Assembly (NCBI GenBank): GCA_964402895.1
Contig: CAYODR010000003.1
Location: 3,534 to 67,533, forward strand
Reading direction: 5' to 3'
Origin: an uncultured Candidatus Saccharibacteria bacterium
GTDB taxonomy: Bacteria; Patescibacteriota; Minisyncoccia; Phycocordibacterales; UBA9973
DNA: 64,000 bases
Shown: positions 1 through 64,000 of the stretch, piece after piece
How the letters are laid out: the number at the start of each line of letters is the position of its first letter
How positions within the stretch are numbered: the stretch's first letter is position 1
Translations under genes and position numbers: made by a program
The notes under the pieces: model-generated
What the model was told of the DNA's origin: nothing
Database searches by the model: none
Seen by the model: the letters and a program-made list of their open reading frames with translations, nothing else

Positions 1-52
1 GAAACAATAGATTCTGATGAAGAAAGATTAGAAGACTCACAAGAATAAAAGT

Positions 53-574
53 ATGAACATACTACATGACATCTCTGCTGGAGAAAAATCTCCAGAAATC
101 ATAAATGTGATTATTGAAATCCCAAAAGGTTCAAAAAACAAATATGAAATAGACAAAGAAACAGGTTTGATATCACTAGATAGAGTGATGCATACAGCGC
201 AAGACTACCCTTTTGATTATGGTTTTATGCCACAAAGTCATTGGGAAGATGGAGACCCGCTTGATGTAGTGGTCTTGACCACTTACCCACTAGCGCCAGG
301 AATACTGGTAAAAGTGCGACCTGTAGCAATAGTAAATATGATTGATGATGGAGATTCTGATGCAAAAATAATCGCTGTACCAGAAAAAGACCCAAGATTT
401 AATGATGTACAGGACCTAAAAGATGTAAATCCTCATACTATAAAAGAGATTGAACATTTTTTCCTAACATATAAAAATATCCAAAATAAAAAGGTTTCTA
501 TCAATAGTGTTGGTGATAAAAAAGAAGCACAAGAGGCTATCCTCAAATCCCAAGAACTATACAAAAACCTATAA
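53..574 (+). CDS. ppa: inorganic pyrophosphatase (family I)
   Basis: 173 aa; motifs EIPKGSKNKYE, DGDPLDVVVL, DDGDSDAKIIAVP are typical of family I PPase. A -10-like box lies just upstream of the ATG. Confidence 0.9.
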   Translation: MNILHDISAGEKSPEIINVIIEIPKGSKNKYEIDKETGLISLDRVMHTAQDYPFDYGFMPQSHWEDGDPLDVVVLTTYPLAPGILVKVRPVAIVNMIDDGDSDAKIIAVPEKDPRFNDVQDLKDVNPHTIKEIEHFFLTYKNIQNKKVSINSVGDKKEAQEAILKSQELYKNL

Positions 575-581
575 ACAAAAT

Positions 582-608
582 CCTCAAGTATATCTTGAGG
601 GTTTTGTT
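582..608 (+). terminator. rho-independent terminator after ppa
   Basis: hairpin cctcaagtatatcttgagg followed by a T-run. Confidence 0.55.
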
Positions 609-664
609 ATGATTTTGTAATAATATTAACAAAGTATCGTCTTTATGATATAAGTATAAAAGTT

Positions 665-1156
665 ATGAAAAATATTGTTATTACATTTTTAGCTGTTTTG
701 AGCGCGCTTTCTTTTACAGAAAGCTCTTTTGCTCAGGTATCTATCGTATCTCAAGCTAAACCAGTCACCATAAATCCCATAAACACTGAGGTTTTAAATA
801 TCTTTGAACAATCAAAAGACACAAAAACTCTCTTAGAAAGAAAAGATTATGCTCAAAAATATTTAGAAGAAATGTCTTTCTGGACTGGTACCTTATTACT
901 TAGAATCCAATTAGCTACAGATAGATTGTCTCAAAACAAAATAGATGTATCTAATGCATTGATTTTTATACAAAATGCTCGCCTAGAATTATCAAGGGCC
1001 CAAGAAAGTCTTGTAGTATTTAAGGAAATAATCCCAAATGAACAATCAGAAAATACTCTTAATAATTCATTTATAAGTACCGAAAAGTCTTTAAAAGAAG
1101 CTCAATCAAATATCACAAAAAGTATTCTCACGCTTCAATCAATATTAAATAGATAA
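665..1156 (+). CDS. hypothetical secreted protein (signal peptide, coiled-coil)
   Basis: N-terminal hydrophobic signal MKNIVITFLAVLSALSFTESSFA; no recognisable domain. Confidence 0.5.
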   Translation: MKNIVITFLAVLSALSFTESSFAQVSIVSQAKPVTINPINTEVLNIFEQSKDTKTLLERKDYAQKYLEEMSFWTGTLLLRIQLATDRLSQNKIDVSNALIFIQNARLELSRAQESLVVFKEIIPNEQSENTLNNSFISTEKSLKEAQSNITKSILTLQSILNR

Positions 1157-1163
1157 ATAATAA

Positions 1164-1188
1164 AAACCCTAAAAAACTTAGGGTTTTT
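1164..1188 (+). terminator. rho-independent terminator
   Basis: aaaccctaa/ttagggttt stem followed by a T-run. Confidence 0.55.
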
Positions 1189-1219
1189 ATTATTTAAGCT
1201 TTGTGATAGAATGCCCACT

Positions 1220-2254
1220 ATGAAAAATAAGTACATAAAAGAAACCAAAAACCTAAGTGAAAGTAGACTTGAAATAAAAGTAGAAATCCCCTGGGAAGAT
1301 TTTTCTGTATTTGAAGATAAAGCTACAGAAAACCTTTCAAAAAACATTAAAATTGATGGTTTTAGAAAAGGAAATGTTCCCAAAGATATTGCACTAAAAC
1401 AAATCGGTGAAGAAATGATTTTAGGAGAAATGGTACAGTTAGCATTAGAGAAATACTATCCTGAAATAATTAAAGATCAAAACATAGACTTTATTGGTAG
1501 ACCAGATTTATCAGTGACAAAAATGGCGCGTGGTAATGAACTTGCTTTTACTATCACAGCTTCAATTTTGCCCGAAATCAAGCTCCCCGACTATAAAAAA
1601 ATCGCAAGGTCTATACAAAAACCAGAAGCTCCTATAGTAACAGATGAAGATGTTGATAAGGTTATTGAAGAATTAAGACAACTCAAAGCATATGGCCATG
1701 TACACGGCCCAGATGATAATCACTCTCATGATGAACCTTTGCCTGAAGTAAATGATGAGTTTGCAAAATCTTTTGGAGAATTTAAAAATCTTGAAGAAAT
1801 GAAAGGAAAAATTAGAGAAAATATTTTGAAAGACAAAGAGTTTGGAGCAAAAGATAAAAGACGAGTAGAGATACTAGATCAAATCGCAAAAGAAGCAAAC
1901 TTTGAAATTCCTAAAATAGTGGTTGATAGTGAAAAACAAAAAATGCTATCTCAAATAGAAACAGACATTTCTAAATCTGGAATTACATTTGAAGCCTATC
2001 TTAAACAATTAGATAAAACAAAAGATGATATTCTGAAAGAATTTGAACCAGAAGCTATCAGAAGAGCTAAATTTCAACTTCTAATAAATGCTATCTCAAA
2101 AGAAGCAGATCTGATTCCTAAAGAAGAAGACGTAGAAAAAGAAGCAAACAAAATCATGGAAATGTATGCTGAATCTGACAAAAACCAAGTAATGGCATAC
2201 GCAGATATGCTACTCACCAACCAAGCAGTACTTTCAATGCTTGAGAATTTATAA
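1220..2254 (+). CDS. tig: trigger factor (short form)
   Basis: GFRKGNVPKDI ribosome-binding signature of the trigger factor N-domain; the ORF opens at 1211, but the second ATG at 1220 sits 7 nt after a tagaat -10 box. Confidence 0.8.
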   Translation: MKNKYIKETKNLSESRLEIKVEIPWEDFSVFEDKATENLSKNIKIDGFRKGNVPKDIALKQIGEEMILGEMVQLALEKYYPEIIKDQNIDFIGRPDLSVTKMARGNELAFTITASILPEIKLPDYKKIARSIQKPEAPIVTDEDVDKVIEELRQLKAYGHVHGPDDNHSHDEPLPEVNDEFAKSFGEFKNLEEMKGKIRENILKDKEFGAKDKRRVEILDQIAKEANFEIPKIVVDSEKQKMLSQIETDISKSGITFEAYLKQLDKTKDDILKEFEPEAIRRAKFQLLINAISKEADLIPKEEDVEKEANKIMEMYAESDKNQVMAYADMLLTNQAVLSMLENL

Positions 2255-2276
2255 AAGTTTTAATTACTAAATAGAT

Positions 2277-2313
2277 AAAGACAAAGCGCGCCCGACGGGC
2301 GCGCTTTGTCTTT
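2277..2313. terminator. bidirectional GC-rich terminator between convergent genes
   Basis: aaagacaaagcgcgcccgacgggcgcgctttgtcttt, a perfect long stem flanked by A-run and T-run. Confidence 0.7.
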
Positions 2314-2333
2314 ATGATCTAGATGAATTTTAT

Positions 2334-3035
2334 TTAATAATCCCCTCCAACAAAAATGTTTACATCATTTTGCCCTATTGGTTCATACCAATTAACTCTT
2401 AATCCATAAGAGCCTCCTGGTGCACAACCAAACTCATCGGGTGTAATTATGTATGGATCATTAAAATTAAAAGATGGTGGAAAAGTGATTGTTTCTGTTA
2501 AACCTGTTCCGCCCCATGAATTCATTGGTATTATGGTTACATTTGCTACTATTGGCGATAACCCTCTACCTATAGATTTTTGATAAGTATCACTATCAGT
2601 ATATACTCCTATATTACATCTTACATAATTAGGCATTCCTGTACCATCTTCTGATGCAAGTAATGTATAGTATAGATTCGTTTGGTCATATGAATATGAG
2701 AAGCTGGCATTGTATGTTCCCGGAGTAGGTTGAGCAGTTCCAATACGAGCAGAACGCGTAATATTATTTATTAAATTATCAAAACTTGCTGATCCAGCAT
2801 TTGCTGAACCTGAGGCAGATGCAACAGTATGTGCCGCTGAGCCTAAATTTAATGTAATATCAGCTCTAATTTCTTCTTCAGGAGTATAAAGAGATTTGTT
2901 TAAATTAGCCGTTAAATACACTACACCTGTATCTGTTGATATATTGATAGTCTGTCCTGAAGCTTGGGTATTTTTAATCCCAATAAAACTTAAAAAGATA
3001 AATAGTGTAGATATGAAGATGATTTTATTTTTCAT
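2334..3035 (-). CDS. hypothetical secreted protein
   Basis: signal peptide MKNKIIFISTLFIFLSFIGIKNTQA; Ser/Gly/Asn-rich; no known domain seen. Confidence 0.5.
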   Translation of the reverse strand: MKNKIIFISTLFIFLSFIGIKNTQASGQTINISTDTGVVYLTANLNKSLYTPEEEIRADITLNLGSAAHTVASASGSANAGSASFDNLINNITRSARIGTAQPTPGTYNASFSYSYDQTNLYYTLLASEDGTGMPNYVRCNIGVYTDSDTYQKSIGRGLSPIVANVTIIPMNSWGGTGLTETITFPPSFNFNDPYIITPDEFGCAPGGSYGLRVNWYEPIGQNDVNIFVGGDY

Positions 3036-3128
3036 AAATATATTATACTCCCCACCCTATCTTTTACAAAGCGATATTGTGGAAAAGAAAAAAGACAGAG
3101 TGCTTCGCAGCAGTCCGTCTTTAAATTT

Positions 3129-4010
3129 TTAATCAACATATTCAAGTCTTCCATTGTCAGTCATATACATCTTTCTATCAAGAGATGGGACATAGGAGGA
3201 TATCCTTGGAACATATGTTTCTTCAGCATTTTTTATGTATGCTTTATAATCTTTTGTTTCAAGAACAAAGTAATTTTTAAAAGACCTAAAAATAGTTACC
3301 GTTGGGTCAAGGCGAATTTCTTGGTATAAAACCAAAGTATCACCCTTAAAGTACCTGTATTCATAAGCTCCATCGGCTTCATTTCCTTTAGTAGCTTCGT
3401 GATGTATATAGTACATTTCTATCCCCAACTTCTCTTCTTTGGTGATTTTTGTCCAAGGAGAATATCCAATTGGAGTGACAGCAAAGCATGTACTTGCTTG
3501 AATATGCACAAGTTTTCTGTCTAAAGTAAAAGCTTCTCTTCTACCAAAAACACAATTGTTTACATCATTGAAAGTGGTCTTCCATTCCATAGGCTTTGAC
3601 CTGTCTCCACCGGGGAAATCATAAATTTCATCCTTCCCTGTTTGCCTCCAAACTCCGATAAGTTTCAAAAAAAACGGATCAGGTGGTAACACTTTGATTG
3701 TCAAAGTCTTGGTACTGGTTAAACCCTCTTTTGTAGCAGAGAATACTAATACTGTATCTCTGATCATTTCTTTGAAGGAAAAATCAACAAAACTCTTTTC
3801 TTGCTCAACACCATTAACGGAAATCTTTCCATTATCAGTGCGGGCTTGAAAACTTATACTTTGTCCGTATTCTATCTCAGGTTTATCAGATGATAATCCG
3901 GAAAAAGATATGACCGGTGGTACGACTTTTGGTGGTTCCACTGGTGGGACCACTGGGTCTTTCTCACAACTTAGTGTGAAAAAGAGGAATATGAAAAGTA
4001 TCTTTTTCAT
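3129..4010 (-). CDS. putative lipoprotein
   Basis: signal peptide with lipobox-like LSC; proline-rich linker PVVPPVEPPKVVPPV. Confidence 0.5.
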   Translation of the reverse strand: MKKILFIFLFFTLSCEKDPVVPPVEPPKVVPPVISFSGLSSDKPEIEYGQSISFQARTDNGKISVNGVEQEKSFVDFSFKEMIRDTVLVFSATKEGLTSTKTLTIKVLPPDPFFLKLIGVWRQTGKDEIYDFPGGDRSKPMEWKTTFNDVNNCVFGRREAFTLDRKLVHIQASTCFAVTPIGYSPWTKITKEEKLGIEMYYIHHEATKGNEADGAYEYRYFKGDTLVLYQEIRLDPTVTIFRSFKNYFVLETKDYKAYIKNAEETYVPRISSYVPSLDRKMYMTDNGRLEYVD

Positions 4011-4253
4011 TGTTATATGTTTTTAAAGTGTGAGAAATTTTGTTATTTAATTCAAATGTATTATCTCTTATTTTGAAGGATTTGTCAATATATAAGGAAA
4101 AAGCCTGCAAAATTTTTATTAAATTAAGATTAAAATAAATAAATTATTTTAATACACCATTTTTTTGATTTTTTATGAAAAATCAGTATATTTAAGAGAG
4201 CCGAAGGACAGTTATTGTAAGTATTTGATTTTATTATTTATTTTGAATTTTAT

Positions 4254-4844
4254 ATGTTAATCCCAACAGTTATTGAAAAAACAACGGGTGGAGAAAGAGC
4301 TTATGACATCTACTCTCGCCTCTTAAAAGACCGCATCATATTTCTAGCAGGACCAATAGATGACAATGTTGCCAACCTAGTTATTGCTCAACTTCTTTTT
4401 TTAACAAATGAAGATCCTAAAAAAGATATCTATCTTTATATAAATTCCCCAGGCGGAAATATTACTTCCGGTATGGCTATTTATGACACCATGCAATTCA
4501 TCAAGCCAGATGTCTCAACTATCTGTGTAGGCTTGGCGGCATCTATGGGGGCATTCCTCTTGGCCGGCGGTACAAAAGGAAAAAGATTTGCACTACCTAA
4601 TTCTGAAATTATGATTCACCAACCATCGGGAGGAGCAGAGGGACAAGCCACCGATATTGAAATCAGTGCAAAGAGAATTATCAAGATGCGTGAAAAACTA
4701 AATCAAATCATGTCCAAAAATACTGGGCAAAAAGTATCAAAAATCGCACTTGATGTTGAAAGAGATTATTTCATGGAATCAGATGAAGCTGTAAATTACG
4801 GAATCATTGATGGGGTAATCACCAAGGCAATACAAATAAAATAA
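4254..4844 (+). CDS. clpP: ATP-dependent Clp protease proteolytic subunit
   Basis: ClpP signatures [15 protein letters not shown], catalytic-Ser region [11 protein letters not shown] and His region IMIHQP. Confidence 0.92.
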
Positions 4845-4845
4845 C

Positions 4846-6333
4846 ATGACTAACCAAGTCCTAAACATTTTAGTTTTACTCTTGGGTCTAATTATCGGAT
4901 ATGGAGTGCGTACACTATATTTTTATTTAAAGAAAAATTCTGTAGAAAAAAATATAGATAAAAAAATCGCCCAAGCAAGAAATAGAGCCATTGAGATAAT
5001 AGAGTCTGCTCAAACCAAAGCAGATAAAACAAATGATTTTATTAAAGAAAAGGAATTACACATCTTTAATAAAGAAAAAGAAATAGATATAAAAAATTCT
5101 AAACTTGAAAACCTGATTAAAGAAAAAGAGCTGATTGTCAAAAATATTTTTGAAAAAGAAAAAGAGATAAAAGAAATTCATAAACAAAAAATCTCTACTC
5201 TTGAATCAATATCCGGAATATCGCAAGAAGAAGCACTGGATTTACTTTTACAAAAAATAGAAAATGATAATCAAGAAAACTTTCTAAAAAGATTAAGCAA
5301 GCTAAATAAAATCTCAAGTGAAGAAATCGAAGATCGAGCAAGGAGCATTTTATCAACTGTTATTCAAAAAATATCTGTTGATGTGACAAATGACCTGACT
5401 ACTTCATATATCACAATAAATGATCCGGAAATAAAATCTAAGATTATTGGTAAAGAAGGTCGCAATATAAAATCATTTGAAAACTCATCTGGTGTAAATA
5501 TTTTAGTAGATGAATACCCTGATAAGATGGTTCTATCTTCTTTTGATAGTACTCGTAGAGCTATCGCCAAGATTGCACTTGAGAGACTGATAGAAGACGG
5601 TAGGATTAATCCAAGCAAGATAGAAGACGAACTGGAAAAAGCAAAAAAAGATATCCATGAAAAAATCCGCGAAGCTGGAGCATCAGCAATATCTGAGTGC
5701 AAAATTTACAACCTAGACCCGCACCTAGTAACACTTCTAGGTAAATTAAATTTCAGAAGTAGTTATGGACAAAATGTATTAGCACATTCTATAGAATGTG
5801 CTCACATTGCAAATTCACTTGCACTTGAATTGGGCGCAAACAATGAGGTTGCCAAAACCGCTGCCCTACTTCATGACATAGGTAAAGCCATTGACCAAGA
5901 AATAGAGGGCGGACATGTAGATTTGGGAATCAAATTACTCAGAAGATTTGGAGTAAATGAAGATATTGTAAATGCAATGAAAAGTCATCATGATGACTAT
6001 CCTCATGAATCAATAGAATCAGTAATAGTCCAAACTGCGGACATGATTTCTGCAAGTAGAAAAGGCGCACGAAATAATTCAAAAGAAAACCACATCCAAA
6101 GACTTGATGAGCTAGAAGATCTTGTACACAATTTTAACGGAGTACAAAATGTTTATGCCATAAATTCAGGTAGAGAGATTAGAGTTTTTGTACATCCAGA
6201 AATGATATCTGATCTAAAAGCACATGAATTAGCTAAAGAGATTGCGATATCAATAGAAGATGAACTTGCATATCCGGGACAAATTAAAATAACAATAATC
6301 CGAGAAACTCGTGTTATAAACTACGCTAGATAA
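4846..6333 (+). CDS. rny: ribonuclease Y
   Basis: N-terminal TM, K/E-rich coiled coil, KH domain (IGKEGRNIK), HD domain (LLHDIGKA ... HHDD); translationally coupled to clpP. Confidence 0.85.
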   Translation: MTNQVLNILVLLLGLIIGYGVRTLYFYLKKNSVEKNIDKKIAQARNRAIEIIESAQTKADKTNDFIKEKELHIFNKEKEIDIKNSKLENLIKEKELIVKNIFEKEKEIKEIHKQKISTLESISGISQEEALDLLLQKIENDNQENFLKRLSKLNKISSEEIEDRARSILSTVIQKISVDVTNDLTTSYITINDPEIKSKIIGKEGRNIKSFENSSGVNILVDEYPDKMVLSSFDSTRRAIAKIALERLIEDGRINPSKIEDELEKAKKDIHEKIREAGASAISECKIYNLDPHLVTLLGKLNFRSSYGQNVLAHSIECAHIANSLALELGANNEVAKTAALLHDIGKAIDQEIEGGHVDLGIKLLRRFGVNEDIVNAMKSHHDDYPHESIESVIVQTADMISASRKGARNNSKENHIQRLDELEDLVHNFNGVQNVYAINSGREIRVFVHPEMISDLKAHELAKEIAISIEDELAYPGQIKITIIRETRVINYAR

Positions 6334-6336
6334 AAA

Positions 6337-6367
6337 AGTGAAACATTAAAAGCTGTTTCACTTTTTT
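6337..6367 (+). terminator. rho-independent terminator after rny
   Basis: agtgaaaca/tgtttcact stem followed by a T6 run. Confidence 0.6.
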
Positions 6368-6466
6368 ATGTGGATACACCTGTGGAAACGATTTTATTTA
6401 AATTTTAACTTTCCTGAATAACATCAGTAGTTATAGTTACACGGTAAAATAAGGTATAATATTGTC

Positions 6467-9184
6467 ATGCAAAAAGAAAATTCCTTTGAATCAAAATTCA
6501 AAAACCCAAACGAAGAATTCTCTTATATCAGTGAGAGAGCTCAAAAAGAGTATATCCTACAAAACCCAAACAGTAAGACACTTGAAAGTGCTGCCTTAAA
6601 CACCCTTGAACAATATTCTCAAAAAAATACAAACGAAATAATCCATGAAACAAATATCATTTCTGAAAATGAAGTAGAAACCCTAGGATTAAAATTAAAA
6701 CCCGAAAACCATGATGATAAGATATCTGGGTTGTTGGGAATAGCGCTAGAAAAAGGAATTAAAAATGCATTTGAAGTATTAGATAAAATGCGTGACCCAC
6801 ACCTAAAAGATGACTTCCACAAATTTCTTGTACAGTATATGCAAACTACCGGGCTAATCCCCGGGATTAAAGAAGGCACCCCGCTGCATAAAGAACTAGA
6901 ACACTCATTATTTGCAGTTATGCTCCCAGCCAATACTGACAACCAAGATTTCAAAAATTTCATTCAAGCTATGAAGCAGTTCTATACTGGAATGATATCT
7001 GTATGTGAAAATTCAAAAGACCACTATACTATCGAGCTATCAGTACGAGGTGAATCTAAAGACATCGGTATCTATGTATCTGTACCAAGATTTTATGAAT
7101 CAACATTTGAAAAAATGGTCACAGCTTATTATCCATCTGCATCCATTGAATCTGTACCCGATGATTATAATATTTTCAGTGATACACCATCTGTAGTATC
7201 TGGATCAATAGCTACTCTTGCTGAACCAGAAATCTTCCCATTAAATACAGACGAAAACTTTTCTCATGATCCCCTAAGTGCTATCATCAACTCTCTTTCT
7301 AAATTTGAAATGAGCGGTGAAGGAGCAAGTATCCAAATCATAATTACAAATGACGGACAAAATACTAATAAAATATTTTCTGATGTTATTTCTAGTGCCG
7401 AAAAAAATAGAACAAAAATAAAAGATGAATACAAAGAAGCCGGTAGAAGTATCATCTCTGGTTTTGGCAAAGATTTTATCTCAATGTTTTCACCTAAAGA
7501 TACGAAAGATGATGAGCAAAAAGAAAAATTTTTAGATGTCTCAAATATAGAGCTTGTAAAAAAGAAAAATGGAAATCACATCATAAAATCCGGAATCCGC
7601 ATCATTGCTTCCGCCCCATCTATATCAAGAGCAAATGCAATGCTTACGACTATCAAAACTTCTTTCGGACAATTTGCACTTGTTGGTTCAAATAATATTT
7701 CTTGGAGAGATGTCAGAACATCAGAAATAAATAATTTCATTCAAGATTTTATTTTCCGTTCTATTAGAGAGAAAGAGTTGATGAGACTTTCAATAGATGA
7801 ACTTGCTACAATCTTTCACTTCCCTGTGGGAATTTCATCTACTCCGGAGTTAAGTGAGTCTCAAGCTACTACTGCTCCTGCTCCTAGTGGTATCATCCCT
7901 GAAGGAGTATATCTTGGAGTAAACAACTATAGAGGTAGTCTTACTGATATTTATCTAAACAAAGAAGACCGCGTACGACATACTTATGTTATCGGTCAGA
8001 CAGGAACAGGTAAAACAACAATTCTAAAAAATATGATTATTCAAGATATTAAAAATGGTCATGGAGTATGTTTTATAGATCCTCACGGAAGTGACCTTGA
8101 AGATATTCTCGCCAACATTCCGAAAGAACGACTTGATGATGTCATATACTTTGACCCGGCGTATACAGAAAGACCAATGGGGCTCAACATGCTAGAGTAT
8201 GATGAAAAATATCCTGAACAAAAAATATTTGTTATCAATGAGCTTCTTAGTATTTTTAATAAACTCTTTGATATGAAAACAGCTGGAGGTCCAATGTTTG
8301 AACAATACTTTAGAAATTCTGCGGGACTTGTAATGGAAGATCCAGAATCTGGTTCAACTTTACTTGAAATCACTCGCGTACTATCTGATAAATCTTTTAG
8401 AGACTTAAAACTTTCAAAATGCAAAAATCCTATCATCAAGCAATTCTGGGAAAATGCCGAAAAGACAACCGGTGAAAGCGGTCTTCAAAACTTTATCCCC
8501 TACCTTACAAGTAAGTTTGATGTATTTATTTCAAATGACATCATGAGACCCGTCATTTCTCAACAAAATTCTGTTTTGAATTTCAGAGAGATCATGGATA
8601 AGAAAAAGATACTATTGGTAAATCTATCAAAAGGAAGACTCGGCGATATCAATTCTCATTTGATTGGACTTTTACTTGTAGGAAAAATCACAATGGCAGC
8701 CCTATCGCGTGTAGATATACTTGGTCGTGGAGAAGTAAATGATTTCTATTTATATATAGATGAATTCCAGAATGTGACCACGGACTCTATCACCACGATC
8801 CTTTCTGAAGCTCGTAAATATAGACTAGGACTTATCATGGCCCATCAATATATTGAGCAATTAGACAATTCTATTCGTGATGCAGTTTTCGGTAATGTGG
8901 GTAATATGATTATCTATCGTATCTCACCTGAGAATGCAAAAGTATTTGAACAACAATTAGCCCCCACTTTTACTCCGACCGATATCATCAAGCTAGAAAA
9001 CTTCAACGCTTATGCCAAAATCCTAGTTAAAGGAACACCTCAAAAACCATTTAACCTACAAATTCCTCCACCACCAAAAGGTAATATAGAAATCACAGAT
9101 AAAGTTAAACAATTGTCCTATCTAAAATACGGACGACCTCGAGAAGAAATAGAAGCCGAAATATTTTCAAGATATAAAGCTTAA
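6467..9184 (+). CDS. P-loop ATPase of the TraD/TraG/VirD4 (type IV coupling protein) superfamily, lacking TM segments and carrying a large novel N-terminal domain
   Basis: Walker A GQTGTGKTT, Walker B YIDEFQNV, then ARKYRLGLIMAHQYIEQL as in the T4CP C-terminal region; about 480 aa of unassigned N-terminal sequence with no hydrophobic anchor. Confidence 0.5.
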   Translation: MQKENSFESKFKNPNEEFSYISERAQKEYILQNPNSKTLESAALNTLEQYSQKNTNEIIHETNIISENEVETLGLKLKPENHDDKISGLLGIALEKGIKNAFEVLDKMRDPHLKDDFHKFLVQYMQTTGLIPGIKEGTPLHKELEHSLFAVMLPANTDNQDFKNFIQAMKQFYTGMISVCENSKDHYTIELSVRGESKDIGIYVSVPRFYESTFEKMVTAYYPSASIESVPDDYNIFSDTPSVVSGSIATLAEPEIFPLNTDENFSHDPLSAIINSLSKFEMSGEGASIQIIITNDGQNTNKIFSDVISSAEKNRTKIKDEYKEAGRSIISGFGKDFISMFSPKDTKDDEQKEKFLDVSNIELVKKKNGNHIIKSGIRIIASAPSISRANAMLTTIKTSFGQFALVGSNNISWRDVRTSEINNFIQDFIFRSIREKELMRLSIDELATIFHFPVGISSTPELSESQATTAPAPSGIIPEGVYLGVNNYRGSLTDIYLNKEDRVRHTYVIGQTGTGKTTILKNMIIQDIKNGHGVCFIDPHGSDLEDILANIPKERLDDVIYFDPAYTERPMGLNMLEYDEKYPEQKIFVINELLSIFNKLFDMKTAGGPMFEQYFRNSAGLVMEDPESGSTLLEITRVLSDKSFRDLKLSKCKNPIIKQFWENAEKTTGESGLQNFIPYLTSKFDVFISNDIMRPVISQQNSVLNFREIMDKKKILLVNLSKGRLGDINSHLIGLLLVGKITMAALSRVDILGRGEVNDFYLYIDEFQNVTTDSITTILSEARKYRLGLIMAHQYIEQLDNSIRDAVFGNVGNMIIYRISPENAKVFEQQLAPTFTPTDIIKLENFNAYAKILVKGTPQKPFNLQIPPPPKGNIEITDKVKQLSYLKYGRPREEIEAEIFSRYKA

Positions 9185-9185
9185 T

Positions 9186-9223
9186 AAAAAATGCCCAAGC
9201 TATAATGCTTGGGCATTTTTTTG
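9186..9223. terminator. bidirectional terminator
   Basis: atgcccaagc/gcttgggcat stem flanked by A-run and T-run. Confidence 0.65.
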
Positions 9224-9227
9224 ATTC

Positions 9228-9608
9228 TTAATCAAAGACCTTTCTAAAAAGAAAAACTCCCGGTATAAAGAATAATATCCACAACAACATCTTTACTTCA
9301 GAAAATTTTGGTATATTCAAAAAATCTGAATAATAAGACATCAAGCATATCGGTAGGATAAAAATTGCCGGCAATAAAAATATAAATAAAAATGCTTTTA
9401 TTAAATGCCTGATGTACAAAAGCTCGGCATTGTAAAACAAAATTAATTCTATCCTATTGACTCCTACCATAGATATTATCATTACAGTTAAACTATAAAG
9501 AATCAAAAATGATCTGGTACCACTTAAGCCATCTCCAATGATGGCAAATGCTGAAAATAGCAACACTATGACTAAGCATAGTTTTTGCAAATAATTTTTA
9601 CTTTTCAT
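9228..9608 (-). CDS. hypothetical polytopic membrane protein
   Basis: 126 aa with 3-4 hydrophobic helices; lies downstream of the pilin genes on the same strand. Confidence 0.4.
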   Translation of the reverse strand: MKSKNYLQKLCLVIVLLFSAFAIIGDGLSGTRSFLILYSLTVMIISMVGVNRIELILFYNAELLYIRHLIKAFLFIFLLPAIFILPICLMSYYSDFLNIPKFSEVKMLLWILFFIPGVFLFRKVFD

Positions 9609-9680
9609 CTCTTTATTTTTTTGGTTTAAACCAATTTTGTCATAAAAAAGTGTTTTTTAAAATATTGATTAAAAAATATT

Positions 9681-10345
9681 TTAATTCACTATTTTTATAT
9701 AGTTTCTGATTACCGAACAGCTACACCTACGATTATAAGACCCGCCGCTACTCTGAGTAGAACCATTACAACCTACATATGTATTTTTTCTATTAGAAGC
9801 AAGCTCCATTCCAGCAATAATAAAATAATATTGCCCATTTGCACATCCAGAATACGCAGATGCAGAATAGTAATAATACACTCCACCATCAGTATTGCTA
9901 CCACTATTCCATACAGATAAGGGTTCTGGAGTAGGATCAATAGGGTCTTGCGCTATATATGGAGCAAGAGCGCCACCAGAGATCCACCTGCCATTAGATA
10001 AACCCGTAACAGAATTACACCAGTTTATACTATTTACAATCGGACCACTTGGGGAGCAACTCGCAGATGATGGATACTGCCCATGATCCATATAGTACAT
10101 CTCAAGCGCTGTTTGAATATTTCTAATATCAGAAATTCTTTTAGCATCTCTTGCTTTACTTCTTGCACTATTTAAAGATGCGATAACTACGCCCGCAAGT
10201 ATTCCTATAATGGCGATGACTACTAAAAGCTCAATGAGGGTGAAAGCTTTATTTTTATTATTAAAATAATTTAGAGTGAAGGCGTAACTTTTAGTGGTAT
10301 ACCCCCCCCCCTAATATTCTTTAGTTGGGGTGATAAGATTTTCAT
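9681..10345 (-). pseudogene. type IV pilin-like gene interrupted by a frameshift at a G10 tract (phase-OFF or homopolymer error)
   Basis: ATG at 10345 encodes the leader MKILSPQLKNIRGGG. It then hits a stop because the G-run (plus-strand C10 at 10302-10311) puts it +1 out of frame with the downstream YTTKSYAFTLNYFNNKNKAFTLIELLVVIAIIGILAGVVIASLNSAR... prepilin helix. An 11-G tract would restore a full pilin collinear with the paralogs at 10424 and 58401. Confidence 0.55.
10302..10311. repeat. homopolymeric C10/G10 tract inside the pilin leader coding region
   Basis: counted directly; the paralogous genes have G6 at the same IGG-encoding position. Confidence 0.9.
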
Positions 10346-10390
10346 GAGAATATTATAACATAGTGTGTGTCCCAAACAATATATCTTGCT
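10346..10390 (-). promoter_or_regulatory. conserved pilin upstream block (TGTTTGGGAC ... TGTTATAAT -N6- ATG)
   Basis: the same architecture as upstream of the other two pilin genes; the extended -10 ends 6 nt before the ATG. Confidence 0.45.
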
Positions 10391-10423
10391 AATAAATTCA
10401 TAGTTTTTCTTAAAAAATAAAAT

Positions 10424-11194
10424 CTAAGATGCACAGCGAACAGGATAATTAGTAGTTAAAAACCCTGTGAGTACATAGCTATCATTAAAACCCTGCACAT
10501 AAGCAACATTGTTTGAACTGATAATAGCAATAGATGGAGTAGATGACCAATAATAATTATTATTAAAACCTACATTACCATTATAATCATATATAGATTT
10601 TAAAACCTCAACAGGTGGGAGTCTTTTGCCCGCTGTTGCGCAAATATTATTTGCACCAATCCAGCCCGATGTCCCACTGTTTGAAGAATCAAGCGTTATT
10701 ACACTCTGAGCATCTACTGCATAATGTCTTTCATTGAAATATACTGCTACACCAAAATTTTTAGTTTCTAAAGAATCTGCTGGGATAAAATTATTAACAG
10801 TATCTCTGGGCACATCACTTGTCCTGACTACACACCTAACCTTATCTGCTCCTGCAATACTTATAAGAGCATCTATCATAGGTTGTATTGAAGCATGAGC
10901 TGTGACGCCTGTTGGATTATATGTACAAAGACCTGCAAATGTACCATTGTCTAAATGATATAGTTGGGCTTGATTTTGAAGATTCTTTAGATTTGATTTA
11001 ATCGCTGCTACTCTGCCACTTGTTCTGGCTGAGTTTAAAGATGCGATGACGACTCCTGCTAGTATTCCAATAATTGCAATTACAACAAGAAGCTCTATTA
11101 AAGTAAAAGCTTTAGATTTTTTTAGAGCAAAGATGCTCTTTTTAGAATAGCACCCCCCTATTTGTCTTTTAGAGTTTATTGGTAAATTTTTCAT
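10424..11194 (-). CDS. type IV pilin-like protein (prepilin N-terminal motif)
   Basis: leader MKNLPINSKRQIGGCYSKK...KAFTLIELLVVIAIIGILAGVVIASLNSAR; Cys-containing C-terminal domain. Confidence 0.8.
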   Translation of the reverse strand: MKNLPINSKRQIGGCYSKKSIFALKKSKAFTLIELLVVIAIIGILAGVVIASLNSARTSGRVAAIKSNLKNLQNQAQLYHLDNGTFAGLCTYNPTGVTAHASIQPMIDALISIAGADKVRCVVRTSDVPRDTVNNFIPADSLETKNFGVAVYFNERHYAVDAQSVITLDSSNSGTSGWIGANNICATAGKRLPPVEVLKSIYDYNGNVGFNNNYYWSSTPSIAIISSNNVAYVQGFNDSYVLTGFLTTNYPVRCAS

Positions 11195-11240
11195 GGTTTT
11201 ATTATATCATAGCATTAGTCCCAAACACTACATCCTATTC
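11195..11240 (-). promoter_or_regulatory. conserved pilin upstream block with TGATATAAT -10 box 6 nt before the ATG
   Basis: reverse complement reads aggatgtagtgtttgggactaatgctatgatataataaaacc ATG, nearly identical to the block upstream of 58401. Confidence 0.45.
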
Positions 11241-11329
11241 AGAGACACGGATAAAAATCTGCTGATTTTTTCCTGTGCTCAGACCAGTCGTCTTCCGCAA
11301 GTCTCTTCATAGGATATATTGTTTGGGAC
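11219..11329. repeat. GC-rich palindromic element, copy A (21-bp terminal inverted repeats gtcccaaacaNtacatcctat)
   Basis: perfect TIR pair flanking a core containing ataaaaatctgctgatttttt; the core is the reverse complement of part of the copy at 58266-58377. Confidence 0.6.
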
Positions 11330-11346
11330 TTTTATATTCACTAACG

Positions 11347-11445
11347 CAAAACAAAGCCTTTTTGCCGTGTCTCGCAGGCTGACTGAGCCGAGAGTCAGGC
11401 AATTTTTCAGCAGAAAAATATGCCGACGGCAAAAAGGCTTTGTTT
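11347..11445. repeat. GC-rich palindromic element, copy B (20-bp perfect TIR caaacaaagcctttttgccg)
   Basis: the core shares cgcaggctgactgagccgag with the 58266 copy and has a central atttttcagcagaaaaat palindrome. Confidence 0.6.
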
Positions 11446-11551
11446 GAAGTGGTGAAGATTTAAAAATAAATAAAATAGTTTTAGAAATTTTTTAAATATT
11501 TTAAGAAATAATCTATAAAAATAACAAATTATATTTATATAAAGTCAATGG

Positions 11552-11579
11552 TTGCATCAAAAAAAGCTTGATATATAAT
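11552..11579 (+). promoter_or_regulatory. sigma70-like promoter for hup (TTGCAT-16-TATAAT) with an ~80-nt structured leader
   Basis: hexamers read directly; the leader contains the aagcttaaagcgtaagctt hairpin. Confidence 0.4.
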
Positions 11580-11661
11580 GTGATAAGCTTAAAGCGTAAG
11601 CTTTTGGCGCACTGATGAATTAGTAGAATAGAATTTCCGAGAGAAATCTCATCTTTAAATT

Positions 11662-11934
11662 ATGAATAAACAAGCACTTGTTGAACTTATCCACGGCAAA
11701 ATCGGAGGTACAAAAGTACAATCTGAAGAAGTAATGGAAAGTCTTATCGACGCAATCGTAAGCACACTTAAAAAAGGAGAAGAAGTTTCTATCGCAGGAC
11801 TTGGTATCTTTTCAGTTAAAGATCGTGCAGCTCGTACTGCTCGCAACCCAAAAACAGGCGAAACAGTAAAAGTAGCAGCGACACGCGTTCCAAAATTCCG
11901 TGCAGCAAAAGCACTAAAAGATGCTGTAAAATAA
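11662..11934 (+). CDS. hup: DNA-binding protein HU
   Basis: 90 aa; GLGIFSVKDRAARTARNPKTGETVKV arm motif of the HU/IHF family. Confidence 0.9.
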   Translation: MNKQALVELIHGKIGGTKVQSEEVMESLIDAIVSTLKKGEEVSIAGLGIFSVKDRAARTARNPKTGETVKVAATRVPKFRAAKALKDAVK

Positions 11935-11990
11935 AACCCAAAACAAAAACACGCAAGTTTTATCTTGCGTGTTTTTGTTTTGGGTTTTAT
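11934..11990 (+). terminator. long-stem rho-independent terminator after hup
   Basis: 23-bp stem aaacccaaaacaaaaacacgcaag/ttgcgtgtttttgttttgggttt. Confidence 0.75.
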
Positions 11991-12048
11991 TGACTTTATA
12001 TATATTTTGTATATATTAGTAAACAGTATGTACCTAAATAATTAAATT

Positions 12049-12330
12049 ATGAGAAAGTTGTTTATTTCAACAGAAGTGCTTCCTGCAAAACAGAGAGATC
12101 TACAAAAGAAAGAAATCGGCAGAAGGGCTGCAAAACAAAAACTTTGGTTTTTGTTTAAACCTTCACTTCCAGAAATTTTGGAGCTGGTAAAGAAAAAGAA
12201 GGTAGAAATTATCAGCGTGTCCGGTTTTGATGAAAATTTCATCAACAATCTAACAGAAAGGCTCAACAAGAGCCTATCCACACATTTTGAATTCTGCAAA
12301 GAATCAAAATGTATTAAAAAAGCTGCGTAG
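12049..12330 (+). CDS. hypothetical small basic protein
   Basis: 93 aa ORF with its own terminator at 12349-12386; no domain recognised. Confidence 0.4.
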   Translation: MRKLFISTEVLPAKQRDLQKKEIGRRAAKQKLWFLFKPSLPEILELVKKKKVEIISVSGFDENFINNLTERLNKSLSTHFEFCKESKCIKKAA

Positions 12331-12348
12331 GCCTCAAATCGTAAGTTA

Positions 12349-12386
12349 CCCGTATCACCAACCACAGTGTGATACGGGCTTTTTTT
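12349..12386 (+). terminator. rho-independent terminator
   Basis: cccgtatcac/gtgatacggg stem followed by a T7 run. Confidence 0.7.
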
Positions 12387-12430
12387 ATACAAAAATCCAC
12401 ATTTACCATTATATACGAAACTAAATACTG

Positions 12431-12501
12431 TGCGGGATAAGGGAATCGAACCCTTCACCTCAGTTTGGAAAACTGATATTTTACCGATAAACTAATCCCG
12501 C
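12431..12501 (-). tRNA. tRNA-Trp (anticodon CCA)
   Basis: cloverleaf read by hand: acceptor GCGGGAT/ATCCCGC, anticodon loop UUCCAAA, T-arm GGTTCGATTCC; no encoded 3' CCA. Confidence 0.85.
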
Positions 12502-12575
12502 TTGTAAAAACTATGATATCAAAATTATTGATTAAAATCAATAATCCCCCGTGCACTTTTAACACGAGGGACTTT

Positions 12576-12797
12576 TTAATTTAAACTGATCCAATACTTA
12601 TTTCCTACCTTAGAGATAAACTCACCCAAGATGTAAGCTTTTGATTCAATCTTTTTTTGAAGCTCAGAAGTTTGATCTTTTACCAAATACCCCTTAAAGG
12701 TATCTTGATTTAAATCATGAATTTCAAGATTATCTCTCTCCATGACCAAAGATACATCTTCTGCCTTATTTTTTAAATTTTGACTTATTTGAAACAT
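12576..12797 (-). CDS. hypothetical small protein
   Basis: 73 aa ORF, no domain recognised. Confidence 0.35.
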   Translation of the reverse strand: MFQISQNLKNKAEDVSLVMERDNLEIHDLNQDTFKGYLVKDQTSELQKKIESKAYILGEFISKVGNKYWISLN

Positions 12798-12828
12798 TTT
12801 TTTAAATTTTACAAACTATATATTAATA

Positions 12829-13587
12829 TTAAGACCTTGTCAATAGCTCTTCATATTTATTTTTTAAATCAGAATAATAATCATTATCATTTGGGAGCAT
12901 TACTTTAACTTCCCTACCTCCTATAAATTCATAAGAAGCATATATTTCTTTCTCATCTTCTTCAGACATATAAGATCTTGATGCTCTACCAAAATCAATC
13001 ACAACAGGATTTCCTGTATTAAAATCAATCATTACATTCTTAGCGTGCAAATCTCTATGATAAATCTTTCTTTCGTGCATTTTGTCCAAAAATGCACGAA
13101 GTTTTTTAAAAAAACTTTTTCCGTCTATATTATCAGGAATCAAATTGGGATTAAGCGAAGCTTCTTCTAGTGTACAACCATTTATATATTCCATAACTAC
13201 TACATGATCTTTGCTCATGTATTTTCTACCATCTGGTTTGAATTTAATTTTCATTGGAGAAACAATAGTTGCATAACCTTTTGGAACTTTCACACCAACA
13301 TCAATATCTTGAAGCTCATTTTGAAAAGCCATTTCTATATCTACATCATTGTTTCCCGGCAGTAAATTATGAACATGCTTAAAACATAAATCAGTATCTT
13401 CATCTGGATATTTAAAAACATCTGCAGTTTTACCAAAACCAACTTTATTTTCACTCGTAAAAATTTGTTCTGCAAAATTACAAAGGTTTTCTTTATAAGC
13501 TTCTTCTTCAAGAGTAGGAAATTTCTCTGATAAAGACTCTCTATCATGAATCTTGATCTGACCTAAAAACTTTTCCATATTTTCCAT
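12829..13587 (-). CDS. protein kinase-like fold protein (HRD and DFG catalytic motifs)
   Basis: GFGKTADVFK Gly-loop-like, YHRDLHAKNVMID catalytic loop, IDFGRA DFG motif. The ORF track extends over tRNA-Pro; the start at MENMEKF (13587) abuts the tRNA. Confidence 0.6.
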   Translation of the reverse strand: MENMEKFLGQIKIHDRESLSEKFPTLEEEAYKENLCNFAEQIFTSENKVGFGKTADVFKYPDEDTDLCFKHVHNLLPGNNDVDIEMAFQNELQDIDVGVKVPKGYATIVSPMKIKFKPDGRKYMSKDHVVVMEYINGCTLEEASLNPNLIPDNIDGKSFFKKLRAFLDKMHERKIYHRDLHAKNVMIDFNTGNPVVIDFGRASRSYMSEEDEKEIYASYEFIGGREVKVMLPNDNDYYSDLKNKYEELLTRS

Positions 13588-13588
13588 G

Positions 13589-13661
13589 TCGGGATGCAGG
13601 GATTCGAACCCTGAGTCACTTCTTCCCAAAAGAAGCATGTTAGCCGTTACACCACATCCCG
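13589..13661 (-). tRNA. tRNA-Pro (anticodon TGG)
   Basis: acceptor CGGGATG/CATCCCG, anticodon loop UUUGGGA, T-arm GGTTCGAATCC. Confidence 0.85.
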
Positions 13662-13704
13662 TGGTACATATCATACTAACAGAAAACTATATATAAATAA
13701 AGAG

Positions 13705-14067
13705 CTAGTCAAAAAATAAATCTATGTTTTGCAAAGACTTCTCTCTCCCTAAAGACACCAAAATAAAACCTATTTTAAAAATTTTAATACCACGACTTAA
13801 GCACAAAAATTCAATAGACCTATGAAACTTCAATAATTTGTTTTTTGTGATATTCTCTCCGGCTGAAACCCTAGAATGATTTTTTGAGGTTTTAACTTCA
13901 AAAAAATATACCCGATCTTCCCTACTTGCTAAAATATCTATTTCACCAAACTTTGTATTTATATTCCTTTCAATGATTATGAAACCCTTTTCTTTTAAAT
14001 ATTCAATTGCCAAGTCTTCTCCTATAAGACCTATTTTTTGACTGTTTGCTGAAAAGACTTTTATCAT
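13705..14067 (-). CDS. yraN: YraN-family (UPF0102) endonuclease-like protein
   Basis: GEDLAIEYLKEKGFIIIERN ... GEIDILA ... FFEVKTS pattern of UPF0102. Confidence 0.75.
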   Translation of the reverse strand: MIKVFSANSQKIGLIGEDLAIEYLKEKGFIIIERNINTKFGEIDILASREDRVYFFEVKTSKNHSRVSAGENITKNKLLKFHRSIEFLCLSRGIKIFKIGFILVSLGREKSLQNIDLFFD

Positions 14068-14180
14068 ATGTCCATAAGTGTTAGATAATAGCTATATTAT
14101 ATATGACCAATTTAAAATCTAGATAAAATTGGACACTTATTGGGCATATTATTTGTCTGTTATCCCACTTAACCACAGAG

Positions 14181-14189
14181 TTATCCACA
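14181..14189 (+). promoter_or_regulatory. perfect DnaA box TTATCCACA (plus a 7/9 box 15 nt upstream)
   Basis: read directly in the intergenic region between yraN and tRNA-Gly. Confidence 0.4.
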
Positions 14190-14296
14190 GTTTTTGTCAA
14201 AAAAGTATAGTTTTCAACATTTACTCACAATACTTTCAAATTTTGTAAAAATAAACAAAACAACTGCCGTCTTATAGACGGCAGTTGTTTATCTTG

Positions 14297-14367
14297 TGCG
14301 GCTACAGGGAATCGAACCCTGGTCTCGTCCTTGGCAAGGACGCATTCTACCACTAAACCATAACCGC
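14297..14367 (-). tRNA. tRNA-Gly (anticodon GCC)
   Basis: acceptor GCGGTTA/TAGCCGC, anticodon loop UUGCCAA, T-arm GGTTCGATTCC. Confidence 0.85.
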
Positions 14368-14451
14368 AAGGTGTATATATTATACTCAGGAATATACTTT
14401 TTGCAATAAATACTTCCCTTTTTATATAGCAAATGCTAAAGTTTAGCTGAT

Positions 14452-14523
14452 GCACCTATGGTGAAATGGATATCACAACTGTCTTCGGAACAGTTATTCT
14501 GGGTTCGAATCCTGGTAGGTGCA
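14452..14523 (+). tRNA. tRNA-Arg (anticodon TCG)
   Basis: acceptor GCACCTA/TAGGTGC, anticodon loop CUUCGGA, T-arm GGTTCGAATCC. Confidence 0.85.
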
Positions 14524-14538
14524 CATAAAGACAAAACT

Positions 14539-16071
14539 ATGAATGAAATAAAAAAAGAAAATATCCCAAACTTTGTTTCACATGTAACAAAAATGCTCCA
14601 AGAGAGCGGCTTTGAAGCCTATCTTGTAGGCGGATGTGTAAGAGATATGCTTATGGGTAAAATACCAAAAGATTGGGATATTACAACGAATGCTATCCCT
14701 GAGCAGATTCAAGAAGTATTTAAAGAATACAAGACTATATATGAAAATAACTTTGGAACAGTCAGCGTACTAAATATTCCCCCTGAAAATGTTTCAGGTG
14801 AAACACGCATGAGTCCAGATCAAGATAATCAAGTTCAAATAACCACATATAGATCAGAAGTTGGATATTCAGACAATAGACGCCCAGATAGTGTTTCATA
14901 TGAAACAAAATTAGAAAAAGATTTAGAAAGGAGAGACTTTACTATCAATGCATTAGCCTTTGACCCATTCAGTGGAGATAAAGGACAAATAACAGACATT
15001 TTTAACGGTTTGTCCGATATAAGGGACAAAACTATAAAATGTGTCCTTGATGCAGATACTCGCTTTAAAGAAGATGCACTTCGTATGATCAGGGCTATTA
15101 GGTTTTCCACAACCTTAGACTTTACTGTTTCATATGAAACACTGAAAGCAATTGAGGATAATAAAGAACTCATTAAAAACTTATCAAATGAAAGAGTTCG
15201 TGATGAATTCATAAAAATCATCAACTCCCCATCTCCTGCATTTGGTATTACCTTAATGGAGAAAACCGGTATTTTGCCATTTATACTCCCTGAAATCATA
15301 GATAGTATTGGATGTGAACAAAAAGGTGCCCATATATATGATGTATACAACCATCTACTTCACGCCCTCCAACATGCAGCAGGTAAGCAATATTCTCTAG
15401 AAATACGCCTAGCTGCCCTGTTTCATGATATTGGAAAGCCAGCCACTCGTAGATACGATGCTAAAAAGGGTAAATATACATTCTTTGGACACGAAGTCGT
15501 AGGCGCAAGAATGACCAAGAAAATACTTGAAAGATTGAACTTTTCACGTGTAACAATAGACTTAGTAGTAAAACTTATCAGAAATCACATGTTTTTCTCT
15601 GATACCGAGCAAATTACCCTTTCAGCTGTTCGTAGAATCATTCAGAACGTTGGTAAAGACCATATCTGGGATCTTATGAAGGTCCGAGAATGTGACAGGG
15701 TTGGGATGAAAAAGGCTGAAGCTCCATATAGACTCAGAAAATACTTTGCCATGATAGATCAAGCTCTTAGAGATCCTATTTCTGTAGGACAGCTTAAAAT
15801 TGATGGTACTTTCCTAATGAAAGAGTTACACATGAAACCGGGCCCTAGAATTGGCTGGATACTACACGCCCTCCTTGAAGAAGTACTAGAGAATCCGGAC
15901 CTAAATACACAAGAATACCTCAAATCTAGATCTGAAGAATTAAATACCCTAGATGACCAAAATCTAAAAGACTTAGGCGAAAAAGCTCAAAAAGCCAAAG
16001 AAAAGGCTGAAAACCAAGAAATCACAGAGTTACACATGAAACATGGTATTTCTAATAAAAAATCCAAGTAA
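14539..16071 (+). CDS. cca: CCA-adding tRNA nucleotidyltransferase with HD domain
   Basis: LVGGCVRDMLMGKIPKDWDITT PolyA-pol head, RDFTINALAFD, HD-domain HDIGKP. The ORF call starts inside tRNA-Arg, so the start is placed at MNEIKKE. Confidence 0.85.
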   Translation: MNEIKKENIPNFVSHVTKMLQESGFEAYLVGGCVRDMLMGKIPKDWDITTNAIPEQIQEVFKEYKTIYENNFGTVSVLNIPPENVSGETRMSPDQDNQVQITTYRSEVGYSDNRRPDSVSYETKLEKDLERRDFTINALAFDPFSGDKGQITDIFNGLSDIRDKTIKCVLDADTRFKEDALRMIRAIRFSTTLDFTVSYETLKAIEDNKELIKNLSNERVRDEFIKIINSPSPAFGITLMEKTGILPFILPEIIDSIGCEQKGAHIYDVYNHLLHALQHAAGKQYSLEIRLAALFHDIGKPATRRYDAKKGKYTFFGHEVVGARMTKKILERLNFSRVTIDLVVKLIRNHMFFSDTEQITLSAVRRIIQNVGKDHIWDLMKVRECDRVGMKKAEAPYRLRKYFAMIDQALRDPISVGQLKIDGTFLMKELHMKPGPRIGWILHALLEEVLENPDLNTQEYLKSRSEELNTLDDQNLKDLGEKAQKAKEKAENQEITELHMKHGISNKKSK

Positions 16072-16090
16072 ATAGTTACACATGAAACAT

Positions 16091-16113
16091 AAAAACGCCC
16101 CAAGGCGTTTTTA
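16091..16113. terminator. bidirectional terminator between cca and the convergent gene
   Basis: aaaacgcc/ggcgtttt stem. Confidence 0.6.
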
Positions 16114-16116
16114 TGT

Positions 16117-16923
16117 TTATTGTTTAAATAACTCTTTAATTTTCACTTTTGTAAAATTGTTGTTTTCGTAATATTTTTCTGGGCTAAAACCATCTTTTGA
16201 TCTATATTTTTCAATTTCATAAAAGCCAGCCTTACAATTTTCAATCTCCTTAACAACAAAATTAGAGAGTTCATAAGGGTGCAACCATTTTGATTGATCA
16301 GTGTCTGTATTAATAAAAGCAAAAGGTCTCGTAATTATCTCGTGTGGACATAAAACAGAAGAAATATTAAAAACAATAGTACTCAAATTATCTTTAATTT
16401 TAACCATTTTTTTCATATAATTCTTAGTTTCTTTAATTGTTTTCCACCAAGAAGTATGAACTTCTGGTTCATATTTATCAGCAAGGCTTCCAAAAATAAC
16501 TGTCTTTGTCCCCCCTCTCCAAATACTACATAAACTATTTATTGCATTTGTATAAGCTTTATAAGTAAGATCCCATGTTTCATCATTAATACCATCTTTA
16601 TTTTTATCATTCTGAATAGATATTTTACCATTATTAGATATTTCAAAAGGATAAAAACCTAAAGAATGAACATAAATAACTTCATCTATGTTAGAAAAAT
16701 CAATTAATTCAAAGAATTTTTTGTAATTATTAATACCACCAATATCACAAATGAGAGTTTTTTGTGGAATTTTTCCATTTATTACAAAATCATCAAGTGG
16801 AGCACCTTTTCTAGAAATACCGTATATAATATTTTTATTATCTTGAGCATATTCTGAAAGTATTGCTGAGCCTATTGCTCCTGTAATACCAGCAATAATA
16901 ACTAATTTTCTTTCTTTTTTCAT
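16117..16923 (-). CDS. NAD(P)-binding Rossmann-fold protein (epimerase/dehydratase-like)
   Basis: LVIIAGITGAIGSA GxxGxxG motif near the N-terminus; the ORF opens at 16959, and the likely start is MKKERKL. Confidence 0.55.
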   Translation of the reverse strand: MKKERKLVIIAGITGAIGSAILSEYAQDNKNIIYGISRKGAPLDDFVINGKIPQKTLICDIGGINNYKKFFELIDFSNIDEVIYVHSLGFYPFEISNNGKISIQNDKNKDGINDETWDLTYKAYTNAINSLCSIWRGGTKTVIFGSLADKYEPEVHTSWWKTIKETKNYMKKMVKIKDNLSTIVFNISSVLCPHEIITRPFAFINTDTDQSKWLHPYELSNFVVKEIENCKAGFYEIEKYRSKDGFSPEKYYENNNFTKVKIKELFKQ

Positions 16924-17031
16924 ACTCCATAAGTATGACATAATTATTTTATAAGTCAAATATTATATCTTTTTTGTATGTTTTGTAAACTTTTATTTTA
17001 CTTTATACAAAAATATGCTAAAATTTTTCAT

Positions 17032-17856
17032 ATGAAACCTTTTAATCCAAGCTCTAAAGAGGACAATATTATCAATATGCTAGCGATAGAATCTCTTTCA
17101 GCAAAAGAAATACTAGAAAAACTAAATGATTTAGAAAAAATAACAAAGCAAGCTTTGTACAAAATCCTAAATCGTCTTATTTTTCAAGAGATATTGGTAA
17201 AACACAATCAAAAATACTCCCTTTCTCGTATTTGGATACAGTCTATGTCTGATTTTATCCTTAAAACAGAGAGTTTATACGGACTTAATTCAGAAAAAAT
17301 AGACTTTTTAAATATTAAAGAGGGGGATAAAATAGAATATTCTTTTAAAAATGCTGTAGATGCTGATAAATTCTGGGGGCATGCTTTTGACTTATTTACC
17401 GATACAATACCCAAAAACCAAGAAATCACAATATATAATCAACATCAATGGTTTTTAATTGTTAGAAAAGATGAAGAACTTATGCTTTTTGATAAAATCA
17501 AAAAACAAGAAAAATACCTTAAAAACTATGTTTCTGGCAAGAATTTTCTAGATGAGTATGTAAGGCAATACTTTGATCAAGAAAGGGTTAAGTATGAAAC
17601 ACTCTCAAACCCCCCCTTTGAAGCAAATAACTATTATGTAAATATTTTCGGAACAAAACTTATTGAAGTATATCTAGACGAAAAAACATCTGAAAAACTG
17701 ACATATCTATATCAAAATACGCATGAATTTAAAGATTCAATACCTGAAAAAATAAAAAAAATTGCAAGCGAAGGAAAAACAAGAATCATAATCTCAAATA
17801 GCCCTAAAAAAGCTAAATACATATTGAAAGAAATAGAAAACTCAAAAAACCTTTAA
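17032..17856 (+). CDS. putative winged-helix transcriptional regulator with C-terminal domain
   Basis: N-terminal wHTH-like LSAKEILEKLNDLEKITKQALYKILNRLIFQEIL; start chosen at MKPFNP. Confidence 0.4.
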   Translation: MKPFNPSSKEDNIINMLAIESLSAKEILEKLNDLEKITKQALYKILNRLIFQEILVKHNQKYSLSRIWIQSMSDFILKTESLYGLNSEKIDFLNIKEGDKIEYSFKNAVDADKFWGHAFDLFTDTIPKNQEITIYNQHQWFLIVRKDEELMLFDKIKKQEKYLKNYVSGKNFLDEYVRQYFDQERVKYETLSNPPFEANNYYVNIFGTKLIEVYLDEKTSEKLTYLYQNTHEFKDSIPEKIKKIASEGKTRIIISNSPKKAKYILKEIENSKNL

Positions 17857-17908
17857 AATAAGGGTTTTTTAGTATATACTTGATTTAGTTTACACTTTAC
17901 TGTAAAGT

Positions 17909-18229
17909 GTGAATATGAAAGATACGACATATTATCAAATAATGAACTATCTAAATCTTCAAAAAAGACCTGTTTCACCGCATGAACTAAGAATGATAAC
18001 TAAGAAAAGTCGAGTCTCAGTACAATCCGCACTTAAAAAGCTCCAGAAAAATGGGTGGCTGATTAAAATCGGTACATCTCCAAAAGTCTTCTATAAAATG
18101 ATTGATCCAAATAAAATAATTTCATCCACACAAGAAGTTACACATGAAACAACCATAGAAAAAGTTGAAAACAGGGGATTACTTGAAAAATTCATATATG
18201 ACTCAAATAGTGTTCTTGGTATTGACTAA
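17909..18229 (+). CDS. small winged-helix DNA-binding protein
   Basis: HELRMITKKSRVSVQSALKKLQKNGWL wHTH pattern. Confidence 0.4.
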   Translation: MNMKDTTYYQIMNYLNLQKRPVSPHELRMITKKSRVSVQSALKKLQKNGWLIKIGTSPKVFYKMIDPNKIISSTQEVTHETTIEKVENRGLLEKFIYDSNSVLGID

Positions 18230-18279
18230 AATAAAAAATGTATTAAGATAATATTCTAGTACATTTTAAACAAAAAAAT

Positions 18280-18426
18280 ATGAAAAAGGGACAGAAAAGT
18301 CAAAAGAAAAAGTATGCTTGGTTTGGCCATGGATCTACAGATCCAAAAAATAACCTAAACAAAAATCAGCAGAAAAACATCAAGGTAGCAAATAAACCCA
18401 TTATCACCCGAAGAAACGGTGGGTAA
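18280..18426 (+). CDS. small basic peptide (48 aa), not in the ORF track
   Basis: ATG..TAA ORF MKKGQKSQKKKYAWFGHGSTDPKNN... followed by a good terminator at 18448-18476. Confidence 0.3.
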   Translation: MKKGQKSQKKKYAWFGHGSTDPKNNLNKNQQKNIKVANKPIITRRNGG

Positions 18427-18447
18427 TAATAGGTTTAAAAAACAGAA

Positions 18448-18476
18448 GGAGGGGTATAGCCCCTCTATTTTTATTT
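18448..18476 (+). terminator. rho-independent terminator
   Basis: gaggggtatagcccctc hairpin followed by a T-run. Confidence 0.55.
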
Positions 18477-18501
18477 TAGATAATAGTTTAAAATATAATA
18501 T

Positions 18502-19137
18502 ATGAAACATTTAATATCTTTTGACCTAGACGGTACTCTAACTACAGAGAATTCATGGTTTTTACTAAATAAAGCTATGGGTTTAACCCAAGAAGAAGAT
18601 AGTGAATTATTTAATGACTATCTATCTGGAAAGATCTCTTACGATGAATGGATGGATCTTATCATTTCTATTTATAAAAATAAGAAAGGGGACTTATCAA
18701 AAGATCAAGTAGATCAAATAGCAAATTCTATAAATATCCGAGAAGGAGCTTTTGAAGTGGTTGAAAAACTCAAATCTATGGGTCATGAAGTGATTATAAT
18801 ATCTGGCTCTGTAGATACAATCTGTAATCAAATAGCTCAAAAACTAAACATAGATACATATCTAACTGCATCACAATTAGTTTTTAATAATGAAAACCAA
18901 ATTACAGACATTGAAACAATGGGGGACGAAAGATCCGCAAAAATGAAACTCTTGAAAAACTATTGTGACCAAAAGGGCTACACGCTAGATATGGTGATAG
19001 CCATAGGAGATGGTGGAAATGATTTAGAAATATTTGAAAATGTTAAAGGTATCTTAATAGGAGAAAATACTGAACTTTCAAATGTTGCATGGAAGAAAGT
19101 GTCTAAACTATCTGAGATACCAGATCTTATGGAATAA
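18502..19137 (+). CDS. HAD-superfamily hydrolase (phosphoserine phosphatase-like, subfamily IB)
   Basis: motif I FDLDGTL, motif IV IGDGGNDLEIF. Confidence 0.75.
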   Translation: MKHLISFDLDGTLTTENSWFLLNKAMGLTQEEDSELFNDYLSGKISYDEWMDLIISIYKNKKGDLSKDQVDQIANSINIREGAFEVVEKLKSMGHEVIIISGSVDTICNQIAQKLNIDTYLTASQLVFNNENQITDIETMGDERSAKMKLLKNYCDQKGYTLDMVIAIGDGGNDLEIFENVKGILIGENTELSNVAWKKVSKLSEIPDLME

Positions 19138-19181
19138 ATTCAAAAAAAATAAACCGCCTATTTTCATAGTCGGTTCAATGT

Positions 19182-19213
19182 GGACGATTTTAATATTAGG
19201 CTCGTCCGTTTTC
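19182..19213 (+). terminator. terminator after the HAD gene
   Basis: ggacga...tcgtcc hairpin followed by a T-run. Confidence 0.5.
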
Positions 19214-19225
19214 CTTTTTCCTTTT

Positions 19226-19462
19226 TTAAAGGAACATTAACCATCCTCCAAATATGGTAATTAATCCTGACCATATAGCAATTGCTCCTGATTTTAAACT
19301 ACTTGCTCTGTTATCTGATAAAGAGAAAAGCAGTATTAGTAGTGCTCCAGATATCAATGCTAATCCACACCAGTGAATATCTTTTGTCTGGAACATCATT
19401 ACAAGTGCAATAGAGAACAACAGTGTTGTAATGGCTTGGGGAATAAAAAAGAAATTTTTCAT
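19226..19462 (-). CDS. small two-TM membrane protein (78 aa)
   Basis: two hydrophobic helices; its start codon lies 5 nt downstream of a 19-bp hairpin and about 120 nt downstream of the hammerhead motif on the same strand. Confidence 0.45.
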   Translation of the reverse strand: MKNFFFIPQAITTLLFSIALVMMFQTKDIHWCGLALISGALLILLFSLSDNRASSLKSGAIAIWSGLITIFGGWLMFL

Positions 19463-19468
19463 ATTTTT

Positions 19469-19521
19469 AATTTAATTGGTTACTTGAATATCCATAAGAA
19501 ACTCAAGTAACCAATTAAATT
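19469..19521 (-). other. perfect 19-bp stem-loop (15-nt loop) immediately 5' of the start codon at 19462
   Basis: ttaattggttacttga ... tcaagtaaccaattaa perfect inverted repeat, extendable by 3 bp. Confidence 0.7.
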
Positions 19522-19537
19522 TATTTAAAAGAACAAT

Positions 19538-19586
19538 CTGTTTCGTCCTTTTGGACTCATCAGTACGAATACACATTCGTATACAG
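19538..19586 (-). ncRNA. hammerhead ribozyme motif (type III topology)
   Basis: minus strand reads CUGU-A / UACGAAU-GUGU-AUUCGUA / CUGAUGA / GUCC-AAAA-GGAC / GAA / ACAG. The core C3-A9, G10.1-C11.1, G12A13A14 and A15.1-U16.1 are all canonical, with a GUA cleavage triplet, a 7-bp stem I, 4-bp stem II and 4-bp stem III. Confidence 0.7.
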
Positions 19587-19821
19587 TGTGGACCTATTAC
19601 TAGATCCACTGACATCCCACATTTTTGTTAACCACCAATGCGAGGACAGTTATGTTTTTACACAACGGAATGCCATATATAGCGAAACACTTATTTTGAG
19701 ACATTGTTTCAGAGATGTCTTTCACTTTTTCAGTGTATGTATGCTTCACAGCAGACATCACTTACTTTCTGTTGCCAACCGGCTGTTCGTGCTATTGAAC
19801 AGTGTGAGACCGGTCCGAACG

Positions 19822-20865
19822 TCATTTGTCATAATGCCATGCTGCATCAAACACTGGAATCAGAAATTGTTTGTTAGACAATCCTTTTTTCCGTGCCATG
19901 GTCACCGCTACTGCAAATCCTGCCTTTCCTGTTCTCCCAAACTCACTCAACGCTTCGTGGTGAAAGTCATCCCATTTAGCAACCCATTCACTTTTATCTG
20001 TCGGTTTGAAGCCGACAGCTTTCATGAAAGTTTGATCAATGTGATTACTTGTTACCAAAGCCACTGTATCAAGATGAGGTATTGAAGCCTCAAGAGCGGG
20101 GAACGGAAACATTGGATTTGCATATGTAGTGCCAGGTAAATCATGTCTTGCAATAACAGAAGGGTCTTCTATACCAAATACTCTTTGATACTTGCCGGGG
20201 AATCTCTTCCGATAGGCAAGAGCAGATGATACTGCTTCAAATCCCACAATTGTTATTCCAGGAAGCAATGATTTAAACTCTGTTCCCATGGAGAGCGTTG
20301 TTGTGCCGTTGCCTACGGGGGCAACTAAAATATCTGGTGTGATATTAGCATCAACAATCTCTTTTGCGAAAGGGCGAAATGCATCGATTGCAACTTCGTT
20401 AATACAATCCCCGCGTCCAGTAATATCACCCATCACGTGATTTATATACTTGGTACCGCGGTGTTCGGCGAGGAATCGCTTGATGAACATTGGAAAGCCA
20501 TTAACGTATGCTTCGGCAGGGGTGAGGTGTAGCTCAGCACCGGCCTTTTCGATTGCGGTTTCGCGTGCCCTTTCACCGCCAGCAGGTACAGCTATCTTGA
20601 TTGGGTAACCAAGGGCTGTTGCAATTGCGGCGGCTGCACGTCCTCCTGAGCCGGAAGTAGTTTCAAGCAGTGTATCACCAGGTTTAATAATGCCTAAGCA
20701 TTCTTTCTGATAAATAAGCTGTGAAAATATCCTAGCATAATGACATTCTCCGTAAGGTAATTTATATTCCATCTTGAAATGGTATATGTTTCCCTCAAAC
20801 TCAATTGTTTTAATTGGTGAGTTTTTAACGGCATCCAAAATTTGGTTGTAAAGAGCTGTTCTCAT
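19822..20865 (-). CDS. PALP-fold (tryptophan-synthase-beta/cysteine-synthase-like) protein in a GC-richer island
   Basis: TSGSGGRAAAAIATALGYPIKIAVPAG and VAPVGNGTTTLSMG align by eye with CysK-type fold II PLP enzymes. The expected Schiff-base Lys position reads GECHYAR (Lys apparently absent). GC content is visibly above the surroundings. Confidence 0.6.
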   Translation of the reverse strand: MRTALYNQILDAVKNSPIKTIEFEGNIYHFKMEYKLPYGECHYARIFSQLIYQKECLGIIKPGDTLLETTSGSGGRAAAAIATALGYPIKIAVPAGGERARETAIEKAGAELHLTPAEAYVNGFPMFIKRFLAEHRGTKYINHVMGDITGRGDCINEVAIDAFRPFAKEIVDANITPDILVAPVGNGTTTLSMGTEFKSLLPGITIVGFEAVSSALAYRKRFPGKYQRVFGIEDPSVIARHDLPGTTYANPMFPFPALEASIPHLDTVALVTSNHIDQTFMKAVGFKPTDKSEWVAKWDDFHHEALSEFGRTGKAGFAVAVTMARKKGLSNKQFLIPVFDAAWHYDK

Positions 20866-20930
20866 AATATGGGTGAGTGGGGGTTTATGCACTCGGCCGA
20901 GATGCACAAACGACTCACCTCACATCAATC
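20866..20930 (-). promoter_or_regulatory. GC-rich nested-hairpin leader upstream of the PALP gene
   Basis: ggtgagt...actcacc outer stem enclosing a tgcaNctcggccgagNtgca palindrome. Confidence 0.35.
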
Positions 20931-21070
20931 ATCTGACAACAGTATAGCTTGTTTGTAAAGGATTGTCAATATACAATGAAATAATATATTGTAAATAGCA
21001 ATAAAAACATTGTAAAATAAGAATAAAAAAGTGTTGATAAATCTTCAACAACATGATACAATTTTAATAT

Positions 21071-21838
21071 ATGATTGAAGAAATACTTAAAGAATTAAAC
21101 TTTGGGGAAAAAGAAATAGCTATATATATCTGCGTACTTGAGCACGGTAAATTGTCTGCTGCTACACTTTCAAGAATTACAAAAATCAACAGAACAACTG
21201 TTTATAGTGTGACTAAAGAGCTTATAAATAAAGGAGTTATCACGGAAGATATTGGGGGATCAAATAGATACTATACAGCACTACCACCAGAAGAACTTCG
21301 TAATTTGCATAATAAAAAACAAAAAGAACTAGAAAAAGAAGGTTTTTTAGTAGAAGAAGCTATTAAAAAACTTATAAATATACCTAAAAATAAACATTAT
21401 TCTGTACCAAAAATAGTTTTTACCGAAGAAAGAAATCTAAATGAAGTTCTTTATAAAAAACTTCCTATCTGGATAAAAAGTGCTGAAGGAAAAGACCAAA
21501 ACTGGTGGGGATTCCAAGATTCTTCTTTTATTGAAAGTCACAAAGAATGGTTTAAATACCATTGGGAGATTTTTCCTGAAAATTATGGAACAAGACTTTT
21601 CACTAATGAAAAAACTCCTGAAAAGGATTTTGCTCAAGAAATAAACAAGCAAGATATACGAAAAATTAAATACTGGGATAAATCAAAAGAATTTACAGCT
21701 ACGCATGCAGTCCTTGGTGACTATGTACTTTTTTGTGTAACAAGACAGCATCCTTATTATTTAGTAGAAATTCATGATGCTGTGATGGCAGAAAATATGA
21801 GGCAAATGTTTAAAGCTATGTGGGAAGAACTATCCTAA
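21071..21838 (+). CDS. TrmB-like transcriptional regulator
   Basis: N-terminal HTH LNFGEKEIAIYICVLEHGKLSAATLSRITKINRTTVYSVTKELINKGVI resembles the TrmB family. Confidence 0.55.
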   Translation: MIEEILKELNFGEKEIAIYICVLEHGKLSAATLSRITKINRTTVYSVTKELINKGVITEDIGGSNRYYTALPPEELRNLHNKKQKELEKEGFLVEEAIKKLINIPKNKHYSVPKIVFTEERNLNEVLYKKLPIWIKSAEGKDQNWWGFQDSSFIESHKEWFKYHWEIFPENYGTRLFTNEKTPEKDFAQEINKQDIRKIKYWDKSKEFTATHAVLGDYVLFCVTRQHPYYLVEIHDAVMAENMRQMFKAMWEELS

Positions 21839-22603
21839 TTTAATCTCAAGCAGGATAGGGCAATGGTCTGATCCCATGTATTCAGCTAGAGTTTCAAATC
21901 CTAAAACCTTTTTCCTTAAAGATTCTGATATAAAGAAGTAATCTATGCGCCAACCAACATTGCGAAGCCGAGCGCGAGTCTTTTGATCCCAATATGTATA
22001 TACATCTGTTTTATCAGGGTTTAAATACCTAAAAACATCAGTCCAACCTTTTGAGACAAGTTTATCTATCCAAGCTCTTTCTATTGGTAAAAACCCTGTG
22101 TTTTCAGAATTTGCTTTAGGTCTAGCCAAATCTATCTCTGTATGAGCAGTATTTACATCACCACAAAAAATAACTGGCTTTTTTTTCTGGAGTTTTTCAA
22201 TGTATTTTAAGAAATGATCATAAAAATTAAGTTTGTACTCAAGTCTGATAGGACCACCTCCACCATTTGGAAAGTAGCAAGTGATTAAATAAAAATTATT
22301 ATACTCTAGTGTGATAGTCCGACCTTCATCATCAAGTCCTGCCATACCGATACCATACTTCACACTTAAAGGTTTAATCTTTGTATAAATCCCCACACCA
22401 CTATAACCCTTCTTATGTTCTGGCCAAGTAAAATACGAATGATAACCAAAAACATTTTTCAAATCTTCTGGAAGCTGGTCGGTGGTAGCTTTTGTTTCTT
22501 GAAAACAAACTATATCTGGATTATATTCTGTAAATAATGGGTCAAAATGTCCTTGCTTATGAGTTGCACGAATACCATTTGTATTCCAAGAAATTATTTT
22601 CAT
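21830..22603 (-). CDS. xth: exodeoxyribonuclease III (AP endonuclease)
   Basis: ISWNTNGIR, FQETK, WRIDYFF, SDHCPI catalytic motifs. Confidence 0.9.
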   Translation of the reverse strand: MKIISWNTNGIRATHKQGHFDPLFTEYNPDIVCFQETKATTDQLPEDLKNVFGYHSYFTWPEHKKGYSGVGIYTKIKPLSVKYGIGMAGLDDEGRTITLEYNNFYLITCYFPNGGGGPIRLEYKLNFYDHFLKYIEKLQKKKPVIFCGDVNTAHTEIDLARPKANSENTGFLPIERAWIDKLVSKGWTDVFRYLNPDKTDVYTYWDQKTRARLRNVGWRIDYFFISESLRKKVLGFETLAEYMGSDHCPILLEIKLG

Positions 22604-22681
22604 AAAAACATTATAACATTAAAAATATTCATGCCTAAAAATGATATTATGTCGTAAAATATTGTATACTAGATATGGTAT

Positions 22682-23584
22682 ATGGATATTGAGCCAGCAA
22701 AAAGACAATTTTTAGAATATTTAGAAATTGAAAAGGGTAGAAGTCTTTTAACTGTTCGTAATTATGAACACTATTTAGATAGGGCATTTGAAGAAATGAA
22801 TATTTCTAAATTAAAAGATATCACGGAAGATAAGCTTAGAAACTTTCGCTTAGTCCTGAACAGAGCATCGGGTGTAAAAATAAAAGGGCAAACAGCTGGT
22901 ACAATGAAAAAAAATACCCAAAACTATCATTTAATAGCCTTGAGGTCATTTTTAAAGTATTGGAGAAAAAGGCAATACGATACTTTATCACCTGATACTA
23001 TAGAACTAGCAAAAGTAGGGGGGAGGCATTTAGACCTGATCTCAATAGATGAGCTCAATAGACTTTTAAAAGTGCCTAAAGAAAAAAATGAAAAAGATTT
23101 AAGAGATAAAGCCCTACTTGAACTTTTTTTCTCAACAGGGCTTCGTTTGGCTGAACTATGTTCATTAAATAGAGACTTGGATTTATCAAAAGATGAATTT
23201 TCAATCAGAGGAAAAGGAGAGAAAGTCAGAGTTGTCTTTTTATCTAATGATGCAAAAGCCTCAATCAGAGAATATCTCAAAGAAAGAAAGGATATGGAAG
23301 AAGCAATGTTTGTAAATGTCTCTAAAAATAAAATAAAGTCCCGCCTCACGCCAAGATCAATAGAACGAATAGTCAGAGATTGTGCTATCAAAGCAGGGAT
23401 TTCAAAAAAAGTCACACCCCATGTACTCAGACACTCTTTTGCTACCAATCTTCTCTCAAATGGAGCAGATATCAGAAGCGTACAAATGATGCTGGGGCAT
23501 GTAAATATATCAACTACACAAGTCTATACCCACATTACAGATAAACAACTCAGGGATGTTCACAAAAAATTCCATAAGAAATGA
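22682..23584 (+). CDS. xerD: tyrosine site-specific recombinase XerC/XerD-like
   Basis: HVLRHSFATNLLSNGADIRSVQMMLGHVNISTTQVYTH (R..H..Y catalytic region); N-terminal core-binding domain. Confidence 0.8.
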   Translation: MDIEPAKRQFLEYLEIEKGRSLLTVRNYEHYLDRAFEEMNISKLKDITEDKLRNFRLVLNRASGVKIKGQTAGTMKKNTQNYHLIALRSFLKYWRKRQYDTLSPDTIELAKVGGRHLDLISIDELNRLLKVPKEKNEKDLRDKALLELFFSTGLRLAELCSLNRDLDLSKDEFSIRGKGEKVRVVFLSNDAKASIREYLKERKDMEEAMFVNVSKNKIKSRLTPRSIERIVRDCAIKAGISKKVTPHVLRHSFATNLLSNGADIRSVQMMLGHVNISTTQVYTHITDKQLRDVHKKFHKK

Positions 23585-23700
23585 TTTATCTATAAAACTG
23601 TATCATGTAAAAATATTATGAAATATAAACGATATAAATAAATTCACGATACTTTAAAAAGATTTTATCGGCTTTTGTTATTCTATGAGGTAATACTTAA

Positions 23701-24093
23701 ATGTATATCCTTATGAAAGACTTTAATTCTTGGAATTTTAAAAAGAAAAAAATAAATAGTAGTAGTATTATAAGACTTTTTCATGAAAGAGAGATTTGGT
23801 GGGCATCTTTTGGCGTAAATATTGGAAGAGAACAAAATGGTACTGGAGTAAATTTTGAAAGACCAATTGTAATTCTTAAAAAATTAAGCTCAGATACTTT
23901 TATTTGTTTACCGCTAACAACAAAAAAGAAGCTTCCTAAATTTCAATCAATAGTAACGCATGAAAAAGTTAAGGGTTTTATAATGCTTGATCAAATTAGG
24001 GTTTTTGATACAAAAAGACTAGTTCGCAAAATAGGCAAGCTCTCTGTATCTGAATTTAATATAATGAAGAAAAGACTGAAAGAAATCCTGTGA
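23701..24093 (+). CDS. MazF/PemK-family endoribonuclease toxin-like protein, no adjacent antitoxin ORF
   Basis: REIWWASFGVNIGREQNG..RPIVIL ... FICLPLTTKKK ... MLDQIRVFDTKRL matches the MazF/Kid pattern; the 116-bp upstream intergenic region holds only tiny ORFs. Confidence 0.6.
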   Translation: MYILMKDFNSWNFKKKKINSSSIIRLFHEREIWWASFGVNIGREQNGTGVNFERPIVILKKLSSDTFICLPLTTKKKLPKFQSIVTHEKVKGFIMLDQIRVFDTKRLVRKIGKLSVSEFNIMKKRLKEIL

Positions 24094-24100
24094 AAAATCG

Positions 24101-24126
24101 AAAAGCCCGCATTTGCGGGCTTTTCT
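24101..24126 (+). terminator. rho-independent terminator
   Basis: gcccgca/tgcgggc stem followed by a T-run. Confidence 0.65.
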
Positions 24127-24280
24127 CGGAGTCCGAAGACACTGTGTACTATTAGTATATCAAAGTCATTTTTTATGTCAAATTAGATATACAGGTAGTA
24201 CTAGAGATAGCAGATAAACAAAATCTTTTTTGTTCAAAATTCTAATTTTTCTTATATGTAAACAGGTTAAAAGCCTTAGT

Positions 24281-24316
24281 CCTTCGGACTTGCTTTTTCC
24301 AAAATAGCATGCTATA
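24281..24316 (+). promoter_or_regulatory. rpsO promoter TTGCTT-17-TGcTATAAT ending 9 nt before the likely start
   Basis: read directly; overlaps a UUCG-tetraloop hairpin agtccttcggact. Confidence 0.45.
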
Positions 24317-24325
24317 ATGGGCAAT

Positions 24326-24586
24326 ATGTTAACACCGAAGAAAAAATTACCAATAATCAAAAAATATCAATTGCACGCTACTGACACAGGTAGCAAAAAA
24401 GTACAAATTGCAGTACTTACAAAAAAAATTGATGTTTTGGCTGGACACCTCAAAAAACATAAAGGTGACAATCACTCAAGAAGAGGTCTGATCAAAATGG
24501 TAGCTGACAGAAGGGGGCATCTAAAAGTTCTTGAAAAGAGCAACCCTGGTCAAGCTCAAGAAGCACTAAAAATCATCAAAGGTTAA
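24326..24586 (+). CDS. rpsO: 30S ribosomal protein S15
   Basis: GDNHSRRGLIKMVADRRGHLKVL S15 signature; the ORF opens at 24317, but the ATG at 24326 fits the -10 spacing. Confidence 0.9.
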   Translation: MLTPKKKLPIIKKYQLHATDTGSKKVQIAVLTKKIDVLAGHLKKHKGDNHSRRGLIKMVADRRGHLKVLEKSNPGQAQEALKIIKG

Positions 24587-24590
24587 ATTT

Positions 24591-24618
24591 AAAACACTGC
24601 ACTAACTGCAGTGTTTTA
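24591..24618 (+). terminator. terminator after rpsO
   Basis: cactgca/tgcagtg stem followed by a T-run. Confidence 0.6.
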
Positions 24619-24669
24619 AATTTTTAATGTATAATATGTACAGTACTATTTTAAATATAAAAAATTAAA

Positions 24670-25173
24670 ATGAGCATCATTAAACAAAAAGATCAGCGCG
24701 TAGGTATATTTATTGATACACAAAACCTGTACCATACAGCTAAACATTTATATAAGAGAAAAGTAAACTTCGCCAATGTAGTAAAGGATGTAGTAGCTGG
24801 CAGAAAAATCATTCGTAGTATTGCTTATGTGATAACGACAGAAAACGAAGATGAAAAAGCTTTTCTTGAAGCACTTACAAAATCAGGAATTGAAACTAAG
24901 TCAAAAGATCTTCAAATATTTTATGATGGAAGCAAAAAAGCTGATTGGGATATTGGACTTGCAATTGATGCGGTCACCATGGCGCCAAAACTTGATGCTA
25001 TTATAATAGTTTCAGGTGATGGAGATTTTGTACCACTATGTGAATACTTGAGATACCATCATGGTGTACAAGTAGAGGTAGCAACTTTTGGAAAATCTGC
25101 ATCATATGCACTTAAAGATATTGCTGACGACTTCTTTGATCTATCCGCAAATGCAAGAAGGTATTTAATATAA
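24670..25173 (+). CDS. NYN-domain (LabA-like) putative RNase
   Basis: VGIFIDTQN ... IIIVSGDGDF hallmark of the NYN/LabA PIN-like fold. Confidence 0.75.
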   Translation: MSIIKQKDQRVGIFIDTQNLYHTAKHLYKRKVNFANVVKDVVAGRKIIRSIAYVITTENEDEKAFLEALTKSGIETKSKDLQIFYDGSKKADWDIGLAIDAVTMAPKLDAIIIVSGDGDFVPLCEYLRYHHGVQVEVATFGKSASYALKDIADDFFDLSANARRYLI

Positions 25174-25177
25174 AAAA

Positions 25178-26281
25178 ATGAATGATGATGAAAACAACAA
25201 CATCATAAACAAGGAAACAACTGATGCTTTTTCAGATTTTTCAAAGATTCAGGATGATTTTCTTAAAAAAACTCTAGAAAAAATAGACCCTGTAAACCCG
25301 CCACTGAAAAACCCTGTACCTACAAATATTCCTACTGAAAACATTATAGAAGATATAAGTGTGCCAACTCCAACTCCAACTCCAACTCCAACTCCAACTC
25401 CAACTCCAACTCCAACTCCAACTGAAGTATTGCCCGAACCAGAAGAAATTCAAGAACCAGAAAGGGTCGTACTAGCACGAACATACGAAGATGATCTGGC
25501 TGCTTCAATGACGGTTACAGATGCAAAAACTGTTCAAGAATTATTAAAAGATGCACGAGAAAGAGAATCTTTAGAAAATCAAATTTATAAAGAAAAGAAA
25601 AATAGAAAATGGTATGTCTTCGGATCAATTTTCTTGATGATTTTGGCAATAGGAGCCGCTGGGTACGGAGCTTATCATTATCTTAAACTTACAACCCCGA
25701 CAGTGGAAAAAGCAAAAATTGCAGTCTTCTTAAGTACTGATGATTTTTTTATCAATCAGGCAAATATAGAGAGTGTGATGAATGATCCTTCTCTGCAAGA
25801 AATACAAATATCAAAACCTTATCTCGTGCAACTCCTAACAGATGAGGTCTCTAGAATATTTCCAACCCCACTAAACTTTTTCCAATATATTGGAATAAAT
25901 CCACCAGAACCATTTACTACATCTATTTCTGAACTTAGACTGGGCGTTGTTAATGATGGTATGAAAAATAATTTTTTCATTTTGATCTCTGCTATTGATA
26001 CAAACAAAACATTGAGAGAAATGTCTTTTATTGAGAAAGATTTAATAAATTATTTTTATAAACCCCTAAATATAGAAATAGAAAATATTATTCCAGAAAG
26101 TATGACTAATTTTATCAGTGAGTATAAAGAAAATGTTCCTGTAAGAACTCTGTATACTACAAACACAGATGGCCTGCGGTATTTATCTCTAATATATGGT
26201 GATTTGGGGCAGGATACTATTGTCATAACTCAAAATCCTGATGTATTAAAAACTGTGTACGATACTATCCTTAAACAATAA
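25178..26281 (+). CDS. single-pass membrane protein with (TP)n linker; cytoplasmic N-terminus, extracytoplasmic C-domain
   Basis: PTPTPTPTPTPTPTPTPTPT repeat, then one TM helix YVFGSIFLMILAIGAAGYGAYHYL; start 5 nt after the NYN gene stop. Confidence 0.5.
   Translation: MNDDENNNIINKETTDAFSDFSKIQDDFLKKTLEKIDPVNPPLKNPVPTNIPTENIIEDISVPTPTPTPTPTPTPTPTPTPTEVLPEPEEIQEPERVVLARTYEDDLAASMTVTDAKTVQELLKDARERESLENQIYKEKKNRKWYVFGSIFLMILAIGAAGYGAYHYLKLTTPTVEKAKIAVFLSTDDFFINQANIESVMNDPSLQEIQISKPYLVQLLTDEVSRIFPTPLNFFQYIGINPPEPFTTSISELRLGVVNDGMKNNFFILISAIDTNKTLREMSFIEKDLINYFYKPLNIEIENIIPESMTNFISEYKENVPVRTLYTTNTDGLRYLSLIYGDLGQDTIVITQNPDVLKTVYDTILKQ
25366..25424 (+). repeat. coding tandem repeat (actcca)n encoding (TP)10
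   Basis: direct hexanucleotide repeat counted in the sequence. Confidence 0.8.
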
Positions 26282-26353
26282 GACTTTTTTGACGGCCACA
26301 AAAAGTGGATAAAAACTATTTAATTTTTTATTTCCACATGCTAGTATACGCTT

Positions 26354-26713
26354 ATGAAAAATGTTGAAAAATACGAAAAAATGCTGCTAGAAGAAAAAGG
26401 TAGTCTAGAAGAAGAGCTTTCAGAAATTGCGCTATTCAACCCAGAAACAAATACCTGGGAAGCTACTCCAGACAGAGAACTAATGGGGGAAACAGATGAC
26501 AATGATGCCGCTGATAGGTTTGAGGATTTTGAAGAGAGAAGTGGTATGGTTTCAACACTTAGAGACAGACTCTATGATGTAAATCTTGCACTAACAAAAA
26601 TAGAAACTGGTGTATATGGTATATGTGAAATCTCTGGAGACAAAATAGAAGAAGATAGGCTAATGGCAAATCCAGCAGCTAGAACAAATAAAGCAAATAT
26701 TGATAAAATCTAA
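26354..26713 (+). CDS. DksA/TraR-family-like protein with degenerate zinc finger
   Basis: C-terminal GICEISGDKIEEDRLMANPAA matches the DksA/TraR CxxC...RL.A.P.A motif but keeps only one Cys. Confidence 0.5.
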   Translation: MKNVEKYEKMLLEEKGSLEEELSEIALFNPETNTWEATPDRELMGETDDNDAADRFEDFEERSGMVSTLRDRLYDVNLALTKIETGVYGICEISGDKIEEDRLMANPAARTNKANIDKI

Positions 26714-26715
26714 AT

Positions 26716-26755
26716 TAAAAAACGGCGCACCCAATGGGTGCGCCGTGTTTTTATT
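26716..26755 (+). terminator. rho-independent terminator
   Basis: acggcgcaccc/gggtgcgccgt stem followed by a T-run. Confidence 0.7.
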
Positions 26756-26821
26756 TTCCTAAACCAAAAACTGTGGAAATGATTTTAATTATTTTTGAAC
26801 ATGAAGCTGTAAACTAACTTC

Positions 26822-28327
26822 ATGGGTTTCATTAAAATCAAAAGTGCTCAAATATATGGGATAAGTGCCATAGGTATAAGTGTAGAAATAGATATTAGTC
26901 ATGGACTTTTTTTATTCCAAATCATAGGGCTAGCCAATAAGGCGGTGGAAGAAAGTAGGGAGAGAGTTCTAAGTTCAATCAAAAATACATTTGAAACAAA
27001 TCCTAAAGCAGAAAATGATAAAATCACAGTCTCGCTTACTCCAGCTACTATACACAAAGAGGGTTCTTATACAGATATAGCTATTGCGCTCGGATATATT
27101 ATTATTAAAAATAATTTAGAAATAAAAATTGATGACAAAATATTTATTGGCGAACTATCTTTAAATGGAGAAGCCCTGCCTGTCAAGGGCGTGGTATCCA
27201 TAATACTTTGGGCAAAAGAAAACGGTGTAAAAGAAATATATATTCCAAAAGAAAATTATAATGATGCAAAAATCATTGATGGTATAGACATTTATTTAAT
27301 AACAAATTTAAAAGATTTAATCTCCCATTTAAAAAATGAACAAAAACTTAAAAGAGTAGATTTTAATAATTCACAACCTAAAAATATCTCAGAAGAGTTT
27401 GATATAAATCAGATACACGGACAAGATGTAGCCAAAAGAGCATTACTTATTGCCGCGACGGGTGGTCACAATATAATTTTGTATGGTCCACCCGGTACTG
27501 GCAAAACAATGCTCGCCAAAGCTTTTCAAAGTATCTTGCCTGATTTATATGAAAAAGAATTTTTAGAAGTTGCACAAATATATTCTTCTGTTGGTATGTT
27601 TGATAAATTATCAAATAAAAGACCACCAATAAGATCTCCCCACCATAGCTCGTCAAAATCAGCTATCTTGGGTGGGGGAAGTATTATCAGGCCAGGGGAA
27701 ATCACGCTCGCACACAACGGAGTACTCTACCTAGACGAATTTTTAGAATATGAAAAATCAGTACTTGAAGCACTCAGAGAATCTTTAGAAGAAAAGAAGA
27801 TCACTATTTCAAGATCAAGAGGATCTATGCAATTTCCAGCAAGATATATCTTGCTTGGCTCCATGAATCCATGTCCTTGTGGTTATCGAGGAAGTAAAAT
27901 AAAAACATGCACATGTACACCTCAAGATATTCATAAATACCAAAAGAAAATATCCGGACCAATATCAGACAGAATAGACATGTGGGTTTCAGTAAATAAT
28001 ATAGATTATAAGCTTCTGCATAAAAAAATGAGTCTCAAGGAAAGCCCGAATATGAAAATGCAAGTAAAGACTATCCGAGACAATCAAATATTACTGAGAG
28101 GCAAATTAAACAATGAGCTAAATACTCAAGAAATATCTGACACTGAAAATATCGACCCATTAGCATTACAAATGCTAGAAGAAAGCGCTCTTAAAATGAA
28201 ACTCTCTCCGAGAAGTTATATTCGCACACTGAAAGTCGCTCGTACAATAGCGGATATAGAAGATTCTGAAAAAATAAAAACCCCACATATATTGGAGTCC
28301 TTACAATATCGACAAAGAGATTTTTAA
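26822..28327 (+). CDS. YifB/ComM-family Mg-chelatase-like AAA+ ATPase
   Basis: ILYGPPGTGKTMLA Walker A, LDEFLEY Walker B, N-terminal Lon-like domain. Confidence 0.85.
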   Translation: MGFIKIKSAQIYGISAIGISVEIDISHGLFLFQIIGLANKAVEESRERVLSSIKNTFETNPKAENDKITVSLTPATIHKEGSYTDIAIALGYIIIKNNLEIKIDDKIFIGELSLNGEALPVKGVVSIILWAKENGVKEIYIPKENYNDAKIIDGIDIYLITNLKDLISHLKNEQKLKRVDFNNSQPKNISEEFDINQIHGQDVAKRALLIAATGGHNIILYGPPGTGKTMLAKAFQSILPDLYEKEFLEVAQIYSSVGMFDKLSNKRPPIRSPHHSSSKSAILGGGSIIRPGEITLAHNGVLYLDEFLEYEKSVLEALRESLEEKKITISRSRGSMQFPARYILLGSMNPCPCGYRGSKIKTCTCTPQDIHKYQKKISGPISDRIDMWVSVNNIDYKLLHKKMSLKESPNMKMQVKTIRDNQILLRGKLNNELNTQEISDTENIDPLALQMLEESALKMKLSPRSYIRTLKVARTIADIEDSEKIKTPHILESLQYRQRDF

Positions 28328-29406
28328 TACTTAGTACCGACTTTATTTTTTCCGAAAGGATTTGTTGCTCCTCTAACTTCAAAGTGTAAGTGTGGACCGG
28401 TAGATCTTCCTGTATTTCCACTTTTACCGATTACATCTCCCTTACTTACTTTACGACCCACAGAAACTTCTGTCTTTGAAAGGTGTGCGTAAAGGGTCTG
28501 AGTACCATTTGAGTGCTTGATAACAATATAATTACCATATCCACCGTTATAAGCTCCACCTCCCTTAGAAAGGATAACCTCTCCGTCTAATGAAGCTTTC
28601 ACGGGTGTCCCCACAGGAGCACCAAAGTCTACCGCATTTGTTCCGTGAATTCCTTGAGTTAAGATACTTCCCGGAATAGGCATAGCATAAGTAGATGAAG
28701 TTGAAGAACTAGAATTTGAAGTAGTATTTGAACTAGTCTGAGTAGTGGTTGTACTCTTTGTCGTTGTAGTAGTAGATTTTGGTTTTTCTATTTGGGGCTC
28801 ACCATTTGGAATGATAATTTCCATTCCAGCTTTCAAATCTTTTGCATCATCAAAGCCGTTGAAAATAAGAATCTCCTTACTATCTGCATCATACTTTTTA
28901 GCAATAGCACTGATAGTATCACCAGACTTAACTTTATATTGAAAACCTGTAATAGGGAGGATGGTGAGTTTATCACCTATCTTGATAGTGTCTTTACTAT
29001 TTAATTCATTTGCCCAACGAATAGTATTTACTGATACTTTAAATCTACTCGCAATACTACTAATGGTGTCACCTGATTTAACTTCATAAATCACAATTGA
29101 GTTGTCTGACTTATCTTGAGAATCATCTTCTTTGATCTCCTCAACAATCTGCATCTCAGATTCAGATACGGTCTCACCACTCTCTATATCTTGGTTAATT
29201 ACCTGCTCATCTTTTATGATATGAGCAGCATTTACATTGAGCTCTGATACTTGGTCGGTTAATATATGACCTACACCAGCATTCAATGCTAAAAGAAATA
29301 ATAACGGTACTTGTCGCTTACGCGACCTACCACTTAAATCGTCTGTTGTTAACATATTACAAGATAATATGATATCAAATAAAAAGACTAAAAACATATA
29401 AAACAA
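28324..29406 (-). CDS. LysM-domain M23 metallopeptidase (peptidoglycan endopeptidase)
   Basis: two LysM repeats (VKSGDTISSIASRF, VKSGDTISAIAKKY), Thr/Ser-rich linker, M23 motifs GTNAVDF and HLHFEV; TM near the N-terminus. Confidence 0.75.
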   Translation of the reverse strand: MFYMFLVFLFDIILSCNMLTTDDLSGRSRKRQVPLLFLLALNAGVGHILTDQVSELNVNAAHIIKDEQVINQDIESGETVSESEMQIVEEIKEDDSQDKSDNSIVIYEVKSGDTISSIASRFKVSVNTIRWANELNSKDTIKIGDKLTILPITGFQYKVKSGDTISAIAKKYDADSKEILIFNGFDDAKDLKAGMEIIIPNGEPQIEKPKSTTTTTKSTTTTQTSSNTTSNSSSSTSSTYAMPIPGSILTQGIHGTNAVDFGAPVGTPVKASLDGEVILSKGGGAYNGGYGNYIVIKHSNGTQTLYAHLSKTEVSVGRKVSKGDVIGKSGNTGRSTGPHLHFEVRGATNPFGKNKVGTKY

Positions 29407-29560
29407 GGAAATATTTATGATGTCAAATAATAATGCTCATAAAACCCTTTATTATCAAGGTATTTGACCTAATACTAAAATATGATATTTCATTAATACC
29501 AAAAAAACCTTATTTTATATAGATATTCTTGATTACACTTTTTTCTGATAGAATAAACAA

Positions 29561-31501
29561 ATGGATTTAACAGCAGGACTAAATGACTCTCAAAAAAAAG
29601 CAGTGCTTCAAACAGATGGACCTCTCCTGATAGTGGCGGGAGCAGGGGCGGGAAAAACCAAAACAATAGTTCATAGAATAGGCCATATAATCTCAAAAGG
29701 CATAAAACCAGAAAATATCTTAGCTGTAACATTTACCAACAAAGCTGCCAAAGAGATGCGGGAGCGTGTCATTTCACTTTTACAAAAAGATTCTTCTATT
29801 CATAATACTTCAACACCTTTTGTCAGCACCTTTCACGCACTCGGGGTATTTTTACTTAGAAAATTTGGAGCATATGACGCTAAAATAAAAAATTTTACAA
29901 TCTTAGATGATGGAGACACAAATACTTTAATCAAAGAAGCGATGCAACATTTTGGTATTGACCCTAAAATGCATGAACCCCGAAGTATAAAAAGTACTAT
30001 TAGCAGAAGCGTAAATGCACTTCTTACTCCTAGTGATTTATCAAAAAGTAGTAATCCTAAACACAGAATAGCTGGGCAAATTTGGGGTAAATATAAAGAA
30101 TTAAAAATAAAACAAAAAGCTCTAGACTTTGATGATTTGTTATTTGAAACTTTTAAACTCTTAAATAAAGATGAAGAAGCACTTTCTTGGTGCAACCAAA
30201 ACTGGAAGTACATACATGTAGATGAGTATCAAGACACAAATGAAATTCAATATCGCATTGCTAAATCCTTAGCAGGAGAAAATAAAAATATCTGCGTAGT
30301 TGGTGACAGTGATCAAAGTATATATTCATGGAGAGGAGCAAATATCAAAAATATTTTAGAGTTTGAAAAAGATTATCCTGATGCAGTAGTCGTGCTACTT
30401 GAAGAGAATTATCGCTCCACTAAAAATGTTATTGCTGTCGCAAACGAAGTAATCAATAAAAATACTTTTAGAACACCTAAAAATCTTTTTACAAACAATC
30501 AAGAAGGTGACTTAATCTCACTCTATGGAGCCTATGATGAAAATGATGAAGCACAATTTGTCGTAGAAAGATGTATTGAACAAATGGACAAAGGTATAAA
30601 ACCAAATGACATCGCAGTACTTTTTAGAACTAACTTCCAATCTAGAATTTTAGAAGAAGCATTTCTCAGAAACAATATTCCGTATCAAATGCTTGGTACT
30701 AGATTCTTTGAAAGAAAAGAAGTAAAAGACATTTTGTCATACATAAAAGCATCGCTTAATCCAGATAGCCTGCTTGATATAAAAAGAGTAATAAATACAC
30801 CCGTCAGAGGTATCGGAAAAGTAACTATTGCAAAAATGTTTTCTGCCCCGGACATAAATACCGCTATCAATTCTGATGAATATTTAAGTGGTAAGGCCTT
30901 AATATCTGTAAGGGGGTTTTTTTCTATTTTAGAAAAAATAAAAGAATTTTCTTTATTAAATAGTGTCTCTGAAACTATTAGATATACTATCACCGAAAGC
31001 GGAATGCTAAATTATTTAAAAGACGATGGACTTGATGGACAAGAAAGACTTGAAAACCTGGAAGAACTTGTATCTCTTTCTATAAAATACGATCACCTAG
31101 AAACTAAAGAAGGGTTAGAAAAATTGGTGGAAGATGCAACTCTAATGAGTGATCAGGACAATCTAGAAAAAGCTCATGGTGTAAAACTTATGACTATTCA
31201 TGCCTCAAAAGGTCTTGAGTTTAAGGTGGTTTTTGTTGTAGGGCTTGAATACGGACTTTTTCCATATGAAAAAGATGGTGAAAAATTAACAGGAAGCGAC
31301 GCCGAAGAAGAACGGAGACTTATGTATGTAGCCCTAACGCGAGCAAGAGAAAAACTTTATCTATCTTATGCGGGCATTAGAACCATCTTTGGCATGAGAG
31401 ATGTCAGACTACCGAGCGAATTTATCTCTGATATTCCTGATGAATTTATTGAAAGAGAAAGCAGAACAGGTGAATCAGGGTTCACTACTGTATACTTATA
31501 A
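29561..31501 (+). CDS. pcrA: UvrD/PcrA/Rep-family DNA helicase
   Basis: Walker A AGAGAGKT, DEYQDTN motif II, VGDSDQSIYSWRGA, TIHASKGLEF motif V. Confidence 0.85.
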   Translation: MDLTAGLNDSQKKAVLQTDGPLLIVAGAGAGKTKTIVHRIGHIISKGIKPENILAVTFTNKAAKEMRERVISLLQKDSSIHNTSTPFVSTFHALGVFLLRKFGAYDAKIKNFTILDDGDTNTLIKEAMQHFGIDPKMHEPRSIKSTISRSVNALLTPSDLSKSSNPKHRIAGQIWGKYKELKIKQKALDFDDLLFETFKLLNKDEEALSWCNQNWKYIHVDEYQDTNEIQYRIAKSLAGENKNICVVGDSDQSIYSWRGANIKNILEFEKDYPDAVVVLLEENYRSTKNVIAVANEVINKNTFRTPKNLFTNNQEGDLISLYGAYDENDEAQFVVERCIEQMDKGIKPNDIAVLFRTNFQSRILEEAFLRNNIPYQMLGTRFFERKEVKDILSYIKASLNPDSLLDIKRVINTPVRGIGKVTIAKMFSAPDINTAINSDEYLSGKALISVRGFFSILEKIKEFSLLNSVSETIRYTITESGMLNYLKDDGLDGQERLENLEELVSLSIKYDHLETKEGLEKLVEDATLMSDQDNLEKAHGVKLMTIHASKGLEFKVVFVVGLEYGLFPYEKDGEKLTGSDAEEERRLMYVALTRAREKLYLSYAGIRTIFGMRDVRLPSEFISDIPDEFIERESRTGESGFTTVYL

Positions 31502-31507
31502 TAATCT

Positions 31508-32305
31508 ATGAAAGCCAAAAAACACCTAGGACAACATTTTTTAAATTCACCGAAAGCTCTAAAGGAGATGGTAGAATCTGCAGATATAAAAGGTGATGAT
31601 TATGTACTAGAAATAGGACCGGGCAAAGGTGTATTGACTGAAAAAATTTTAGAAAAATCTAAACATCTTTTTGTAATTGAAAAAGATAAAGACATGATAC
31701 CAATTTTAGAACAAAGGTTTGAAAAAGAAATTAAAAATAAAAAACTAAAAATCATAGAAGGGGATATTTTAAAATTCTCTCCCGAAGAATATTTCAAAGA
31801 AAAAAAATATAAAATAGTAGCCAATATTCCATACTATATAACTGGTGCCATAATTGAAAAATTCCTTTCAACCAAAAATCCGCCCACAGACATGTCTCTC
31901 TTGGTACAAAAAGAAGTGGCTGAAAGAATCGCGGCAAAAGAAAAAAAACAAAGTATATTATCTATTGCTGTCAGTGCCTACGGAGAACCTTTTTATATTT
32001 CTAAAGTTCCAAGAGGTGCATTTAATCCACCACCAAAAGTAGATTCTGCAGTGCTTGCGATCAGAAATATTTCAAAAGTTTTTTTTCAAGAAATAAGTGA
32101 GCTTGAATTCTTTTTACTTGTAAAATCAGTTTTTGGAAAAAAGAGAAAACAACTACAATCCTCACTTTCAGATTTTTTGGAAGATAAAAACCTTGCAAAC
32201 CAAATTTTAGCAGAGCTCAAAATAAATCCAAAAGAAAGGCCGGAAAATCTCTCCCTCTCAGAATGGAAAAAACTAGCCTTAAATATAAAAAAGAGTGTAC
32301 AATAG
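31508..32305 (+). CDS. rsmA: 16S rRNA (adenine1518/1519-N6)-dimethyltransferase
   Basis: KKHLGQHFL, EIGPGKG and NIPY motifs of KsgA/RsmA. Confidence 0.9.
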   Translation: MKAKKHLGQHFLNSPKALKEMVESADIKGDDYVLEIGPGKGVLTEKILEKSKHLFVIEKDKDMIPILEQRFEKEIKNKKLKIIEGDILKFSPEEYFKEKKYKIVANIPYYITGAIIEKFLSTKNPPTDMSLLVQKEVAERIAAKEKKQSILSIAVSAYGEPFYISKVPRGAFNPPPKVDSAVLAIRNISKVFFQEISELEFFLLVKSVFGKKRKQLQSSLSDFLEDKNLANQILAELKINPKERPENLSLSEWKKLALNIKKSVQ

Positions 32306-33176
32306 AGAAGTGAATCAAACAAATCTTCCTAGTAAAAAATTCTTAATAATAAGTGGCGTAGCAATATTTTTGCTCGCAATCGTATTGATAGTCCAGACAG
32401 AGTGGTTTAAAAATATTTTTAAACCAAAAGAAAGACCTGGTGGGCCAATAATGGTCGGAGAAGCTATTACAAAAGATTCTAATGGTAATGGTATTCCTGA
32501 TTGGGAAGAAGCTTTATGGGGGCTAGATCCTACCGTTCTCTACACAGGCGAAATGTCCAATAGAGAGATAATTGAAAATAAGAAGAAGGGGTTGGGGTTA
32601 GAAAATATAGGGGAGTTAAATCCAAGCCAACAGATTGCTCGAGATATCATAACCATAGCGATGTCTTTAGGTTATGAAGGTTTTAGTAATGATACAATAG
32701 GAGAAATCGGAGAAGAATTAGCCAAAAATACAGAAATCACTGATATTCCTCAAAAATATAATATCAATAACATAAAAACAGTGCCGACTACAATGAATTC
32801 TATTAAGAATTACAATGACTCTCTGAATAAAATCCTTGAGGAAGCGCCCGAAGACAGAAGTGGCGAAATAATAACTTACACACTTTATTATGAAGAAAAT
32901 AGTAGACTTTCAGAACTTTCTATTTATGCTGAGAATTATCAAAATATAATATCTAAAATCTCTAAACTTGAAGCACCAGTTGGCGGAGCTAGATATCATG
33001 TAGATATATTAAATGGATTAAATGGTATGTCCGTAGCTTTTTCATATCTAGCAAATATAGATGATGATTTTATAAAAGCTACAAATGGATTTGGGCTTTT
33101 GAAGAAGTATTCTATTCTTTTTGAAATGTCCATAGAAGAATATGCTTTATTTTTAGAAAATTACGGTATAATATAA
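32295..33176 (+). CDS. membrane-anchored hypothetical protein with NGNGIPD Ca-binding-like motif
   Basis: single N-terminal TM; DSNGNGIPDWEE motif shared with the protein at 35469. Confidence 0.4.
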   Translation: MYNREVNQTNLPSKKFLIISGVAIFLLAIVLIVQTEWFKNIFKPKERPGGPIMVGEAITKDSNGNGIPDWEEALWGLDPTVLYTGEMSNREIIENKKKGLGLENIGELNPSQQIARDIITIAMSLGYEGFSNDTIGEIGEELAKNTEITDIPQKYNINNIKTVPTTMNSIKNYNDSLNKILEEAPEDRSGEIITYTLYYEENSRLSELSIYAENYQNIISKISKLEAPVGGARYHVDILNGLNGMSVAFSYLANIDDDFIKATNGFGLLKKYSILFEMSIEEYALFLENYGII

Positions 33177-33178
33177 AC

Positions 33179-35452
33179 ATGCTTAAAAATACTTTTATAA
33201 TTTTTATATCTATTTCACTTTTTTTTCCTAATATATCTTTAGCTCAGAATCGTATAAACCCCGATGATATGAATAAAATAATGCTTACCAATATATTGGC
33301 AGGCTCTGCTACCTGTTTAGTAAATGTGGGGGTAAATTACCTTACAAACTACATGTCTGATAAGGCACAAAAGGCAAGAGAAGAAGCAGAGGAAAGATTA
33401 AAAAAAGAAGCTGAAGATTTTGCGGCAAAAGCAGCTGTTAATGCTACGTCAGCCGCGGTAGGGCTTGGCTATGCATACGTAAATGTTACAAACACTAGAA
33501 CTGTAGAAAAAAGAGCTCAAGATGCTGTTAATAGCTTAATCTCAAAAGAGGCTTGCTGGGACGGCTTGGCTAGAGGTGTTGCTCAAAACCTCCTACAATC
33601 TTTTTCAAACAATATAATAAGTCTTGCAAACACTGGTTTTGATGGAAATCCTGTATACATTAGAAATATAGATGATTTTATGGATAGTGTCACCAAGCAA
33701 AAACTAAATCATTTAATGCCAGATATTCAGACTAAAAATCCTGTCTTTGGAAATGCTTTAAGATCTATATTAACAGATCAAATTAATCTAACATCTAATG
33801 ATCTAATTCTATCAGCCAATAATACTGAAGTCGGAAAACAATATAATGAATTTATTAATGATTTTACTCGTGGTGGTTGGGGGTCACTTTTAAATACTCA
33901 GAACAATCCACTTTCTGCAATGTTTGGTGCATCTAATGAAATATACACCAATATCATAAATGAAAAATTAAACCTTAGAGATGAATACTCTAGAGGAAAC
34001 GGTTTTTTAGATATAAAGCAGTGTATAGAATATGATAAAAATGATAAAGATCTTTGTATAAAATACGCAACTACTACACCTGGGAAGCTTATATCTGACC
34101 AGGTAAGTCTTGTAATAGGTTCACCTATTAGACAGCTTGAGACTGTAGATGAAATAGATGAAATAGTGCATGCTTTTTTTGCTAATCTTATAAATAAAAT
34201 ATTAGGAAAAGATGGAGGGCTTTTTAGTGCTGAAGTTCTTTCTGGAGATTTTGGAGGCACTAACTGGGGGTCCAATCTTACTTTCTCTGATGGTGTACCA
34301 ATAAGACCAACTATTAACATGGAAATGTCTACTGGTTTTAGCAATATAGACATACAAAGACCTCAACTTATCAGAGAAGCAATAATAGCACAAATAAATT
34401 TTAAAAACAGAGCTCAAGATCACATATATGCGAACTTTGAAGAACTATATGAACTAGGCAGACTTGACTACTGTATGCCTGGTCCCAACCCTAGGTGGGA
34501 TTCTAGTAGAAGTACACTAGCCCAAAATATAGAATTATTTTCAGAAAATTCTATAGATGGACTTGATACGGCTCTACTTAAAAAAACTAGTGACAAATTG
34601 ATAGGGAATAACTATAGTTATGTACTTAACAATTCTTATGAAAATTTTTTACAATACGCTAGTATGGATGGAGCAAATCGATCAGTTGGATTATTTAAGC
34701 CATTTAAAGCTATAGACAGTATTACAGGCAAAGAAAAAAGTATAACATTTGAAAAAGGAATTGCTGAACTGCCTGCACAAAAAAATATACAAGGTATTTA
34801 TACTGACATAGCAGACGTTCCGGGTAACCCTATGATAACATCCAGAGGTATGATGGCTTTTACAAGTATTTCTCCTATATATAATAAAAATGTAATTCGT
34901 TTTTTTATGGCGGATAAATTACTAGATAGATATGCCTTGGGGAATTTTATATATAGCAAAGTTCTAAAAAATTCTCTCAAAGAAGATTTTGAATCAAAAT
35001 ATAGTATAGATAAAATAATCACAATATTTAAAGAACATAATCCAAATGTAAGCATTACACAAAAAGCTCTATATGGAGGAATGACGACTCAGGCATATGA
35101 GCATACAGAAAGGCTGATACCAAGAGCGCAAGAGATATACCTTATACAAGAAAGCTTAAATGAAGAGATAAATGAAGAAAATGGTCGAACTACACAAAAT
35201 ATCGTACTTCTTAATCAGTTATACCAAGAGGTACAAGATATAGTAGAACCAGCAAAAGCCAGATATATAGCAGAGAGAGCAGCGGCAGGTGACCCAGTAG
35301 ATATGCAATGTATAGATGCTGCTTATGTAATAGACAGATCTCCAATCACTGTCCCACTAGACTCTGATGCTACTCCAAGAAATCTAAATCATCAAGGTTC
35401 AAAATACAATAAATTAAATCAAAATAGAATATATTTTGATAGTACACTATAA
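33179..35452 (+). CDS. large secreted hypothetical protein (757 aa)
   Basis: signal peptide MLKNTFIIFISISLFFPNISLAQN; no known domain recognised; -10 box 6 nt upstream of the ATG. Confidence 0.5.
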   Translation: MLKNTFIIFISISLFFPNISLAQNRINPDDMNKIMLTNILAGSATCLVNVGVNYLTNYMSDKAQKAREEAEERLKKEAEDFAAKAAVNATSAAVGLGYAYVNVTNTRTVEKRAQDAVNSLISKEACWDGLARGVAQNLLQSFSNNIISLANTGFDGNPVYIRNIDDFMDSVTKQKLNHLMPDIQTKNPVFGNALRSILTDQINLTSNDLILSANNTEVGKQYNEFINDFTRGGWGSLLNTQNNPLSAMFGASNEIYTNIINEKLNLRDEYSRGNGFLDIKQCIEYDKNDKDLCIKYATTTPGKLISDQVSLVIGSPIRQLETVDEIDEIVHAFFANLINKILGKDGGLFSAEVLSGDFGGTNWGSNLTFSDGVPIRPTINMEMSTGFSNIDIQRPQLIREAIIAQINFKNRAQDHIYANFEELYELGRLDYCMPGPNPRWDSSRSTLAQNIELFSENSIDGLDTALLKKTSDKLIGNNYSYVLNNSYENFLQYASMDGANRSVGLFKPFKAIDSITGKEKSITFEKGIAELPAQKNIQGIYTDIADVPGNPMITSRGMMAFTSISPIYNKNVIRFFMADKLLDRYALGNFIYSKVLKNSLKEDFESKYSIDKIITIFKEHNPNVSITQKALYGGMTTQAYEHTERLIPRAQEIYLIQESLNEEINEENGRTTQNIVLLNQLYQEVQDIVEPAKARYIAERAAAGDPVDMQCIDAAYVIDRSPITVPLDSDATPRNLNHQGSKYNKLNQNRIYFDSTL

Positions 35453-35468
35453 TGTATAAGACTGATAT

Positions 35469-36896
35469 ATGAAAAGAAAAAAGATAATCATAATAACCAT
35501 AATACTTCTACTGATAGCAGCCGCTCTCTATGGATTTAGCATTTTCAAGGCACGCCAAAATGCAGCTAGAGAAAATGGTCAAGTATATGGTTTTAGAGAA
35601 TTCCTTAACATAGGGTCATTAGATATTTTTAGTCCGGGAGGGGAAGATATAAATACAGACTTTGAGCCTCTCCCTAGTGACTCAACCCTTGACCCTCTAG
35701 AAGATAGAAATGGAAATGGTGTTCCTGATGGACTAGAGGACCAAAATGGCAATAGAATAATAGACCAATTTGAAAGACCTGATGGAAGTGGATATATATC
35801 AAGACCCTCAGGAATTCCAATTCTTTTACCACCCGGAATAAATCCAGACTATTTTAACCCGGACTATTCTAACCCTGACAATCAAGATATCTATACTTGC
35901 GGAATAACAAACTTTTCAGCAAACGGAACAATAAGTCTTATTTTAACAGACCCAGAGAATGTCACAATAAATTGGAGCACAGAAAACTGTGAATATGTAA
36001 CCATTAGCGGTATTGATGGAGAATTACCCGCCTCAGGGAATACCACTTTAAACATTTCTTCTTCCGAAGTACTCACACTTAATTCATATCCGAGTGGAGC
36101 AAGTGCGTATGTTTCTATTTTTTTAATAGAAGATTCTGGGCTAGAGGATCCTATCATTCCTTCTGATCAAACTCCGAGATGTATGATAAATAGTTTCACA
36201 ATAAATGGAGATACCGTCAGTACTAATATAGCCAAAGGTGGTAACGCAAATATTAGCTGGTCATCTACAAACTGTGAATATGTAACTATCAGCGGCTTTT
36301 CTGGCAGTCAAGATACGGGCGGAACCCTATCAAGAACAATAGAGACCAACACAACATTTACAATTACTGGTTATCCAAATGGACAAACACTCTCTGTAAA
36401 TGCATATATAGATACATTATGGTCGGGGGGGGAGGGCCCAGATTATGTATGGAGTGGAAATGAGATATTGAATGGTTGTCTAGCTAAGGATATTAATATA
36501 GAATTTACACAAGAAGAATTAGAAAAACTGGCAGACCTACAGAGAAGATATAATGTTATCGCTCAAACTCTTAAAAGTAATGAAGCTGTTAGTGAACAAT
36601 ATAAAAAATATCTAGATTCAGCACTTAGTACAGTAAATACAAAAGAATCTAGGGAATTCTGTGAACAAGCAAAAGGATCTATAGCAGATGTAAGTATGAA
36701 TAAAAGAATACCTACGCCTTTTTGGAACGCACAAGCTGAGCCATCACTTGGATACCCAGCAGATTCTAATACTTTTACAAATTTCCCAATATATACATCT
36801 GATTATGAAGGTAGAGAATCGCCCAGATCTGCTTATGAGACTCCGAGCTTATGGGCAACACTATTTGAAAGAATTTTCCGTATCAACATATGGTAA
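35469..36896 (+). CDS. membrane-anchored protein with NGNGVPD motif and two tandem ~90-aa repeats
   Basis: N-terminal TM; repeats share W(S)T(E)NCEYVTISG...TGYP. Confidence 0.5.
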   Translation: MKRKKIIIITIILLLIAAALYGFSIFKARQNAARENGQVYGFREFLNIGSLDIFSPGGEDINTDFEPLPSDSTLDPLEDRNGNGVPDGLEDQNGNRIIDQFERPDGSGYISRPSGIPILLPPGINPDYFNPDYSNPDNQDIYTCGITNFSANGTISLILTDPENVTINWSTENCEYVTISGIDGELPASGNTTLNISSSEVLTLNSYPSGASAYVSIFLIEDSGLEDPIIPSDQTPRCMINSFTINGDTVSTNIAKGGNANISWSSTNCEYVTISGFSGSQDTGGTLSRTIETNTTFTITGYPNGQTLSVNAYIDTLWSGGEGPDYVWSGNEILNGCLAKDINIEFTQEELEKLADLQRRYNVIAQTLKSNEAVSEQYKKYLDSALSTVNTKESREFCEQAKGSIADVSMNKRIPTPFWNAQAEPSLGYPADSNTFTNFPIYTSDYEGRESPRSAYETPSLWATLFERIFRINIW

Positions 36897-36926
36897 AAGT
36901 TATATATATCATGATACAATAGGTTA

Positions 36927-39900
36927 GTGAGTACGACTCTGTCTAAATTTATAAAAAACACAAAAAGTATTTTATCTATAATACTTTTTGTGTTTTTGTT
37001 TTTTGTTTTTAATGGAGACCATGCACAAGCCCAAACACCAGATGAAATAAACTCATTTGAAAACGCATATTTTAGGTATTTAAATCTTTTTACAAATGAT
37101 AGTGGTTTAACACATAAGTCTTTTGAAAAAAATACCGAAAATAATAAATTTAATGGTATTTTATTTGATATTCAAATAAATTTAAATACTGAAATAGATA
37201 CAGCAGAAAATTTATGGAAATATGTAGACGAAGATTATTCGGTTATAAATTCAAACTCTGGAGATGAAGTATTTGTAATTAGACTTTGTGATAATGAAAA
37301 TAAAAATAATTGCTGGATAAACACCGTTTTAAATCAACCCTTTGGCCCAGATCCAATAACTGGAACTAATTATACCCACAATCATGGTGTTATATATCGA
37401 AAAGCCTTATCTGGAGGTAATACTAATTTTTTTGAAAAACAAAAATTAATAAATTTACTTACTTTCAACACTGAAGAATCAAAAAAACCTGCAAGGGGTG
37501 ATTTGTTTACTTTTAAAAAGGGGAGTGGAAATAATGGTGAACTATCTTCTTTTAATGATATAGATTTTAAAAACTTAGACTCTGTAGAAGCGTCTCTATG
37601 GTATTGTGCAGAGAATTCTCTCGGGGTTGATTCTAAATCGATTTATTCTGGAACTTCCTTTAGTGATAGAATCGGGAAGTTTGATGACCTGTGTGATGGA
37701 TACACATTCTTTAAAATTGGTAATAGTATAAACATATCTATCCCAGATGAGGGTACATATACTCCTCCGGTCCTTGACGAAAGAACTCCTGGATCAGAAA
37801 GAGATATCCAAGAACCCTCAGAAAATAATTTACCAGTTTGCGATATATCTTTAGCTGGAAATTCAAAGGTTATAGGTTGTATTGCTCGTATTGTTTATTA
37901 TGGATTTTATATACCAACCTCATGGCTAGCGGGTCTTTTTGGTATGATCTTTGATTTCTTCATAGGATATTCTGTAGACGATGCATCATATCGATATGAT
38001 TTTGTGGTCAAGGGGTGGAGAATAGTGAGAGATATTTCAAATATTGCTTTTATCATCATTCTTTTATACACCGGAATAAAAGCGGTATTTAATACTGGTG
38101 GATCTGCCGGAAGTGATATGCGTAGAATAGTACCAAACCTTATTATCAATGCTTTAATAATCAACTTTAGTCTTTTTGCAACTCGTACAGTGATAGACGC
38201 ATCAAATATTGGTACTAGGGTCTTTTATAGTCGAATGATTGTGTGTGATGGAGAATGTATAAATACAGGTTCTGGTATCCCGGCTAATATAAAAAGGGGG
38301 TTGGGTGGTTATTGGCCTCTCTCAGAAAAAATAACCAGTACTTTTGATCCACAAAAACTATTTAGTCCTAGTATACTAAGCCCGGAAGGACAAAAAACAA
38401 ATACTTCTGAAGACTTATTTAGATCAACTGGTGGAGGAAGAACGATTAGAGATGGGGCCAACAATCCTGGTTTTAATAAAAATAGTGATGAATATGCAGG
38501 TTACTATACACTGGTCAGCTTGCTATCTGGCTTAATCATGCTTGCAATAGCCGTGATGTTTTTCAAAACAGCATTTCTCTTTGTGGGAAGAGTGGTTGGG
38601 CTATATGTACTTATGATATTCTCTCCAATAGCATTTCTTACTCGTAGTATGGGTAAGACATTTAATATAAAAAAGTTTAATTGGACAGAATGGCTTAAAG
38701 AGCTCACAAGCTATGCACTGCTTGCACCTATTTTTACATTTTTCCTATATATCATCTATTCATTCTTTGAATCAGGATTAGTAAAGCAAATGGGGCTTAA
38801 AGAGCAGGGTGAATCATTCTTTGAAATACTTATAAGTATTGTTTTGCCGATGCTTGTAATCTTCATGCTTATTAAATACGCTCAAAAAATAGCAGAAGAG
38901 CATTCAGGTGAAATTGGAAAAATGGTGCAAAGCTTTGCAGAAAAGACTATTGGTGGGGTTGGAGTGGTTGCAGGAGGAGCTGTAGGACTTGCTGCAGGAG
39001 GAGCGGCACTTCTAGGAACAAGGCTCGGATCTAGAGTAGTAGGAAGACTTGCAAATAAAGCGGGCCTGACAGATTGGGCAGCAGAAAATGCAAGTACAAA
39101 CAGATTCGCTAGAAGTTTAAACAGTGGTATTCGTAGTACTCAAACAGGTTCTTGGGATGTTCGAAATACTTGGCTTGGTAAAAATACAGGTGCCGGAATC
39201 AACAGTATGATAAATATGACTAATCGTGCCGGACTAACAAATATAGACAATATAAGAGACAATATTTCTGGCAGACTTGGTCTTGGTGCTAAAGATTTTG
39301 CGGGTGGAGCTATTGCTCTTCAAAAGAAGGCTGATGAAAGAAGAGAGAAAGCTCTAAATAAAAAATTTAACGACAATAGCTTCGCTCACTTAACTGATGA
39401 ACAAGCTAAAGAGGTTTGGGTAAAAATAAAAGAAGAAAAAACAAAAACTCAACTTTCTGGCACTGAAGAAAAATTAATAGATAAACATATTGATTCAACT
39501 CTTAAAACCAACAATACATACTATCAAAAAGCTATTGAAAATATAGAATTTCAAAAAGAACAAGCTAAAATACTAGAAAATGCTATAACAAAGTCTCTAG
39601 AACAGCTTAAAGATAATAATTTGGATATAAATACTAGAAAAACAATAGAAAATCAAATGTCTTTCAATGTAAATGAATTGCAAAAATCCAAAAATGAGCT
39701 TGAAAGACTAGAAAAAGTAAGAGGTAATATTTTTGATACTCGAAAAAATAATAGTACATATGTATCAGATATTAAAAACTCTAAAGAATTCAAAGATGAA
39801 TTTGAAAAAGAAAAGAAAAATATAGAAAAAGATATAGACAAGAAATATGGTGAAGTTAAAAAGACAAAGGATCTTGTAATGGCTGCGAAAATGGATTATA

Positions 39901-40550
39901 TGAACAACCAAAGAGAGAATTCAATGTGGATGAAAGACCAAAAACAAAGATTCCAAGTTGTAGGTGGTTCTACACCATATCTAGGAACATCTTCTGGAGT
40001 ATCAGCATTATCAGCAGCTCTAGCTGGAAGTACTGCTTTAGCTAGTATAGGAGGAGGACTTGCTGTTGGTGGTGTAATTACCAGCCTTATAAAAGAAAAG
40101 GTTCAAGCAACAGACAATGCTACCAAAAAAATAATAAAAGATTTAGAGAAACAAATAGCTAAAAAGGATAGCCTTCCAAAATCAGAAGCGGATTTGAAAA
40201 ATATCAATGAAAAAATTAAAAATCTTTTAGGTGAAGATATTGATTTAATGTCTGAAGAAACAATTCGTGAAAAAATGAAATTAATTACTGAAGACTTACA
40301 AGCAAATCTAGATATTGCGCAAATAAACTTTGAAAAAGCAAAGAAGGAATACATGTCTGGTAGTGGAAGAGTATCAAATGATGATATAAAAAACCTATCA
40401 AAAGACCAGCAAAGATCTAGAGATCAGGTAAACGAAAGTAGCGACCTCCTAAAGAGAAGAAAAACACTACAAGCTCAAATTGAAAAAGCTGAAGGTATAA
40501 AGAATACGGACTCTAAGCCAAAAGAAAATAGTGATGATAAATCAAAATAG
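36927..40550 (+). CDS. giant polytopic membrane protein, VirB6/TrbL-like channel candidate, with long K/E-rich coiled-coil tail
   Basis: GTG start; signal/TM at the N-terminus, at least 6 TM helices in the middle (GLFGMIFDFFIGY, IAFIIILLYTGIKAVF, LIINALIINFSLFA, YTLVSLLSGLIMLAIAVMFF, LYVLMIFSPIAFL, LLAPIFTFFLYIIYSFF), Gly-rich segment, about 500 aa coiled coil. Confidence 0.45.
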   Translation: MSTTLSKFIKNTKSILSIILFVFLFFVFNGDHAQAQTPDEINSFENAYFRYLNLFTNDSGLTHKSFEKNTENNKFNGILFDIQINLNTEIDTAENLWKYVDEDYSVINSNSGDEVFVIRLCDNENKNNCWINTVLNQPFGPDPITGTNYTHNHGVIYRKALSGGNTNFFEKQKLINLLTFNTEESKKPARGDLFTFKKGSGNNGELSSFNDIDFKNLDSVEASLWYCAENSLGVDSKSIYSGTSFSDRIGKFDDLCDGYTFFKIGNSINISIPDEGTYTPPVLDERTPGSERDIQEPSENNLPVCDISLAGNSKVIGCIARIVYYGFYIPTSWLAGLFGMIFDFFIGYSVDDASYRYDFVVKGWRIVRDISNIAFIIILLYTGIKAVFNTGGSAGSDMRRIVPNLIINALIINFSLFATRTVIDASNIGTRVFYSRMIVCDGECINTGSGIPANIKRGLGGYWPLSEKITSTFDPQKLFSPSILSPEGQKTNTSEDLFRSTGGGRTIRDGANNPGFNKNSDEYAGYYTLVSLLSGLIMLAIAVMFFKTAFLFVGRVVGLYVLMIFSPIAFLTRSMGKTFNIKKFNWTEWLKELTSYALLAPIFTFFLYIIYSFFESGLVKQMGLKEQGESFFEILISIVLPMLVIFMLIKYAQKIAEEHSGEIGKMVQSFAEKTIGGVGVVAGGAVGLAAGGAALLGTRLGSRVVGRLANKAGLTDWAAENASTNRFARSLNSGIRSTQTGSWDVRNTWLGKNTGAGINSMINMTNRAGLTNIDNIRDNISGRLGLGAKDFAGGAIALQKKADERREKALNKKFNDNSFAHLTDEQAKEVWVKIKEEKTKTQLSGTEEKLIDKHIDSTLKTNNTYYQKAIENIEFQKEQAKILENAITKSLEQLKDNNLDINTRKTIENQMSFNVNELQKSKNELERLEKVRGNIFDTRKNNSTYVSDIKNSKEFKDEFEKEKKNIEKDIDKKYGEVKKTKDLVMAAKMDYMNNQRENSMWMKDQKQRFQVVGGSTPYLGTSSGVSALSAALAGSTALASIGGGLAVGGVITSLIKEKVQATDNATKKIIKDLEKQIAKKDSLPKSEADLKNINEKIKNLLGEDIDLMSEETIREKMKLITEDLQANLDIAQINFEKAKKEYMSGSGRVSNDDIKNLSKDQQRSRDQVNESSDLLKRRKTLQAQIEKAEGIKNTDSKPKENSDDKSK

Positions 40551-41145
40551 TCAAATGAATCCAAATAATAAACAAGATAATATAGAGATATATGAACAAC
40601 TCATACAAGAGACTCCGATAGAGGTTAGGAATTTTCTTTGGAGTCCAGCTTATCAAGCTATTATAGATTCTATAAAAGAAGCATATAGACTAAGCGATGA
40701 ACAATCTAATGTAGTTAAAGATGCTATTTTTGAAATAGCTATAGGATACCTAGATGAAGCCGGTGCTAAAAATAAATTAAATGATGCAAAAATAGACCAA
40801 ACAACACAAAATAAAATATTCTTAGTGGCTTTTGAATATGTTATTAATCCTGCTATTCAAAAATCAGAGGAAATTATAGAAGAAATAAAAGAGTTCGGTA
40901 TATATGATGAAGAATTTTCAGAAAATGAAACTCCAGAAGAAAAAGTAGGGGATTCAGCTAATAAAGAATTAGATTCAGAACACAAAACATACAAAACAAA
41001 CGATGCGGTTCTAATGAACCTAAACAAAAAACTAAATCAATCAACATCAATAAACCCAGTAGAGAGGAATCATGGTGTTGAAAATATAAAATCTGATAAA
41101 AAAGAAGGTGGTTTTATAGATCCGTATAGAGAAATACCTAACTAG
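40531..41145 (+). CDS. hypothetical soluble acidic protein
   Basis: 204 aa ORF overlapping the upstream gene end; no domain recognised. Confidence 0.4.
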   Translation: MMINQNSQMNPNNKQDNIEIYEQLIQETPIEVRNFLWSPAYQAIIDSIKEAYRLSDEQSNVVKDAIFEIAIGYLDEAGAKNKLNDAKIDQTTQNKIFLVAFEYVINPAIQKSEEIIEEIKEFGIYDEEFSENETPEEKVGDSANKELDSEHKTYKTNDAVLMNLNKKLNQSTSINPVERNHGVENIKSDKKEGGFIDPYREIPN

Positions 41146-41183
41146 GATTACACTATTTATAAATTGCATAGTATAATAAAAGT

Positions 41184-41585
41184 ATGCAATTTAAGGTTCC
41201 GCAGTTTATTGATGTTGAAGACAAGGTCTTTGGGCCATTCACATTTAGACAATTTGTATACTTAGCCGGTGGAGCAGGATTATCATATCTGTCTATAAGA
41301 TTTCTCCCAGGATTTATTGCTTTTTTTGCAGTTCCAGTCTTTGCGGGATTTGCTTTAGCTCTAGCTTTCTTTAAATATAATGATAAACCCTTTATCAATA
41401 CTGTTGAAGCTTTTCTTAGATATACATTTAGATCTAAAACATACCTCTGGAGAAAAGATAATTCTCTTAAAACACCGGCTGAAAATATCATCACTAAAAA
41501 TACTGCCTTAGAAAGAAACGCTTTCACAGAAAACAGGCTTCAAACGCTTTCAAGGAGTCTTGATATAATAGACCCTAAAAATTAA
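41184..41585 (+). CDS. PrgI/VirB3-like small two-TM protein
   Basis: QFIDVEDKVFGPFTFRQFVYLAGGAG followed by two TM helices, immediately upstream of the VirB4 gene, as in Gram-positive T4SS loci. Confidence 0.45.
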   Translation: MQFKVPQFIDVEDKVFGPFTFRQFVYLAGGAGLSYLSIRFLPGFIAFFAVPVFAGFALALAFFKYNDKPFINTVEAFLRYTFRSKTYLWRKDNSLKTPAENIITKNTALERNAFTENRLQTLSRSLDIIDPKN

Positions 41586-41586
41586 C

Positions 41587-42213
41587 ATGAATAAAATAGG
41601 ATCACCAACACAAAATTTTGTACCAGTAAAGGAAGTCAGAGACGGCATCATGGTACTTAAAGATGGTAGTTTGGCTGCCGTGGTTATGGTTTCATCAATA
41701 AACCTATCCCTAAAAAACTATGATGAACAAAGGGCAACACTCATGCAATTCCAAAATTTTCTAAATACAATAGATTTTCCAATCCAAATACTTATTCAAT
41801 CTAGACTATATGATGTAAGACCATACATCTTAACCCTTCAAGACAGACTCCGCGCACAAACAGAACCTCTTCTACAAGTACAAACTAGAGAATATATACA
41901 ATTTATTCAAACATTCACAGAACAAGTAAATATTATGAGAAAAACCTTCTTTGTGGTGGTACCTTATGTACCAGCACTTATCACACAAGATAGAGGTATA
42001 TTTAGAATGCTTTCTAGTCTATCTAAAAATAAACCGACTGATCCTTTGACATCATTTGAAGAATACAGAAGCCAAATGGAGCAAAGAATAAGTGTGGTAG
42101 ATCAGGGGCTTTCAAGGCTTGGGCTTAGAATAGCTCAACTTGGTACACAGGAAATTATAGAACTACTATATAAAACATTCAATCCGGGCGACAATACTTC
42201 TTCAAGTATTTAA
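41587..42213 (+). CDS. VirB4-like ATPase, N-terminal domain fragment (split gene)
   Basis: VPVKEVRDGIMVLKDGSLAAVVMVSSINLSLKNYDEQRATLMQFQNFLNTIDFPIQILIQS resembles the N-terminus of PrgJ/TcpF-type VirB4 proteins; stop, then a 43-nt gap containing tgctataat. Confidence 0.5.
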   Translation: MNKIGSPTQNFVPVKEVRDGIMVLKDGSLAAVVMVSSINLSLKNYDEQRATLMQFQNFLNTIDFPIQILIQSRLYDVRPYILTLQDRLRAQTEPLLQVQTREYIQFIQTFTEQVNIMRKTFFVVVPYVPALITQDRGIFRMLSSLSKNKPTDPLTSFEEYRSQMEQRISVVDQGLSRLGLRIAQLGTQEIIELLYKTFNPGDNTSSSI

Positions 42214-42256
42214 TAAATTATATTTATAAGAGAAATACTGCTATAATATACATACA

Positions 42257-44074
42257 ATGGCATTGTTTAATTCCTCTAAAGAAAATACAAGACAGTCTGG
42301 CTCCTTACCTATTGCACCAGCTCAGATATATGAGTGGGCAACAATGGAGCTGGCGGACAGAATCGCACCTTCTGCTATTGAAATCACATCTAAGTCTATG
42401 CGTATCGGAGACAAAATTGTCCGTACTTTTTTTGTGATTGCGTATCCAAGATACTTAAATGACAATTGGCTTACGCCCATCATAAACCTGGATAAGATTT
42501 TTGATATAGCTATATATATCAACCCAATAGAGACATCAGAGCTTCTTAAGCATTTTCAAAAGAAAATCGCAGAGGTAGAAAGTCAAATCATCATTAGGCA
42601 ACAAAGGGGACTTGTTCGAGACCCTATGCTTGATACTGCCTATGAAAACTTAGAGGAGCTCAGAGAAAACCTAACCCAAGCACAAGAAAAAATGTTTAAT
42701 GTAGGATTTTATCTTACGATATATGCAGACAATGAGGCCGACCTCTTTCGTACTGAAAGTGAAATAAAAAGCATGCTAGAAAGTAAAATGATATACATAA
42801 AACCAGCAATCTTCCAAGAAGAAGATGGCTTTAAGACAGTTTCTCCATTAGGTAAAGACTCTCTTCAGATAACTCACAAACTTAATTCTGATCCAATCTC
42901 TAGCATGTTTCCTTTTGTATCTTTTGATCTCACTGACGATACGGGTATCTTGTATGGTATCAATAGACACAACTCTTCACTTGTAATCTTTGATAGATTC
43001 TCTCTAGAAAACTACAACTCTATAATCTTTGCAAAATCTGGTGCAGGTAAAAGTTATGCAACCAAACTTGAGATTATCCGTACACTGATGTTTGATACTG
43101 AGGTTATTGTGATTGACCCAGAAAGAGAATATGAGTACTTAGCTGAAGCAGTAGGAGGTAGATATTTTAATATCTCTCTTTCATCAGACCACCATATCAA
43201 CCCATTTGATATCCCTGTACCAAGAGAGGATGAAGCTCCTGCTGATGTGCTTCGTAGTAATATCATCAACCTAGTAGGGCTCTTTAGAATTATGCTTGGA
43301 GGTCTTACCGCTGAAGAAGACTCTATCATTGACCGTGCTATCACAGAAACATACTATCTAAAAGATATAACCCCAGAATCAGATTTTAAAACAATTGAAC
43401 CACCACTTCTTTCAGACTTTGAAATGGTACTTTCTGGTATGGAGGGTACTGAATCCATACTTCAAAGACTTACTAAATATACTCACGGGTCGTGGGCGAA
43501 TTTTATCAACCAACCAACCAATGTTGATATAAATAAAAAGTTCATAGTTTTCTCTGTTAGAGATATGGAAGATGATTTAAAACCCGCAGCCATGTATATC
43601 GTGACCCATTTCATCTGGACCGCAATCAGAAAAGAGCTTAGAAAGAGATTGCTTGTAGTAGATGAGGCTTGGTGGATGATGAAAACAGAAGACACAGCGT
43701 CTTTCCTCTATTCTATCGCCAAAAGAGGTAGAAAATACTATTTAGGATTATGTACTATCACTCAAGATGTGGGGGACTTTATGAAAAGCTCATATGGCAT
43801 ACCTATTGTATCTAACTCTTCAATCCAGCTCCTTTTAAAACAATCTCCATCTACAATAGATGTTCTCCAAGAAACATTTAACCTTACAGATGAAGAAAAG
43901 TATCTACTGCTAGAAAGTGGTGTGGGGGAAGGAATATTCTTTGCAGGACTTAAGCATGTGGCCATAAAAATCATTGCTTCTTATACAGAAGACCAGATAA
44001 TCACCTCAGACCCATCTCAGGTAATATCTATCAAAAGAGCCAAAGAAGAATTTAGTCAAAGCAGGGGAATGTAG
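42257..44074 (+). CDS. VirB4/TraC/TrbE-family type IV secretion ATPase (C-terminal part)
   Basis: Walker A AKSGAGKSYATK, Walker B LLVVDEAWWMM, overall VirB4 architecture. Confidence 0.75.
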   Translation: MALFNSSKENTRQSGSLPIAPAQIYEWATMELADRIAPSAIEITSKSMRIGDKIVRTFFVIAYPRYLNDNWLTPIINLDKIFDIAIYINPIETSELLKHFQKKIAEVESQIIIRQQRGLVRDPMLDTAYENLEELRENLTQAQEKMFNVGFYLTIYADNEADLFRTESEIKSMLESKMIYIKPAIFQEEDGFKTVSPLGKDSLQITHKLNSDPISSMFPFVSFDLTDDTGILYGINRHNSSLVIFDRFSLENYNSIIFAKSGAGKSYATKLEIIRTLMFDTEVIVIDPEREYEYLAEAVGGRYFNISLSSDHHINPFDIPVPREDEAPADVLRSNIINLVGLFRIMLGGLTAEEDSIIDRAITETYYLKDITPESDFKTIEPPLLSDFEMVLSGMEGTESILQRLTKYTHGSWANFINQPTNVDINKKFIVFSVRDMEDDLKPAAMYIVTHFIWTAIRKELRKRLLVVDEAWWMMKTEDTASFLYSIAKRGRKYYLGLCTITQDVGDFMKSSYGIPIVSNSSIQLLLKQSPSTIDVLQETFNLTDEEKYLLLESGVGEGIFFAGLKHVAIKIIASYTEDQIITSDPSQVISIKRAKEEFSQSRGM

Positions 44075-44107
44075 TACTTTTTAGTATTTTACTGTTATAA
44101 TTCAAAT

Positions 44108-45049
44108 ATGATTAAGAGAATTATATTATCTATAATATCAATAAGTTTTTTCCCTATAATACTGTCTGCCCAAACCCAAGATCTTTATATTAAATCAAAT
44201 CCTATAAATCCATCTCCAAATCAAAAGGTCGTTTTAACTATAGAAAGCAATAGTACAAATTTAGATAGTGCAACTATTACATGGAGTACGAATGATAAAA
44301 CAATAGATTCGGGTATTGGTAAAAAATCCATAGAAATAAACGCTCCAGACTCTGGTGTAACGGGTGTAATAAGAGCGACAGTCTTTGGTGTAAACATTGC
44401 ACAAACATCTGCATCAATCACTTTGAGACCAGGCAGTATTGATGTTATTTGGGAATCTCTAGACTCATACACACCACCTTTTTATAAAGGAAAGGCTCTT
44501 CCTTCTTCAAATAGTAGTATAAGGCTTACTGCTATACCCAATCAATCTGCACCAAATACCATGAATTATCTGTGGACAAAAGATTCTACCGTACTAGGAA
44601 GTTTATCCGGACCAGGTAAAAATAGCATTACTATTAAAAATAGTGAGTTTATAAATAGAGAAAATATCAGTGTCTCTGGCTCAACTAATAACTTCAGCGG
44701 AGAATCTAGTGTTTCAATAAATATTGAAAGGCCATCTTTAGTTTTTTATCAAAAAAGGGATGGTTTTGTAGACTACAACAATGGTTTTATAGATAATTTT
44801 TCTATGAATAATATCGGTTTAATTCTTAAAATAGAACCATTTTTCTTTTCATTAAACAACAAGGCCGTAAATGATTTAGTATTTGAAATCAAAAATGGAG
44901 ATAATAATATAACCAACTTTACAATTCCTTCAGAAATAAGTCTCTCTCCGATTAGTCAAGTAGGGGTTTTCCCAATCCTTGTAAAGATATTTCACCCAGA
45001 ATTTATATATCAACAAGTATCTAAAACATTGAACATCCGCCCAAACTAA
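44108..45049 (+). CDS. secreted hypothetical protein
   Basis: signal peptide MIKRIILSIISISFFPIILSAQ; TATAAT 6 nt upstream of the ATG. Confidence 0.45.
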   Translation: MIKRIILSIISISFFPIILSAQTQDLYIKSNPINPSPNQKVVLTIESNSTNLDSATITWSTNDKTIDSGIGKKSIEINAPDSGVTGVIRATVFGVNIAQTSASITLRPGSIDVIWESLDSYTPPFYKGKALPSSNSSIRLTAIPNQSAPNTMNYLWTKDSTVLGSLSGPGKNSITIKNSEFINRENISVSGSTNNFSGESSVSINIERPSLVFYQKRDGFVDYNNGFIDNFSMNNIGLILKIEPFFFSLNNKAVNDLVFEIKNGDNNITNFTIPSEISLSPISQVGVFPILVKIFHPEFIYQQVSKTLNIRPN

Positions 45050-45090
45050 CCGCACTGTTTAAAAACCTTTTTTATTGATACAATAAAGCA

Positions 45091-46869
45091 ATGAAAAGGT
45101 TTTTATTTTTAATTGTTACTCTATTTTTCCTTATTATTACAAATAAGGTTCTGGCAAATACTTTAACTCAAAATGTTACAGAAAACAAAATAGACTTTAC
45201 TTTTTCAGTAGATACAAGTGGTCCTATGCCTAATACAGCGGGAACATTTGAACTCATACTATATAAAGGGGTCTTTCCTGGTGGGGAATATAACCAAGCA
45301 CATGCTTCACAAAGCATACTGGGAAATAACCCAATATCAAATAGAAAAACCCTAGATCAAACAGGTAAAGCCACATGGTCTGTAAATGTTATTCCTAGTA
45401 CAACTTATACCGCTAGAATTGTAAAATTTCAAAATTCTGGATCTTTAAATGGATCATATATTACAGAACCACAAACAATTATAACCCCGACCCCCTCAAT
45501 AACACCAACACATGGTAATCTAGAATTTGATTTTATAAAAAGAGAGAATAGATTAAGAATTAAGGGTACTTTTGATTTAAACCAAAACCCAAATGCGAAA
45601 GATTATATAATTCAATTTCAATCAGCAAGGGTTCCTATGGGTGAAGAAAGTAGTCTTAATGCACTAAAATTTGAAGACTTTACAGATACGGTACCAACTA
45701 AATACTCTGCTTATAAGGGGCACGAAGGAACTGCCGGTGGTCTAGGAGTAGATAATGATGGAAAATATAATATACCTATAAATAATCTTTCACCATCAGT
45801 AAGATATAATATAAGAGAAATAATTAATTATGGAGGGTATAATACAACCAAAGACTATATATATGTAGCTGGAGAAGGTACAGTATTGGCTAACCCTCAA
45901 GAAATAGAGGGGGATATTGAAAAAAGAAGCTATAGACTTTTAGCACCATTTCCGGGATTTACTGTTTTTTTGGATCCAGATCTATGTGCTGAACAAACAG
46001 CTGCTGGTAACACTACTCAACTTTGTGATATAAACGATATTTTAAATTTAGGACTTGAAATACTAATAGGAATAGCGGCAGTCCTACTTGTATTTAGAAT
46101 TGTTTTTGAAGGCTATAAATTACTTACTTCAGATATACCTTTTATAAAAGTTGAAGCAAAAAGTGGTCTTTGGGATGCAGTATTTGGACTACTATTGATA
46201 TTATTCTCTTATGTACTTTTAAATACTATAAATCCGAGACTAGTATCGGGTGTATTTCAAATAGACACAATTAAAATGGACGGCGTCATTCAAACAGAAG
46301 CTTTTGATGGAGAAGCAGAACAAACAATATCTGGAAAAACAATAAAAGTAACATCTTCTAAAATTAACTATGACAAAGAATTTTCAAACCAAAACTCCTG
46401 TGCTGGACAAAATGGTACCAATCAAAACCCCGATCCTCAAACCTGTCAAAAAATTGATGATTCTATATATAATGTAGCGAGTGGTAAATATGTAGAAAAA
46501 TCTTTTTCGGAGAAATTAAAAATGTTTAATAATGAACTTAAAAATAAAAATATACCATGGAGAGTTACAGAGGCTTTTCCAGAAAGTAGAACACATAAAG
46601 CTACTTGTCACAAAACAGGGGTATGTATTGATATGAACCATACAACAGGCTGGGGAAGTGGTACAAACCAAACACCTTCTTCTCAAGAAGTTAAAACCGT
46701 AATAGAAACAGCACAAAAAAATAATATGTGTGCTATTTATGAAATTTTAAATAATCAAAACTTATATAGAGAGTTAATTAACAACGGACTTAGTAAGAAT
46801 GTTTTATTTTTTAACGGTAAACACATCTCAGCTAACCATTATTCATTATACAACGGTAAATGTGTATAA
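45091..46869 (+). CDS. secreted protein with internal two-helix membrane hairpin and Cys-rich C-terminus
   Basis: signal peptide; hydrophobic pair LEILIGIAAVLLVFRIVF / LWDAVFGLLLILFSYVLL about two-thirds along. Confidence 0.45.
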   Translation: MKRFLFLIVTLFFLIITNKVLANTLTQNVTENKIDFTFSVDTSGPMPNTAGTFELILYKGVFPGGEYNQAHASQSILGNNPISNRKTLDQTGKATWSVNVIPSTTYTARIVKFQNSGSLNGSYITEPQTIITPTPSITPTHGNLEFDFIKRENRLRIKGTFDLNQNPNAKDYIIQFQSARVPMGEESSLNALKFEDFTDTVPTKYSAYKGHEGTAGGLGVDNDGKYNIPINNLSPSVRYNIREIINYGGYNTTKDYIYVAGEGTVLANPQEIEGDIEKRSYRLLAPFPGFTVFLDPDLCAEQTAAGNTTQLCDINDILNLGLEILIGIAAVLLVFRIVFEGYKLLTSDIPFIKVEAKSGLWDAVFGLLLILFSYVLLNTINPRLVSGVFQIDTIKMDGVIQTEAFDGEAEQTISGKTIKVTSSKINYDKEFSNQNSCAGQNGTNQNPDPQTCQKIDDSIYNVASGKYVEKSFSEKLKMFNNELKNKNIPWRVTEAFPESRTHKATCHKTGVCIDMNHTTGWGSGTNQTPSSQEVKTVIETAQKNNMCAIYEILNNQNLYRELINNGLSKNVLFFNGKHISANHYSLYNGKCV

Positions 46870-46881
46870 TGTAATTATAAT

Positions 46882-48138
46882 ATGAAAAAAACCTTACTAA
46901 TCTTAATTATTATTCTTATCGGACTAGGAGCCTTTTGGTTTTTCTATATCAAACCAAAAACAAACGAAGGTACTACAACAATGGATGTTGTTGGTAACCT
47001 ATTCCCAATTGGGAATAGCATAGGAGATATTTTTTCAAATGGGGATGAAAATCTCTTCATCAATGATCCAAATACTGTTTTAAATCAAAACAACACTACA
47101 AATTTTAAACAAGTTACCAACTTCCCAATAGCGGGATACACAACCTTTAATCTTACTAGAGAGGTTATAGTAAATAATACCGAAAATCCAAATCAACCAA
47201 CTAGAACCAACATTACAGATAACATATTGAGATATGTGTCTAGAGAAACTGGCTATGTTTTTGAGAAAAAAAATGATGATCAAGGTATCCAAATAACCAA
47301 CATTCACATACCAAACATATACGAAGCATCCTTTGCGGACAACAATAACACTGCTATCTTAAGATTTTTGAGACCAGATAATAGAACTATTGCTACATAT
47401 AGTGTGCCTATACCTATAGCAGATGCAAGTGGCAGAAAAACTCAACAAAATGGAGTATTTTTGTCAGACAATATTCAGAGTATTGCTACAGCCAAAAACT
47501 CAAGTACCATACTTGAACTAATAAAAACACAAACAGGCTCTACGATAAGCTCTAGCAGTACAAATAACACAAATAAAAGAACAGTAACAAATCAAACTTT
47601 CAGTGAATGGCTCTTGATATGGCCAAACCCCCAAAACATATATCTACAAACTAAAGCATCTTCTAATGTAGCGGGTTTTCTTTATAGACTAGAACAAAAT
47701 GGCAGATTAAATAAAATAATCGGAAATGTTTCTGGGCTGACAGCTTCAGTTTCACCAAAAAATAATTTTATTATATATTCAAACAGTGTAGAGGGTGGAA
47801 TAGTTACAAAATTATTTAATATGAGTAACAACACAACGACAACAATGAGCCTTTCAATCCTTCCTGAAAAATGTGTGTGGCTTGAAAACGAAGATTTAAT
47901 CTGTGCGGGAAATACTTTTATGCCCAATGATGGCGTATACCCAGATAGCTGGTATGCTGGAATAACTAAACTAAACGATCAATTATATAGAATAAATACC
48001 AGTACAAATACCTACACTCTTCTGTACAATGGTTCTGATAGAGTATTTGATATGATTAACCTTCAGATGGATGAAGGTAGGGGAATACTATACTTTATAG
48101 ATAAGCCCACTGGATTACTTTGGCAATTTAGCGTTTAA
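46882..48138 (+). CDS. membrane-anchored hypothetical protein
   Basis: N-terminal TM LLILIIILIGLGAFWFFYI; Asn/Thr-rich. Confidence 0.45.
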   Translation: MKKTLLILIIILIGLGAFWFFYIKPKTNEGTTTMDVVGNLFPIGNSIGDIFSNGDENLFINDPNTVLNQNNTTNFKQVTNFPIAGYTTFNLTREVIVNNTENPNQPTRTNITDNILRYVSRETGYVFEKKNDDQGIQITNIHIPNIYEASFADNNNTAILRFLRPDNRTIATYSVPIPIADASGRKTQQNGVFLSDNIQSIATAKNSSTILELIKTQTGSTISSSSTNNTNKRTVTNQTFSEWLLIWPNPQNIYLQTKASSNVAGFLYRLEQNGRLNKIIGNVSGLTASVSPKNNFIIYSNSVEGGIVTKLFNMSNNTTTTMSLSILPEKCVWLENEDLICAGNTFMPNDGVYPDSWYAGITKLNDQLYRINTSTNTYTLLYNGSDRVFDMINLQMDEGRGILYFIDKPTGLLWQFSV

Positions 48139-48831
48139 TTTTCTTTTTAAATAGAAATCTTGTACTATAGAAAAGATATTTGCTGTAACCCAATAAATAG
48201 AAACTGCAGCTGCAAGCTGATTTGCAATTATTATAATAATCACAGGGAGAACAAAGCGTGTCTGTATAGACATGCTTTTTGCAAACTGATGTTGGAAACT
48301 CATCTTTTGATCTTCACTTGGAGTAGCGGGCTTCGGCATCAAAAAAGCTTGAACTGATTGAGATAAACCTGCCAAAATAGCCAGTGGAAGATAGGGCTTA
48401 GTGATATCTATAATCCCCAAAAACATATCGTGCAACCCATCAATGCTCAAGAATGAATACAGGTGTTCTGGCTGATTTATTCCGTGAATAAAAACAAAAT
48501 ACAAAGCAAACAAAATAGGGAGCTGAATCAACAAGAACAAACACCCGGAAAAAGGGTTTACTTTTGATTCTTTATAAATTTCCATTGTTTTTTTAGCCTC
48601 TTCTTCTTTGGAAAGTCCGAGTTTTTTGATCGCATCTATTTTAGGTTGTACATCTTTCATTTTGTACTGACTTATAGTGCTTTTTTTACTCAAAGGATAT
48701 AAAACTACACGAATAAGTATTGTTACAAAAATAACAGCCAGTCCAATATCTTTAATTGTGATATTTTGTGATGTAAATACTAAAAGGTTGTAAATAGGCT
48801 CATAGATTATTGTCTCCCAAATTGTTTTCAT
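48115..48831 (-). CDS. yidC: membrane protein insertase YidC (short form)
   Basis: 238 aa, 5 TM, conserved helical-hairpin region; adjacent to yidD-rnpA-rpmH. Confidence 0.85.
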   Translation of the reverse strand: MKTIWETIIYEPIYNLLVFTSQNITIKDIGLAVIFVTILIRVVLYPLSKKSTISQYKMKDVQPKIDAIKKLGLSKEEEAKKTMEIYKESKVNPFSGCLFLLIQLPILFALYFVFIHGINQPEHLYSFLSIDGLHDMFLGIIDITKPYLPLAILAGLSQSVQAFLMPKPATPSEDQKMSFQHQFAKSMSIQTRFVLPVIIIIIANQLAAAVSIYWVTANIFSIVQDFYLKRKLNAKLPK

Positions 48832-48851
48832 AAAACGGATTATAGCACACT

Positions 48852-49121
48852 TTAAAAAGGTTTATCTATCTTAGGCTCATTGAAAGGGTGACATCTGGAT
48901 ATCCTATTTAAGGTCTTAATTGTCGCTTTAAAAAAAGGAAGCTTTTGATAACAAATTATCCCATACTCTGAACAAGTGGGGTAAAAAATACAGCTTGGCT
49001 TAGGATAAAAAGGTAAAAATCTTAAAATCCCAACAGAAGGGGATAGTGTAAACCTATAAAACCTAATAAATAAAATGGCTAAAATATTTGGAATTTTATT
49101 TAGTTTTGTCCAAAAGTTCAT
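48852..49121 (-). CDS. yidD: membrane protein insertion efficiency factor YidD
   Basis: FYRFTLSP ... YPTCSEYG hallmark of YidD. Confidence 0.75.
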   Translation of the reverse strand: MNFWTKLNKIPNILAILFIRFYRFTLSPSVGILRFLPFYPKPSCIFYPTCSEYGIICYQKLPFFKATIKTLNRISRCHPFNEPKIDKPF

Positions 49122-49428
49122 ATATATGTTTATTTAAATCTATAAAATCCATTGAATAAGCGTCTTTTGAAAGAAACAATATAGCATGAACAAAATTTTG
49201 ATTATTTTTATAATAATCTCTCACTAGGGAATATATTCTTCTTTTTATTTTGTTTCTTTTTACAGCGCTTTTCTCTTTTTTAGAACTAACAACAACAGAA
49301 AACCTATAATTATCAAGGGTTTTTAGATATTTTAATGTCCCGATACGATTAAAAGTCGTACTCAAAATACGACTTTCAGACAAGCTTCTAAATAAATTTC
49401 TATCTAGCCGTTTATTTGACGGCAACAT
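49096..49428 (-). CDS. rnpA: ribonuclease P protein component
   Basis: 110 aa basic protein with RNR-like KRNKIKRR motif in the conserved operon position. Confidence 0.8.
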   Translation of the reverse strand: MLPSNKRLDRNLFRSLSESRILSTTFNRIGTLKYLKTLDNYRFSVVVSSKKEKSAVKRNKIKRRIYSLVRDYYKNNQNFVHAILFLSKDAYSMDFIDLNKHIYELLDKTK

Positions 49429-49434
49429 GATACT

Positions 49435-49569
49435 TTAGAGAGCGATTACAGCACGCCCCTTGCGTCTTCTGGCTTGTAAAACCTTCTTTCCAGTTGAAGT
49501 AGCACTGCGAACTAGAAATCCGTGTGTTTTTGCTCTTTTTCTCTTTTTTGGTTGATATGTTTGAGACAT
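49435..49569 (-). CDS. rpmH: 50S ribosomal protein L34
   Basis: [21 protein letters not shown] ... [11 protein letters not shown]; the ORF track extends upstream, so the start is placed at MSQTYQP. Confidence 0.85.
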
Positions 49570-49630
49570 ATAGGTAGAGCTACTATACACAATATGTATA
49601 AAATAATCAAGTATCTTTCTTAATTGTTTT

Positions 49631-49656
49631 TTTGCTATAATCCACTGTATCCACAG
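49631..49656 (+). promoter_or_regulatory. dnaA promoter region: TGcTATAAT extended -10 overlapping two 8/9 DnaA boxes
   Basis: tgctataatccactgtatccacag read directly. Confidence 0.4.
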
Positions 49657-49704
49657 TTTATCAACATTTTTAACTATTTGCTTTAAAAAGGTAGAATACA
49701 TGTA

Positions 49705-51048
49705 ATGCAAAATGACTTAGTACAAATCTGGAATACTTGCTTGAAATCAGTAGAGACACAAATTTCAAAAGCTAACTTTAGTACATGGTTTAAACAAGCT
49801 GATATTATTAAAGAGGAAAATGGTATTGTATACATATCAGTTCCAAATGAATTTGTACGAGAATGGATGATAAATAAATATCAAAAAATGATATTAAAAT
49901 CACTCGTAGAACAAATAGAAAATTTAAGATCTATAGAATTTGTTATCCATAGGGTAACAAATTCTAAAAATGAGACTAAAAAAGATGTAGAAGAAAAACC
50001 TTCTCTTCCTCTACAAGAAGACTTTATCAATAGGGACGACAATCTAAACCCTAAATATACCTTTGATAGATTTATCGTTGGACCGTTTAATGAATTGGCA
50101 CATGCTGCAGCTCAAGCTGTAGTATCTAAGCCCGAATCAGCATATAATCCACTTTTTATATATGGTTCAAGTGGACTAGGAAAAACACACTTAATACAAG
50201 CAATAGGCAATGAACTTAAAAAACAATTTCCTAATAAAAAAGTTTTATATACTAGCTTAGAAAGATTTTCTAATGACTATGTAATGAGTGTACAAAATAA
50301 CAAACAACCAGCTTTTAGAGAAAAATATAGAAAATACGATGCACTTATAATAGATGATATTCAATTTCTTTCAGGAAAAGAGGGGACACAAAATGAATTG
50401 TTTCATCTTTTTAATGTTTTATATGATCAAAATAAAAACATTATTTTTTCATCTGATAAACATCCAAATCATATTATTGGTATAGAAGATAGATTGAAAA
50501 CCAGATTTAATGCCGGTATGACAATAGATATTCAAGAGCCTGATTTAGAGAGTAGACTAGCTATTGCCCGAAACAAAGTATCAAGCTCAAATTACCCCCC
50601 AGAAGACGATACGCTGATGTATATCGCTTCATCCATAACAGGGAGTATTAGAGAGCTTGAAGGTGTTTTAAACACCATCTCAATGCATTCTAACTTAAAA
50701 CAAAAACCAATAAGTCTTACAGATGTAAAATTACTAATTAAAAACAGTGTTAAACCTAAAAAAGTAATATCTATTGATAATATTGTAAAAATAGTTTCTG
50801 ATTATTATAATCTTGATGAACAAACTATATACAATAAGACTCGTAGAAAAGAAATAGTTCGAGCAAGACAAATCATAATGTATGTTTTAAGAGAAGATTT
50901 CAACGAATCATATCCAACTATCGGTTCTAAACTTGGTGGAAAAGATCATACTACAGTTATACACTCTTATGAAAAAATTAAAAATGAAATAATTATCAAT
51001 CCTCACTTACAAAAAGAAATAGATGACATTAGGATTATGTTTAAATAG
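49705..51048 (+). CDS. dnaA: chromosomal replication initiator DnaA
   Basis: Walker [11 protein letters not shown], box VII, C-terminal DNA-binding domain; divergent from rpmH. Confidence 0.92.
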
Positions 51049-51257
51049 TGTGGATAAGGTGTGTAGATATATGTTTAAAGTTATGGAAAAGTATAAATAT
51101 AAAAAGTATCTTTTATTTGAATAAAAAGTTATTAAAATTAATTAAATTTTTTACACATTCTTTATTTAATAAATACCTTTAAATATAAAAGATAAAAAAC
51201 CCTTTTCCACAATCCACACCCTATATATAGTCTTAATAGAATTAAATATAAAAAATT
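51049..51257. other. candidate oriC / DNA unwinding element between dnaA and dnaN
   Basis: perfect DnaA box tgtggataa at 51049-51057, partial boxes at about 51213-51226, and an extremely AT-rich tract in between. Confidence 0.45.
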
Positions 51258-52355
51258 ATGAAAGTTACCTGTGAAATAAAAAAACTACAAAATGCTGTAT
51301 CCTTAGCTGATAAAATGACTGGTAAAAATTTATCACTACCCACACTACATGCTATTCATTTAGAAGTAAAAGGTAAGGAAATAAAAATAAAAGCTACAAA
51401 TCTAGCTATTGGTATAGAGGTTACTATTCCTGCGGATGTTGCAGAGGAGGGTAGTGTTTTGATTAAGGGGGATATTTTATCTAGTGTATGTAGTCATTTA
51501 AAAGGGGATAATGAGGTGGCATTATCACTTGAGAATGAAAATCTAACAATAACAACAGAACACAATACTACTGTTGTTAAATGTTTACCAAATGATGATT
51601 TTCCAACATTGCCTGTTGTAGAAGAAAATGAGTTTAATATTAAAACTAAAGATTTGATAGATGGTATAAGATCAGTATTTTTTGCAGCTGCTGTGACTGA
51701 TATTAAACCAGAAATTGCTAGTGTTTATATATATAGTGAAAATGATAATCTTGTTTTTGTTGCCACAGATTCATTTAGATTAGCTGAGAAAAAGATTAAA
51801 ATAAAAGGACTTCCAGAAATAAGTAAAATTCTTATTCCTTATAAAAATATTCCAGAGATTTTAAGAGTATTAGATAGCTCACCTGAAAATATGACACTTG
51901 CTTATAATAGAAATCAACTTTCTTTATTAGGAAATGGTATTTATTTAACTTCAAGATTGATTGACGGAGGCTTTCCACAATATCAACTTATTATTCCTAA
52001 AGAGGAAGAAACTAAAGTAGTCATTCTTAAGCAAGAGCTTATAAATACTTTAAGACTTTCTACTTTGTTTGCAGATAAATTTTATCAAGTATTGTTGTCT
52101 GTATCACTTGAAAATAAAAATATTGTTATTAGTTCTAGAAACAATGATGTAGGCTCGTCAGTTTCCAATATAGAGGCTGCTATTGTTGGTAATGAGATTG
52201 CCGTAGAGTGTAATTTGAAATACTTTATAGATGTATTTCAATCACTAAATGGTGATAGTGTTTCTATGTCTTTTACAAAACCAAATAAACCCATAGTGAT
52301 CAGAAGTGTAAACGATACTTCTTTCCTATATTTATTAATGCCAGCCAATAGATAA
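51258..52355 (+). CDS. dnaN: DNA polymerase III beta sliding clamp
   Basis: 365 aa, three-domain clamp pattern, in the conserved dnaA-dnaN order. Confidence 0.9.
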   Translation: MKVTCEIKKLQNAVSLADKMTGKNLSLPTLHAIHLEVKGKEIKIKATNLAIGIEVTIPADVAEEGSVLIKGDILSSVCSHLKGDNEVALSLENENLTITTEHNTTVVKCLPNDDFPTLPVVEENEFNIKTKDLIDGIRSVFFAAAVTDIKPEIASVYIYSENDNLVFVATDSFRLAEKKIKIKGLPEISKILIPYKNIPEILRVLDSSPENMTLAYNRNQLSLLGNGIYLTSRLIDGGFPQYQLIIPKEEETKVVILKQELINTLRLSTLFADKFYQVLLSVSLENKNIVISSRNNDVGSSVSNIEAAIVGNEIAVECNLKYFIDVFQSLNGDSVSMSFTKPNKPIVIRSVNDTSFLYLLMPANR

Positions 52356-52356
52356 G

Positions 52357-52608
52357 ATGAATTTATTTCAAGATATATTATCAAAAATAAAAAAAGATTT
52401 AGATGCTAAATCTTTAGATATATCTTTAGTTTCTAAAATAATATCTGATATTGTAGGGGTTGAAATATCTAAAGATAAAATAAAACAAAAAGGTAGTCAT
52501 ATATTTTTAAATATTTCACCAACATTAAAATCTAAACTAATATTAAAACGCCAAGATATTATCTCAGCGTTTCAAAAAAATAATTTAAATATTAAGAGTT
52601 TTAGTTAA
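52357..52608 (+). CDS. DUF721/DciA-like small protein
   Basis: 83 aa immediately after dnaN; C-terminal G.HIFLNISPTLKSKLILKRQDII resembles the DUF721 pattern. Confidence 0.35.
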   Translation: MNLFQDILSKIKKDLDAKSLDISLVSKIISDIVGVEISKDKIKQKGSHIFLNISPTLKSKLILKRQDIISAFQKNNLNIKSFS

Positions 52609-55111
52609 TAATTTCAATTTCTTTTTCTACAATACTTCTTGCAAAAATACTATTTATTCCAACAAATCTCATTGTATATTTACCAGTTTTATAATTGAAA
52701 TCTTTAGGGATAAAATTAAATCTAAAAGGTGAAGCGGGTAATGTGGTGATAAAAGAATTATCCACATATATATCTACACTATTTAATGGGTGATCATCTT
52801 CTGTTGAAATGGTTATGGTTGTCATTTCATTTAATGGTATATAGCTTTCTAGTCCATTTATTTTTAATTCGCCAGCATCTCCTTGGTGTAGGGTTTCATA
52901 TTCCTCTGGAAGGTCTGTTAAGGCGATAGCGTTATAGTCTTGTGCATGTTGTTGCCACCATCTTTGAACAGCATAATTCCAAGAATTAAATTGTGGATCA
53001 GAAGCGGGGTTTCTTGGGGCAGGACCTCTAGGGTCTTTTTTATCAACCCAGAAAAGAATATCTTTTACATCAGTAATAACTTTTTCAATAATAACCTCAA
53101 GTGGAGTATTTTCTGTTGCTCTAAGTCCTGTGATACGATCTATTTTAACAGTTTCATTACCCATCCATTCTCCTTTTAGAACAGGTTTTATTTCAGACAA
53201 GTCTTCTTCTGGTATTGGTTTTTCAAATTCAGTTTTACCGATTTTATCAATAGCCTTATTCATAAATTCTTTCCAGATAGGACCTGAGATTGCAGAACCA
53301 CCACTTGCCATAGAACGATTGTCATTATTTCCAGACCATACTCCAACTGCAATATCAGGTGTATAACCTAAAATCCATGCATCTTTGTTGTCATTAGTAG
53401 TACCAGTTTTTACTGCTACACCTGGAATAGTAATAGATGACAATCCAAATGTCGGAACTCTAGCTTGGGTGTCACTTAAAACATCGTTTAGGATCAGGGC
53501 AGTGTTTTTATCTATTGCTTCTACATTATTTTCTTCAAATTTTTCTATAACTTCACCTTTTTTATTTTTTACTTCTAGGATACCTGTAGTCACATTTCTG
53601 ATACCACTATTTGCAAGTGTTGCATAAGCAGTAGTCATATCAAAAAGTGATACTTCTCCGCCCCCAAGAACAAGTGATAGTCCTAAATTTTTAGGGTCTT
53701 TAAGAGTTGTTATACCTAATTTGTGAGCATTTTTTATAGTATCTTCTATTCCTACTAAATATAAAAGTTTTACAGATGGTATGTTTCTACTTTCAGCTAG
53801 AGCACTTCTTATAGAAATAGGACCTCGAGATTTGTTGTCAAAGTTTGAAGGATGATAACAATCTTTATCTGTAAATCCTGGCTTCGGTGTCATATCAGGA
53901 TAACAATTTGTTGAAAATTCTGTGGGAACATCAAAAAGTATTGTTTCAGGTAAATAACCTTTTTCAAAAGCGGTTAGATATACGAAGGGTTTAAAAGAAG
54001 ACCCTGGTTGTCTTTGTGCAGTAACCACATTATAAGCACCATCTATTTCTTTATCAAAGTAATTTCTTGATCCAACCATTGATAGGATTTGCCCAGTCTT
54101 TGGGTCTGTAGCAAAGAGTGCAGTATTGGATGCTCGATATTGCGACATATTTTTAGGAGCTTGTTCTGCAATAATTTTTTCAGCTTCTTGCTGAAGTTCA
54201 TAATCCAGAGTTGTTTTAATAGTATATCCACCACTTTCCATAACATTTTCACCATATTTTTTTTGTAGATAATCTAAGATATAAAATACAAAGTGTGGAG
54301 CTTTGATACTATTTGAGGCTGATTGATTAAATACTACCTCTTCTATTTTGGCAGATTCATATTCTTCTTCTGTAATTCTTTCATACTCAAACATTTTCTT
54401 GAGTACCAAATCCTTTCTGGCTGAGAGTCTATCTTTGTTATTTCCAAATGGAGAATAATATGTGGGGGCAGGAAGCATGGCTGCGAGATATGCTGATTCT
54501 GCTACGGATAATTCTTTTGATGCTTTACTGAAAAATGCTTGGGCTGCTTCCTCTACACCATAAATAGTACTTCCAAAAGGTGCATCATTTAGATAGATTT
54601 GTAAGATTTGATCTTTTTCAAAATGTCTTTCAAGTCTAACTGCCAAAATCCACTCTTTAAGTTTACGAGTTATTTTTTTATCCGTTGTCAGAAGAGTATT
54701 TTTAACAATCTGTTGAGTGATGGTTGATCCACCCTGAGAGAAACTCATTGTTTTTAGAGAGTCTAAAGTCGCTCTGATTATAGAAGTTGGTCTGATACCT
54801 TTATGTTTATAAAAATGTGTATCTTCAATAGATAAAACTGCTTCTATGATGTTTTCACCCATTTCTTCTAGAGGGATTTCTGTTCTTCGAACTGATTGGT
54901 GGATATCGTATAAAACAATTTCACCTGTACGGTCAGTTATTTTAGATGAATTAGCTATTTTTCGTGCTTCAAAGGTGCTGATGTCTGGCAATCTTAAAGT
55001 ACTAGCCCAAATCAAGCCCCCACCAATAGATAGTAGTAAAATAGAAAATGCACCTATTATTATTTTAGTAATTAAATCTAGCTTCTTCGTTTTTTTTACA
55101 GGTTTTTTCAT
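52601..55111 (-). CDS. mrcA: bifunctional class A penicillin-binding protein (glycosyltransferase plus transpeptidase)
   Basis: N-terminal TM, GT51 motifs EDTHFYKHKG and GGSTITQQ, transpeptidase SSFKPF, SRN, KTGT. Confidence 0.9.
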   Translation of the reverse strand: MKKPVKKTKKLDLITKIIIGAFSILLLSIGGGLIWASTLRLPDISTFEARKIANSSKITDRTGEIVLYDIHQSVRRTEIPLEEMGENIIEAVLSIEDTHFYKHKGIRPTSIIRATLDSLKTMSFSQGGSTITQQIVKNTLLTTDKKITRKLKEWILAVRLERHFEKDQILQIYLNDAPFGSTIYGVEEAAQAFFSKASKELSVAESAYLAAMLPAPTYYSPFGNNKDRLSARKDLVLKKMFEYERITEEEYESAKIEEVVFNQSASNSIKAPHFVFYILDYLQKKYGENVMESGGYTIKTTLDYELQQEAEKIIAEQAPKNMSQYRASNTALFATDPKTGQILSMVGSRNYFDKEIDGAYNVVTAQRQPGSSFKPFVYLTAFEKGYLPETILFDVPTEFSTNCYPDMTPKPGFTDKDCYHPSNFDNKSRGPISIRSALAESRNIPSVKLLYLVGIEDTIKNAHKLGITTLKDPKNLGLSLVLGGGEVSLFDMTTAYATLANSGIRNVTTGILEVKNKKGEVIEKFEENNVEAIDKNTALILNDVLSDTQARVPTFGLSSITIPGVAVKTGTTNDNKDAWILGYTPDIAVGVWSGNNDNRSMASGGSAISGPIWKEFMNKAIDKIGKTEFEKPIPEEDLSEIKPVLKGEWMGNETVKIDRITGLRATENTPLEVIIEKVITDVKDILFWVDKKDPRGPAPRNPASDPQFNSWNYAVQRWWQQHAQDYNAIALTDLPEEYETLHQGDAGELKINGLESYIPLNEMTTITISTEDDHPLNSVDIYVDNSFITTLPASPFRFNFIPKDFNYKTGKYTMRFVGINSIFARSIVEKEIEIIN

Positions 55112-55364
55112 ATACTAATCATACAGATAAAATGCAAAAAAGAGAACATTTTGCATGTTTATATCTCTTATAGACGATTACCTTACTCTATTTATTACTA
55201 TTAGTAAAATATTTTATAAATATATGCTTATTTATAAAATATGAAATAATTCATTAGTTTTTTTCTAATCTTTTCAGCTTTTTTATGATTTCTTTCTATT
55301 ATTACTTTTGACCTTTTAATTTTATATCTAAAATCTCTTAAAAATGATATAGTATAGATACTAT

Positions 55365-56567
55365 ATGGAGAATAAGACTAAAGAAGACAAAATAAAAGAG
55401 GTTTTAGAAAAGGGGGTATCAGAGGTATTACCAAGTAAAGAGTTCGTAGAAAGTAGATTAAAAAGTGGCGATATATTGTCTATATATGCTGGATTTGACC
55501 CTACCGGACCAACTCTTCACTTGGGTCACGCCATACAACTCAGAAAATTAAGGCAATTTCAAGATTTAGGGCATAAAATCATATTTTTAGTTGGGAACTT
55601 CACTGCTCAGATAGGTGACCCTACCGATAAAGGCTCTGCAAGAAAAGTTTTAACCAAAAAAGAAGTAGAACAAAATCTAAAGCTTTATAAAAAACAAGCT
55701 GGTAAGTTTATAAATTTTTCTGGGAAAAATAGAGCTGTCATTAAATACAATAATGATTGGCTTGGTAGAATGCGTTTTGCTGAAGTCCTTGATTTAGCAT
55801 CAAATATGACAGTGGATCAAATGCTCAAGAGAGATATGTTTGATAAACGCATGAAAGAAGGAAAGCCTATATATATACATGAGTTTATGTATCCGCTAAT
55901 GCAGGGGTATGATAGTGTGTACCTAAATGTAGATGGCGAGATAGGAGGGAACGATCAACTCTTTAATATGCTAACAGGCAGACATCTTCAAAAGACTCTA
56001 AAAAATAAAGAGAAATTTGTCATCACAACTAAACTTCTGGAAGATAATAGCGGAAAGAAAATGGGTAAGACTGAAGGAAATATGGTTAGTTTTTTAGATA
56101 CCCCACCAGAGGTTTATGGAAAAGTTATGAGTTGGACTGATGGAATGATAATTCCTGCATTTGAACTTTGTACTGATTATTCAATGGAGGGTATAAAAAG
56201 TATCGCAGATAGACTAACAAAAAATGAAAATCCAAGAGATATTAAAATGTTTTTAGCATATGAAATAGTAAAAGAGTACTTTGGAGAAAAAGACGCTCTT
56301 AAAGCGCAAGATATTTTTATTAAAACTTTTCAGAAAAAAGAAATACATGAAGATATTAAAGAAGTAAATTCAGAAAATAGAACTCTGGAAGAGATTATCT
56401 TAAATGAAAATATTTTATCATCTAGGGGAGAGATTAGAAGGTTGTCTCAAGCGGGTGCTATCTCTGATTTTGAAAGCAAAAAAACTCTTTCGTATGAAGA
56501 GGTAAAAATAAATACAGAGAAAAAAGTTTTTAAGATTGGTAAAAAAAATATTATTAAAATAATTTAA
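55365..56567 (+). CDS. tyrS: tyrosyl-tRNA synthetase
   Basis: GFDPTGPTLHLGH (HIGH), KMGKT (KMSKS) and C-terminal S4-like domain. Confidence 0.85.
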   Translation: MENKTKEDKIKEVLEKGVSEVLPSKEFVESRLKSGDILSIYAGFDPTGPTLHLGHAIQLRKLRQFQDLGHKIIFLVGNFTAQIGDPTDKGSARKVLTKKEVEQNLKLYKKQAGKFINFSGKNRAVIKYNNDWLGRMRFAEVLDLASNMTVDQMLKRDMFDKRMKEGKPIYIHEFMYPLMQGYDSVYLNVDGEIGGNDQLFNMLTGRHLQKTLKNKEKFVITTKLLEDNSGKKMGKTEGNMVSFLDTPPEVYGKVMSWTDGMIIPAFELCTDYSMEGIKSIADRLTKNENPRDIKMFLAYEIVKEYFGEKDALKAQDIFIKTFQKKEIHEDIKEVNSENRTLEEIILNENILSSRGEIRRLSQAGAISDFESKKTLSYEEVKINTEKKVFKIGKKNIIKII

Positions 56568-56758
56568 TATTTAAATAAGTCACCTAATTTTTTGGACCAA
56601 AATGTTTGAAATAAGTTAACAATCAGAAGTGCTGGTAGAAAAACAATACTAACTATTGCAAATACAATAACATTCCATACAAGCGAGATTATTTTTTCTA
56701 GACTTTCCATATAGGGAATAGTACTTCAAAAAGAATATCGTGGCAATATAATAAAAAT

Positions 56759-57619
56759 ATGAAAAGAAAAGATTATATAATTGATAACTGGTCAGAATAC
56801 ACTCTCTTAGATTCTGGAGATTCTAGAAAATTAGAGCAGTTTGGAAGTATTCTTCTTGATCGCCCAGAACCACAAGCCATTTGGAATAAAAAGCACACTG
56901 ATTTGTGGCTTTTGGCGCAGGCTCAATTTGTCTGGGCAGATAAAGGGGAGAGATGGAAGATTTCTAAAGATTTAAAAGAAAGTTGGGATATAGCTTGGAA
57001 TGATTTGAGGATAGGACTTTCTTTTAAAGGATTTAAACATGTTGGAATATTTCCTGAGCACAGTATGCAGTGGCAGAAAATTAAAGACTTAGGTGCTCAT
57101 CATCCAGGATTAAAGATGCTTAATCTTTTTGGGTATACAGGTATTGCCAGTATGGCTGGTGCATCTGCTGGTATGGAGGTGACACATGTAGATGCATCTA
57201 AGCAAACAGTTCAAATACTAAAAGATAATTTAAAGAAATCAAAACTTGAAAATAAAAAAGTGAAAATCATTGTTGAAGACGCTCTTAAGTATGTAAAAAG
57301 ACTTGTATCTAGAGGAGAAAAATTTGATGTAATCGCCATGGACCCACCAGCTTTCGGGCGTGGACCAAAAAAAGAAGTCTGGAAGATAGAAGAATCTTTG
57401 ACAGAACTTATATCTTTAATTCCTAAAATCATATCTAGTGATGTAAAGCTTGTGATATTGAATGGTTATGCGTCTGGGTATAGTGCTAGAACTTTTGGAG
57501 AACTTTTGGCGGGTATTTTAGGCGAGGAAAAAATCATCTATGGAGAAATTGGGATAAAAGAAAAAGATTCTAATCGCATATTAACTACAGGAATATATAG
57601 TATGTATACTCAAGAATAA
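56759..57619 (+). CDS. class I SAM-dependent methyltransferase, RlmI-like (DPPxF type)
   Basis: FGYTGIASMAGASAGMEVTHVD and FDVIAMDPPAF motifs. Confidence 0.55.
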   Translation: MKRKDYIIDNWSEYTLLDSGDSRKLEQFGSILLDRPEPQAIWNKKHTDLWLLAQAQFVWADKGERWKISKDLKESWDIAWNDLRIGLSFKGFKHVGIFPEHSMQWQKIKDLGAHHPGLKMLNLFGYTGIASMAGASAGMEVTHVDASKQTVQILKDNLKKSKLENKKVKIIVEDALKYVKRLVSRGEKFDVIAMDPPAFGRGPKKEVWKIEESLTELISLIPKIISSDVKLVILNGYASGYSARTFGELLAGILGEEKIIYGEIGIKEKDSNRILTTGIYSMYTQE

Positions 57620-57647
57620 TCTATTTAGTGTATAATTCTTGATTGTG

Positions 57648-58073
57648 ATGAAAAAAGAAAAACTAAGTGACAATAAAATAAATCCAGAATTGAAAGATTT
57701 TATAAAGGTTAAAAGAGGGGTTGATGGTTTTGGATTATTTGCCTTGAAAGATATTTCAAAAGGGGAATATATTATTGAGTATTTTGGACCTATTTTAAAT
57801 GATGCAGAAACTCAAGAAAAAGGTGGAAAATACCTTTTTCAAATTTCAAAGAATAAAACCGTTGATGGTTCTATAAGGGAAAATATTGCTAGATATATAA
57901 ATCATTCATGTCGTCCTAATTGTGAAGTAGAAATAAAAAAAGGTAGAATACTCGTATTTACTAAAAAGAAAGTAAAAGCTGGAGAAGAATTTAACTATGA
58001 TTATGGTAAGGATTATTTTAACGAATATATAAAACCAAAAGGTTGTATGTGTGTGAAGTGTAAGGAAAAATAA
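57648..58073 (+). CDS. SET-domain protein (putative lysine methyltransferase)
   Basis: GFGLFA, NHSCRPNCEV, EEFNYDYG SET motifs and C-terminal Cys cluster CMCVKCKEK; the ORF track starts at a TTG at 57639, while the ATG at 57648 lies 11 nt after a TATAAT box. Confidence 0.75.
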   Translation: MKKEKLSDNKINPELKDFIKVKRGVDGFGLFALKDISKGEYIIEYFGPILNDAETQEKGGKYLFQISKNKTVDGSIRENIARYINHSCRPNCEVEIKKGRILVFTKKKVKAGEEFNYDYGKDYFNEYIKPKGCMCVKCKEK

Positions 58074-58108
58074 TTTTTTTAAATTACATTACTTATTTTA
58101 TAGACTCA

Positions 58109-58213
58109 AAACCAAATATGTCCTTCTGGGGGCACGCGTATTTTTCTGAGGAAAAATCGCTATGCTCGCGCCAGTCGCGCTGCGCAAGTCCCCCAGAAGG
58201 ACATATTTGGTTT
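58109..58213. repeat. GC-rich palindromic element, copy C (24-bp TIR aaaccaaatatgtccttctggggg)
   Basis: perfect TIRs; central tatttttctgaggaaaaat palindrome as in the other copies. Confidence 0.55.
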
Positions 58214-58265
58214 CTTGTTTTTGTTATTCTGTTAAAATTAAAATAAACCTTTTCACTATATAAAA

Positions 58266-58377
58266 GTCCCAAACAATACATCCTATGAAGAGACTTGCGC
58301 AGGCTGACTGAGCCGAGCACAGGAAAAAATCAGCAGATTTTTATCCGTGTCTCTGAATAGGATGTACTGTTTGGGAC
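58266..58377. repeat. GC-rich palindromic element, copy D (same TIR family as 11219-11329, core inverted)
   Basis: TIR gtcccaaacaatacatcctat / ataggatgtactgtttgggac; the core is the reverse complement of the copy-A core. The right TIR doubles as the pilin upstream block. Confidence 0.6.
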
Positions 58378-58385
58378 GCACATTA

Positions 58386-58394
58386 TGATATAAT
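58386..58394 (+). promoter_or_regulatory. extended -10 TGATATAAT, 6 nt upstream of the pilin ATG
   Basis: read directly; the same block occurs upstream of the other two pilin genes. Confidence 0.45.
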
Positions 58395-58400
58395 ATTTAT

Positions 58401-59093
58401 ATGAAAAAAATACCAACAAACTCTAAAACACAAATAGGGGGGTATACACTAAAAAGTAAAGCCTTCACTCTGATTGAACTTCTTGTTGTAATTGCAATCA
58501 TCGGTATTCTTGCGGGAGTAGTAATAGCTAGCCTAAACAGCGCCAGAACCAAAGGTAGAGTAGCGGCGATTAAATCAAATTTAAAGAATCTTCAGACACA
58601 AGCGCTCGCATATCATGCAGAAAATGGAACTTTTCTAGGATTATGTAATGCTGATAATAGTGTTATCCATGCAAATATAAAACCTAATTTTGATGCACTT
58701 AAAAATATCGTTGGAGAAAATAATATTAAATGTTTTGTTAATACATCATTATTGCAATATTATACATTTGGTGTAAGTGTGTATTTTGAAGAAAATTATT
58801 ATAGCGTAGATCATTCTATGATTTTGGCATTAGATAATTATTCCAATGTAGCTACTTCAACTGGTTGGCAGAACTCAATGGATAGCTGTATTTCTCAGGG
58901 TAAATTTGTTGCCTCTATTATGATGTTGAAAACAGTATTTGATCTAGGTTTTAGTGTAAGTGCTTATCACTGGTCGTCTACGGAGTCTTTTAATGATAGC
59001 TCTATGGCTTATACTCAACATCCAACTAATGGTATTTCATATCAAAATGTTAAGACATCAGGTTTTAATAGATCTATTTGTGGTACTTTATAA
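58401..59093 (+). CDS. type IV pilin-like protein (prepilin N-terminal motif)
   Basis: leader MKKIPTNSKTQIGGYTLKSKAFTLIELLVVIAIIGILAGVVIASLNSARTKGRVAAIKSNLKNLQ; almost identical N-terminus to the 10424 paralog. Confidence 0.8.
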   Translation: MKKIPTNSKTQIGGYTLKSKAFTLIELLVVIAIIGILAGVVIASLNSARTKGRVAAIKSNLKNLQTQALAYHAENGTFLGLCNADNSVIHANIKPNFDALKNIVGENNIKCFVNTSLLQYYTFGVSVYFEENYYSVDHSMILALDNYSNVATSTGWQNSMDSCISQGKFVASIMMLKTVFDLGFSVSAYHWSSTESFNDSSMAYTQHPTNGISYQNVKTSGFNRSICGTL

Positions 59094-59118
59094 TTTTTGT
59101 TCTAAAAAACAAAAAAGC

Positions 59119-59248
59119 ATAAATCTCTAAACAGTCCTTATAAAGACTGTGCTTCATAAGTAAAGCATATTTGTAGGATAGCCCCAGTCGAAACCAAGAC
59201 GTCCTGCGCCTAGACTTAGAACCTGTGGCTGACTGCTTAGAGATTTAT
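59119..59248. repeat. palindromic element, copy E (18-bp TIR ataaatctctaaacagtc, 1 mismatch)
   Basis: TIR pair read directly; the core contains the ggctgactg motif shared with other copies. Confidence 0.5.
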
Positions 59249-59320
59249 ACCTTCTTATTGTGATATAATATATTTATATTGAATTGAGTGCTAAAAGTAT
59301 AATAGCATAAGCAAATAAAA

Positions 59321-60301
59321 ATGTCAAGCCACAACCTACAACCCATCCCAGACGAGCAATTTAGCGACAATATCTTGAGACCGCAATCTTTTGATGAATA
59401 TGTTGGTCAGCCTCAAATAAAAAAGAACCTTTCTATCCTTATTGGGGCGGCAAAGTCTCGTAATCAGACACCGGAACATATACTTTTTTATGGTCCACCA
59501 GGACTAGGCAAGACCACACTTGCAAATGTGATTGCTAAAGAGATGAATGCAAATATCAAGATCACAAGTGGACCCGCTATTGAAAAAGTAGGAGACCTTG
59601 CAGCCATTTTAACCAATCTACAACCAGGAGATATTTTATTTATTGATGAAATACATAGGCTCAATAAATCTATTGAAGAAATTTTATATCCAGTTATGGA
59701 GACAGGTAAGCTTGATATTATGATTGGTAAAGGACCAAGCGCTAGAACTATTCAACTTGATCTTCCGGCCTTTACTTTGCTTGGAGCAACCACGAGGTTT
59801 GGTATGCTTTCATCTCCCCTCAGGTCTCGTTTTTCAGGCGGTACTTTTAGACTTGAGTTTTATTCTGATAGTGAAATAGAAAGTATTTTAGAAAGGTCAT
59901 CTAGAATCTTGCAAATAGATTTCAATAAAAGTTTTCTACCGGAATTATCAAAGAGAAGCAGAAAGACTCCAAGAATAGCCAACTATCTCTTAAGAAGGGT
60001 GAGAGATTATGCACAAATGAATCAAAAAGATATTGATCAAGATTCAATTGAAGGAGCATTTGAGTTGCTCGGACTTGATAAGAATGGATTATCTAAGAGT
60101 GATATTTCAATTATGAAAGTTTTAAATGATAAATTTGGTGGCGGTCCTACGGGGATTAAAAATCTAGCTGCTGCTACCGGTGAAGATGAAGCAACGATTG
60201 AAGATGTTGTTGAACCATATTTGATACAAATGGGACTAATTGAAAGAACTCCTAGAGGTAGGATTTTAACAGAAAGAGGCAAGATGTATATTCATGAATA
60301 G
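59321..60301 (+). CDS. ruvB: Holliday junction branch-migration helicase RuvB
   Basis: FYGPPGLGKTTLA Walker A, DEIHRL Walker B, C-terminal winged helix. Confidence 0.92.
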   Translation: MSSHNLQPIPDEQFSDNILRPQSFDEYVGQPQIKKNLSILIGAAKSRNQTPEHILFYGPPGLGKTTLANVIAKEMNANIKITSGPAIEKVGDLAAILTNLQPGDILFIDEIHRLNKSIEEILYPVMETGKLDIMIGKGPSARTIQLDLPAFTLLGATTRFGMLSSPLRSRFSGGTFRLEFYSDSEIESILERSSRILQIDFNKSFLPELSKRSRKTPRIANYLLRRVRDYAQMNQKDIDQDSIEGAFELLGLDKNGLSKSDISIMKVLNDKFGGGPTGIKNLAAATGEDEATIEDVVEPYLIQMGLIERTPRGRILTERGKMYIHE

Positions 60302-60788
60302 GATTTTAGCAATAGACCCGGGTTATGACAGGTGCGGGGTTGCGATACTTGATTTTGGTGGTGGTAAATATGAATTAAAAAAATCAGAATGTATCACGAC
60401 TGATAAGAAAGATTTGCACCAGTTTAGGTTGTTTGAGATTTTTAATGGTTTGAAAGAAATTATTGAAAAAGAAAAACCAGACTATATTGCACTTGAAACT
60501 TTATTTTTTTCTACAAATAAAAAAACCGCTATAAAAGTAGCAGAGGCTCGTGGAGTTATAGTACTTCTTTCTGGGATTTATAATATTTCTCTTTTAGAAC
60601 TTTCTCCGCAAGAAGTTAAAATAGCAATGACTGGTGTAGGGAATGCTAGTAAAGATCAGGTAAAAAAAATGGTAGAACTCACTCTAAAGATAGATACAAA
60701 AAAGGTTTTAGATGATGAAATTGATGCTATTGCAGTAGCTTTTGCCGGGGCACAAAAACAAAAAGTAAATACACTACAAAATTTGTGA
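60294..60788 (+). CDS. ruvC: Holliday junction resolvase RuvC
   Basis: ILAIDPGYDRCGVAIL catalytic Asp region; overlaps ruvB by 8 nt. Confidence 0.85.
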   Translation: MNRILAIDPGYDRCGVAILDFGGGKYELKKSECITTDKKDLHQFRLFEIFNGLKEIIEKEKPDYIALETLFFSTNKKTAIKVAEARGVIVLLSGIYNISLLELSPQEVKIAMTGVGNASKDQVKKMVELTLKIDTKKVLDDEIDAIAVAFAGAQKQKVNTLQNL

Positions 60789-60863
60789 TTTTGCTCTTGC
60801 AAAGAATCTATCTTTTTGATACAAATATGTGCATATTAGTATTAATTTATTTTTAGATAATAT

Positions 60864-61082
60864 ATGTCTGATGACAATGAATTTGGTGAGGTAACAGAAA
60901 TCACAGAAGATGAACTTGGTGGGGATATAAACCAAGTTATGGAGGATGAAGATGCCGATGTTTTAGAAGATGGACTTGAAGGAGAGCTTTCAGAAGATGA
61001 ATATCAAGATGAAGAAGATCCTTATGCGGAAATCGAGGAAATTCTAGACCCAAACGATACAGACCCTTGGGATGATAGATAA
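60864..61082 (+). CDS. small highly acidic protein (72 aa, about 45% D/E)
   Basis: MSDDNEFGEVTEITEDELGGD...; followed by a strong terminator. Confidence 0.45.
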   Translation: MSDDNEFGEVTEITEDELGGDINQVMEDEDADVLEDGLEGELSEDEYQDEEDPYAEIEEILDPNDTDPWDDR

Positions 61083-61085
61083 ATT

Positions 61086-61123
61086 AAAACCCTTAACTAC
61101 TCGTTAAGGGTTTTAATTTTTTT
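61086..61123. terminator. bidirectional terminator between the acidic-protein gene and pilB
   Basis: aaaacccttaac/gttaagggtttt 12-bp stem followed by a T-run. Confidence 0.7.
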
Positions 61124-62825
61124 CGTATAGATCAACCACATCTTTCACTTCTTCAAAATCTGTGACACCTTGAAGTATTTTGATTAGGGCATCTTCTTTC
61201 ATATCTAGGGTTTTTTGTTTGTCGGCTATCTTTTTTATTTCTCTTTCACTTGGGTTTTCTATAATACTGTTTTCAATATCTTCTGTTGTCTGGATTGCTT
61301 CAAAAATACCAATACGGCCTTTATAGCCAGTACCATTACAATGCGGACACCCATCTGCAGACCAGAGGTTTTGAATGTCTTTATTTGCTCCAAATTTTTC
61401 TATATCCTTATCTTTTTCTTTGGCATTGTTCCAGATTCTATCAATGTGTTCTCTTTCTTCTGGTGTTATGGGTCTTTCGTATTTGCATTGTGAACAGATT
61501 TTTCTTACAAGTCTTTGCGCAATAGAAAGAGTGAGTGCACTTCCAAGAATTTTTGGATTTACATCAAGGTCAATAAGGCGAGGAATAACCCCGGAAGCGT
61601 TGTTGGTGTGGAGAGTTGAAAAAACTATGTGACCAGTCAGGGCACTTTCTACCGCCGTCTTTGCTGTTTCGGGGTCTCTGATCTCACCGACCATGATTAC
61701 ATCGGGGTCTTGTCTAAGCGCACTTCGGAGTCCTTCTAGGAAATTGTAACCCTTTTTATGGTCAGCTTGTGTTTGGGTAATTCCTGGTAGGTGGTATTCA
61801 ATAGGGTCTTCAATTGTAATTATTTTTTTTTCTGAAGAATAGATTTTTTTTAGAAAAGCATAAAGAGTTGTGGTCTTACCACTACCAGTAGGACCGGTTA
61901 GAAGGATTAAACCATTTGGCTTGCTGATTTCTTTAACAAAGATTTCGTACAGGGGTTCTGAAATACCAAGCTGTTCAAGCTCTACCTGAATAGCTTCGGG
62001 ATTTAAAATACGAAGAACTATACTTTCGCCATATGCACCAGGTACCATAGAAGTACGAAAGTTTATTTCAAGTTCTTTGTCTTGTGGTTTGAAGTATGCA
62101 CTAAATCTTCCGTCTTGAGGATTTGAAGTGATAGTTAGCTTAAGACCTGAGAGAAGCTTAATACGAGTATTGATTTGTTTGTAGGTAGCTTTATTAAAAT
62201 GAGTAATGATTCTGAGAACTCCATCAAGTCTAAAACGAAGCTCTGTTTTATCTTCCATTGGCTCAATATGAATATCAGAAGCCCCAAGCCCCATAGCGGT
62301 ACCGATAATAATTTCCAAAAGAATAGAGAGTTTATATTCTCCAAGTTCATTTACCGCGCTGTTAATAGAATTCACCGCATCTTCAATTGTTTTGGTTGTA
62401 TGACTTAGTTCTTCTAGGGTTATAGCACTTATTTCTATTCCACCAGAACGAGAGGCTTTAGCAAAAGATAAATCTTTATATCTTTCATGCACCTTTTCAA
62501 TACTTTTTTGGCTAGCCATTACTAAAGTTATAATGTATCCCTTATTTTTTAATATCTGTATTGCTTTTTGTGCATTTAGATTTTCAGGGGAACGGACGGC
62601 AAGAGAGAGTTTTTTACCAATGAGTTTATAAGGTCCCACCTCAAACTCTCGCGCTTGCTCTTCTGTTAAAGCGCGGATTGCATCGTTGTCTATAGATTCG
62701 CCTGATAAATCAATATAAGGTATTCCGTATCTTTCTCTAGCTAAAAGGGAAATCAAAGCTTCTTCTTCAGATTCTCTTAAATCTTTGAGTCGTTTCATCT
62801 GGTTGTCATCTTGGAAGCGTGGCAT
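61113..62825 (-). CDS. pilB: type IV pilus assembly ATPase PilB (GspE family)
   Basis: Walker A GPTGSGKTTT, GEIRD, tetracysteine CSQC...CPHC; TGcTATAAT 9 nt upstream of the ATG. Confidence 0.9.
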   Translation of the reverse strand: MPRFQDDNQMKRLKDLRESEEEALISLLARERYGIPYIDLSGESIDNDAIRALTEEQAREFEVGPYKLIGKKLSLAVRSPENLNAQKAIQILKNKGYIITLVMASQKSIEKVHERYKDLSFAKASRSGGIEISAITLEELSHTTKTIEDAVNSINSAVNELGEYKLSILLEIIIGTAMGLGASDIHIEPMEDKTELRFRLDGVLRIITHFNKATYKQINTRIKLLSGLKLTITSNPQDGRFSAYFKPQDKELEINFRTSMVPGAYGESIVLRILNPEAIQVELEQLGISEPLYEIFVKEISKPNGLILLTGPTGSGKTTTLYAFLKKIYSSEKKIITIEDPIEYHLPGITQTQADHKKGYNFLEGLRSALRQDPDVIMVGEIRDPETAKTAVESALTGHIVFSTLHTNNASGVIPRLIDLDVNPKILGSALTLSIAQRLVRKICSQCKYERPITPEEREHIDRIWNNAKEKDKDIEKFGANKDIQNLWSADGCPHCNGTGYKGRIGIFEAIQTTEDIENSIIENPSEREIKKIADKQKTLDMKEDALIKILQGVTDFEEVKDVVDLYEKN

Positions 62826-62890
62826 TGTCTAAGTATTATAGCAAAATAAAGCTATAATGCTTATTTTAGGGGTATTGACTTTTTTTGATA

Positions 62891-62990
62891 TATATGTTAA
62901 CATATAGATAAGTTAGATCTTTGAAAAAGATTTTAAAGGTTATCAGAAAATCTTATTTTGAAATAGGGATTTCCGATAACCTTTAAAATT
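62891..62990. promoter_or_regulatory. palindromes in the divergent pilB / 63004 intergenic region
   Basis: perfect 16-bp palindrome tatatgttaacatata (62891-62906); 16-bp IR ttttaaaggttatcag / ccgataacctttaaaa separated by about 29 nt (62927-62990). Confidence 0.4.
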
Positions 62991-63003
62991 AAATATAAAA
63001 AAT

Positions 63004-63561
63004 ATGAAAAAGTTAATTTTTATTCTCGCGTTGATTGTTGTTGGGACATCTGCAAGCGCACAGAAGTTTGCGAAAAGACCTAAGGCAAACGATTTGCCAA
63101 AAACAAAGGAGGACCTGATGCATGTCTTTCATATCTTTCCGCAAGATAATGCGGAGTATGTATGGAAACATGCAAAAAAAGGAGTTTTAACAGAGCTTCC
63201 AAGTACTTTATATGAAGTACTTGTGCCAGTAGATTCTACTGGCAGACTTGCTTTTGTTGATTCGGAGTTACATCAACCTAGAAGACAAGATAGTGTCTTG
63301 TACTTCACCACGGCAGATGGGGAGACGATTATCTTTAAAAATCTGACAACGAAGTTATTTTGTCGTCCGGTTCTTATTGAAGAATCTGAGCGTCAGTTTA
63401 GCGGGAATTTTATTCCTGCTCAGCCAAGGGCTCAACCTCAACCACAGCCTAGGGTTGTACATACACAACCGCAACCACAAGCTCGTCCCGTTTTTAGGGA
63501 TGATGTTTATGGCTATGACTCTGGTTATAGCTCTAGGATTATTATTCCTAGGTGGCGCTAG
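63004..63561 (+). CDS. secreted hypothetical protein with PQ-rich C-terminal segment
   Basis: signal peptide MKKLIFILALIVVGTSASA; AQPRAQPQPQPRVVHTQPQPQARP. Confidence 0.5.
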   Translation: MKKLIFILALIVVGTSASAQKFAKRPKANDLPKTKEDLMHVFHIFPQDNAEYVWKHAKKGVLTELPSTLYEVLVPVDSTGRLAFVDSELHQPRRQDSVLYFTTADGETIIFKNLTTKLFCRPVLIEESERQFSGNFIPAQPRAQPQPQPRVVHTQPQPQARPVFRDDVYGYDSGYSSRIIIPRWR

Positions 63562-63598
63562 GGGCTAAATTTTTTTTGTATTGTCCTATTTGTTGTTT

Positions 63599-63634
63599 GT
63601 CGGTCTACATATATTGTGTAGACCGACCTTTTTA
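63599..63634 (+). terminator. rho-independent terminator
   Basis: gtcggtctaca/tgtagaccgac stem followed by a T-run. Confidence 0.6.
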
Positions 63635-63725
63635 TTGCCTATTGACTTTCTTATTATAATATGCTATTATTTAATCAAATAGGATAAGTAACAAATTTGA
63701 TTTAAACTAAACATCTCAAAAAAAA

Positions 63726-64000
63726 TGTTCTTTAAAAAATTTATCGCACTCATTATCATAGTGATGATGAGCGCAAGCGCTTTTGCGCAAACTGATTACA
63801 ACCCCTTCTTAAAGGTGGTTGCAAACAGTGAAGCCCAATACAAAAAATTGCTATCAGACCTTTTGGTTGATGGTAATGGAGAGAAGTGGCACGCAGGTGC
63901 AGGGCAAGCATATTTTGAATTCTTCAATCATGTTTTTCCCGGAGAATCTCCAGAGAGTATTATTGTTGGTACAAAATTTGTTTCAGCAAACACTCTAACT
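63726..64000 (+). CDS. secreted hypothetical protein (partial, continues beyond the window)
   Basis: MFFKKFIALIIIVMMSASAFAQ signal peptide; the ORF is open to the window end. Confidence 0.4.

Follow-up and report, generated by a model that had tools for sequence, protein, structure and literature searches.

The pilin gene at positions 9681 to 10345 of the window (the whole 64-kb stretch of DNA analysed here) carries in its leader a run of ten G residues which places the start codon and the pilin body in different reading frames. This gene, in the following called pilin gene 2, is a candidate for slipped-strand phase variation of individual pilin paralogs, caught in its OFF state, and on balance we take switching of this kind to be probable. 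The geometry on which the original prediction of phase variation was built stands, and the tracts of related genes, in which expansion with loss of frame recurs, are better explained by a hypermutable, switch-like tract than by a single lesion or an assembly error.

The G tract and the product of pilin gene 2

The start codon of the gene was read directly as ATG at 10345-10343 on the minus strand, and the reading frames were translated by script. The tract starts 35 nt past the ATG and is uninterrupted. With ten Gs the product is MKILSPQLKNIRGGGIPLKVTPSL, ended by a TAA at 10273-10271, nine codons after RGGG, which is the point of truncation that had been predicted. The pilin body lies in the +1 frame: it starts with GGGYTTKSYAFTLNYFNNKNKAFTLIELLVVIAIIGILAG, is open from the tract to a TAA at 9683-9681 and encodes GGGYTTKSYAFTLNYFNNKNKAFTLIELLVVIAIIGILAGVVIASLNSAR followed by 160 more residues. 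In this frame a TAG is found directly 5' of the tract and the first ATG, GTG or TTG only at 10100, so that the body is without a start codon of its own, as had also been proposed. The features of the locus are the following.

10302..10311, minus strand: G10 homopolymer in the leader-coding region (C10 on the plus strand), candidate slipped-strand switch
10271..10345, minus strand: truncated leader ORF at G10, 24 codons (MKILSPQLKNIRGGGIPLKVTPSL) and stop
9681..10301, minus strand: prepilin body in the +1 frame, 206 codons and stop, intact
10230..10247, minus strand: class III (prepilin) signal motif A-F-T-L-I-E from a motif search, predicted cut A34/F35, E5 in the mature protein

When tract lengths were simulated, G11 gave a product of 221 aa and G8 one of 220 aa; G9, G10, G12 and G13 all gave truncated products. 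The gene is in frame (ON) at G8, G11 or G14 and out of frame (OFF) at G10, and a change of one unit in silico, from G10 to G11, replaces a peptide of 24 aa by the intact 221-aa prepilin which had been expected from one added G. At this locus the gene prediction which NCBI provides for the source contig (103,758 bp) has a 139-aa ORF alone (9681-10100, P0001).

The run of ten exceeds chance. In the window, whose base composition is 33% G+C, G/C runs of at least eight bases were observed at two loci (the tract of gene 2 and a G8 at 36425), against 0.24 +/- 0.55 in 100 dinucleotide-preserving shuffles of the 64-kb window, and besides the gene 2 tract no G/C run longer than eight is present in the 64 kb. 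Apart from this tract the only long G/C runs of the window are the G8, followed by AGGG (36425-36432, plus strand), which in an unannotated ORF of 475 aa in a T4SS-like cluster encodes VGGGGP (codon 319), and a C7 on the plus strand (17610-17616) in an unannotated ORF of 292 aa (codon 211). Both are in frame, and both could be further mutable sites. A perfect CCAACT hexanucleotide repeat of about ten copies (25364-25429, plus strand), in frame in the ORF 25178-26281, encodes a Pro-Thr repeat, the length of which could vary without change of frame.

Judged by its domains and motifs, the reconstructed product of gene 2 is a genuine type IV prepilin. It matches PF07963 (N_methyl, 1.3e-9) and PF08334 (2e-4) in Pfam and TIGR02532 in NCBIfam (31.2 bits, cutoff 16.3), and solved pilins in the PDB (Geobacter, GspG, Neisseria PilE, PilA) align so that their first mature residue falls on F35 of the gene 2 product. 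Its closest relatives, at 55-69% identity, are from Patescibacteria and are annotated as prepilins. The class III signal was taken to be [G/A]-F-T-L-I-E, its Glu being residue 5 of the mature protein, and after it a hydrophobic helix of about 20 residues; in gene 2 the cleavage region KAFTLIELLVVIAIIGILAGVVIA has the motif, the Glu and the helix. Position -1 of the cleavage site is Ala throughout the family, against the canonical Gly. The leader of the G11 reconstruction has 34 aa, those of the paralogs have 20-28 aa, and neither gene 2 nor the paralogs have the short basic leader (about 5-10 aa) of type IVa pilins. Orthologs of gene 2 in other Patescibacteria do have short leaders, of 3-10 aa, e.g. 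MKKAFTLIELL or MKSISLKRGFTLIELL. Being a pilin subunit, the product of gene 2 is of the surface-structure kind that marks contingency loci.

The window is chromosomal, with dnaA/dnaN, clpP, rny, ruvB, hup, four tRNA genes, a PilB-type ATPase and a VirB4/VirD4-like set. The T2SSE/PilB ATPase is encoded at 61113-62825 (PF00437, 1e-111), and no prepilin peptidase was found among the about 30 window ORFs scanned. The pair of pilin genes is adjoined by a gene for a VirD4-like coupling ATPase (6467-9184; DUF87, TrwB and TraG-D_C domains), and a run of large unannotated ORFs with a VirB4/TraG-like ATPase (42257-44074) extends from 33179 to 48138. T4SS have been described for Patescibacteria, and the VirD4-like and VirB4/TraG-like regions of the window resemble them.

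The long-leader pilin family and its tract lengths

Two further pilin genes of the window are intact long-leader prepilins.

10424..11194, minus strand: paralog 1 (gene 1), 256 aa, G6 at 11153-11158, TGATATAAT at 11201-11209
58401..59093, plus strand: paralog 3 (gene 3), 230 aa, G6 at 58437-58442, TGATATAAT at 58386-58394

The G6 reported earlier for both genes was found at these positions. Of the geometry described for all three genes one detail did not hold, a leader ending in IGG, since that of gene 2 ends in IRGG(G). GGG accounts for 13% of the Gly codons, yet the Gly-Gly pair of the leader is GGGGGG in all three window paralogs, and the synonymous sites of the adjacent conserved helix, unlike this pair, have diverged among them. 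A pair so constant would be compatible with a run maintained as such in the DNA or with a leader cassette that has been homogenised. Ahead of the true cleavage region, the leaders of gene 2 (10248-10301, minus strand) and of P0077 have a degenerate second copy of it (YAFTLNYFNNKNK-AFTLIELL), as has that of gene 1 (11111-11152, minus strand; SIFALKKSK-AFTLIELL).

About 30 related pilins, retrieved with paralog 3 as query, share the leader MK-x8-(I/K/M)-G-G-Y-T-x-K-S-x-AFTLIELL, an architecture which is joined to several different body types. All of them come from NCBI MAG contigs (103,758, 106,003, 236,134, 40,869 and 56,090 bp) or from Logan assemblies, and the source contig (103,758 bp) carries at least five pilins with the long leader. 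In an exhaustive HMMER pass over 1.84 billion cluster representatives only about eight clusters matched across the leader, which indicates that the architecture belongs to a narrow clade. In species-representative genomes, a collection holding neither the source genome nor its relatives, a DNA signature of leader and pilin gave 92 matches; inspection of the 18 with G+C below 0.45 showed no family member among them. The pattern G5+TAYAC...GCNTTYACNYT gave 13 matches in the JGI metagenomes, all of them by chance, and a profile search with 14 leader sequences was swamped by short generic pilin fragments.

The comparison of tract lengths among relatives, which had been proposed as a check, was carried out on 14 related pilin 5' ends (the three window genes and 11 from four sequencing runs), with simulation of the frames.

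Pure G6: window genes 1 and 3, L095 and L114; in frame in 4/4
Longer pure tract: window gene 2 (G10), L094 (G10 at 140-149, SRR23593165) and L110 (G8 at 184-191, SRR29243421); out of frame in 3/3
Interrupted tract (GGATGG, GGGAGGGGG, GGGTGG) or none: L111, L112, L113a and L096b; in frame
Short interrupted tract GGGGAGG: L096a; out of frame, possibly a stable loss

The three long-tract alleles are three different paralogs from three samples. Each is one G away from ON, gene 2 yielding 221 aa at G11, L094 251 aa at G9 and L110 266 aa at G7, and their bodies are uninterrupted, with 206-260 open codons. This polymorphism of ON and OFF lengths at the homologous site is one between paralogs and related organisms. 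By its predicted frames, each organism is a mixture of ON and OFF pilin paralogs. To two of the OFF alleles gene callers had given spurious internal starts, a GTG (MIAIIGILA...) and a TTG. The NCBI calls P0140 and P0154, on related contigs, begin with MIAIIGILA like the truncated call of the OFF allele P0138 and, judged from the protein calls alone, are probably further OFF alleles.

Putative promoters, probable leaderless starts and Y-shaped elements

The putative promoter of gene 2 is marked by one feature.

10352..10360, minus strand: extended -10 box TGTTATAAT, separated by exactly 6 nt from the ATG of gene 2; the predicted leaderless transcript would begin at the AUG or right beside it

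A box TG(A/T)TATAAT ends exactly 6 nt before the ATG in all three window pilins, and the arrangement TGnTATAAT-N6-ATG is present in 12 of the 14 related 5' ends. It is from this conserved position that we infer the pilin promoters, which a generic sigma-70 (-35/-10) scan did not call because they have no -35 match. Many more window ORFs have near-consensus TATAAT boxes; a perfect TATAAT 5-8 nt before the start is found at 11 of 50 ORFs and an SD-like motif at 6 of 50. With SD motifs so rare and TATAAT at such a distance, the mRNAs of the window, including those of the pilins, are most likely leaderless and translated from a 5'-terminal AUG. Leaderless initiation would mean that the long leader is really translated and that an internal start cannot bypass the out-of-frame tract, so that OFF would be tight. 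Leaderless-type gene starts are seen across the window, e.g. at 6467, 22603, 33179, 44108, 48831 and 56759. A role of the G tract as Shine-Dalgarno site for a downstream start was rejected, as no ATG, GTG or TTG comes after it in frame (at the distance where a start would be expected the codon is CTA, ACT, TCT or ATA), and the idea of a captured ancestral Shine-Dalgarno is weak, as the genome hardly uses SD (the 6/50 above) and the short-leader pilin of a relative (L113b) is leaderless too.

A Y-shaped (three-way junction) palindromic element of about 105-110 nt, with a long outer stem, two inner hairpins and the conserved loops CTGCTGA and CAGTC, is found upstream of paralogs 1 and 3 and in relatives.

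11221..11329, plus strand: copy nearest paralog 1, antisense to the pilin gene, one arm overlapping the -35 region
11344..11450, minus strand: distal copy upstream of paralog 1
58109..58213, plus strand: distal copy upstream of paralog 3
58266..58374, minus strand: copy nearest paralog 3
Relatives: L095 442-547 (plus strand); L096 5171-5276 (minus strand); truncated copy at L094 1-30

A covariance model found six full copies in 97 kb (four in the window, L095 and L096b) and a seventh, truncated, at the start of L094. Each of the six full copies precedes a long-leader pilin promoter by at most about 200 nt; both orientations occur, and every element, read in its own direction, has a T-run after it. 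Folding compared to shuffles gave z = -8.3 and -9.4. In the model-fitted alignment 97.7% of the cells pair, against 40-52% in slid controls, compensatory changes are seen in 26 of the 37 pairs and only two cells are G-U; the outer stems vary between copies but stay paired. The near-absence of G-U suggests constraint on both DNA strands (hairpin/cruciform) as much as on RNA. The element has no match in Rfam. An integron attC was considered and rejected, as R''/R' (RYYYAAC/GTTRRRY) boxes are missing and the outer stems differ between copies; possible roles of the element are those of a small RNA, a terminator, or a site of recombination or mobility.

The conserved ribosomal-protein cluster of relatives contains self-promoted pilin genes of the family.

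L096, 1849-2478: pilin cassette before rplC
L096, from about 5437 to the contig end: pilin cassette after rplB
L111, 2069-2839: pilin cassette between rplE and rpsN

Pilin genes in such a position suggest that the promoter-leader-pilin cassettes are mobile or spread by duplication.

Switching, rival explanations and known systems

Gene 2 belongs to a dispersed, self-promoted family of prepilin genes of the type IV class, in a bacterium of the Patescibacteria (CPR). In the mechanism proposed here, each of these genes would be transcribed from its TGnTATAAT promoter as a leaderless mRNA whose 5'-terminal AUG opens an unusually long leader peptide (20-34 aa), with G-rich codons for Gly-Gly at about nucleotide 35 of the message. 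The run of gene 2 would have expanded to ten, and slipped-strand mispairing during replication would add or remove a G. At G11 (or G8) the leader would be joined to the pilin body and the subunit made; at G10 translation would end at 24 codons and, without a Shine-Dalgarno internal start, no pilin would result. The assembled consensus would represent the OFF state, one step from ON, and paralogs differing in their state would give each cell lineage a variable set of pilus subunits.

Contrary to switching, none of the long tracts recovered as DNA is in frame (0/3), which is also the outcome expected of a mutational hotspot making pseudogenes. Gene 2 might instead be such a fixed or decaying pseudogene, a redundant paralog lost at its G tract without functional switching. 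We consider this unlikely, since all three long-tract OFF alleles have intact bodies exactly one step from ON, and since in a sequence of about 67% A+T the out-of-frame reading meets a stop within 17-24 codons, whereas the body frame is open for at least 206. What speaks for a pseudogene is the high redundancy of the family (at least five long-leader pilins on the source contig, about 30 across related contigs), the allele L096a, which with its short interrupted GGGGAGG looks like a stable loss, and the absence of an ON allele of gene 2 (G11 or G8) from about 15 billion public proteins, the organism being found in one sample only. A run of G10, on the other hand, cannot be mutationally stable, so some reversion would be expected whatever the selection.

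An error of sequencing or assembly in the homopolymer, the true tract being G11 (or G8) and the gene intact, was the alternative named originally; it has been weakened and is now very unlikely. Several sequencing platforms make errors in long G runs, but the same window has 16 A/T runs of 8-9 bases inside intact ORFs, several of them conserved housekeeping genes and among them those for UvrD, KsgA, PBP, aaRS and PilB, as well as a G8 in an intact ORF, and a general homopolymer error is for this reason unlikely. The only other public assembly of the locus, the Illumina-based Logan contig L001 (SRR16797981_52400), is 100% identical to window 6228-10269 over 4,042 bp; it supports the flanking 4 kb and, ending 32 nt before the tract, does not cover the tract length itself. 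At the same leader position two other paralogs, from independent short-read k-mer assemblies of other samples, have an out-of-frame G10 and G8, which makes an artefact specific to the source MAG unlikely. The break of L001 was also considered as a sign of length heterogeneity and set aside, as it lies 32 nt short of the tract and not at it, a repeat shared with P0077 being an equally good cause. Several more Logan contigs of the family (e.g. L094) break off within the leader region or the Y-shaped element, which indicates that these regions fragment short-read assemblies.

Recoding at the RNA level on a fixed G10, by RNA polymerase slippage or by tRNA-Gly ribosomal slippage on GGG, would provide a constant in-frame fraction and low-level pilin. 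The RNA:DNA hybrid is about 9 bp, and a run of 10 identical bases, being longer, offers the condition for transcriptional realignment; two unrelated paralogs, moreover, have exactly G10. Recoding is nevertheless highly improbable, as the OFF alleles need shifts (gene 2 +1, L094 -1, L110 -1) that cannot be reconciled with one programmed direction, inspection by eye showed neither a conserved stimulatory structure nor a slippery context other than the run, documented bacterial transcriptional slippage is mostly on A/T runs, and most family members are in frame at G6. The family lacks the conserved out-of-frame architecture and the fixed direction of shift of a programmed frameshift. With known slippage or recoding genes (IS elements, Thermus dnaX, endosymbiont poly-A rescue) gene 2 shares a run of at least nine identical bases at the frame junction; those have A/T runs and a conserved out-of-frame architecture, whereas the pilin family is mostly in frame and its OFF copies need opposite shifts.

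Slipped-strand phase variation of the pilin genes would have several counterparts in other bacteria. In a passage of PMC5953494 which cites Jonsson 1991, Neisseria pilC is described as phase-variable through a genic G(9-20) tract within the reading frame, and the cut-off given there for calling a phase-variable poly-G in Neisseria is G >=9. The G10 of gene 2 exceeds this cut-off and has the length (about 8-9 or more) and the position near the 5' end of the ORF of a mutable homopolymer. In this comparison pilC is the closest analogue of the gene 2 locus. The pilC tract is located in the signal-peptide-coding region. As in pilC1/pilC2 of Neisseria gonorrhoeae/meningitidis, a poly-G early in the coding sequence of a gene for type IV pili would toggle the frame by a change of one G, and G10 is in the typical range. 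Unlike pilC, gene 2 encodes the pilin subunit itself and not a PilC/PilY1 tip protein, and its tract, a candidate switch, lies in a class III prepilin leader, on a putatively leaderless mRNA of Patescibacteria, in a window of 33% G+C.

Campylobacter jejuni, Helicobacter pylori and Haemophilus have poly-G/C contingency loci with phase variation by simple sequence repeats. The pilin family is similar in that several surface-structure genes have tracts, with mixed ON and OFF states, in an A+T-rich genome from which long G runs are otherwise absent; it differs in having one tract of at least nine Gs in 64 kb and in having its tracts in one paralogous leader cassette, not in unrelated genes. In Bordetella pertussis the promoter poly-C tracts of fim2/fim3 act on promoter spacing and by this on transcription. 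There too a homopolymer controls individual fimbrial subunit paralogs, whereas the tract of gene 2 is inside the ORF and would act on the frame of translation. In the length of the leader (about 20-34 residues before cleavage) and the hydrophobic alpha1-N helix the family resembles type IVb pilins of the TcpA, BfpA class; unlike these it has F at the mature N-terminus (type IVa-like FTLIE), Ala and not Gly at -1, and orthologs of the body with short leaders. In the paper library searched, full texts gave no report of simple-sequence phase variation in Patescibacteria, nor one tied to Patescibacteria or Saccharibacteria pilins. The slipped-strand mechanism itself is classical.

A practical consequence regards annotation, where caution is needed as gene callers turn OFF alleles into 5'-truncated "proteins" (the 139-aa ORF; the MIAIIGILA starts). 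On a wider scale, we put forward tentatively, as a speculative possibility, a narrow lineage of Patescibacteria with genome-wide pilus variation, in which dispersed cassettes (Y-shaped element, TGnTATAAT, poly-G leader and variable body) would have their subunits chosen by slippage, and the Y-shaped element would be a new recombination or mobility site or a small RNA spreading or regulating the cassettes. The cultivated Patescibacteria are all episymbionts, and type IV pili of Saccharibacteria contribute to host binding (PMC11623550). If the tracts switch, they would allow a cheap stochastic change of pilus composition without regulators. Such variation of subunits may matter for attachment to the host cell or for escape from recognition by phage or host, and perhaps would affect host range or phage susceptibility.

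Follow-up and report, generated by a model that had tools for sequence, protein, structure and literature searches.

What are the GC-rich palindromes that flank the pilin genes in the 64-kb window (i.e., the whole stretch of DNA analysed in this work), and have they anything to do with pilins? The first-pass annotation described at least five such elements as having a shared core and terminal inverted repeats, one of which was taken for a block preceding every pilin gene, and it left four options for their nature: MITE-like mobile repeats, substrates for pilin shuffling, binding sites for a pilin regulator or structured sRNAs. In the tiny genomes of CPR/Patescibacteria the spacers are very short, and few mobile elements or regulatory RNAs are known.

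Results

Both a GACTG motif scan and a covariance model find four core-sharing elements in the window, here called c1 to c4: 11217-11330 (minus strand), 11347-11445 (plus), 58108-58214 (minus) and 58266-58377 (plus). They score about 75-87 bits against the model (E-values of 1e-19 to 1e-22), the next-best match in the window reaching 14 bits. Their GC content (0.41-0.54, against a window mean of ~0.33) makes them stand out just as had been described, and the hairpins predicted from them are far beyond chance, with z-scores of about -8 to -11 and 0 of 200 shuffles equally stable. The arms of c1 form the inverted repeat I10 (11217-11246 / 11301-11330, 30 nt, 87%), where 11301-11330 is the 5′ arm, in the sense direction, of the closing stem P1, and 11217-11246 the other arm; its P2b (stem AGAC/GUCU, GACUG loop) lies at 11281-11293, its RNA fold has -55.4 kcal/mol (z -9.4) and it scores 74.8 bits against the covariance model. 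Its divergent partner c2, with 5′ ends 16 nt apart, has 20-nt P1 arms which are perfect in the arm alignment, the core GCAGGCTGACTGAGCCGAG, a fold of -51.6 kcal/mol (z -8.2) and 85.6 bits. The arms of c3 are the inverted repeat I21 (58109-58132 / 58190-58213, 24 nt, 100%), and this copy, the divergent partner of c4 and in antisense to its SET-domain and pilin neighbours, has GCGC/GCGC as P2b stem, -64 kcal/mol (z -10.8) and 86.5 bits. Finally c4, a paralogue of c1 lying inside a 186-nt inverted duplication, pairs its P1 arms at 26 of 29 positions in the arm alignment, folds with -58 kcal/mol (z -10.4) and scores 85.2 bits. The arms of c2, c3 and c4 are mutually unrelated.

The fifth claimed locus, 59119-59248 between pilin 2 and ruvB, is also bounded by an inverted repeat (I22: 59108-59136 / 59231-59259, 29 nt, 83%). 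Inverted repeats thus bound all five loci, but the shared core is limited to four real and homologous elements. The idea that 59119-59248 is a divergent member of the family was rejected, as the covariance model gives no match there; it is a long hairpin outside the family, ~97% conserved in the alignment with a close relative (L156) and with fold z-scores of -6.8 and -4.4.

Copies of the family are about 100-150 nt long, and consist of P1 and a conserved three-way-junction core. P1 has 20-35 bp, often interrupted 7 bp from the junction by an internal loop of tandem G.A, and its flanks are purine-rich, with CGA(R)A on one side and GAG(R)A on the other. In the P2 arm, 3-5 bp are followed by a GCA/GA internal loop, and a further stem of 4 bp carries the GACUG pentaloop, whilst P3 is a hairpin rich in A/U that has a bulged A and is capped by an ANCA tetraloop. 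What had been seen as a shared segment with a central palindrome is indeed shared, but turns out to be a hairpin, the P2 stem of which covaries among copies (GGCU/AGCC, GCGC/GCGC, AGAC/GUCU). This centre, of 55-60 nt and with ~20 conserved unpaired nucleotides, is near-invariant across species, whereas P1 has a copy-specific sequence and is still paired: the copies L050, L061 and L069 have unrelated arms and identical cores, even though L050 and L069 are from the same genome. The core is invariant in 19 species, in which the adjacent non-coding DNA has diverged by ~40%. In an alignment of 43 copies, 94.3% of cells are paired, compared to 66% in shuffles and 32-52% with slid partners, and all 28 pairs show compensatory changes; a MAFFT-based alignment gives 87.6% against 68%. 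The sense strand is the better folder in 39 of 40 copies (by a mean of 8.4 kcal/mol; Wilcoxon p = 6e-8), P1 mismatches are 23 G:T and T:G against 7 A:C and C:A, and 43 cells are tandem G.A. DNA energy parameters lead to the same fold.

In Paceibacteria-type (CPR) bacteria the family is scattered among genes of every kind. A single scan with a 19-nt core sequence gives 30 true copies in 19 Patescibacteria species genomes and the covariance model (R1) brings the total to 43, in a sample which, being seeded by one exact 19-mer, is biased towards one core variant. As many as 39 of the 43 adjoin unrelated, non-pilin housekeeping genes: copies sit in the rpsB-tsf, recA-efp, ftsZ-trxB and metG-tatD spacers, and the neighbours include S2/EF-Ts, RecA/EF-P, FtsZ/TrxB, MetRS/TatD, L27/L9, L19, L21, L10 and HPF. 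All copies are intergenic and fill short spacers, some of them directly after stop codons; most are intact, and they are sparse, the stretches examined having roughly one copy per 16-85 kb. Two Logan contigs end inside copies. Viral contigs show no sign of a phage origin, as they hold no true core matches: the exact 19-mer has 0 matches in them, and the 34 matches to a degenerate core pattern are all due to chance, with neither stem complementarity nor P3.

Copies seem to be gained, lost and turned around. Among those in co-directional spacers 12-13 are in sense and 12 in antisense, and convergent and divergent spacers hold seven each. Adjacent copies form four divergent pairs (c1/c2, c3/c4 and those of L041 and L074, with 16-52 nt between 5′ ends), two tandem pairs and no convergent one. 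The rpsB-tsf spacer has a sense copy in five loci, an antisense copy in two and none in six, with spacer lengths of 28-95 nt; the copies there that come from the genome scan are all in sense (4/4, in four species genomes). The recA-efp spacer holds one, two or no copies depending on the relative, the metG-tatD copy has opposite orientations in two genomes of ~87% identity, and one subfamily has the same P1 in three genomes without common flanking genes. The comparison of relatives proposed in the first pass therefore does show presence/absence polymorphism, orthologous rpsB-tsf, recA-efp and SET-pilin spacers being filled in some and empty in others. No pair of filled and empty spacers was found close enough to fix the ends of the element or to rule out a target duplication. 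Insertion of the core into the loop of an existing terminator was rejected, given that empty rpsB-tsf spacers are 28-34 nt long and have no hairpin. Copying of the arms from the target at insertion, an idea derived from a solo block upstream of one of the pilin genes (see below), is unsupported, since P1-proximal sequences and whole arms are common within subfamilies; the divergence of the metG-tatD arms, about equal to that of neutral flanks, counts against it as well.

Could the element then be a functional structured RNA with a role in the host, active only as a sense transcript? We consider this less likely than not, a degree of belief that covers its variants jointly: a module for processing, stability or attenuation in cis, an sRNA that binds protein and has a terminal stem like that of Y RNA, or a self-cleaving ribozyme of a new kind. 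The invariant core amid diverging non-coding DNA, the compensatory changes at every pair, the sense-specific G.U pairs, the tandem sheared G.A and the conserved unpaired nucleotides all speak for it, as do the sense orientation kept at rpsB-tsf in four species genomes and the highly expressed genes that are many of the neighbours. On the other hand, in co-directional spacers half of the copies run antisense to the genes on either side with their core still intact, orthologous spacers are often empty, and the 16-52 nt between divergent 5′ ends are insufficient for two promoters. Conservation of an upstream promoter was not found: upstream of 40 copies there is no positional enrichment of TATAAT-like hexamers (a scan for the sigma-70 consensus only, in sequence that is often the preceding coding region). 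Known RNA families do not account for the element either. At the gathering threshold, Rfam 15 (4227 models) finds only tRNAs in the window and 18 loci, and at E <= 10 it gives only noise matches of <=25 bits, on three different copies; hammerhead, twister, twister-sister, pistol, hatchet, hairpin, HDV-like, Y RNA and 6S models have no match. Resemblances to a hammerhead, a K-turn or a box C/D motif (CUGA, tandem GA) were dismissed by eye: the junction strands are too short for a hammerhead core, and the G.A pairs have no 3-nt bulge beside them. Full-text literature searches, for the core sequence as well as for repeats or RNA motifs of CPR bacteria, returned nothing relevant. The structured sRNA of the first-pass annotation is thus kept alive by covariation and strand asymmetry, and weakened by the missing conserved promoter and the antisense half of the copies.

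Of the four options given there, the MITE-like mobile repeat comes nearest, in that the family is dispersed, polymorphic and found in both orientations; its variable termini and the lack of a target duplication do not fit. A classical MITE, i.e., a non-autonomous cut-and-paste element with transposase-bound terminal inverted repeats and target-site duplications, would, like these elements, be short, non-coding and bounded by inverted repeats, dispersed in two orientations and polymorphic, and might well have the same arms in three unrelated contexts, as one subfamily does. However, the arms are wholly different between copies with identical cores, even in one genome, and the core covaries as a folded molecule would. 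Direct repeats are not found flanking 39-41 copies, the boundaries of which were set by X-drop extension and may be off by a few nt, and neither a transposase-like nor any other recurrent non-housekeeping gene is seen in 30 loci (stretches of up to 8 kb around the copies). With terminal repeats that vary around a conserved centre, and no target-site duplication seen, we regard a classical MITE as very improbable.

A third reading takes the element for an elaborate bidirectional intrinsic terminator or insulator beside highly expressed genes. Ordinary terminators in the window, e.g., 11930-11991 after the HU gene, take the form of long, perfect hairpins whose outer ends are A/T-rich; P1 resembles them, and some copies lie directly after stop codons or in convergent spacers. 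Even so, in a consensus scan no element of the window ends in a hairpin plus U-tract, and the 3′ flank, with its consensus GAG(R)A, is purine-rich and not U-rich. In addition, the operon spacers rpsB-tsf and recA-efp contain copies, as do divergent promoter regions, and the invariant core would be left unexplained. We find this reading improbable.

There is still the proximity to pilins to be explained. The window holds an inverted duplication of 186 nt (I1, 11152-11337 against 58258-58443, 88% identity), which contains the element, a TGnTATAAT box and the 5′ end of the pilin gene. It is this duplication which makes c1 and c4 reverse-complementary on the plus strand, and the two share one orientation relative to their pilin genes; that the element occurs in both orientations, correctly claimed from this pair, is instead evident from c2 and c3. 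The block GTCCCAAACAATATATC, with five occurrences at <=3 mismatches against 0.31 expected, had been placed about 25 bp before every pilin start. This is true for two genes, the 3′ arms of c1 and c4 being 24 nt from the ATG of pilin 1 and pilin 2, respectively, whilst the third and frameshifted pilin has only a 17-nt partial copy upstream, exactly matching the distal P1 arm of c1/c4 and without a core in the alignment of the three pilin upstream regions. This solo block, one of the five occurrences, is real, but lies at 10369-10385 (plus strand) and not at 10367-10383. The extended -10 box of pilin 2, TGATATAAT (58386-58394, plus strand), is outside the element in the alignments and is the sole upstream sequence still common to pilin 2 and its ortholog in L156; the pilin genes of L156 and L157 lack the block and still keep the TGnTATAAT-N6-ATG arrangement. 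What had been taken for a ‘pilin promoter block’ is simply the 3′ arm of one duplicated copy, and probably resembles a promoter block because that copy was duplicated together with the pilin 5′ region.

A pilin-specific device, be it a regulator binding site, a component of the pilin promoter or a substrate for recombination that varies the pilin, was suggested by the pilin genes next to each of the four copies in the window. The 3′ arm of c1 and c4 abuts the -10 box, a partial copy precedes the third pilin, the 186-nt repeats, 47 kb apart, could recombine, and the pilin coding sequence is mosaic in the alignment between relatives. Nevertheless, nine tenths of the family (the 39 copies above) have other neighbours, no copy is found at the five pilin loci of relatives L157-L161, the promoter arrangement is kept without the block, and the arms of c2 and c3 bear no likeness to it. 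The SET-pilin spacer of L156 holds one different copy where the window has c3 and c4. The proposed regulator site, promoter block and shuffling substrate thus fall together: with copies scattered between all kinds of genes and a core near-invariant across species, a pilin-specific reading is largely refuted, and we consider it extremely improbable.

Discussion

The results of this work suggest, with a confidence we would put at about even, that the four elements belong to a low-copy family of structured palindromic repeats of Paceibacteria-type Patescibacteria, dispersed in a REP/REPIN-like manner. In the best reading the family is absent from Rfam 15, set apart from the classical MITE and has no pilin specificity. 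The element would act as a folded single strand, either as DNA hairpin or cruciform or, when read through, as RNA, and its core would be the module that a trans-acting, structure-specific factor recognises. Persistence and spread may then follow the manner of REP/REPIN rather than depend on transposase-bound terminal repeats, whilst the arms would drift at about the neutral rate, and either selection on their pairing or correction by template switching (‘quasipalindrome’ correction) probably keeps them complementary. The presence at pilin genes would be incidental, with one copy duplicated along with the pilin 5′ region, and locally any transcript that reads through is likely to contain a very stable hairpin.

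Some observations count against such a repeat. The trans-acting enzyme was not found in the loci examined, the copies at rpsB-tsf from the genome scan are uniformly in sense, and low copy number, mostly intact copies and a core identical in 19 species are less typical of a selfish repeat than of purifying selection at the level of the host, as for a functional RNA. It is hard to refrain from a further speculation, which we hold to be rather unlikely, that the three-way-junction core represents a new CPR-specific class of functional nucleic acid, i.e., an RNA with self-cleaving or other catalytic activity within a dispersed repeat, or a folded strand serving as recognition scaffold for an undescribed, structure-specific mobilisation or nucleoid protein; it is motivated by the GCA/GA loop and GACUG pentaloop of P2, the ANCA tetraloop and bulged A of P3, and the tandem G.A motifs of P1.

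A core identical in at least 19 species, between freely drifting arms, is among the most conserved non-coding features seen in CPR/Patescibacteria. The family offers a handle for finding the protein that reads this core, a case study in the upkeep of long perfect palindromes and a practical explanation for assembly breaks such as those of the two Logan contigs. It also removes the tempting inference that the palindromes are part of a system for pilin variation or regulation.

Among known systems, classical MITEs share with the family the size range, the lack of coding capacity, the inverted-repeat bounds and the presence/absence polymorphism, but not the arms which differ between copies, the unseen target-site duplication or the want of a cognate IS. 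Correia elements (NEMIS) of Neisseria, which also occur near pilin loci, and ERIC/IRU of enterobacteria are likewise palindromic intergenic repeats of 100-150 bp, and by analogy the family might be co-transcribed with its neighbours, form long hairpins as potential RNase III/E substrates and sit against promoters. Their copies, however, are similar along the whole length and have no covarying three-way-junction core, and Correia elements have conserved 26-bp terminal inverted repeats and a TA duplication, unlike this family. Y RNA/YrlA and the small ribozymes found in repeats resemble it in the long closing stem with conserved internal loops and in the compact, conserved multi-helix module present in several copies per genome; unlike them, the family matches none of the 4227 Rfam models (0/4227), has no adjacent Rsr-type or other signature gene and is randomly oriented to transcription. 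Integron attC sites are imperfect palindromes too (~60-140 bp), act as a folded single strand and have strand-specific extrahelical features, yet their organisation is the opposite: conserved ends (R''/L'' ... L'/R' boxes), a variable centre and co-oriented arrays after cassettes, as against variable ends, an invariant centre and single copies or divergent pairs.

The REP/BIME/REPIN sequences of Proteobacteria are mobilised by RAYT, a Y1/HUH transposase, and REPs are recognised as a folded single strand and not as duplex termini. Such recognition is established for REPs, and for this palindromic family we infer it only. REPs have 20-40 nt (about 100 nt as REPIN doublets), a conserved GTAG head, a conserved stem and tens to hundreds of copies, whereas the family has a variable stem, a conserved three-way-junction centre, no GTAG head, an apparently low copy number and no RAYT in the loci examined (stretches of up to 8 kb around copies). 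In spite of these differences, REP/REPIN and the family have in common that they are intergenic, non-coding and inserted in either orientation, frequently as adjacent inverted pairs, and that a strand-specific imperfect hairpin combines long persistence with patchy presence.

Results

Inverted repeats had been claimed around the pilin genes of this AT-rich window (GC ~0.33), and repeat search, arm alignment and fold stability bear the claim out. Three lie beside pilin genes at 11217-11246/11301-11330 (30 nt, 87% complementary), 58109-58132/58190-58213 (24 nt, 100%) and 59108-59136/59231-59259 (29 nt, 83%), and separate arm alignments give 20 perfect pairs for 11347-11445 and 26 of 29 paired positions for 58266-58377. 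Fold stability far exceeds that of shuffled sequences (z = -8 to -11; 0 of 200 shuffles equally stable). At least five elements had been proposed as one family, of which four stand, sharing a common core by both motif scan and covariance model: c1 (11217-11330, minus strand), c2 (11347-11445, plus), c3 (58108-58214, minus) and c4 (58266-58377, plus), the strand of each being set by its GACTG motif. They score 75-87 bits, the best other match in the 64 kb reaching 14 bits. The fifth, 59119-59248, does not fit the model and was rejected as a different hairpin.

Lying between pilin 2 and ruvB, this long hairpin shows ~97% identity to its counterpart in L156, a locus of a close relative (~1310-1440), and is better conserved between the two than the pilin coding sequence. 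Its GGCTGACTG and GCGCAGG strings recall the family core, and it could represent either an ncRNA of its own or a family member that has degenerated. After the HU gene (11930-11991) comes a hairpin of 28 perfect base pairs, A/T-rich at its outer ends, of the kind usual for bidirectional terminators in this genome; many similar simple hairpins give weak matches to the model in the closing stem only. Two short-read Logan contigs of the window organism (SRR16797981; L001:1, L002:1) end inside or beside c2 and c4; the repeats therefore break assemblies. Cumulative GC skew has its minimum at ~18000-20000 and rises steadily afterwards, a possible replication origin region.

The four copies have one common three-way junction fold. 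P1, formerly named the 'TIR', is the long closing stem; in P2, a GCA/GA internal loop separates 3-5 bp from a 4-bp stem capped by a GACUG pentaloop; P3, rich in A and U, is a hairpin that ends in an ANCA tetraloop and contains a bulged A. Already within the window the P2 stem covaries (GGCU/AGCC, GCGC/GCGC, AGAC/GUCU), the A-run and U-run of P3 exchange sides between copies, and the 'TIRs' of c2, c3 and c4 bear no sequence relation to one another. In many copies P1 has, 7 bp off the junction, an internal loop of tandem G.A (43 G:A/A:G cells), and many have purine-rich flanks (...CGA(R)A before P1, GAG(R)A... after it), often followed by a few more pairs, so that the element measures up to ~150 nt once loop and flanks are counted. 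Among variant copies, L059 has an extra hairpin and L047 has 45 nt inserted in P2.

The 19-nt core GCAGGCTGACTGAGCCGAG, searched once against 185,579 species genomes, gave 39 loci, 30 of them with the whole architecture, from 19 assemblies all labelled as Patescibacteria lineages (Paceibacterota, Zambryskibacteria, Nomurabacteria, Minisyncoccia, Parcubacteria and 'Saccharibacteria'-labelled MAGs); nine remaining loci, from unrelated phyla, were discarded as chance matches. The 19-mer has no match in viral contigs, and neither the window copies nor their relatives match a family in Rfam 15, at gathering threshold or at E <= 10. A covariance model built on 31 copies recovers others without the exact 19-mer, bringing the total to 43. 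In the 43-copy alignment, itself fitted to the model, pairing extends to 94.3% of cells, compared with 66% after shuffling and 32-52% with slid partners, and compensatory changes occur at 28 of 28 pairs; an independent MAFFT alignment gives 87.6% against 68%.

The first-pass annotation was largely right in what it observed, but its pilin-centred interpretation is wrong, and the family as a whole is not pilin-associated. Every copy is intergenic, nearly filling its spacer, and Pfam annotation places copies beside ordinary housekeeping genes, namely between rpsB and tsf (in four genomes), recA and efp, ftsZ and trxB, and metG and tatD, and next to L27/L9, L19, L21, L10 and the hibernation factor HPF; the relatives' pilin loci L157-L161 hold no copy. 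The supposed conserved promoter block GTCCCAAACAATATATC does recur (5 occurrences, 0.31 expected), with a solo 17-nt copy at 10369-10385 upstream of the frameshifted pilin. The other four occurrences are the arms of c1 and c4. The block is thus no part of the pilin promoter but one arm of a copy that was duplicated: L156 lacks it and keeps the -10 box, and L157, a relative's pilin in the ribosomal spc operon, has the TGnTATAAT-N6-ATG arrangement without any element. That c1 and c4 read as each other's reverse complement comes from an inverted duplication, in which a 186-nt block with the element, the pilin 5′ end and the -10 box is present twice, 47 kb apart (11152-11337 and 58258-58443); relative to their pilin genes, both run in the same direction.

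In every pilin gene examined, 6 nt separate the end of an extended -10 box (TGnTATAAT; regions 58386-58403, 11192-11209 and 10343-10360, L156, and L157:2055-2071) from the ATG and a Shine-Dalgarno is lacking, which suggests leaderless mRNAs. A homopolymeric G tract lies inside the leader-peptide codons of each window gene (10302-10311, 11153-11158, 58437-58442), reading as C on the plus strand for the two minus-strand genes; it is G6 in two and G10 in the third, which is thereby frameshifted and a candidate for slipped-strand phase variation. The tract is interrupted in L157 (ATAGGATGG), where the pilin of this close relative lies between rplE (L5) and rpsN (S14) (L157:1457-3278, Logan SRR21722026), has a promoter of its own and is preceded by a terminator hairpin. 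Identity between window 58401-59093 and L156:594-1289 is mosaic, ~98% blocks beside ~70% blocks, which suggests recombination within the gene.

Copies come and go at given sites. Metagenomic relatives were picked on S2 protein and without regard to the element; between rpsB and tsf, L080 has a sense copy, L076 and L077 each have an antisense one, and L082 and L084-L087 (spacers of 28-34 nt) have none, nor has L081 (95 nt). Several further rpsB contigs (L078, L079, L083) break off right at the rpsB stop codon. Between recA and efp, L039 has one copy and L046 two; L054, where the spacer is just 6 nt long, and L069, where another gene intervenes, have none. The metG-tatD copy has opposite orientations in two genomes ~87% identical in the flanking genes, its core unchanged and its arms ~40% diverged yet still paired, and one subfamily, arms included, is common to three genomes with no flanking gene in common. 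In L156, whose pilin is 80% identical to that of the window and where SET-pilin-ruvB synteny is kept, one different antisense copy stands in place of c3 and c4, and homology with the window restarts only at the ATGATATAAT box.

Discussion

The structure is specific to one strand. In 39 of 40 copies the sense strand has the more stable fold (mean gain 8.4 kcal/mol; Wilcoxon p = 6e-8), G:T/T:G outnumber A:C/C:A among P1 arm mismatches (23 vs 7), and the tandem G.A becomes C.U on the opposite strand. All this fits a sense RNA, and hence the main rival reading, a functional RNA, possibly a new ribozyme or protein-binding RNA, which we consider rather unlikely. A sense-strand DNA hairpin fits equally well, since DNA energy parameters yield the identical fold. 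Orientation is random relative to neighbours (12-13 sense and 12 antisense copies in co-directional spacers, 7 copies in convergent and 7 in divergent ones), no -10-like (sigma-70 consensus) hexamer is concentrated at any one distance upstream of 40 copies, and among the common adjacent pairs (4 divergent, namely c1/c2, c3/c4, L041 and L074; 2 tandem; 0 convergent) the divergent ones have 5′ ends just 16-52 nt apart, which together count against both an obligate cis-acting RNA and an sRNA gene in its own right.

On the opposite side stand the invariance of the core across species, the low copy number and the mostly intact state of the copies, which suit purifying selection better than a selfish element with recent bursts. 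We give about an even chance to the family being a REP/REPIN-like dispersed, non-autonomous structured repeat. A trans-acting factor would recognise its conserved three-way-junction core in folded, single-stranded form, whilst the arms would drift with their complementarity upheld by selection or by quasipalindrome template-switch correction. The latter is an established mutational mechanism and may act on these arms as well. A very stable hairpin in read-through transcripts would then arise as a by-product.

As to known systems, the 'MITE-like' idea was half right: classical MITEs have conserved TIRs and a target duplication, neither of which the family shows, and no transposase-like protein recurs across 30 loci. 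It likewise lacks the GTAG and conserved stem of REPs, differs from attC sites and from intrinsic terminators (no window copy has a terminator-type U tract), belongs to no Rfam family and is absent from the literature searched. Working like a REP is, therefore, an analogy and not a classification, for a widely conserved, CPR-specific family whose conservation is unusually inverse, with variable arms around an invariant junction core.

Follow-up and report, generated by a model that had tools for sequence, protein, structure and literature searches.

The hairpin at positions 19469-19521 (minus strand) of the window, by which the whole analysed stretch of 64,000 nucleotides is meant, is, judging from sequence comparison, one copy of a conserved, covarying family of stem-loops located upstream of start codons. 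The reading preferred here, to which a probability of about 55% is assigned, is that it acts in cis as a leader RNA stem-loop conserved within a Patescibacteria-like clade, and that an acquired hammerhead ribozyme was placed upstream of it as a putative cistron separator. Confidence is high as to the identity of the element and low as to the way in which it works.

The hairpin belongs to the type B leader stem-loops and has 19 perfect pairs; its arms (19469-19487 and 19503-19521) are complementary at 19 of 19 positions and enclose a 15-nt loop. An earlier note on this DNA had described a flawless inverted repeat near an ATG, and on the minus strand this description is correct, with two distances to be amended: the spacer between the hairpin and the ATG at 19462-19460 is 6 nt (AAAAAU) and not 5 nt, and the predicted cleavage site of the upstream hammerhead lies 60 nt before the hairpin start, not about 50 nt. 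The gapless extension of the arms reaches 24 nt at 92%, and RNAfold predicted 21 contiguous pairs together with a 3-bp apical stem. The fold of the 161-nt region has an energy of -43.3 kcal/mol versus -23.6 +/- 3.5 kcal/mol for dinucleotide shuffles (z = -5.7), and in the modelled ensemble the arms are unpaired with a probability of about 0.01 whether the ribozyme is cut or uncut. The stem is poor in G+C (about 21%, 4 G-C among 19 pairs), and the sequence is identical in an independent Logan contig from run SRR16797981 (L001; such L-numbers designate the comparison loci fetched for the analysis).

In Markov simulations of the window (n = 20) the longest perfect stem measured 10-13 bp, and since the simulated windows reach 13 bp at most, a stem of 19 bp is not explained by chance. 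At the same time its length alone is not rare in the window, because eleven other perfect stems of at least 15 bp are present (12 in all), the majority being A-tract/T-tract bidirectional terminators; from the other long stems the hairpin differs by its AU-rich stem, its 15-nt loop and the absence of a U-tract. The arm sequence has no second occurrence within the window, and because the hairpin is unique there and lies in the middle of its segment rather than at the borders, its interpretation as an integron attC site, an IS200/IS605-type end or a MITE was dropped. The comparison of the hairpin region with Rfam gave no significant match to any cis-regulatory family (Alpha_RBS, 17.4 bits at a cut-off of 38), and the stem sequesters neither a Shine-Dalgarno (SD) sequence, of which there is none, nor the AUG, which is situated 6 nt outside it.

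The hairpin forms part of a minus-strand locus headed by a gene of a PLP-dependent, cysteine-synthase-like enzyme (PF00291; 20865-19822), for which the ATG at 20865 is the likely start; the mechanical ORF extends to a GTG at 20907. The consensus scan placed a sigma-70-type promoter of this transcript, TTGACA-17-TATACT with 11 of 12 matches, at 20969-20941, which is conserved in the orthologous loci, the promoter block TTGACAATNCTTTACAAA..TATAMT being also present in related loci. Between this promoter and the ATG the PLP gene has a leader hairpin of its own at 20911-20883, which is bulged, belongs to type C (GUUUGUGCA-U-CUCGGCCGAG-UGCAUAAAC) and ends 17 nt before the start codon. In the window, and in most related loci for which an upstream gene is listed, the neighbour of the PLP gene is a TrmB-family gene in divergent orientation, and a conserved inverted repeat TGTTGA-N7-TCAACA, distinct from the hairpin, is found at 21050-21032. 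The PLP gene is followed by a conserved structured 3'UTR of about 210 nt (19821-19612), an 8-bp hairpin GUGGAUCU-AGUAAU-AGGUCCAC (19609-19588) which adjoins stem III of the hammerhead, the type III hammerhead motif (19589-19535), the motif GUUCUUUUAAA (19534-19524), the type B hairpin and an orphan ORF of 78 amino acids (19462-19226), all on the minus strand. Going downstream from the PLP promoter, the earliest terminator is an intrinsic one read from the sequence at 19175-19140 (AACCGACUAU-GAAA-AUAGGCGGUU at 19175-19152 followed by U8, minus strand), next to a convergent HAD-hydrolase gene; the consensus scan missed it, probably because of a stem mismatch. Between the PLP promoter and this terminator the scan found no promoter-like or terminator-like site, so co-transcription is the default inference, and the PLP gene, ribozyme, hairpin and ORF presumably share one transcript. 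The same-transcript layout proposed earlier is confirmed insofar as the hairpin, the adjacent start codon and the upstream hammerhead are all present, and its co-transcription part is likely according to the same scan.

The family to which the hairpin is assigned includes the leaders of PLP orthologues, the leader of the window's own PLP gene, that of a second gene in the window (hairpin at 62930-62989) and those of two genes in L010. In a BLAST comparison with the fetched loci, window positions 19534-19453 match the PLP 5' leader of L018/L019 with 78.6% identity over 84 nt; the match is located directly upstream of the PLP start codon, and the PLP protein of this locus is 79% identical to that of the window. 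The eleven outer arm pairs (UUAAUUGGUUA/UAACCAAUUAA) are identical in L018 and the window, while the next two pairs are changed on both sides (A-U and G-C versus C-G and U-A). A type B hairpin as in the window is also found in L021 and L263, and two other forms occur: type A with the stem UUUGAGUGG-c-UGAGCUCA-CCACUUAAA and type C with the stem GUUUGUGUG..GGCC..CACAUAAAC, to which the window's own PLP leader belongs. Altogether 19 of the 23 PLP leaders examined carry a hairpin 6-25 nt before the AUG; of the hairpin-less ones L003, L004 and L012 have a GAGGAGG or GGAGG Shine-Dalgarno sequence and L014 has neither. No ribozyme was found upstream of the other family members, so that the window hairpin is the sole case of such an arrangement. 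The motif GUUCUUUUAAA occurs in both settings, immediately before other leader hairpins (window 62916-62926, L018, L007) and immediately after some phage hammerheads.

The basal 9-bp stem common to types A, B and C is paired in 99% of cells and shows double-sided changes in 6 of its 9 pairs; its covariation score was reached by none of 500 shuffles, and slid controls were 26-49% paired, in an alignment whose arms were extracted by hand with the apical parts replaced by a GAAA spacer, a procedure that leans towards structure. One G.U pair of this stem is conserved in 8 of 11 distinct rows. The window copy shares with the family a U-rich 5' strand, an A-rich 3' strand, the covariation and a position within 6-25 nt of the AUG; it does not have the bulge and the palindromic apex (UCUAGA, GAGCUC, GGCC) kept by the orthologous leaders, for which reason it may be degenerate or recently remodelled.

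A covariance model (R1) was built from a seed of only four type B leaders, the window copy included, so the 73.5 bits obtained for this copy are those of a seed member. The matches outside the seed had E values from 1.5e-4 to 0.02 and comprised six type A PLP leaders (24.9-32.6 bits), the leaders of two further genes in L010, and window positions 62925-63003 (33.2 bits, E = 1.5e-4). The last of these is a second complete leader module on the plus strand (62916-63003), in which GAUCUUUGAAA and a 15-bp perfect hairpin (62930-62989) are followed by the A/U-rich spacer UAAAUAUAAAAAAU and then by the start codon ATG of a signal-peptide ORF of 185 amino acids (63004-63561). Across 1.46 Mb of hammerhead-bearing phage and metagenome loci R1 detected nothing significant; because its members precede several unrelated genes and are absent from phage and metagenome hammerhead DNA, the module can be considered a host feature. 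The hairpins of the family occupy leaders as well as positions between cistrons, co-oriented ORFs included. A loose hairpin descriptor, with 14 matches in the window versus 2-12 in simulations, was unspecific and was replaced by R1. The more general proposal of a start-proximal hairpin at all non-leaderless genes was rejected, since a contiguous stem of at least 12 bp within 4-25 nt is present at only 4 of 46 starts, one of the four stems being a terminator.

The earlier note had attached weight to the lack of room for a Shine-Dalgarno sequence between the hairpin and the ATG. Among the long ORFs of the window an SD core (GGAG, GAGG or AGGA at -22 to -4) precedes only 2 of 45, which is below the background of 8.5%; the missing SD at the 78-aa ORF is uninformative, because the genome hardly uses this signal. 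A TATAAT-like box 5-9 nt before the ATG is present at 18 of 45 genes versus 5.2% of random positions, and the box is perfect in 12 of the 18 (random positions, 0.5%). On account of this position of the -10 box, 40% of the window genes look leaderless, and the organism appears to make mostly leaderless mRNAs with no reliance on SD pairing. The three hairpin-led genes (PLP, the small ORF and the gene at 63004) have no TATAAT-like box near the ATG and form a leadered minority. The literature on SD usage in Patescibacteria yielded nothing usable.

The hammerhead (41.1 bits, E = 2e-7 for 801 nt) has a 7-bp stem I with the loop GUGU, a stem II of GUCC-AAAA-GGAC and an open stem III of only 4 bp (ACAG/CUGU), stems I and II being closed. 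Its core is complete, with CUGAUGAG at 19563-19556 (CUGAUGA) and CGAAAC at 19545-19540 (GAAA); the cleavage triplet is GUA, and the cut is predicted after A19582, between 19582 and 19581. The score is below the gathering score of Rfam RF00008 (48.5), and the gathering-threshold Rfam scan of the whole window does not report the motif; several clear phage relatives also score below this value, and among the close relatives in 9 loci just 2 copies exceed it (54.0 and 48.7). A pattern search with CTGATGAGTCC..GGACGAAAC gave at least 120 matches in viral contigs and at least 120 in metagenome contigs, the pattern being too generic to serve alone. Of the 240 copies with enough flank among the matches listed, 76 belong to type III, their stem I being closed and their triplet GUH; these 76, within the same matches, share stem II with the window, and many also have its stem I loop as well as a small hairpin immediately 5', a layout which the 8-bp hairpin at 19609-19588 repeats. 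The window hammerhead thus resembles the phage and prophage type III hammerheads (RF00008) in its complete core, closed stems I and II and open stem III, in a stem II and stem I loop that match dozens of phage and metagenome copies, and in its place between co-oriented ORFs with a small hairpin upstream and an ORF start downstream, and it appears to belong to this common phage/metagenome subfamily. It differs from them in its position 3' of a metabolic gene of a cellular candidate-phyla genome, outside any recognisable prophage, in the mere 4 bp of its stem III, and in the distance to the next ORF, which starts 77 nt past the CGAAAC core (72 nt past the end of the Rfam match) versus a median of 25 nt from the core for the relatives among the matches listed; this longer distance results from the intervening leader hairpin. 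Perreault et al. (2011, PMC3088659) showed that hammerheads of prophages flank genes and cut polycistronic RNAs in vitro, and that one of them is situated 13 nt before a start codon.

The search of viral contigs with the window's exact stem I and core returned no match. The hairpin arm sequence gave 46 matches in viral contigs, most of which look like conserved coding stretches or unrelated phage palindromes, and in none of the 46 is there a convincing upstream hammerhead. Downstream of PLP orthologues the pattern scan found no hammerhead in 15 genome loci, and inspection by eye found none 3' of the PLP gene in 9 extra assemblies. The PLP 3'UTR is common to L013, L018, L021, L264 and L269, where an ordinary terminator comes next. 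In the closest relative, L269 (85.7% nucleotide identity over 1517 nt), the type C leader and the 3'UTR are as in the window, a plain terminator follows after ...AAAAAUGUGGAG, and the ribozyme, the type B hairpin and the ORF are all absent behind the 3'UTR; the arrangement in L264 is the same. Because both relatives keep the plain terminator, it can be considered that about 390 nt (19612-19226) replaced it in the lineage of the window, a segment composed of a small hairpin, a phage-type hammerhead, a leader module and the orphan 78-aa ORF. A remnant of a second PLP gene in 19100-19830 was looked for by tblastn with 80 PLP proteins, and none was found below E = 0.05.

The coding signal of the 78-aa ORF is ambiguous, as its codon score of 0.104 is below 98.9% of real-gene chunks and above 98.5% of non-coding frames. 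The product had been described as a two-TM protein of possible holin-like or toxin-like character, while the computation gives three hydrophobic stretches (residues about 4-24, 31-47 and 58-78) and the profile search revealed no significant match in Pfam (0), NCBIfam (0), PHROGs (best E = 0.051, a family of unassigned function) or PADLOC (best E = 0.065, generic 2TM). Homologues were sought by a word-indexed search over 5.8 billion clusters, by exhaustive HMMER over 1.84 billion cluster representatives and by tblastn against all fetched loci, and in each case the protein found only itself; a 99-aa membrane ORF of L017 was rejected as a relative (BLASTP E = 3.4). The homology to the PLP leaders stops a few bases past the ATG of this ORF. 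With no homologue and a low codon score, the ORF may have become a gene recently or may be no gene at all, and for the same reasons the hairpin may lead nothing that is translated.

Several other explanations of the hairpin were weighed against the preferred one. A functional coupling of the hairpin to the hammerhead, either as 5' protection after cleavage or as a cleavage-dependent translational gate, is suggested by their distance of 13 nt on the same strand, an interval free of promoter and terminator consensus sites, and by the metagenome contig L180, in which a hammerhead is followed by GUUCUUUGAAAA and then by a 13-bp hairpin. However, every other member of the hairpin family occurs with no ribozyme, L180 is the single 13-bp case among the 76 related hammerheads (among the matches listed), whose next 120 nt contain perfect stems of mostly 5-6 bp, and R1 has no match in the 1.46 Mb of hammerhead loci. 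The protective 5'-terminal structure proposed earlier is excluded, since cleavage by a type III hammerhead puts stems I and II of the ribozyme at the new 5' end, from which the hairpin is 60 nt away; the gate proposed in the same place is unsupported, because the predicted fold does not change upon cleavage and the modelled accessibility of the AUG region (-6 to +18) is 0.476 both before and after it. The coupling is therefore judged quite unlikely. The suggestion that the hairpin is an intrinsic terminator or attenuator of the PLP transcript fares worst and is highly improbable: many long perfect palindromes of the window are terminators and the relatives have one at roughly the same position, but terminators have a G+C-rich stem followed by a U-tract, while the hairpin is AU-rich in its stem, has a 15-nt loop and is followed on neither strand by a U-tract (minus strand, AAAAAUAUG; plus strand, UAUUUAAAAG), the consensus scan of 19050-21100 reports no terminators, and in the orthologues the hairpin is located between the promoter and the PLP coding sequence. 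Of the earlier note's interpretation as a whole, the anatomy and the likely co-transcription stand, and the SD argument, the ribozyme coupling, the attenuator and the holin or toxin do not.

A palindromic operator or cruciform acting at the DNA level and bound by a dimeric regulator, such as one of the neighbouring TrmB/MarR-family proteins, would agree with the perfect dyad symmetry of the window copy, with the orthologous leaders being palindromic through the apex (GAGCUC, UCUAGA, GGCC) and with the divergent TrmB-family gene; yet the G.U pair conserved in 8 of 11 rows would turn into an A.C mismatch if read from the other strand or between duplex half-sites, and the half-site spacing varies from 27 nt in L018 to 31 nt in the window and is much shorter in types A and C. 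Pairing in RNA is favoured over a duplex-DNA operator because the G.U pair is conserved and the half-site distance is variable; the element also stands between co-oriented ORFs and before unrelated genes, the repeat TGTTGA-N7-TCAACA at 21050-21032 is a better operator candidate, and the operator is considered unlikely. The same small likelihood is given to a site for a double-strand-specific nuclease of the RNase III type, which would trim the leader near the AUG or set mRNA stability. The phage T7 intercistronic hairpins and the lambda N leader are precedents of such processing, and the intercistronic or leader position adjoining start codons would be suitable; near-perfect duplexes of 20 bp or more, the size class required by RNase III, are present in type B (20-25 bp stems, the copies measuring 21-25 bp), but types A and C, of just 9-12 bp with a bulge, are short for this enzyme. 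Somewhat more weight, though still as a doubtful reading, is given to the view that the hairpin is a non-functional by-product of a recent rearrangement or a horizontally acquired fragment, which would have placed a copy of the leader and a ribozyme 3' of the PLP gene, with an ORF that arose by chance or de novo and with no part of the segment under selection. It is consistent with the absence of the segment from the closest relative, with an ORF that has no homologue and a codon score between coding and non-coding, with the end of the PLP-leader homology a few bases past the ATG, and with the lack of the family's bulge and conserved apex in the window copy. Against it, the chance of 78 codons staying open is about 0.002 per frame (the author's estimate from stop-codon frequencies and base composition), the perfect stem of 19-21 bp and the intact 11-nt ribozyme core speak against long neutral decay, and the sequence recurs unchanged in the independent assembly.

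In the preferred reading of a cis-acting leader stem-loop with an acquired ribozyme, the leader family would serve leadered or operon-internal genes, with modules that would be ordered as sometimes a GWUCUUUKAAA box, then the stem, an A/U- or A/C-rich spacer of 6-25 nt and the AUG. The stem would act on the mRNA, most likely by organising or limiting SD-independent ribosome loading at the adjacent AUG, or by transcript stabilisation or processing, and in either case independently of any ribozyme. Shuffling of the 5' arm changes the modelled accessibility only to 0.444 +/- 0.038 (0.476 for the native sequence), and since the modelled stem has no measurable effect on accessibility, the initiation role has no computational support. 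If the ribozyme cleaves in vivo as predicted, it would yield a PLP mRNA whose 3' end is formed by the 8-bp hairpin and 6 further nt carrying a 2',3'-cyclic phosphate, and a small-ORF mRNA, presumably expressed, consisting of a 5'-OH end, the ribozyme scaffold, the leader hairpin and the AUG.

Leader stem-loops which set mRNA stability or translation are represented by the 5' stabilisers of ompA and ermC, the RNase III sites of T7 and lambda, and the fourU and ROSE thermometers. The family resembles these in having a stable, covarying leader stem-loop within ribosome-footprint distance of the AUG; in contrast to them, the window hairpin lies off the 5' terminus, sequesters neither AUG nor SD, has no Rfam match and occurs in genomes lacking SD-led initiation.

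Another likeness is to RiboJ, an engineered part in which the sTRSV hammerhead and a 23-nt hairpin are placed upstream of a ribosome-binding site (PMC8794103). The order of elements is similar, with a hammerhead (stem II CUGAUGAGUCC..GGACGAAAC), a separate hairpin a few nucleotides on and the start region, and cleavage would likewise remove whatever RNA lies before the site, the new 5' end being structured and fixed. The window layout differs in being natural and not engineered, in its hairpin of 53 nt with a stem of 19-21 bp versus 23 nt, in having no Shine-Dalgarno to expose, and in using a host leader element that occurs elsewhere with no ribozyme; moreover, the modelling yields no insulating effect in the window. 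By analogy, known kinds of parts, namely a natural ribozyme, a host leader hairpin and an orphan ORF, appear to be combined here into a layout resembling the synthetic one.

A bolder proposal, held here as speculative and rather improbable, is that the hairpin family is a dedicated signal for SD-independent internal initiation, a start-site marker or standby platform in bacteria whose default is leaderless, and that the window contains a natural ribozyme-hairpin insulator turning a 3'UTR into a new cistron. Should the preferred reading hold, a covarying RNA module would mark the smaller share of start codons lying away from a 5' end, and initiation on leadered or internal cistrons of SD-less bacteria could be tested with compensatory mutants. 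The window would then be a natural counterpart of RiboJ in which a phage-type hammerhead replaced a terminator, and it would provide a clean case for what bacterial hammerheads do to neighbouring genes. The 78-aa ORF, an orphan behind a borrowed leader, would be a candidate for a gene born very recently. For the present the locus is best regarded as an interesting combination of parts of familiar kinds.

A minor observation concerns the DNA beyond the ORF, where a hairpin GGACGA..UCGUCC (19182-19207), followed in the plus reading by GUUUUCCUUUUU, reads as the terminator of the convergent HAD gene. Its homologue is the P1 hairpin of L017, L009 and L010, which differs from it by compensatory changes and in those loci is located directly 3' of the PLP stop codon.

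The gene of the cysteine-synthase-like PLP-dependent enzyme (PLP gene; window 19822-20865, minus strand) is followed directly after its stop codon by a conserved structured RNA (window 19612-19821, minus strand), which is also present at this position in five loci of related genomes: L013 (5078-5260), L018 (3701-3815), L021 (2158-2262), L264 (2558-2760), and L269 (about 1417-1590). This RNA consists of two stems, where 11 of the 20 predicted pairs carry changes on both sides, and of the invariant single-stranded blocks UCACAC, UGGCAACAGAA, and GAAAAAGUGA, while a second block, CCUCGCAUUGGUGGUUAACAAAAAUGUGG, is shared by the window, L264, and L269. The UCAC and GUGA segments could form a pseudoknot. 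No Rfam match was obtained for this RNA, and it is considered a candidate for a new 3′UTR motif or small RNA. The PLP gene together with its 3′UTR (window 19600-20900) has a G+C content of 42–47%, the rest of the window being at about 30%.

Another recurrent element was found in intergenic regions and is built in the order AAGGAAAACGG, hairpin P1, CCACAUU, a second hairpin, and UGAUAGUG; P1 has the loop AGCCUA... and compensatory changes between copies. In the window the element occupies 19152-19222 on the minus strand, and among the related loci it was identified in L009 and L010 just 3′ of the PLP stop codon, in L010 at 1780-1860, in L017 at 58-115, and in L020 at about 2870-2950. The element lies 3′ of the PLP stop in three genomes and upstream of the PLP leader in L020. 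In L010 it also stands between two co-oriented ORFs, where GUUCUUCAG and then a leader hairpin follow it immediately; in the window this place is taken by the type III hammerhead. The Rfam search for this element was also without match.

The leader hairpins of the PLP orthologues (L002-L021, L262-L269) possess a perfect palindrome at the apex (type A, GAGCUC; type B, UCUAGA; type C, GGCC), which is invariant within each type and rests on a covarying stem. This apex could be a kissing-loop or protein-recognition feature; the leader hairpin of the small ORF in the window has no palindromic apex. The motif G(U/A)UCUUU(G/U)A was found in candidate-phyla genomes immediately 5′ of leader hairpins (L018 2574; L007 3939; window 19524-19534, minus strand, and 62916-62926, plus strand). 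The same motif lies within 25 nt 3′ of 7 of the 76 type III hammerheads of the viral and metagenome set, among the matches listed, versus 1 of 228 control windows, and directly follows the hammerheads of the phage or metagenome contigs L245, L180, L174, L220, and L208.

Shine-Dalgarno cores are nearly absent from the window (2 of 45 genes), and in 18 of the 45 genes a TATAAT box stands 5–9 nt upstream of the ATG, a sequence arrangement which implies that leaderless mRNAs would be widespread. The inverted repeat TGTTGA-N7-TCAACA (window 21032-21050, read on the minus strand) adjoins the start of a divergent TrmB-family gene, is kept in essentially all PLP loci among the related loci, and is likely an operator of this regulator. 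The window is also rich in very long perfect palindromes with stems of 15–28 bp and an A-tract/stem/T-tract layout (11930-11991, 2275-2315, 1154-1196, 36954-36997, 61081-61119, 24585-24623, and others), far beyond the chance length (maximum of 13 bp in simulations), which are apparently bidirectional terminators.

In the metagenome contig L180 (Ga0105054_10094762; 2600-3030) the hammerhead has GUUCUUUGAAAA on its 3′ side, then a hairpin of 13 bp whose loop is 17 nt long, 3′ of which no ORF was found. An Rfam tmRNA match is located at 2959-3028 (65.2 bits), and the gene that this ribozyme precedes may be an RNA gene.

What the first reader, a model, noticed from the sequence alone, without database searches (positions are those of the whole stretch)
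19520..20940. GC-richer island encoding a PALP-fold protein that seems to lack the Schiff-base lysine
The segment is conspicuously more GC-rich than the flanking ~30% GC genome, as judged by eye. The encoded protein has the fold II PLP-enzyme landmarks: the TSGSGG... nucleotide-like loop and the Gly-rich VGNGTT phosphate loop. In my manual alignment to CysK-type enzymes, though, the position of the catalytic lysine (xSVKDR) reads GECHYAR. A nested GC-rich hairpin lies in the 5' region, and the 3' flank carries the hammerhead motif. Composition plus ribozyme association suggest a horizontally acquired module, possibly a pseudoenzyme or a non-canonical PLP protein.
Basis: partly seen in the sequence, partly recalled or inferred. 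Interest (0 to 1): 0.55.

Follow-up and report, generated by a model that had tools for sequence, protein, structure and literature searches.

The report
Lysine-less CysK-like protein with ribozyme-tailed RNA
The GC-rich island holds a well-conserved relative of cysteine synthase whose cofactor-anchoring lysine is replaced by tyrosine, as in a large unstudied family from tiny symbiotic microbes. It was swapped in from another genome and is followed by an undescribed structured RNA that ends in a hammerhead ribozyme.

Summary
ORF 19822-20907(-) has the highest GC (0.43) and GC3 (0.35) of 51 ORFs in a 0.33-GC window. It passes Pfam PALP and models confidently as a CysK/CBS fold. Four alignment approaches put Tyr57 where the Schiff-base Lys belongs (GECHYAR versus GSVKDR).

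This is not decay. The protein belongs to a large clade, labelled CPR or DPANN wherever a source names it, in which His-Tyr is 99% conserved. No compensating lysine is conserved, and dN/dS is about 0.1. The gene almost always sits divergently beside a TrmB-family regulator. Distant members are fused or adjacent to ProC-like NAD(P) reductases. I found no NCBIfam model, solved structure or paper for the clade; sources call it "cysteine synthase".

Horizontal replacement of this gene alone is supported. It is 86% nt identical to a 0.42-GC relative, while the neighbouring regulator is 69% and saturated at synonymous sites.

The hammerhead is real in form but is not a feature of the protein family. 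It is the 3' end of a roughly 290-nt covariation-supported RNA with no Rfam match. The same RNA follows Ro60 (rsr) genes elsewhere.

Biochemical function is unknown. My best guess is an enzyme with a non-covalently bound cofactor.

The parts
19822..20907 (-). PALP-fold (CysK/CBS-like) ORF. It is 361 aa from GTG 20907. Homology of the leader suggests the real start is ATG 20868 (348 aa).
20731..20751 (-). Motif G53-E-C-H56-Y57-A-R59, which replaces G-S-V-K-D-R. Tyr57 (20737-20739) occupies the Schiff-base lysine position.
20638..20664 (-). E-T-T-S-G-S-G-G-R, the substrate-carboxylate (Asn) loop, with the O3'-binding Asn changed to Ser.
20299..20313 (-). G199-N-G-T-T203, the Gly-rich phosphate-binding loop (canonical form GTGGT). 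G-N-G is at least 95% conserved in the clade.
20934..20969 (-). Near-consensus sigma-70 promoter TTGACA-17-TATACT, flanked by the inverted repeat TGACAA/TTGTCA. It is conserved upstream of the gene in 6 other loci and is the presumed operator of the TrmB-like regulator.
20865..20927 (-). 5' leader hairpin, nested and GC-rich (dG -30.3, z -6.1). It is the conserved leader hairpin of the family with a window-specific GC-rich insert, and it pairs the AGGUGA and the GTG.
21071..21838 (+). Divergent TrmB-family wHTH regulator with host-like composition (GC 0.306, GC3 0.188). It is the invariable neighbour of the PALP gene.
19720..19820 (-). 5' domain ('motif A') of a structured RNA that starts right after the TGA stop. 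It comprises P1, the U-N-UCACA loop, P2, GGCAACAGAAAG, P3 and AAAAAGUGA.
19590..19719 (-). Middle and 3' domains of the same RNA: a pseudoknotted hairpin and conserved blocks UCCUCGC.UUGGUGG and GUCAG.GG. This part is colinear with the RNA downstream of an rsr (Ro60) gene in L059.
19535..19589 (-). Type III hammerhead with predicted cleavage after CUGUA. The core is intact, helix I has 7 bp, helix II has 4 bp, and helix III is short.
19467..19523 (.). AT-rich long hairpin immediately before the next start codon. It is homologous to the leader hairpin that precedes the PALP gene in L028 and L030.
19226..19462 (-). 78-aa hydrophobic small ORF downstream on the same strand. No terminator-like site was found between it and the PALP gene.

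Best explanation
The island is a functional gene for a lysine-less member of the CysK/CBS branch of fold-type II (PALP) proteins. It belongs to a large clade, labelled CPR or DPANN wherever a source gives a name, in which the Schiff-base Lys is replaced by Tyr with an invariant His before it. The phosphate loop is remodelled to G-N-G-x-x, and the rest of the active-site scaffold is kept.

Shown:
- Fold, motif placement, clade size and purifying selection.
- Obligate pairing with a divergent TrmB-family regulator.
- Recurrent fusion or adjacency to ProC-like NAD(P) reductases in distant members.
- Replacement of this gene alone by a copy from a genome of about 0.42 GC.

Inferred:
- The protein still binds a phosphorylated B6-type cofactor or similar ligand non-covalently, through the retained phosphate and carboxylate loops.
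- His56/Tyr57 serve as acid/base on an amino-acid-like substrate. Known lysine-less B6 enzymes of fold type I (ColD, E1) work on a comparable principle.
- In relatives the product is handed to an imine-type reductase.
- The TrmB-like protein represses the gene at the conserved inverted repeat that brackets a near-consensus promoter.
- The transcript carries a conserved 5' hairpin and a 3' structured RNA whose end is cut by a hammerhead, which separates it from the downstream small ORF.
For: Fold: Pfam PALP 86.2 bits; AF2 pLDDT 91.2; Foldseek hits to CapA1, CBS and CysK.

K to Y placement: plus the gapless GSHYDR versus GSVKDR/GSHKDR comparison.

Clade size and conservation:
- 328 50%-identity clusters at E <= 1e-10. 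Of the best 150, about 97 read HY.R and only 5 read K.
- Across 101 diverse members H56 and Y57 are 99% conserved, H157, G86, G199, G259 and G324 are 100%, and D354 is 97%. The only conserved Lys is K45, which canonical enzymes also have.

Selection: dN 0.061, dS 0.64 against L007.

Genomic context:
- The TrmB gene is divergent in 16 of 16 core loci, in L028 and L030, and in the distant L175.
- A ProC-like domain is fused in P0128 and P0174, and a ProC-like gene is adjacent in L024 and L177.
- An SDR gene follows the PALP gene in L001, L010 and L012.

Horizontal replacement:
- PALP is 86% nt identical to L007 while TrmB plus the intergenic region is 69%. TrmB pS is 0.84, which is saturated.
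- GC3 is discordant with neighbours in both directions across loci.
- PALP and TrmB pairwise identities are uncorrelated (rho 0.13).

Promoter and leader conservation.
Against: - No biochemical data exist, and cofactor binding is inferred from motifs only.
- In this sub-clade the O3'-binding Asn is Ser and the N1-contacting Ser of GISSGA is replaced (GRTGKA). PLP or PMP binding could therefore be lost.
- No reductase gene lies next to the gene in this window.
- The reductase link comes from distant members at about 30% identity.
- Part of the GC excess sits at codon positions 1 and 2, so it reflects amino-acid composition.
- The 3' boundary of the transferred segment could not be checked, because the closest relative's contig ends at the gene.
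Confidence: 0.55

Rival explanations
1. A ligand-sensing, non-catalytic CysK-like protein that acts as co-regulator of the adjacent TrmB-family transcription factor. This would parallel CysK-CymR in Bacillus and the other moonlighting roles of CysK.
For: - The catalytic Lys is lost.
- The protein is strictly paired with a wHTH regulator across deep divergence.
- The substrate and phosphate loops are retained, so a small molecule could still bind.
Against: - Divergent regulator/target gene pairs are the ordinary arrangement for a regulated enzyme.
- C-terminal fusions to ProC-like reductase domains and operons with reductases and transporters point to metabolism.
- About 20 polar residues are conserved clade-wide.
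Confidence: 0.2
2. An ordinary PLP-dependent cysteine synthase or CBS whose lysine was simply misplaced by alignment, or supplied from elsewhere in the chain.
For: JGI names relatives 'cysteine synthase'. The overall fold is the same.
Against: - Four alignment approaches agree on a non-lysine residue at the site.
- NCBIfam CysK/CysM scores are 55-58 bits against cut-offs of 344-394.
- No clade-specific conserved Lys exists.
- Canonical relatives retrieved in the same searches keep K, N and GTGGT together.
Confidence: 0.03
3. The GC excess is intrinsic (Gly/Ala/Arg-rich conserved protein, high expression, structured RNA) rather than a sign of horizontal acquisition.
For: - GC1 and GC2 are also raised (0.53 and 0.43).
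- The 3' RNA is GC-rich, as structured RNAs are in AT-rich genomes.
- The promoter is near-consensus.
Against: - GC3 is also the highest of 51 ORFs.
- In relatives the gene's GC3 deviates both upward and downward from its neighbours.
- The gene is 86% nt identical to a 0.42-GC genome's copy, while the adjacent gene is 69% identical with saturated synonymous sites.
Confidence: 0.12
4. A decaying pseudogene or a relic of a transferred gene.
For: The key catalytic residue is lost, and the N-terminus and leader differ from relatives.
Against: - The frame is intact.
- dN/dS is about 0.1.
- Identity is 47-89% across many lineages, with the same HY motif throughout.
Confidence: 0.01

Closest known systems
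O-acetylserine sulfhydrylase / cystathionine beta-synthase / cysteate synthase CapA1 (fold-type II PLP enzymes, Pfam PF00291)
   Same: - Whole fold: Foldseek E about 1e-18 to 1e-19, target-normalised TM 0.74-0.84 for the best single-domain hits.
- Strand and helix order.
- Substrate loop T-S-G-x-x-G.
- Gly-rich phosphate loop.
- The H-x-x-x-G-x-G and D-x-x-x-x-Y C-terminal motifs.
   Different: - The Schiff-base Lys is Tyr.
- The preceding residue is an invariant His.
- The Asn of the Asn-loop is Ser in this sub-clade.
- GTGGT becomes GNGTT, and GISSGA becomes GRTGKA.
- Scores are 6-7 fold below the NCBIfam CysK/CysM/CBS cut-offs.
PMP-dependent sugar dehydratases ColD and E1 (fold type I; from general knowledge, not tested here)
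   Same: They are natural B6 enzymes in which the catalytic Lys is replaced (by His). The cofactor is held non-covalently, and E1 works with a separate NAD(P)H-dependent reductase.
   Different: They have a different fold and act on nucleotide-sugar substrates. This is an analogy of principle only, and nothing here shows PMP binding.
CysK as regulatory partner (CysK-CymR, CysK-CdiA, CYSL-1-EGL-9; from general knowledge)
   Same: A CysK-fold protein is genetically tied to a transcription factor, so a ligand-sensing role is possible.
   Different: Those CysK proteins keep the lysine and PLP. No interaction was tested here, and the TrmB-like protein has no C-terminal Ile tail.
Hammerhead ribozyme type III (Rfam RF00008)
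   Same: CUGAUGA and GAAA cores, three helices, and ends open in helix III. Helix I covaries among five related copies.
   Different: The score is 41.1 bits, below the gathering score of 48.5. Helix III has only about 4 bp. The ribozyme sits at the 3' end of a larger conserved RNA inside a bacterial operon.
Bacterial Y RNAs (YrlA/YrlB) encoded next to rsr (PMC4201824)
   Same: In L034 and L059 the same RNA lies directly downstream of a Ro60 (TROVE + vWA_Ro60) gene.
   Different: - About 290 nt rather than 80-130 nt.
- No GNCGAA motif.
- No recognised tRNA-like arms.
- No Rfam hit.
- No rsr gene in this window.

Membership tests
Fold-type II PLP-dependent enzymes (Pfam PALP, PF00291) | Domain score above the Pfam gathering threshold | tested here: met
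   86.2 bits against 35, covering only aa 38-245 of the profile
Fold-type II PLP-dependent enzymes (Pfam PALP, PF00291) | Two-domain alpha/beta fold of CysK/TrpB type | tested here: met
   AF2 pLDDT 91.2, pTM 0.89; Foldseek against PDB with probability 1.00, target-normalised TM 0.74-0.84 for the best single-domain hits
Fold-type II PLP-dependent enzymes (Pfam PALP, PF00291) | Active-site lysine forming the internal aldimine with PLP | tested here: not met
   Tyr57 (His56 in some pairwise alignments) aligns to the K of SVKDR. Sister clades read GSHYDR. No other clade-conserved Lys exists apart from K45, which canonical enzymes share.
Fold-type II PLP-dependent enzymes (Pfam PALP, PF00291) | Gly-rich loop binding the cofactor phosphate | tested here: met
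   G199-N-G-T-T aligns to GTGGT. G-N-G is 95-100% conserved.
Fold-type II PLP-dependent enzymes (Pfam PALP, PF00291) | Actual binding of PLP and PLP-dependent catalysis | not testable with these tools
   Needs spectroscopy and activity assays on purified protein.
Cysteine synthase CysK/CysM and CBS (NCBIfam TIGR01136/01139/01138/01137) | Score above the curated equivalog or subfamily cut-off | tested here: not met
   57.8, 55.6, 54.4 and 40.8 bits against cut-offs of 344, 351, 394 and 510
Cysteine synthase CysK/CysM and CBS (NCBIfam TIGR01136/01139/01138/01137) | Asn-loop T-S-G-N-T-G (Asn to PLP O3') | tested here: not met
   The loop reads T-S-G-S-G-G. About a third of the wider HY clade keeps the N.
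Hammerhead ribozyme type III (RF00008) | Rfam gathering score | tested here: not met
   41.1 bits against 48.5, local E 4.8e-7. Related copies score 40.3-47.6.
Hammerhead ribozyme type III (RF00008) | Conserved catalytic core and three helices, supported by covariation | tested here: met
   CUGAUGAG and CGAAAC are present. Helix I reads UACGAAU/AUUCGUA here and is different but still paired in L059, L061, L076 and L136.
Hammerhead ribozyme type III (RF00008) | Self-cleavage | not testable with these tools
   Needs in vitro transcription and a cleavage assay.
Bacterial Y RNA (YrlA/YrlB) | Encoded next to rsr (Ro60 orthologue) | tested here: inconclusive
   True for L034 and L059. It is not true for the window or the other 9 loci; tblastn with rsr is negative.
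Bacterial Y RNA (YrlA/YrlB) | 5' GNCGAA(N)G Ro-binding motif and tRNA-like D/T arms (PMC4201824) | tested here: not met
   The motif is absent from the alignment. There is no Rfam Y-RNA hit at E <= 10 or E <= 0.01.
TrmB-family transcription regulators (PF01978) | N-terminal TrmB wHTH domain | tested here: met
   53.2 bits against 25.6, aa 6-74. Scores are far below the NCBIfam TrmB equivalog cut-offs, so it is a family member and not an orthologue of the sugar sensor.

The most novel reading that the evidence does not exclude
The His-Tyr clade is a new catalytic class of fold-type II B6 proteins that works without an internal aldimine. On this reading the cofactor is non-covalent (PMP-like) or different, His/Tyr act as acid-base, and the enzyme is coupled to a ProC-like imine reductase. 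It would supply a core metabolic step specific to ultra-small CPR/DPANN symbionts. Separately, the RNA behind the gene would be a new, large Ro60-associated non-coding RNA whose 3' end is made by a built-in hammerhead, leaving a 2',3'-cyclic phosphate.
Probability: 0.25. Interest if true: 0.85.

Novelty: new variant of a known kind. Interest (0 to 1): 0.66.

Why it matters
- **Annotation.** Pipelines name these proteins "cysteine synthase" or "PLP-dependent enzyme". Metabolic reconstructions of CPR and DPANN genomes may therefore credit them with cysteine synthesis that a lysine-less protein probably cannot perform in the canonical way.
- **Enzymology.** A large, strongly conserved K-to-Y clade is a natural experiment on whether the fold-type II scaffold can work without an internal aldimine. 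The reductase fusions and the regulator pairing give concrete handles for finding its substrate.
- **Gene flow.** The locus shows single-gene replacement between CPR lineages.
- **RNA biology.** The locus exposes an undescribed covarying RNA joined to hammerhead ribozymes and sometimes placed next to Ro60. That makes ribozyme-defined RNA ends, and a possible link to RNA quality control in these organisms, testable.

Tried and rejected
- **AFDB50 fold search.** The library was not available.
- **Literature.** Searches covered lysine-less fold-II enzymes, CPR cysteine synthase, Tyr-for-Lys and hammerhead with Y RNA. Nothing on this clade or this RNA turned up. One search was badly framed.
- **Defence or toxin-antitoxin module.** PADLOC gives nothing for the PALP protein and only weak wHTH similarity for the regulator.
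- **Carriage on phages or plasmids.** tblastn was negative in both collections. The RNA motif is absent from IMG/VR apart from chance hits of at most 24 bits.
- **Hammerhead as a family feature.** No hammerhead core lies within 800 nt downstream of the gene in the other loci.
- **SECIS or read-through element after the TGA.** Rejected because the distance and frame from TGA to the helix differ among loci.
- **Opposite-strand transcription of the RNA.** Rejected because the invariant and variable G-U pairs would become A-C mismatches.
- **Known ribozymes or riboswitches for motif A.** There is no Rfam hit at E <= 10.
- **Resemblance to RNase P J11/12.** The GCAACAGAAAG block looks similar, but this is from memory and was not tested.
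- **Metal site from the conserved His and Asp residues.** H157, H255, D354 and Y359 align to residues that canonical CysK/CBS proteins also have, so they are not clade-specific.
Full report
**What is at the coordinates**

The finding's span contains one long ORF on the minus strand, 19822-20907 (361 aa from a GTG). In 200-nt windows GC rises to 0.40-0.535 between 19600 and 20800 and falls to 0.25-0.33 on both sides. I compared it with 51 crude ORFs of the window, which average GC 0.333 +/- 0.035 and GC3 0.233 +/- 0.047. This ORF has the highest GC (0.434) and the highest GC3 (0.345). GC1 (0.529) and GC2 (0.428) are also raised. The compositional island is therefore real, and it extends about 230 nt past the stop codon.

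**Fold and the missing lysine**

- Pfam PALP matches at 86.2 bits (cut-off 35), but only over residues 38-245.
- NCBIfam gives weak CysK, CysM and CBS hits of 41-58 bits against cut-offs of 344-510.
- An AlphaFold2 model built on 23 homologues is confident (pLDDT 91.2, pTM 0.89).
- Its best PDB matches are cysteate synthase CapA1, CBS and CysK, with target-normalised TM 0.74-0.84 for the best single-domain hits.
- Pairwise phmmer alignments to PDB chains, a family-profile hmmsearch against PDB and a MAFFT alignment with a canonical CysK all put a non-lysine residue of G-E-C-H-Y-A-R opposite the lysine of S-V-K-D-R. Most give Tyr57; two of the pairwise alignments give His56.
- More distant relatives read G-S-H-Y-D-R. 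This has the same length as G-S-V-K-D-R and G-S-H-K-D-R, so the change is a direct K-to-Y substitution.

"GNGTT" is the phosphate loop (canonical GTGGT). GISSGA is replaced by GRTGKA.

**Not a one-off and not decay**

A search of 5.8 billion proteins found about 80 clusters at 47-79% identity, all with L-P-Y-G-E-C-H-Y-[AS]-R. Searching with a 30%-identical member uncovered sister clades with the same signature. The few that carry a source name are labelled Peregrinibacteria, Abawacabacteria, Patescibacteria group and Nanoarchaeia, with one labelled Psychrobium sp..

An exhaustive profile search of 1.84 billion representatives gave 328 clusters at E <= 1e-10. Of the best 150, about 97 carry HY.R, about 25 carry close variants, and only 5 carry the canonical set K / TSGNTG / GTGGT.

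In an alignment of 101 diverse members:
- H56 and Y57 are 99% conserved.
- H157, G86, G199, G259 and G324 are 100% conserved.
- N200 is 95%, D354 is 97% and Y359 is 95% conserved.
- The only conserved lysine is K45, which canonical enzymes also have in "K-x-E".

Against its closest relative (L007, 89% aa identity) dN is 0.061 and dS is 0.64. The gene is under strong purifying selection and the active-site scaffold is maintained.

I found no NCBIfam model, no solved structure and no paper for this clade. Sources label members "cysteine synthase" or "PLP-dependent enzyme/lyase/thiolase".

**Genomic context**

In the window and in all 15 distinct core-clade loci that I clustered, the gene sits head-to-head with a TrmB-family wHTH gene of about 254 aa, while all other neighbours vary. 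The pairing also holds in L028 and L030. It holds in a distant member too (L175).

In L024 the regulator faces an operon of a ProC-like reductase, a 174-aa protein and the HY-PALP gene. P0128 and P0174 are HY-PALP proteins fused to a C-terminal ProC-like (PF03807) domain. L177 has a ProC-like or 2-hydroxyacid-dehydrogenase-like gene, an SSF transporter and then the HY-PALP gene. An SDR gene follows the PALP gene in L001, L010 and L012.

The window gene has a near-consensus promoter, TTGACA-17-TATACT (11 of 12). The promoter and a flanking inverted repeat, TGACAA...TTGTCA, are conserved upstream of the gene in L004, L007, L018, L020, L028 and L030. This is a plausible operator, but that is an inference.

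**Horizontal acquisition**

The window gene is 86% nt identical to that of L007, whose genome has about 0.42 GC like the gene itself. The adjacent regulator plus intergenic region is only 69% identical. Synonymous sites of the regulator are saturated (pS 0.84), while those of the PALP gene are not.

Across loci the gene's GC3 departs from its neighbours in both directions:
- L001: 0.58 against 0.37.
- L017: 0.52 against 0.34.
- L004: 0.28 against 0.62.
- L012: gene and regulator are both foreign.

Pairwise identities of PALP and TrmB are uncorrelated (Spearman 0.13 over 105 pairs). The flanking synteny (XerC/D, ExoIII, TrmB) recurs in L004 and L024. The best reading is therefore in-place replacement of the PALP gene by a foreign allele, and not insertion of an island. 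The gene was not found on phages or plasmids.

**The 5' hairpin**

Positions 20865-20927(-) fold into a nested hairpin (dG -30.3 against -15.2 for shuffles; z -6.1). Relatives have a simpler hairpin at the same place that covaries (UUUGAGUGG-loop-CCACUUAAA), about 12-15 nt before an ATG that has no Shine-Dalgarno sequence. The window version carries an extra GC-rich insert, and its "AGGUGA" is part of the stem. By homology the true start is probably ATG 20868 (348 aa). A public annotation of the identical protein is 316 aa long and starts at Met46, which truncates conserved residues.

**The 3' RNA and the hammerhead**

Directly after the TGA lies a conserved RNA, which I call motif A (19720-19820). 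It consists of:
- helix P1 (CGGAYYGG / CCGRUUGG, with an invariant G-U pair);
- the loop U-N-UCACA;
- a variable hairpin P2;
- the invariant block UUGGCAACAGAA;
- a variable hairpin P3;
- AAAAAGUGA.

It follows the PALP gene in L018, L028 and L030. A pattern scan of metagenomes found eight more copies, none of them next to a PALP gene. On an unfitted MAFFT alignment of 12 copies, 97.6% of cells pair and 7 of 14 pairs show compensatory changes. None of 500 shuffles reaches the observed pairing or covariation, and the register-slide controls collapse. A covariance model finds one copy in the window (91 bits) and none in IMG/VR. No Rfam family matches.

The RNA continues with a hairpin whose loop pairs with a downstream 6-mer. 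This pairing covaries in six loci by inspection. Further blocks are colinear with L059 over about 200 nt, up to a type III hammerhead. The whole segment 19590-19830 folds with z -3.97.

The window hammerhead (19535-19589) scores 41.1 bits, below the Rfam gathering score of 48.5. It has an intact core, and related contigs contain similar copies scoring 40-47.6 bits, with up to two of these per contig and with covarying helix I. In L034 and L059 the gene immediately upstream of the RNA is a Ro60 orthologue (TROVE and vWA_Ro60). The RNA lacks the published YrlA features (PMC4201824), and no rsr gene is in the window.

No terminator-like site separates the PALP gene from the downstream 78-aa ORF. 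Hammerhead cleavage would therefore cut a co-transcript, which is an inference.

**Interpretation**

Shown:
- A functional, selected, lysine-less CysK/CBS-fold protein of a large undescribed clade.
- Pairing with a TrmB-family regulator.
- Horizontal replacement in this genome.
- A conserved 5' hairpin, and an undescribed 3' structured RNA that ends in a hammerhead.

Inferred:
- The protein binds a phosphorylated cofactor or ligand non-covalently.
- It uses His/Tyr chemistry on an amino-acid-like substrate.
- In relatives it is coupled to a ProC-like reductase.

The analogy to the lysine-less PMP enzymes ColD and E1, and to CysK acting as a regulatory partner, comes from general knowledge and not from tests here. 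The main rival is a ligand-sensing co-regulator role. The readings "canonical cysteine synthase" and "pseudogene" are effectively excluded.

Noticed in passing
window 19720-19820 (-); also L018:6080-6180, L028:3701-3802, L030:2159-2247, L034, L051, L059, L061, L076, L134, L135, L136: Undescribed structured RNA motif (P1, U-N-UCACA loop, P2, GGCAACAGAAAG, P3, AAAAAGUGA). It has strong covariation and no Rfam match. It follows the PALP gene in 4 lineages and unrelated genes in 8 others.
   Followed up: yes
L034 and L059 (gene upstream of the RNA motif): The same RNA lies directly downstream of a Ro60/Rsr orthologue (TROVE, vWA_Ro60). In L059 the full RNA of about 290 nt plus its hammerhead is colinear with the window copy. 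This makes a Y-RNA-like role a lead, although the YrlA hallmarks are absent.
   Followed up: partly
L059, L061, L076, L134, L136: Type III hammerheads scoring 40-47.6 bits (just under the Rfam gathering score) occur up to twice per contig, between small ORFs of unknown function. L076 has a further weak hit at 31 bits. This suggests hammerhead-punctuated operons in these CPR-like contigs.
   Followed up: partly
window 20865-20927 (-) and the equivalent leaders in L004, L007, L018, L020: A conserved leader hairpin lies about 12-15 nt before a start codon that has no Shine-Dalgarno sequence. The window copy has a GC-rich insertion and a shortened N-terminus. The public 316-aa annotation of this protein starts at Met46 and is probably too short.
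   Followed up: partly
window 19467-19523 versus L028:2574-2657 and L030:1074-1106: The AT-rich hairpin before the 78-aa ORF is homologous (79% over 84 nt) to the leader hairpin that precedes the PALP gene in L028 and L030. It appears to be a reusable 'hairpin then AUG' leader cassette.
   Followed up: no
L001:7080-7250, L010:6068-6140, L012:6056-6160, L034, L135: A second recurring element ('motif B') consists of a GC hairpin, then CCAYWUUUGAGA, a hairpin and UCUCAAAWUG. It lies downstream of the PALP gene in three loci and downstream of the RNA motif in two others. It may be a terminator plus the next gene's leader.
   Followed up: no
window 20934-20969 (-): The promoter with its flanking inverted repeat TGACAA/TTGTCA is conserved across seven loci. 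It is a candidate operator for the TrmB-like regulator.
   Followed up: partly
L026/L027 and L022/L023: Sister-clade HY-PALP genes sit in operons with AlaE-like exporters (L026), or next to a fold-type I aminotransferase and methyltransferases (L022). These are further hints of amino-acid metabolism.
   Followed up: no
window 12430-14524: Cluster of four tRNA genes: Gly-TCC, Pro-TGG, Gly-GCC and Arg-TCG.
   Followed up: no
window 18502-19137 (+): A HAD-family phosphatase gene lies about 700 nt beyond the PALP gene's 3' end, on the opposite strand. It is not conserved next to the PALP gene in other loci.
   Followed up: no
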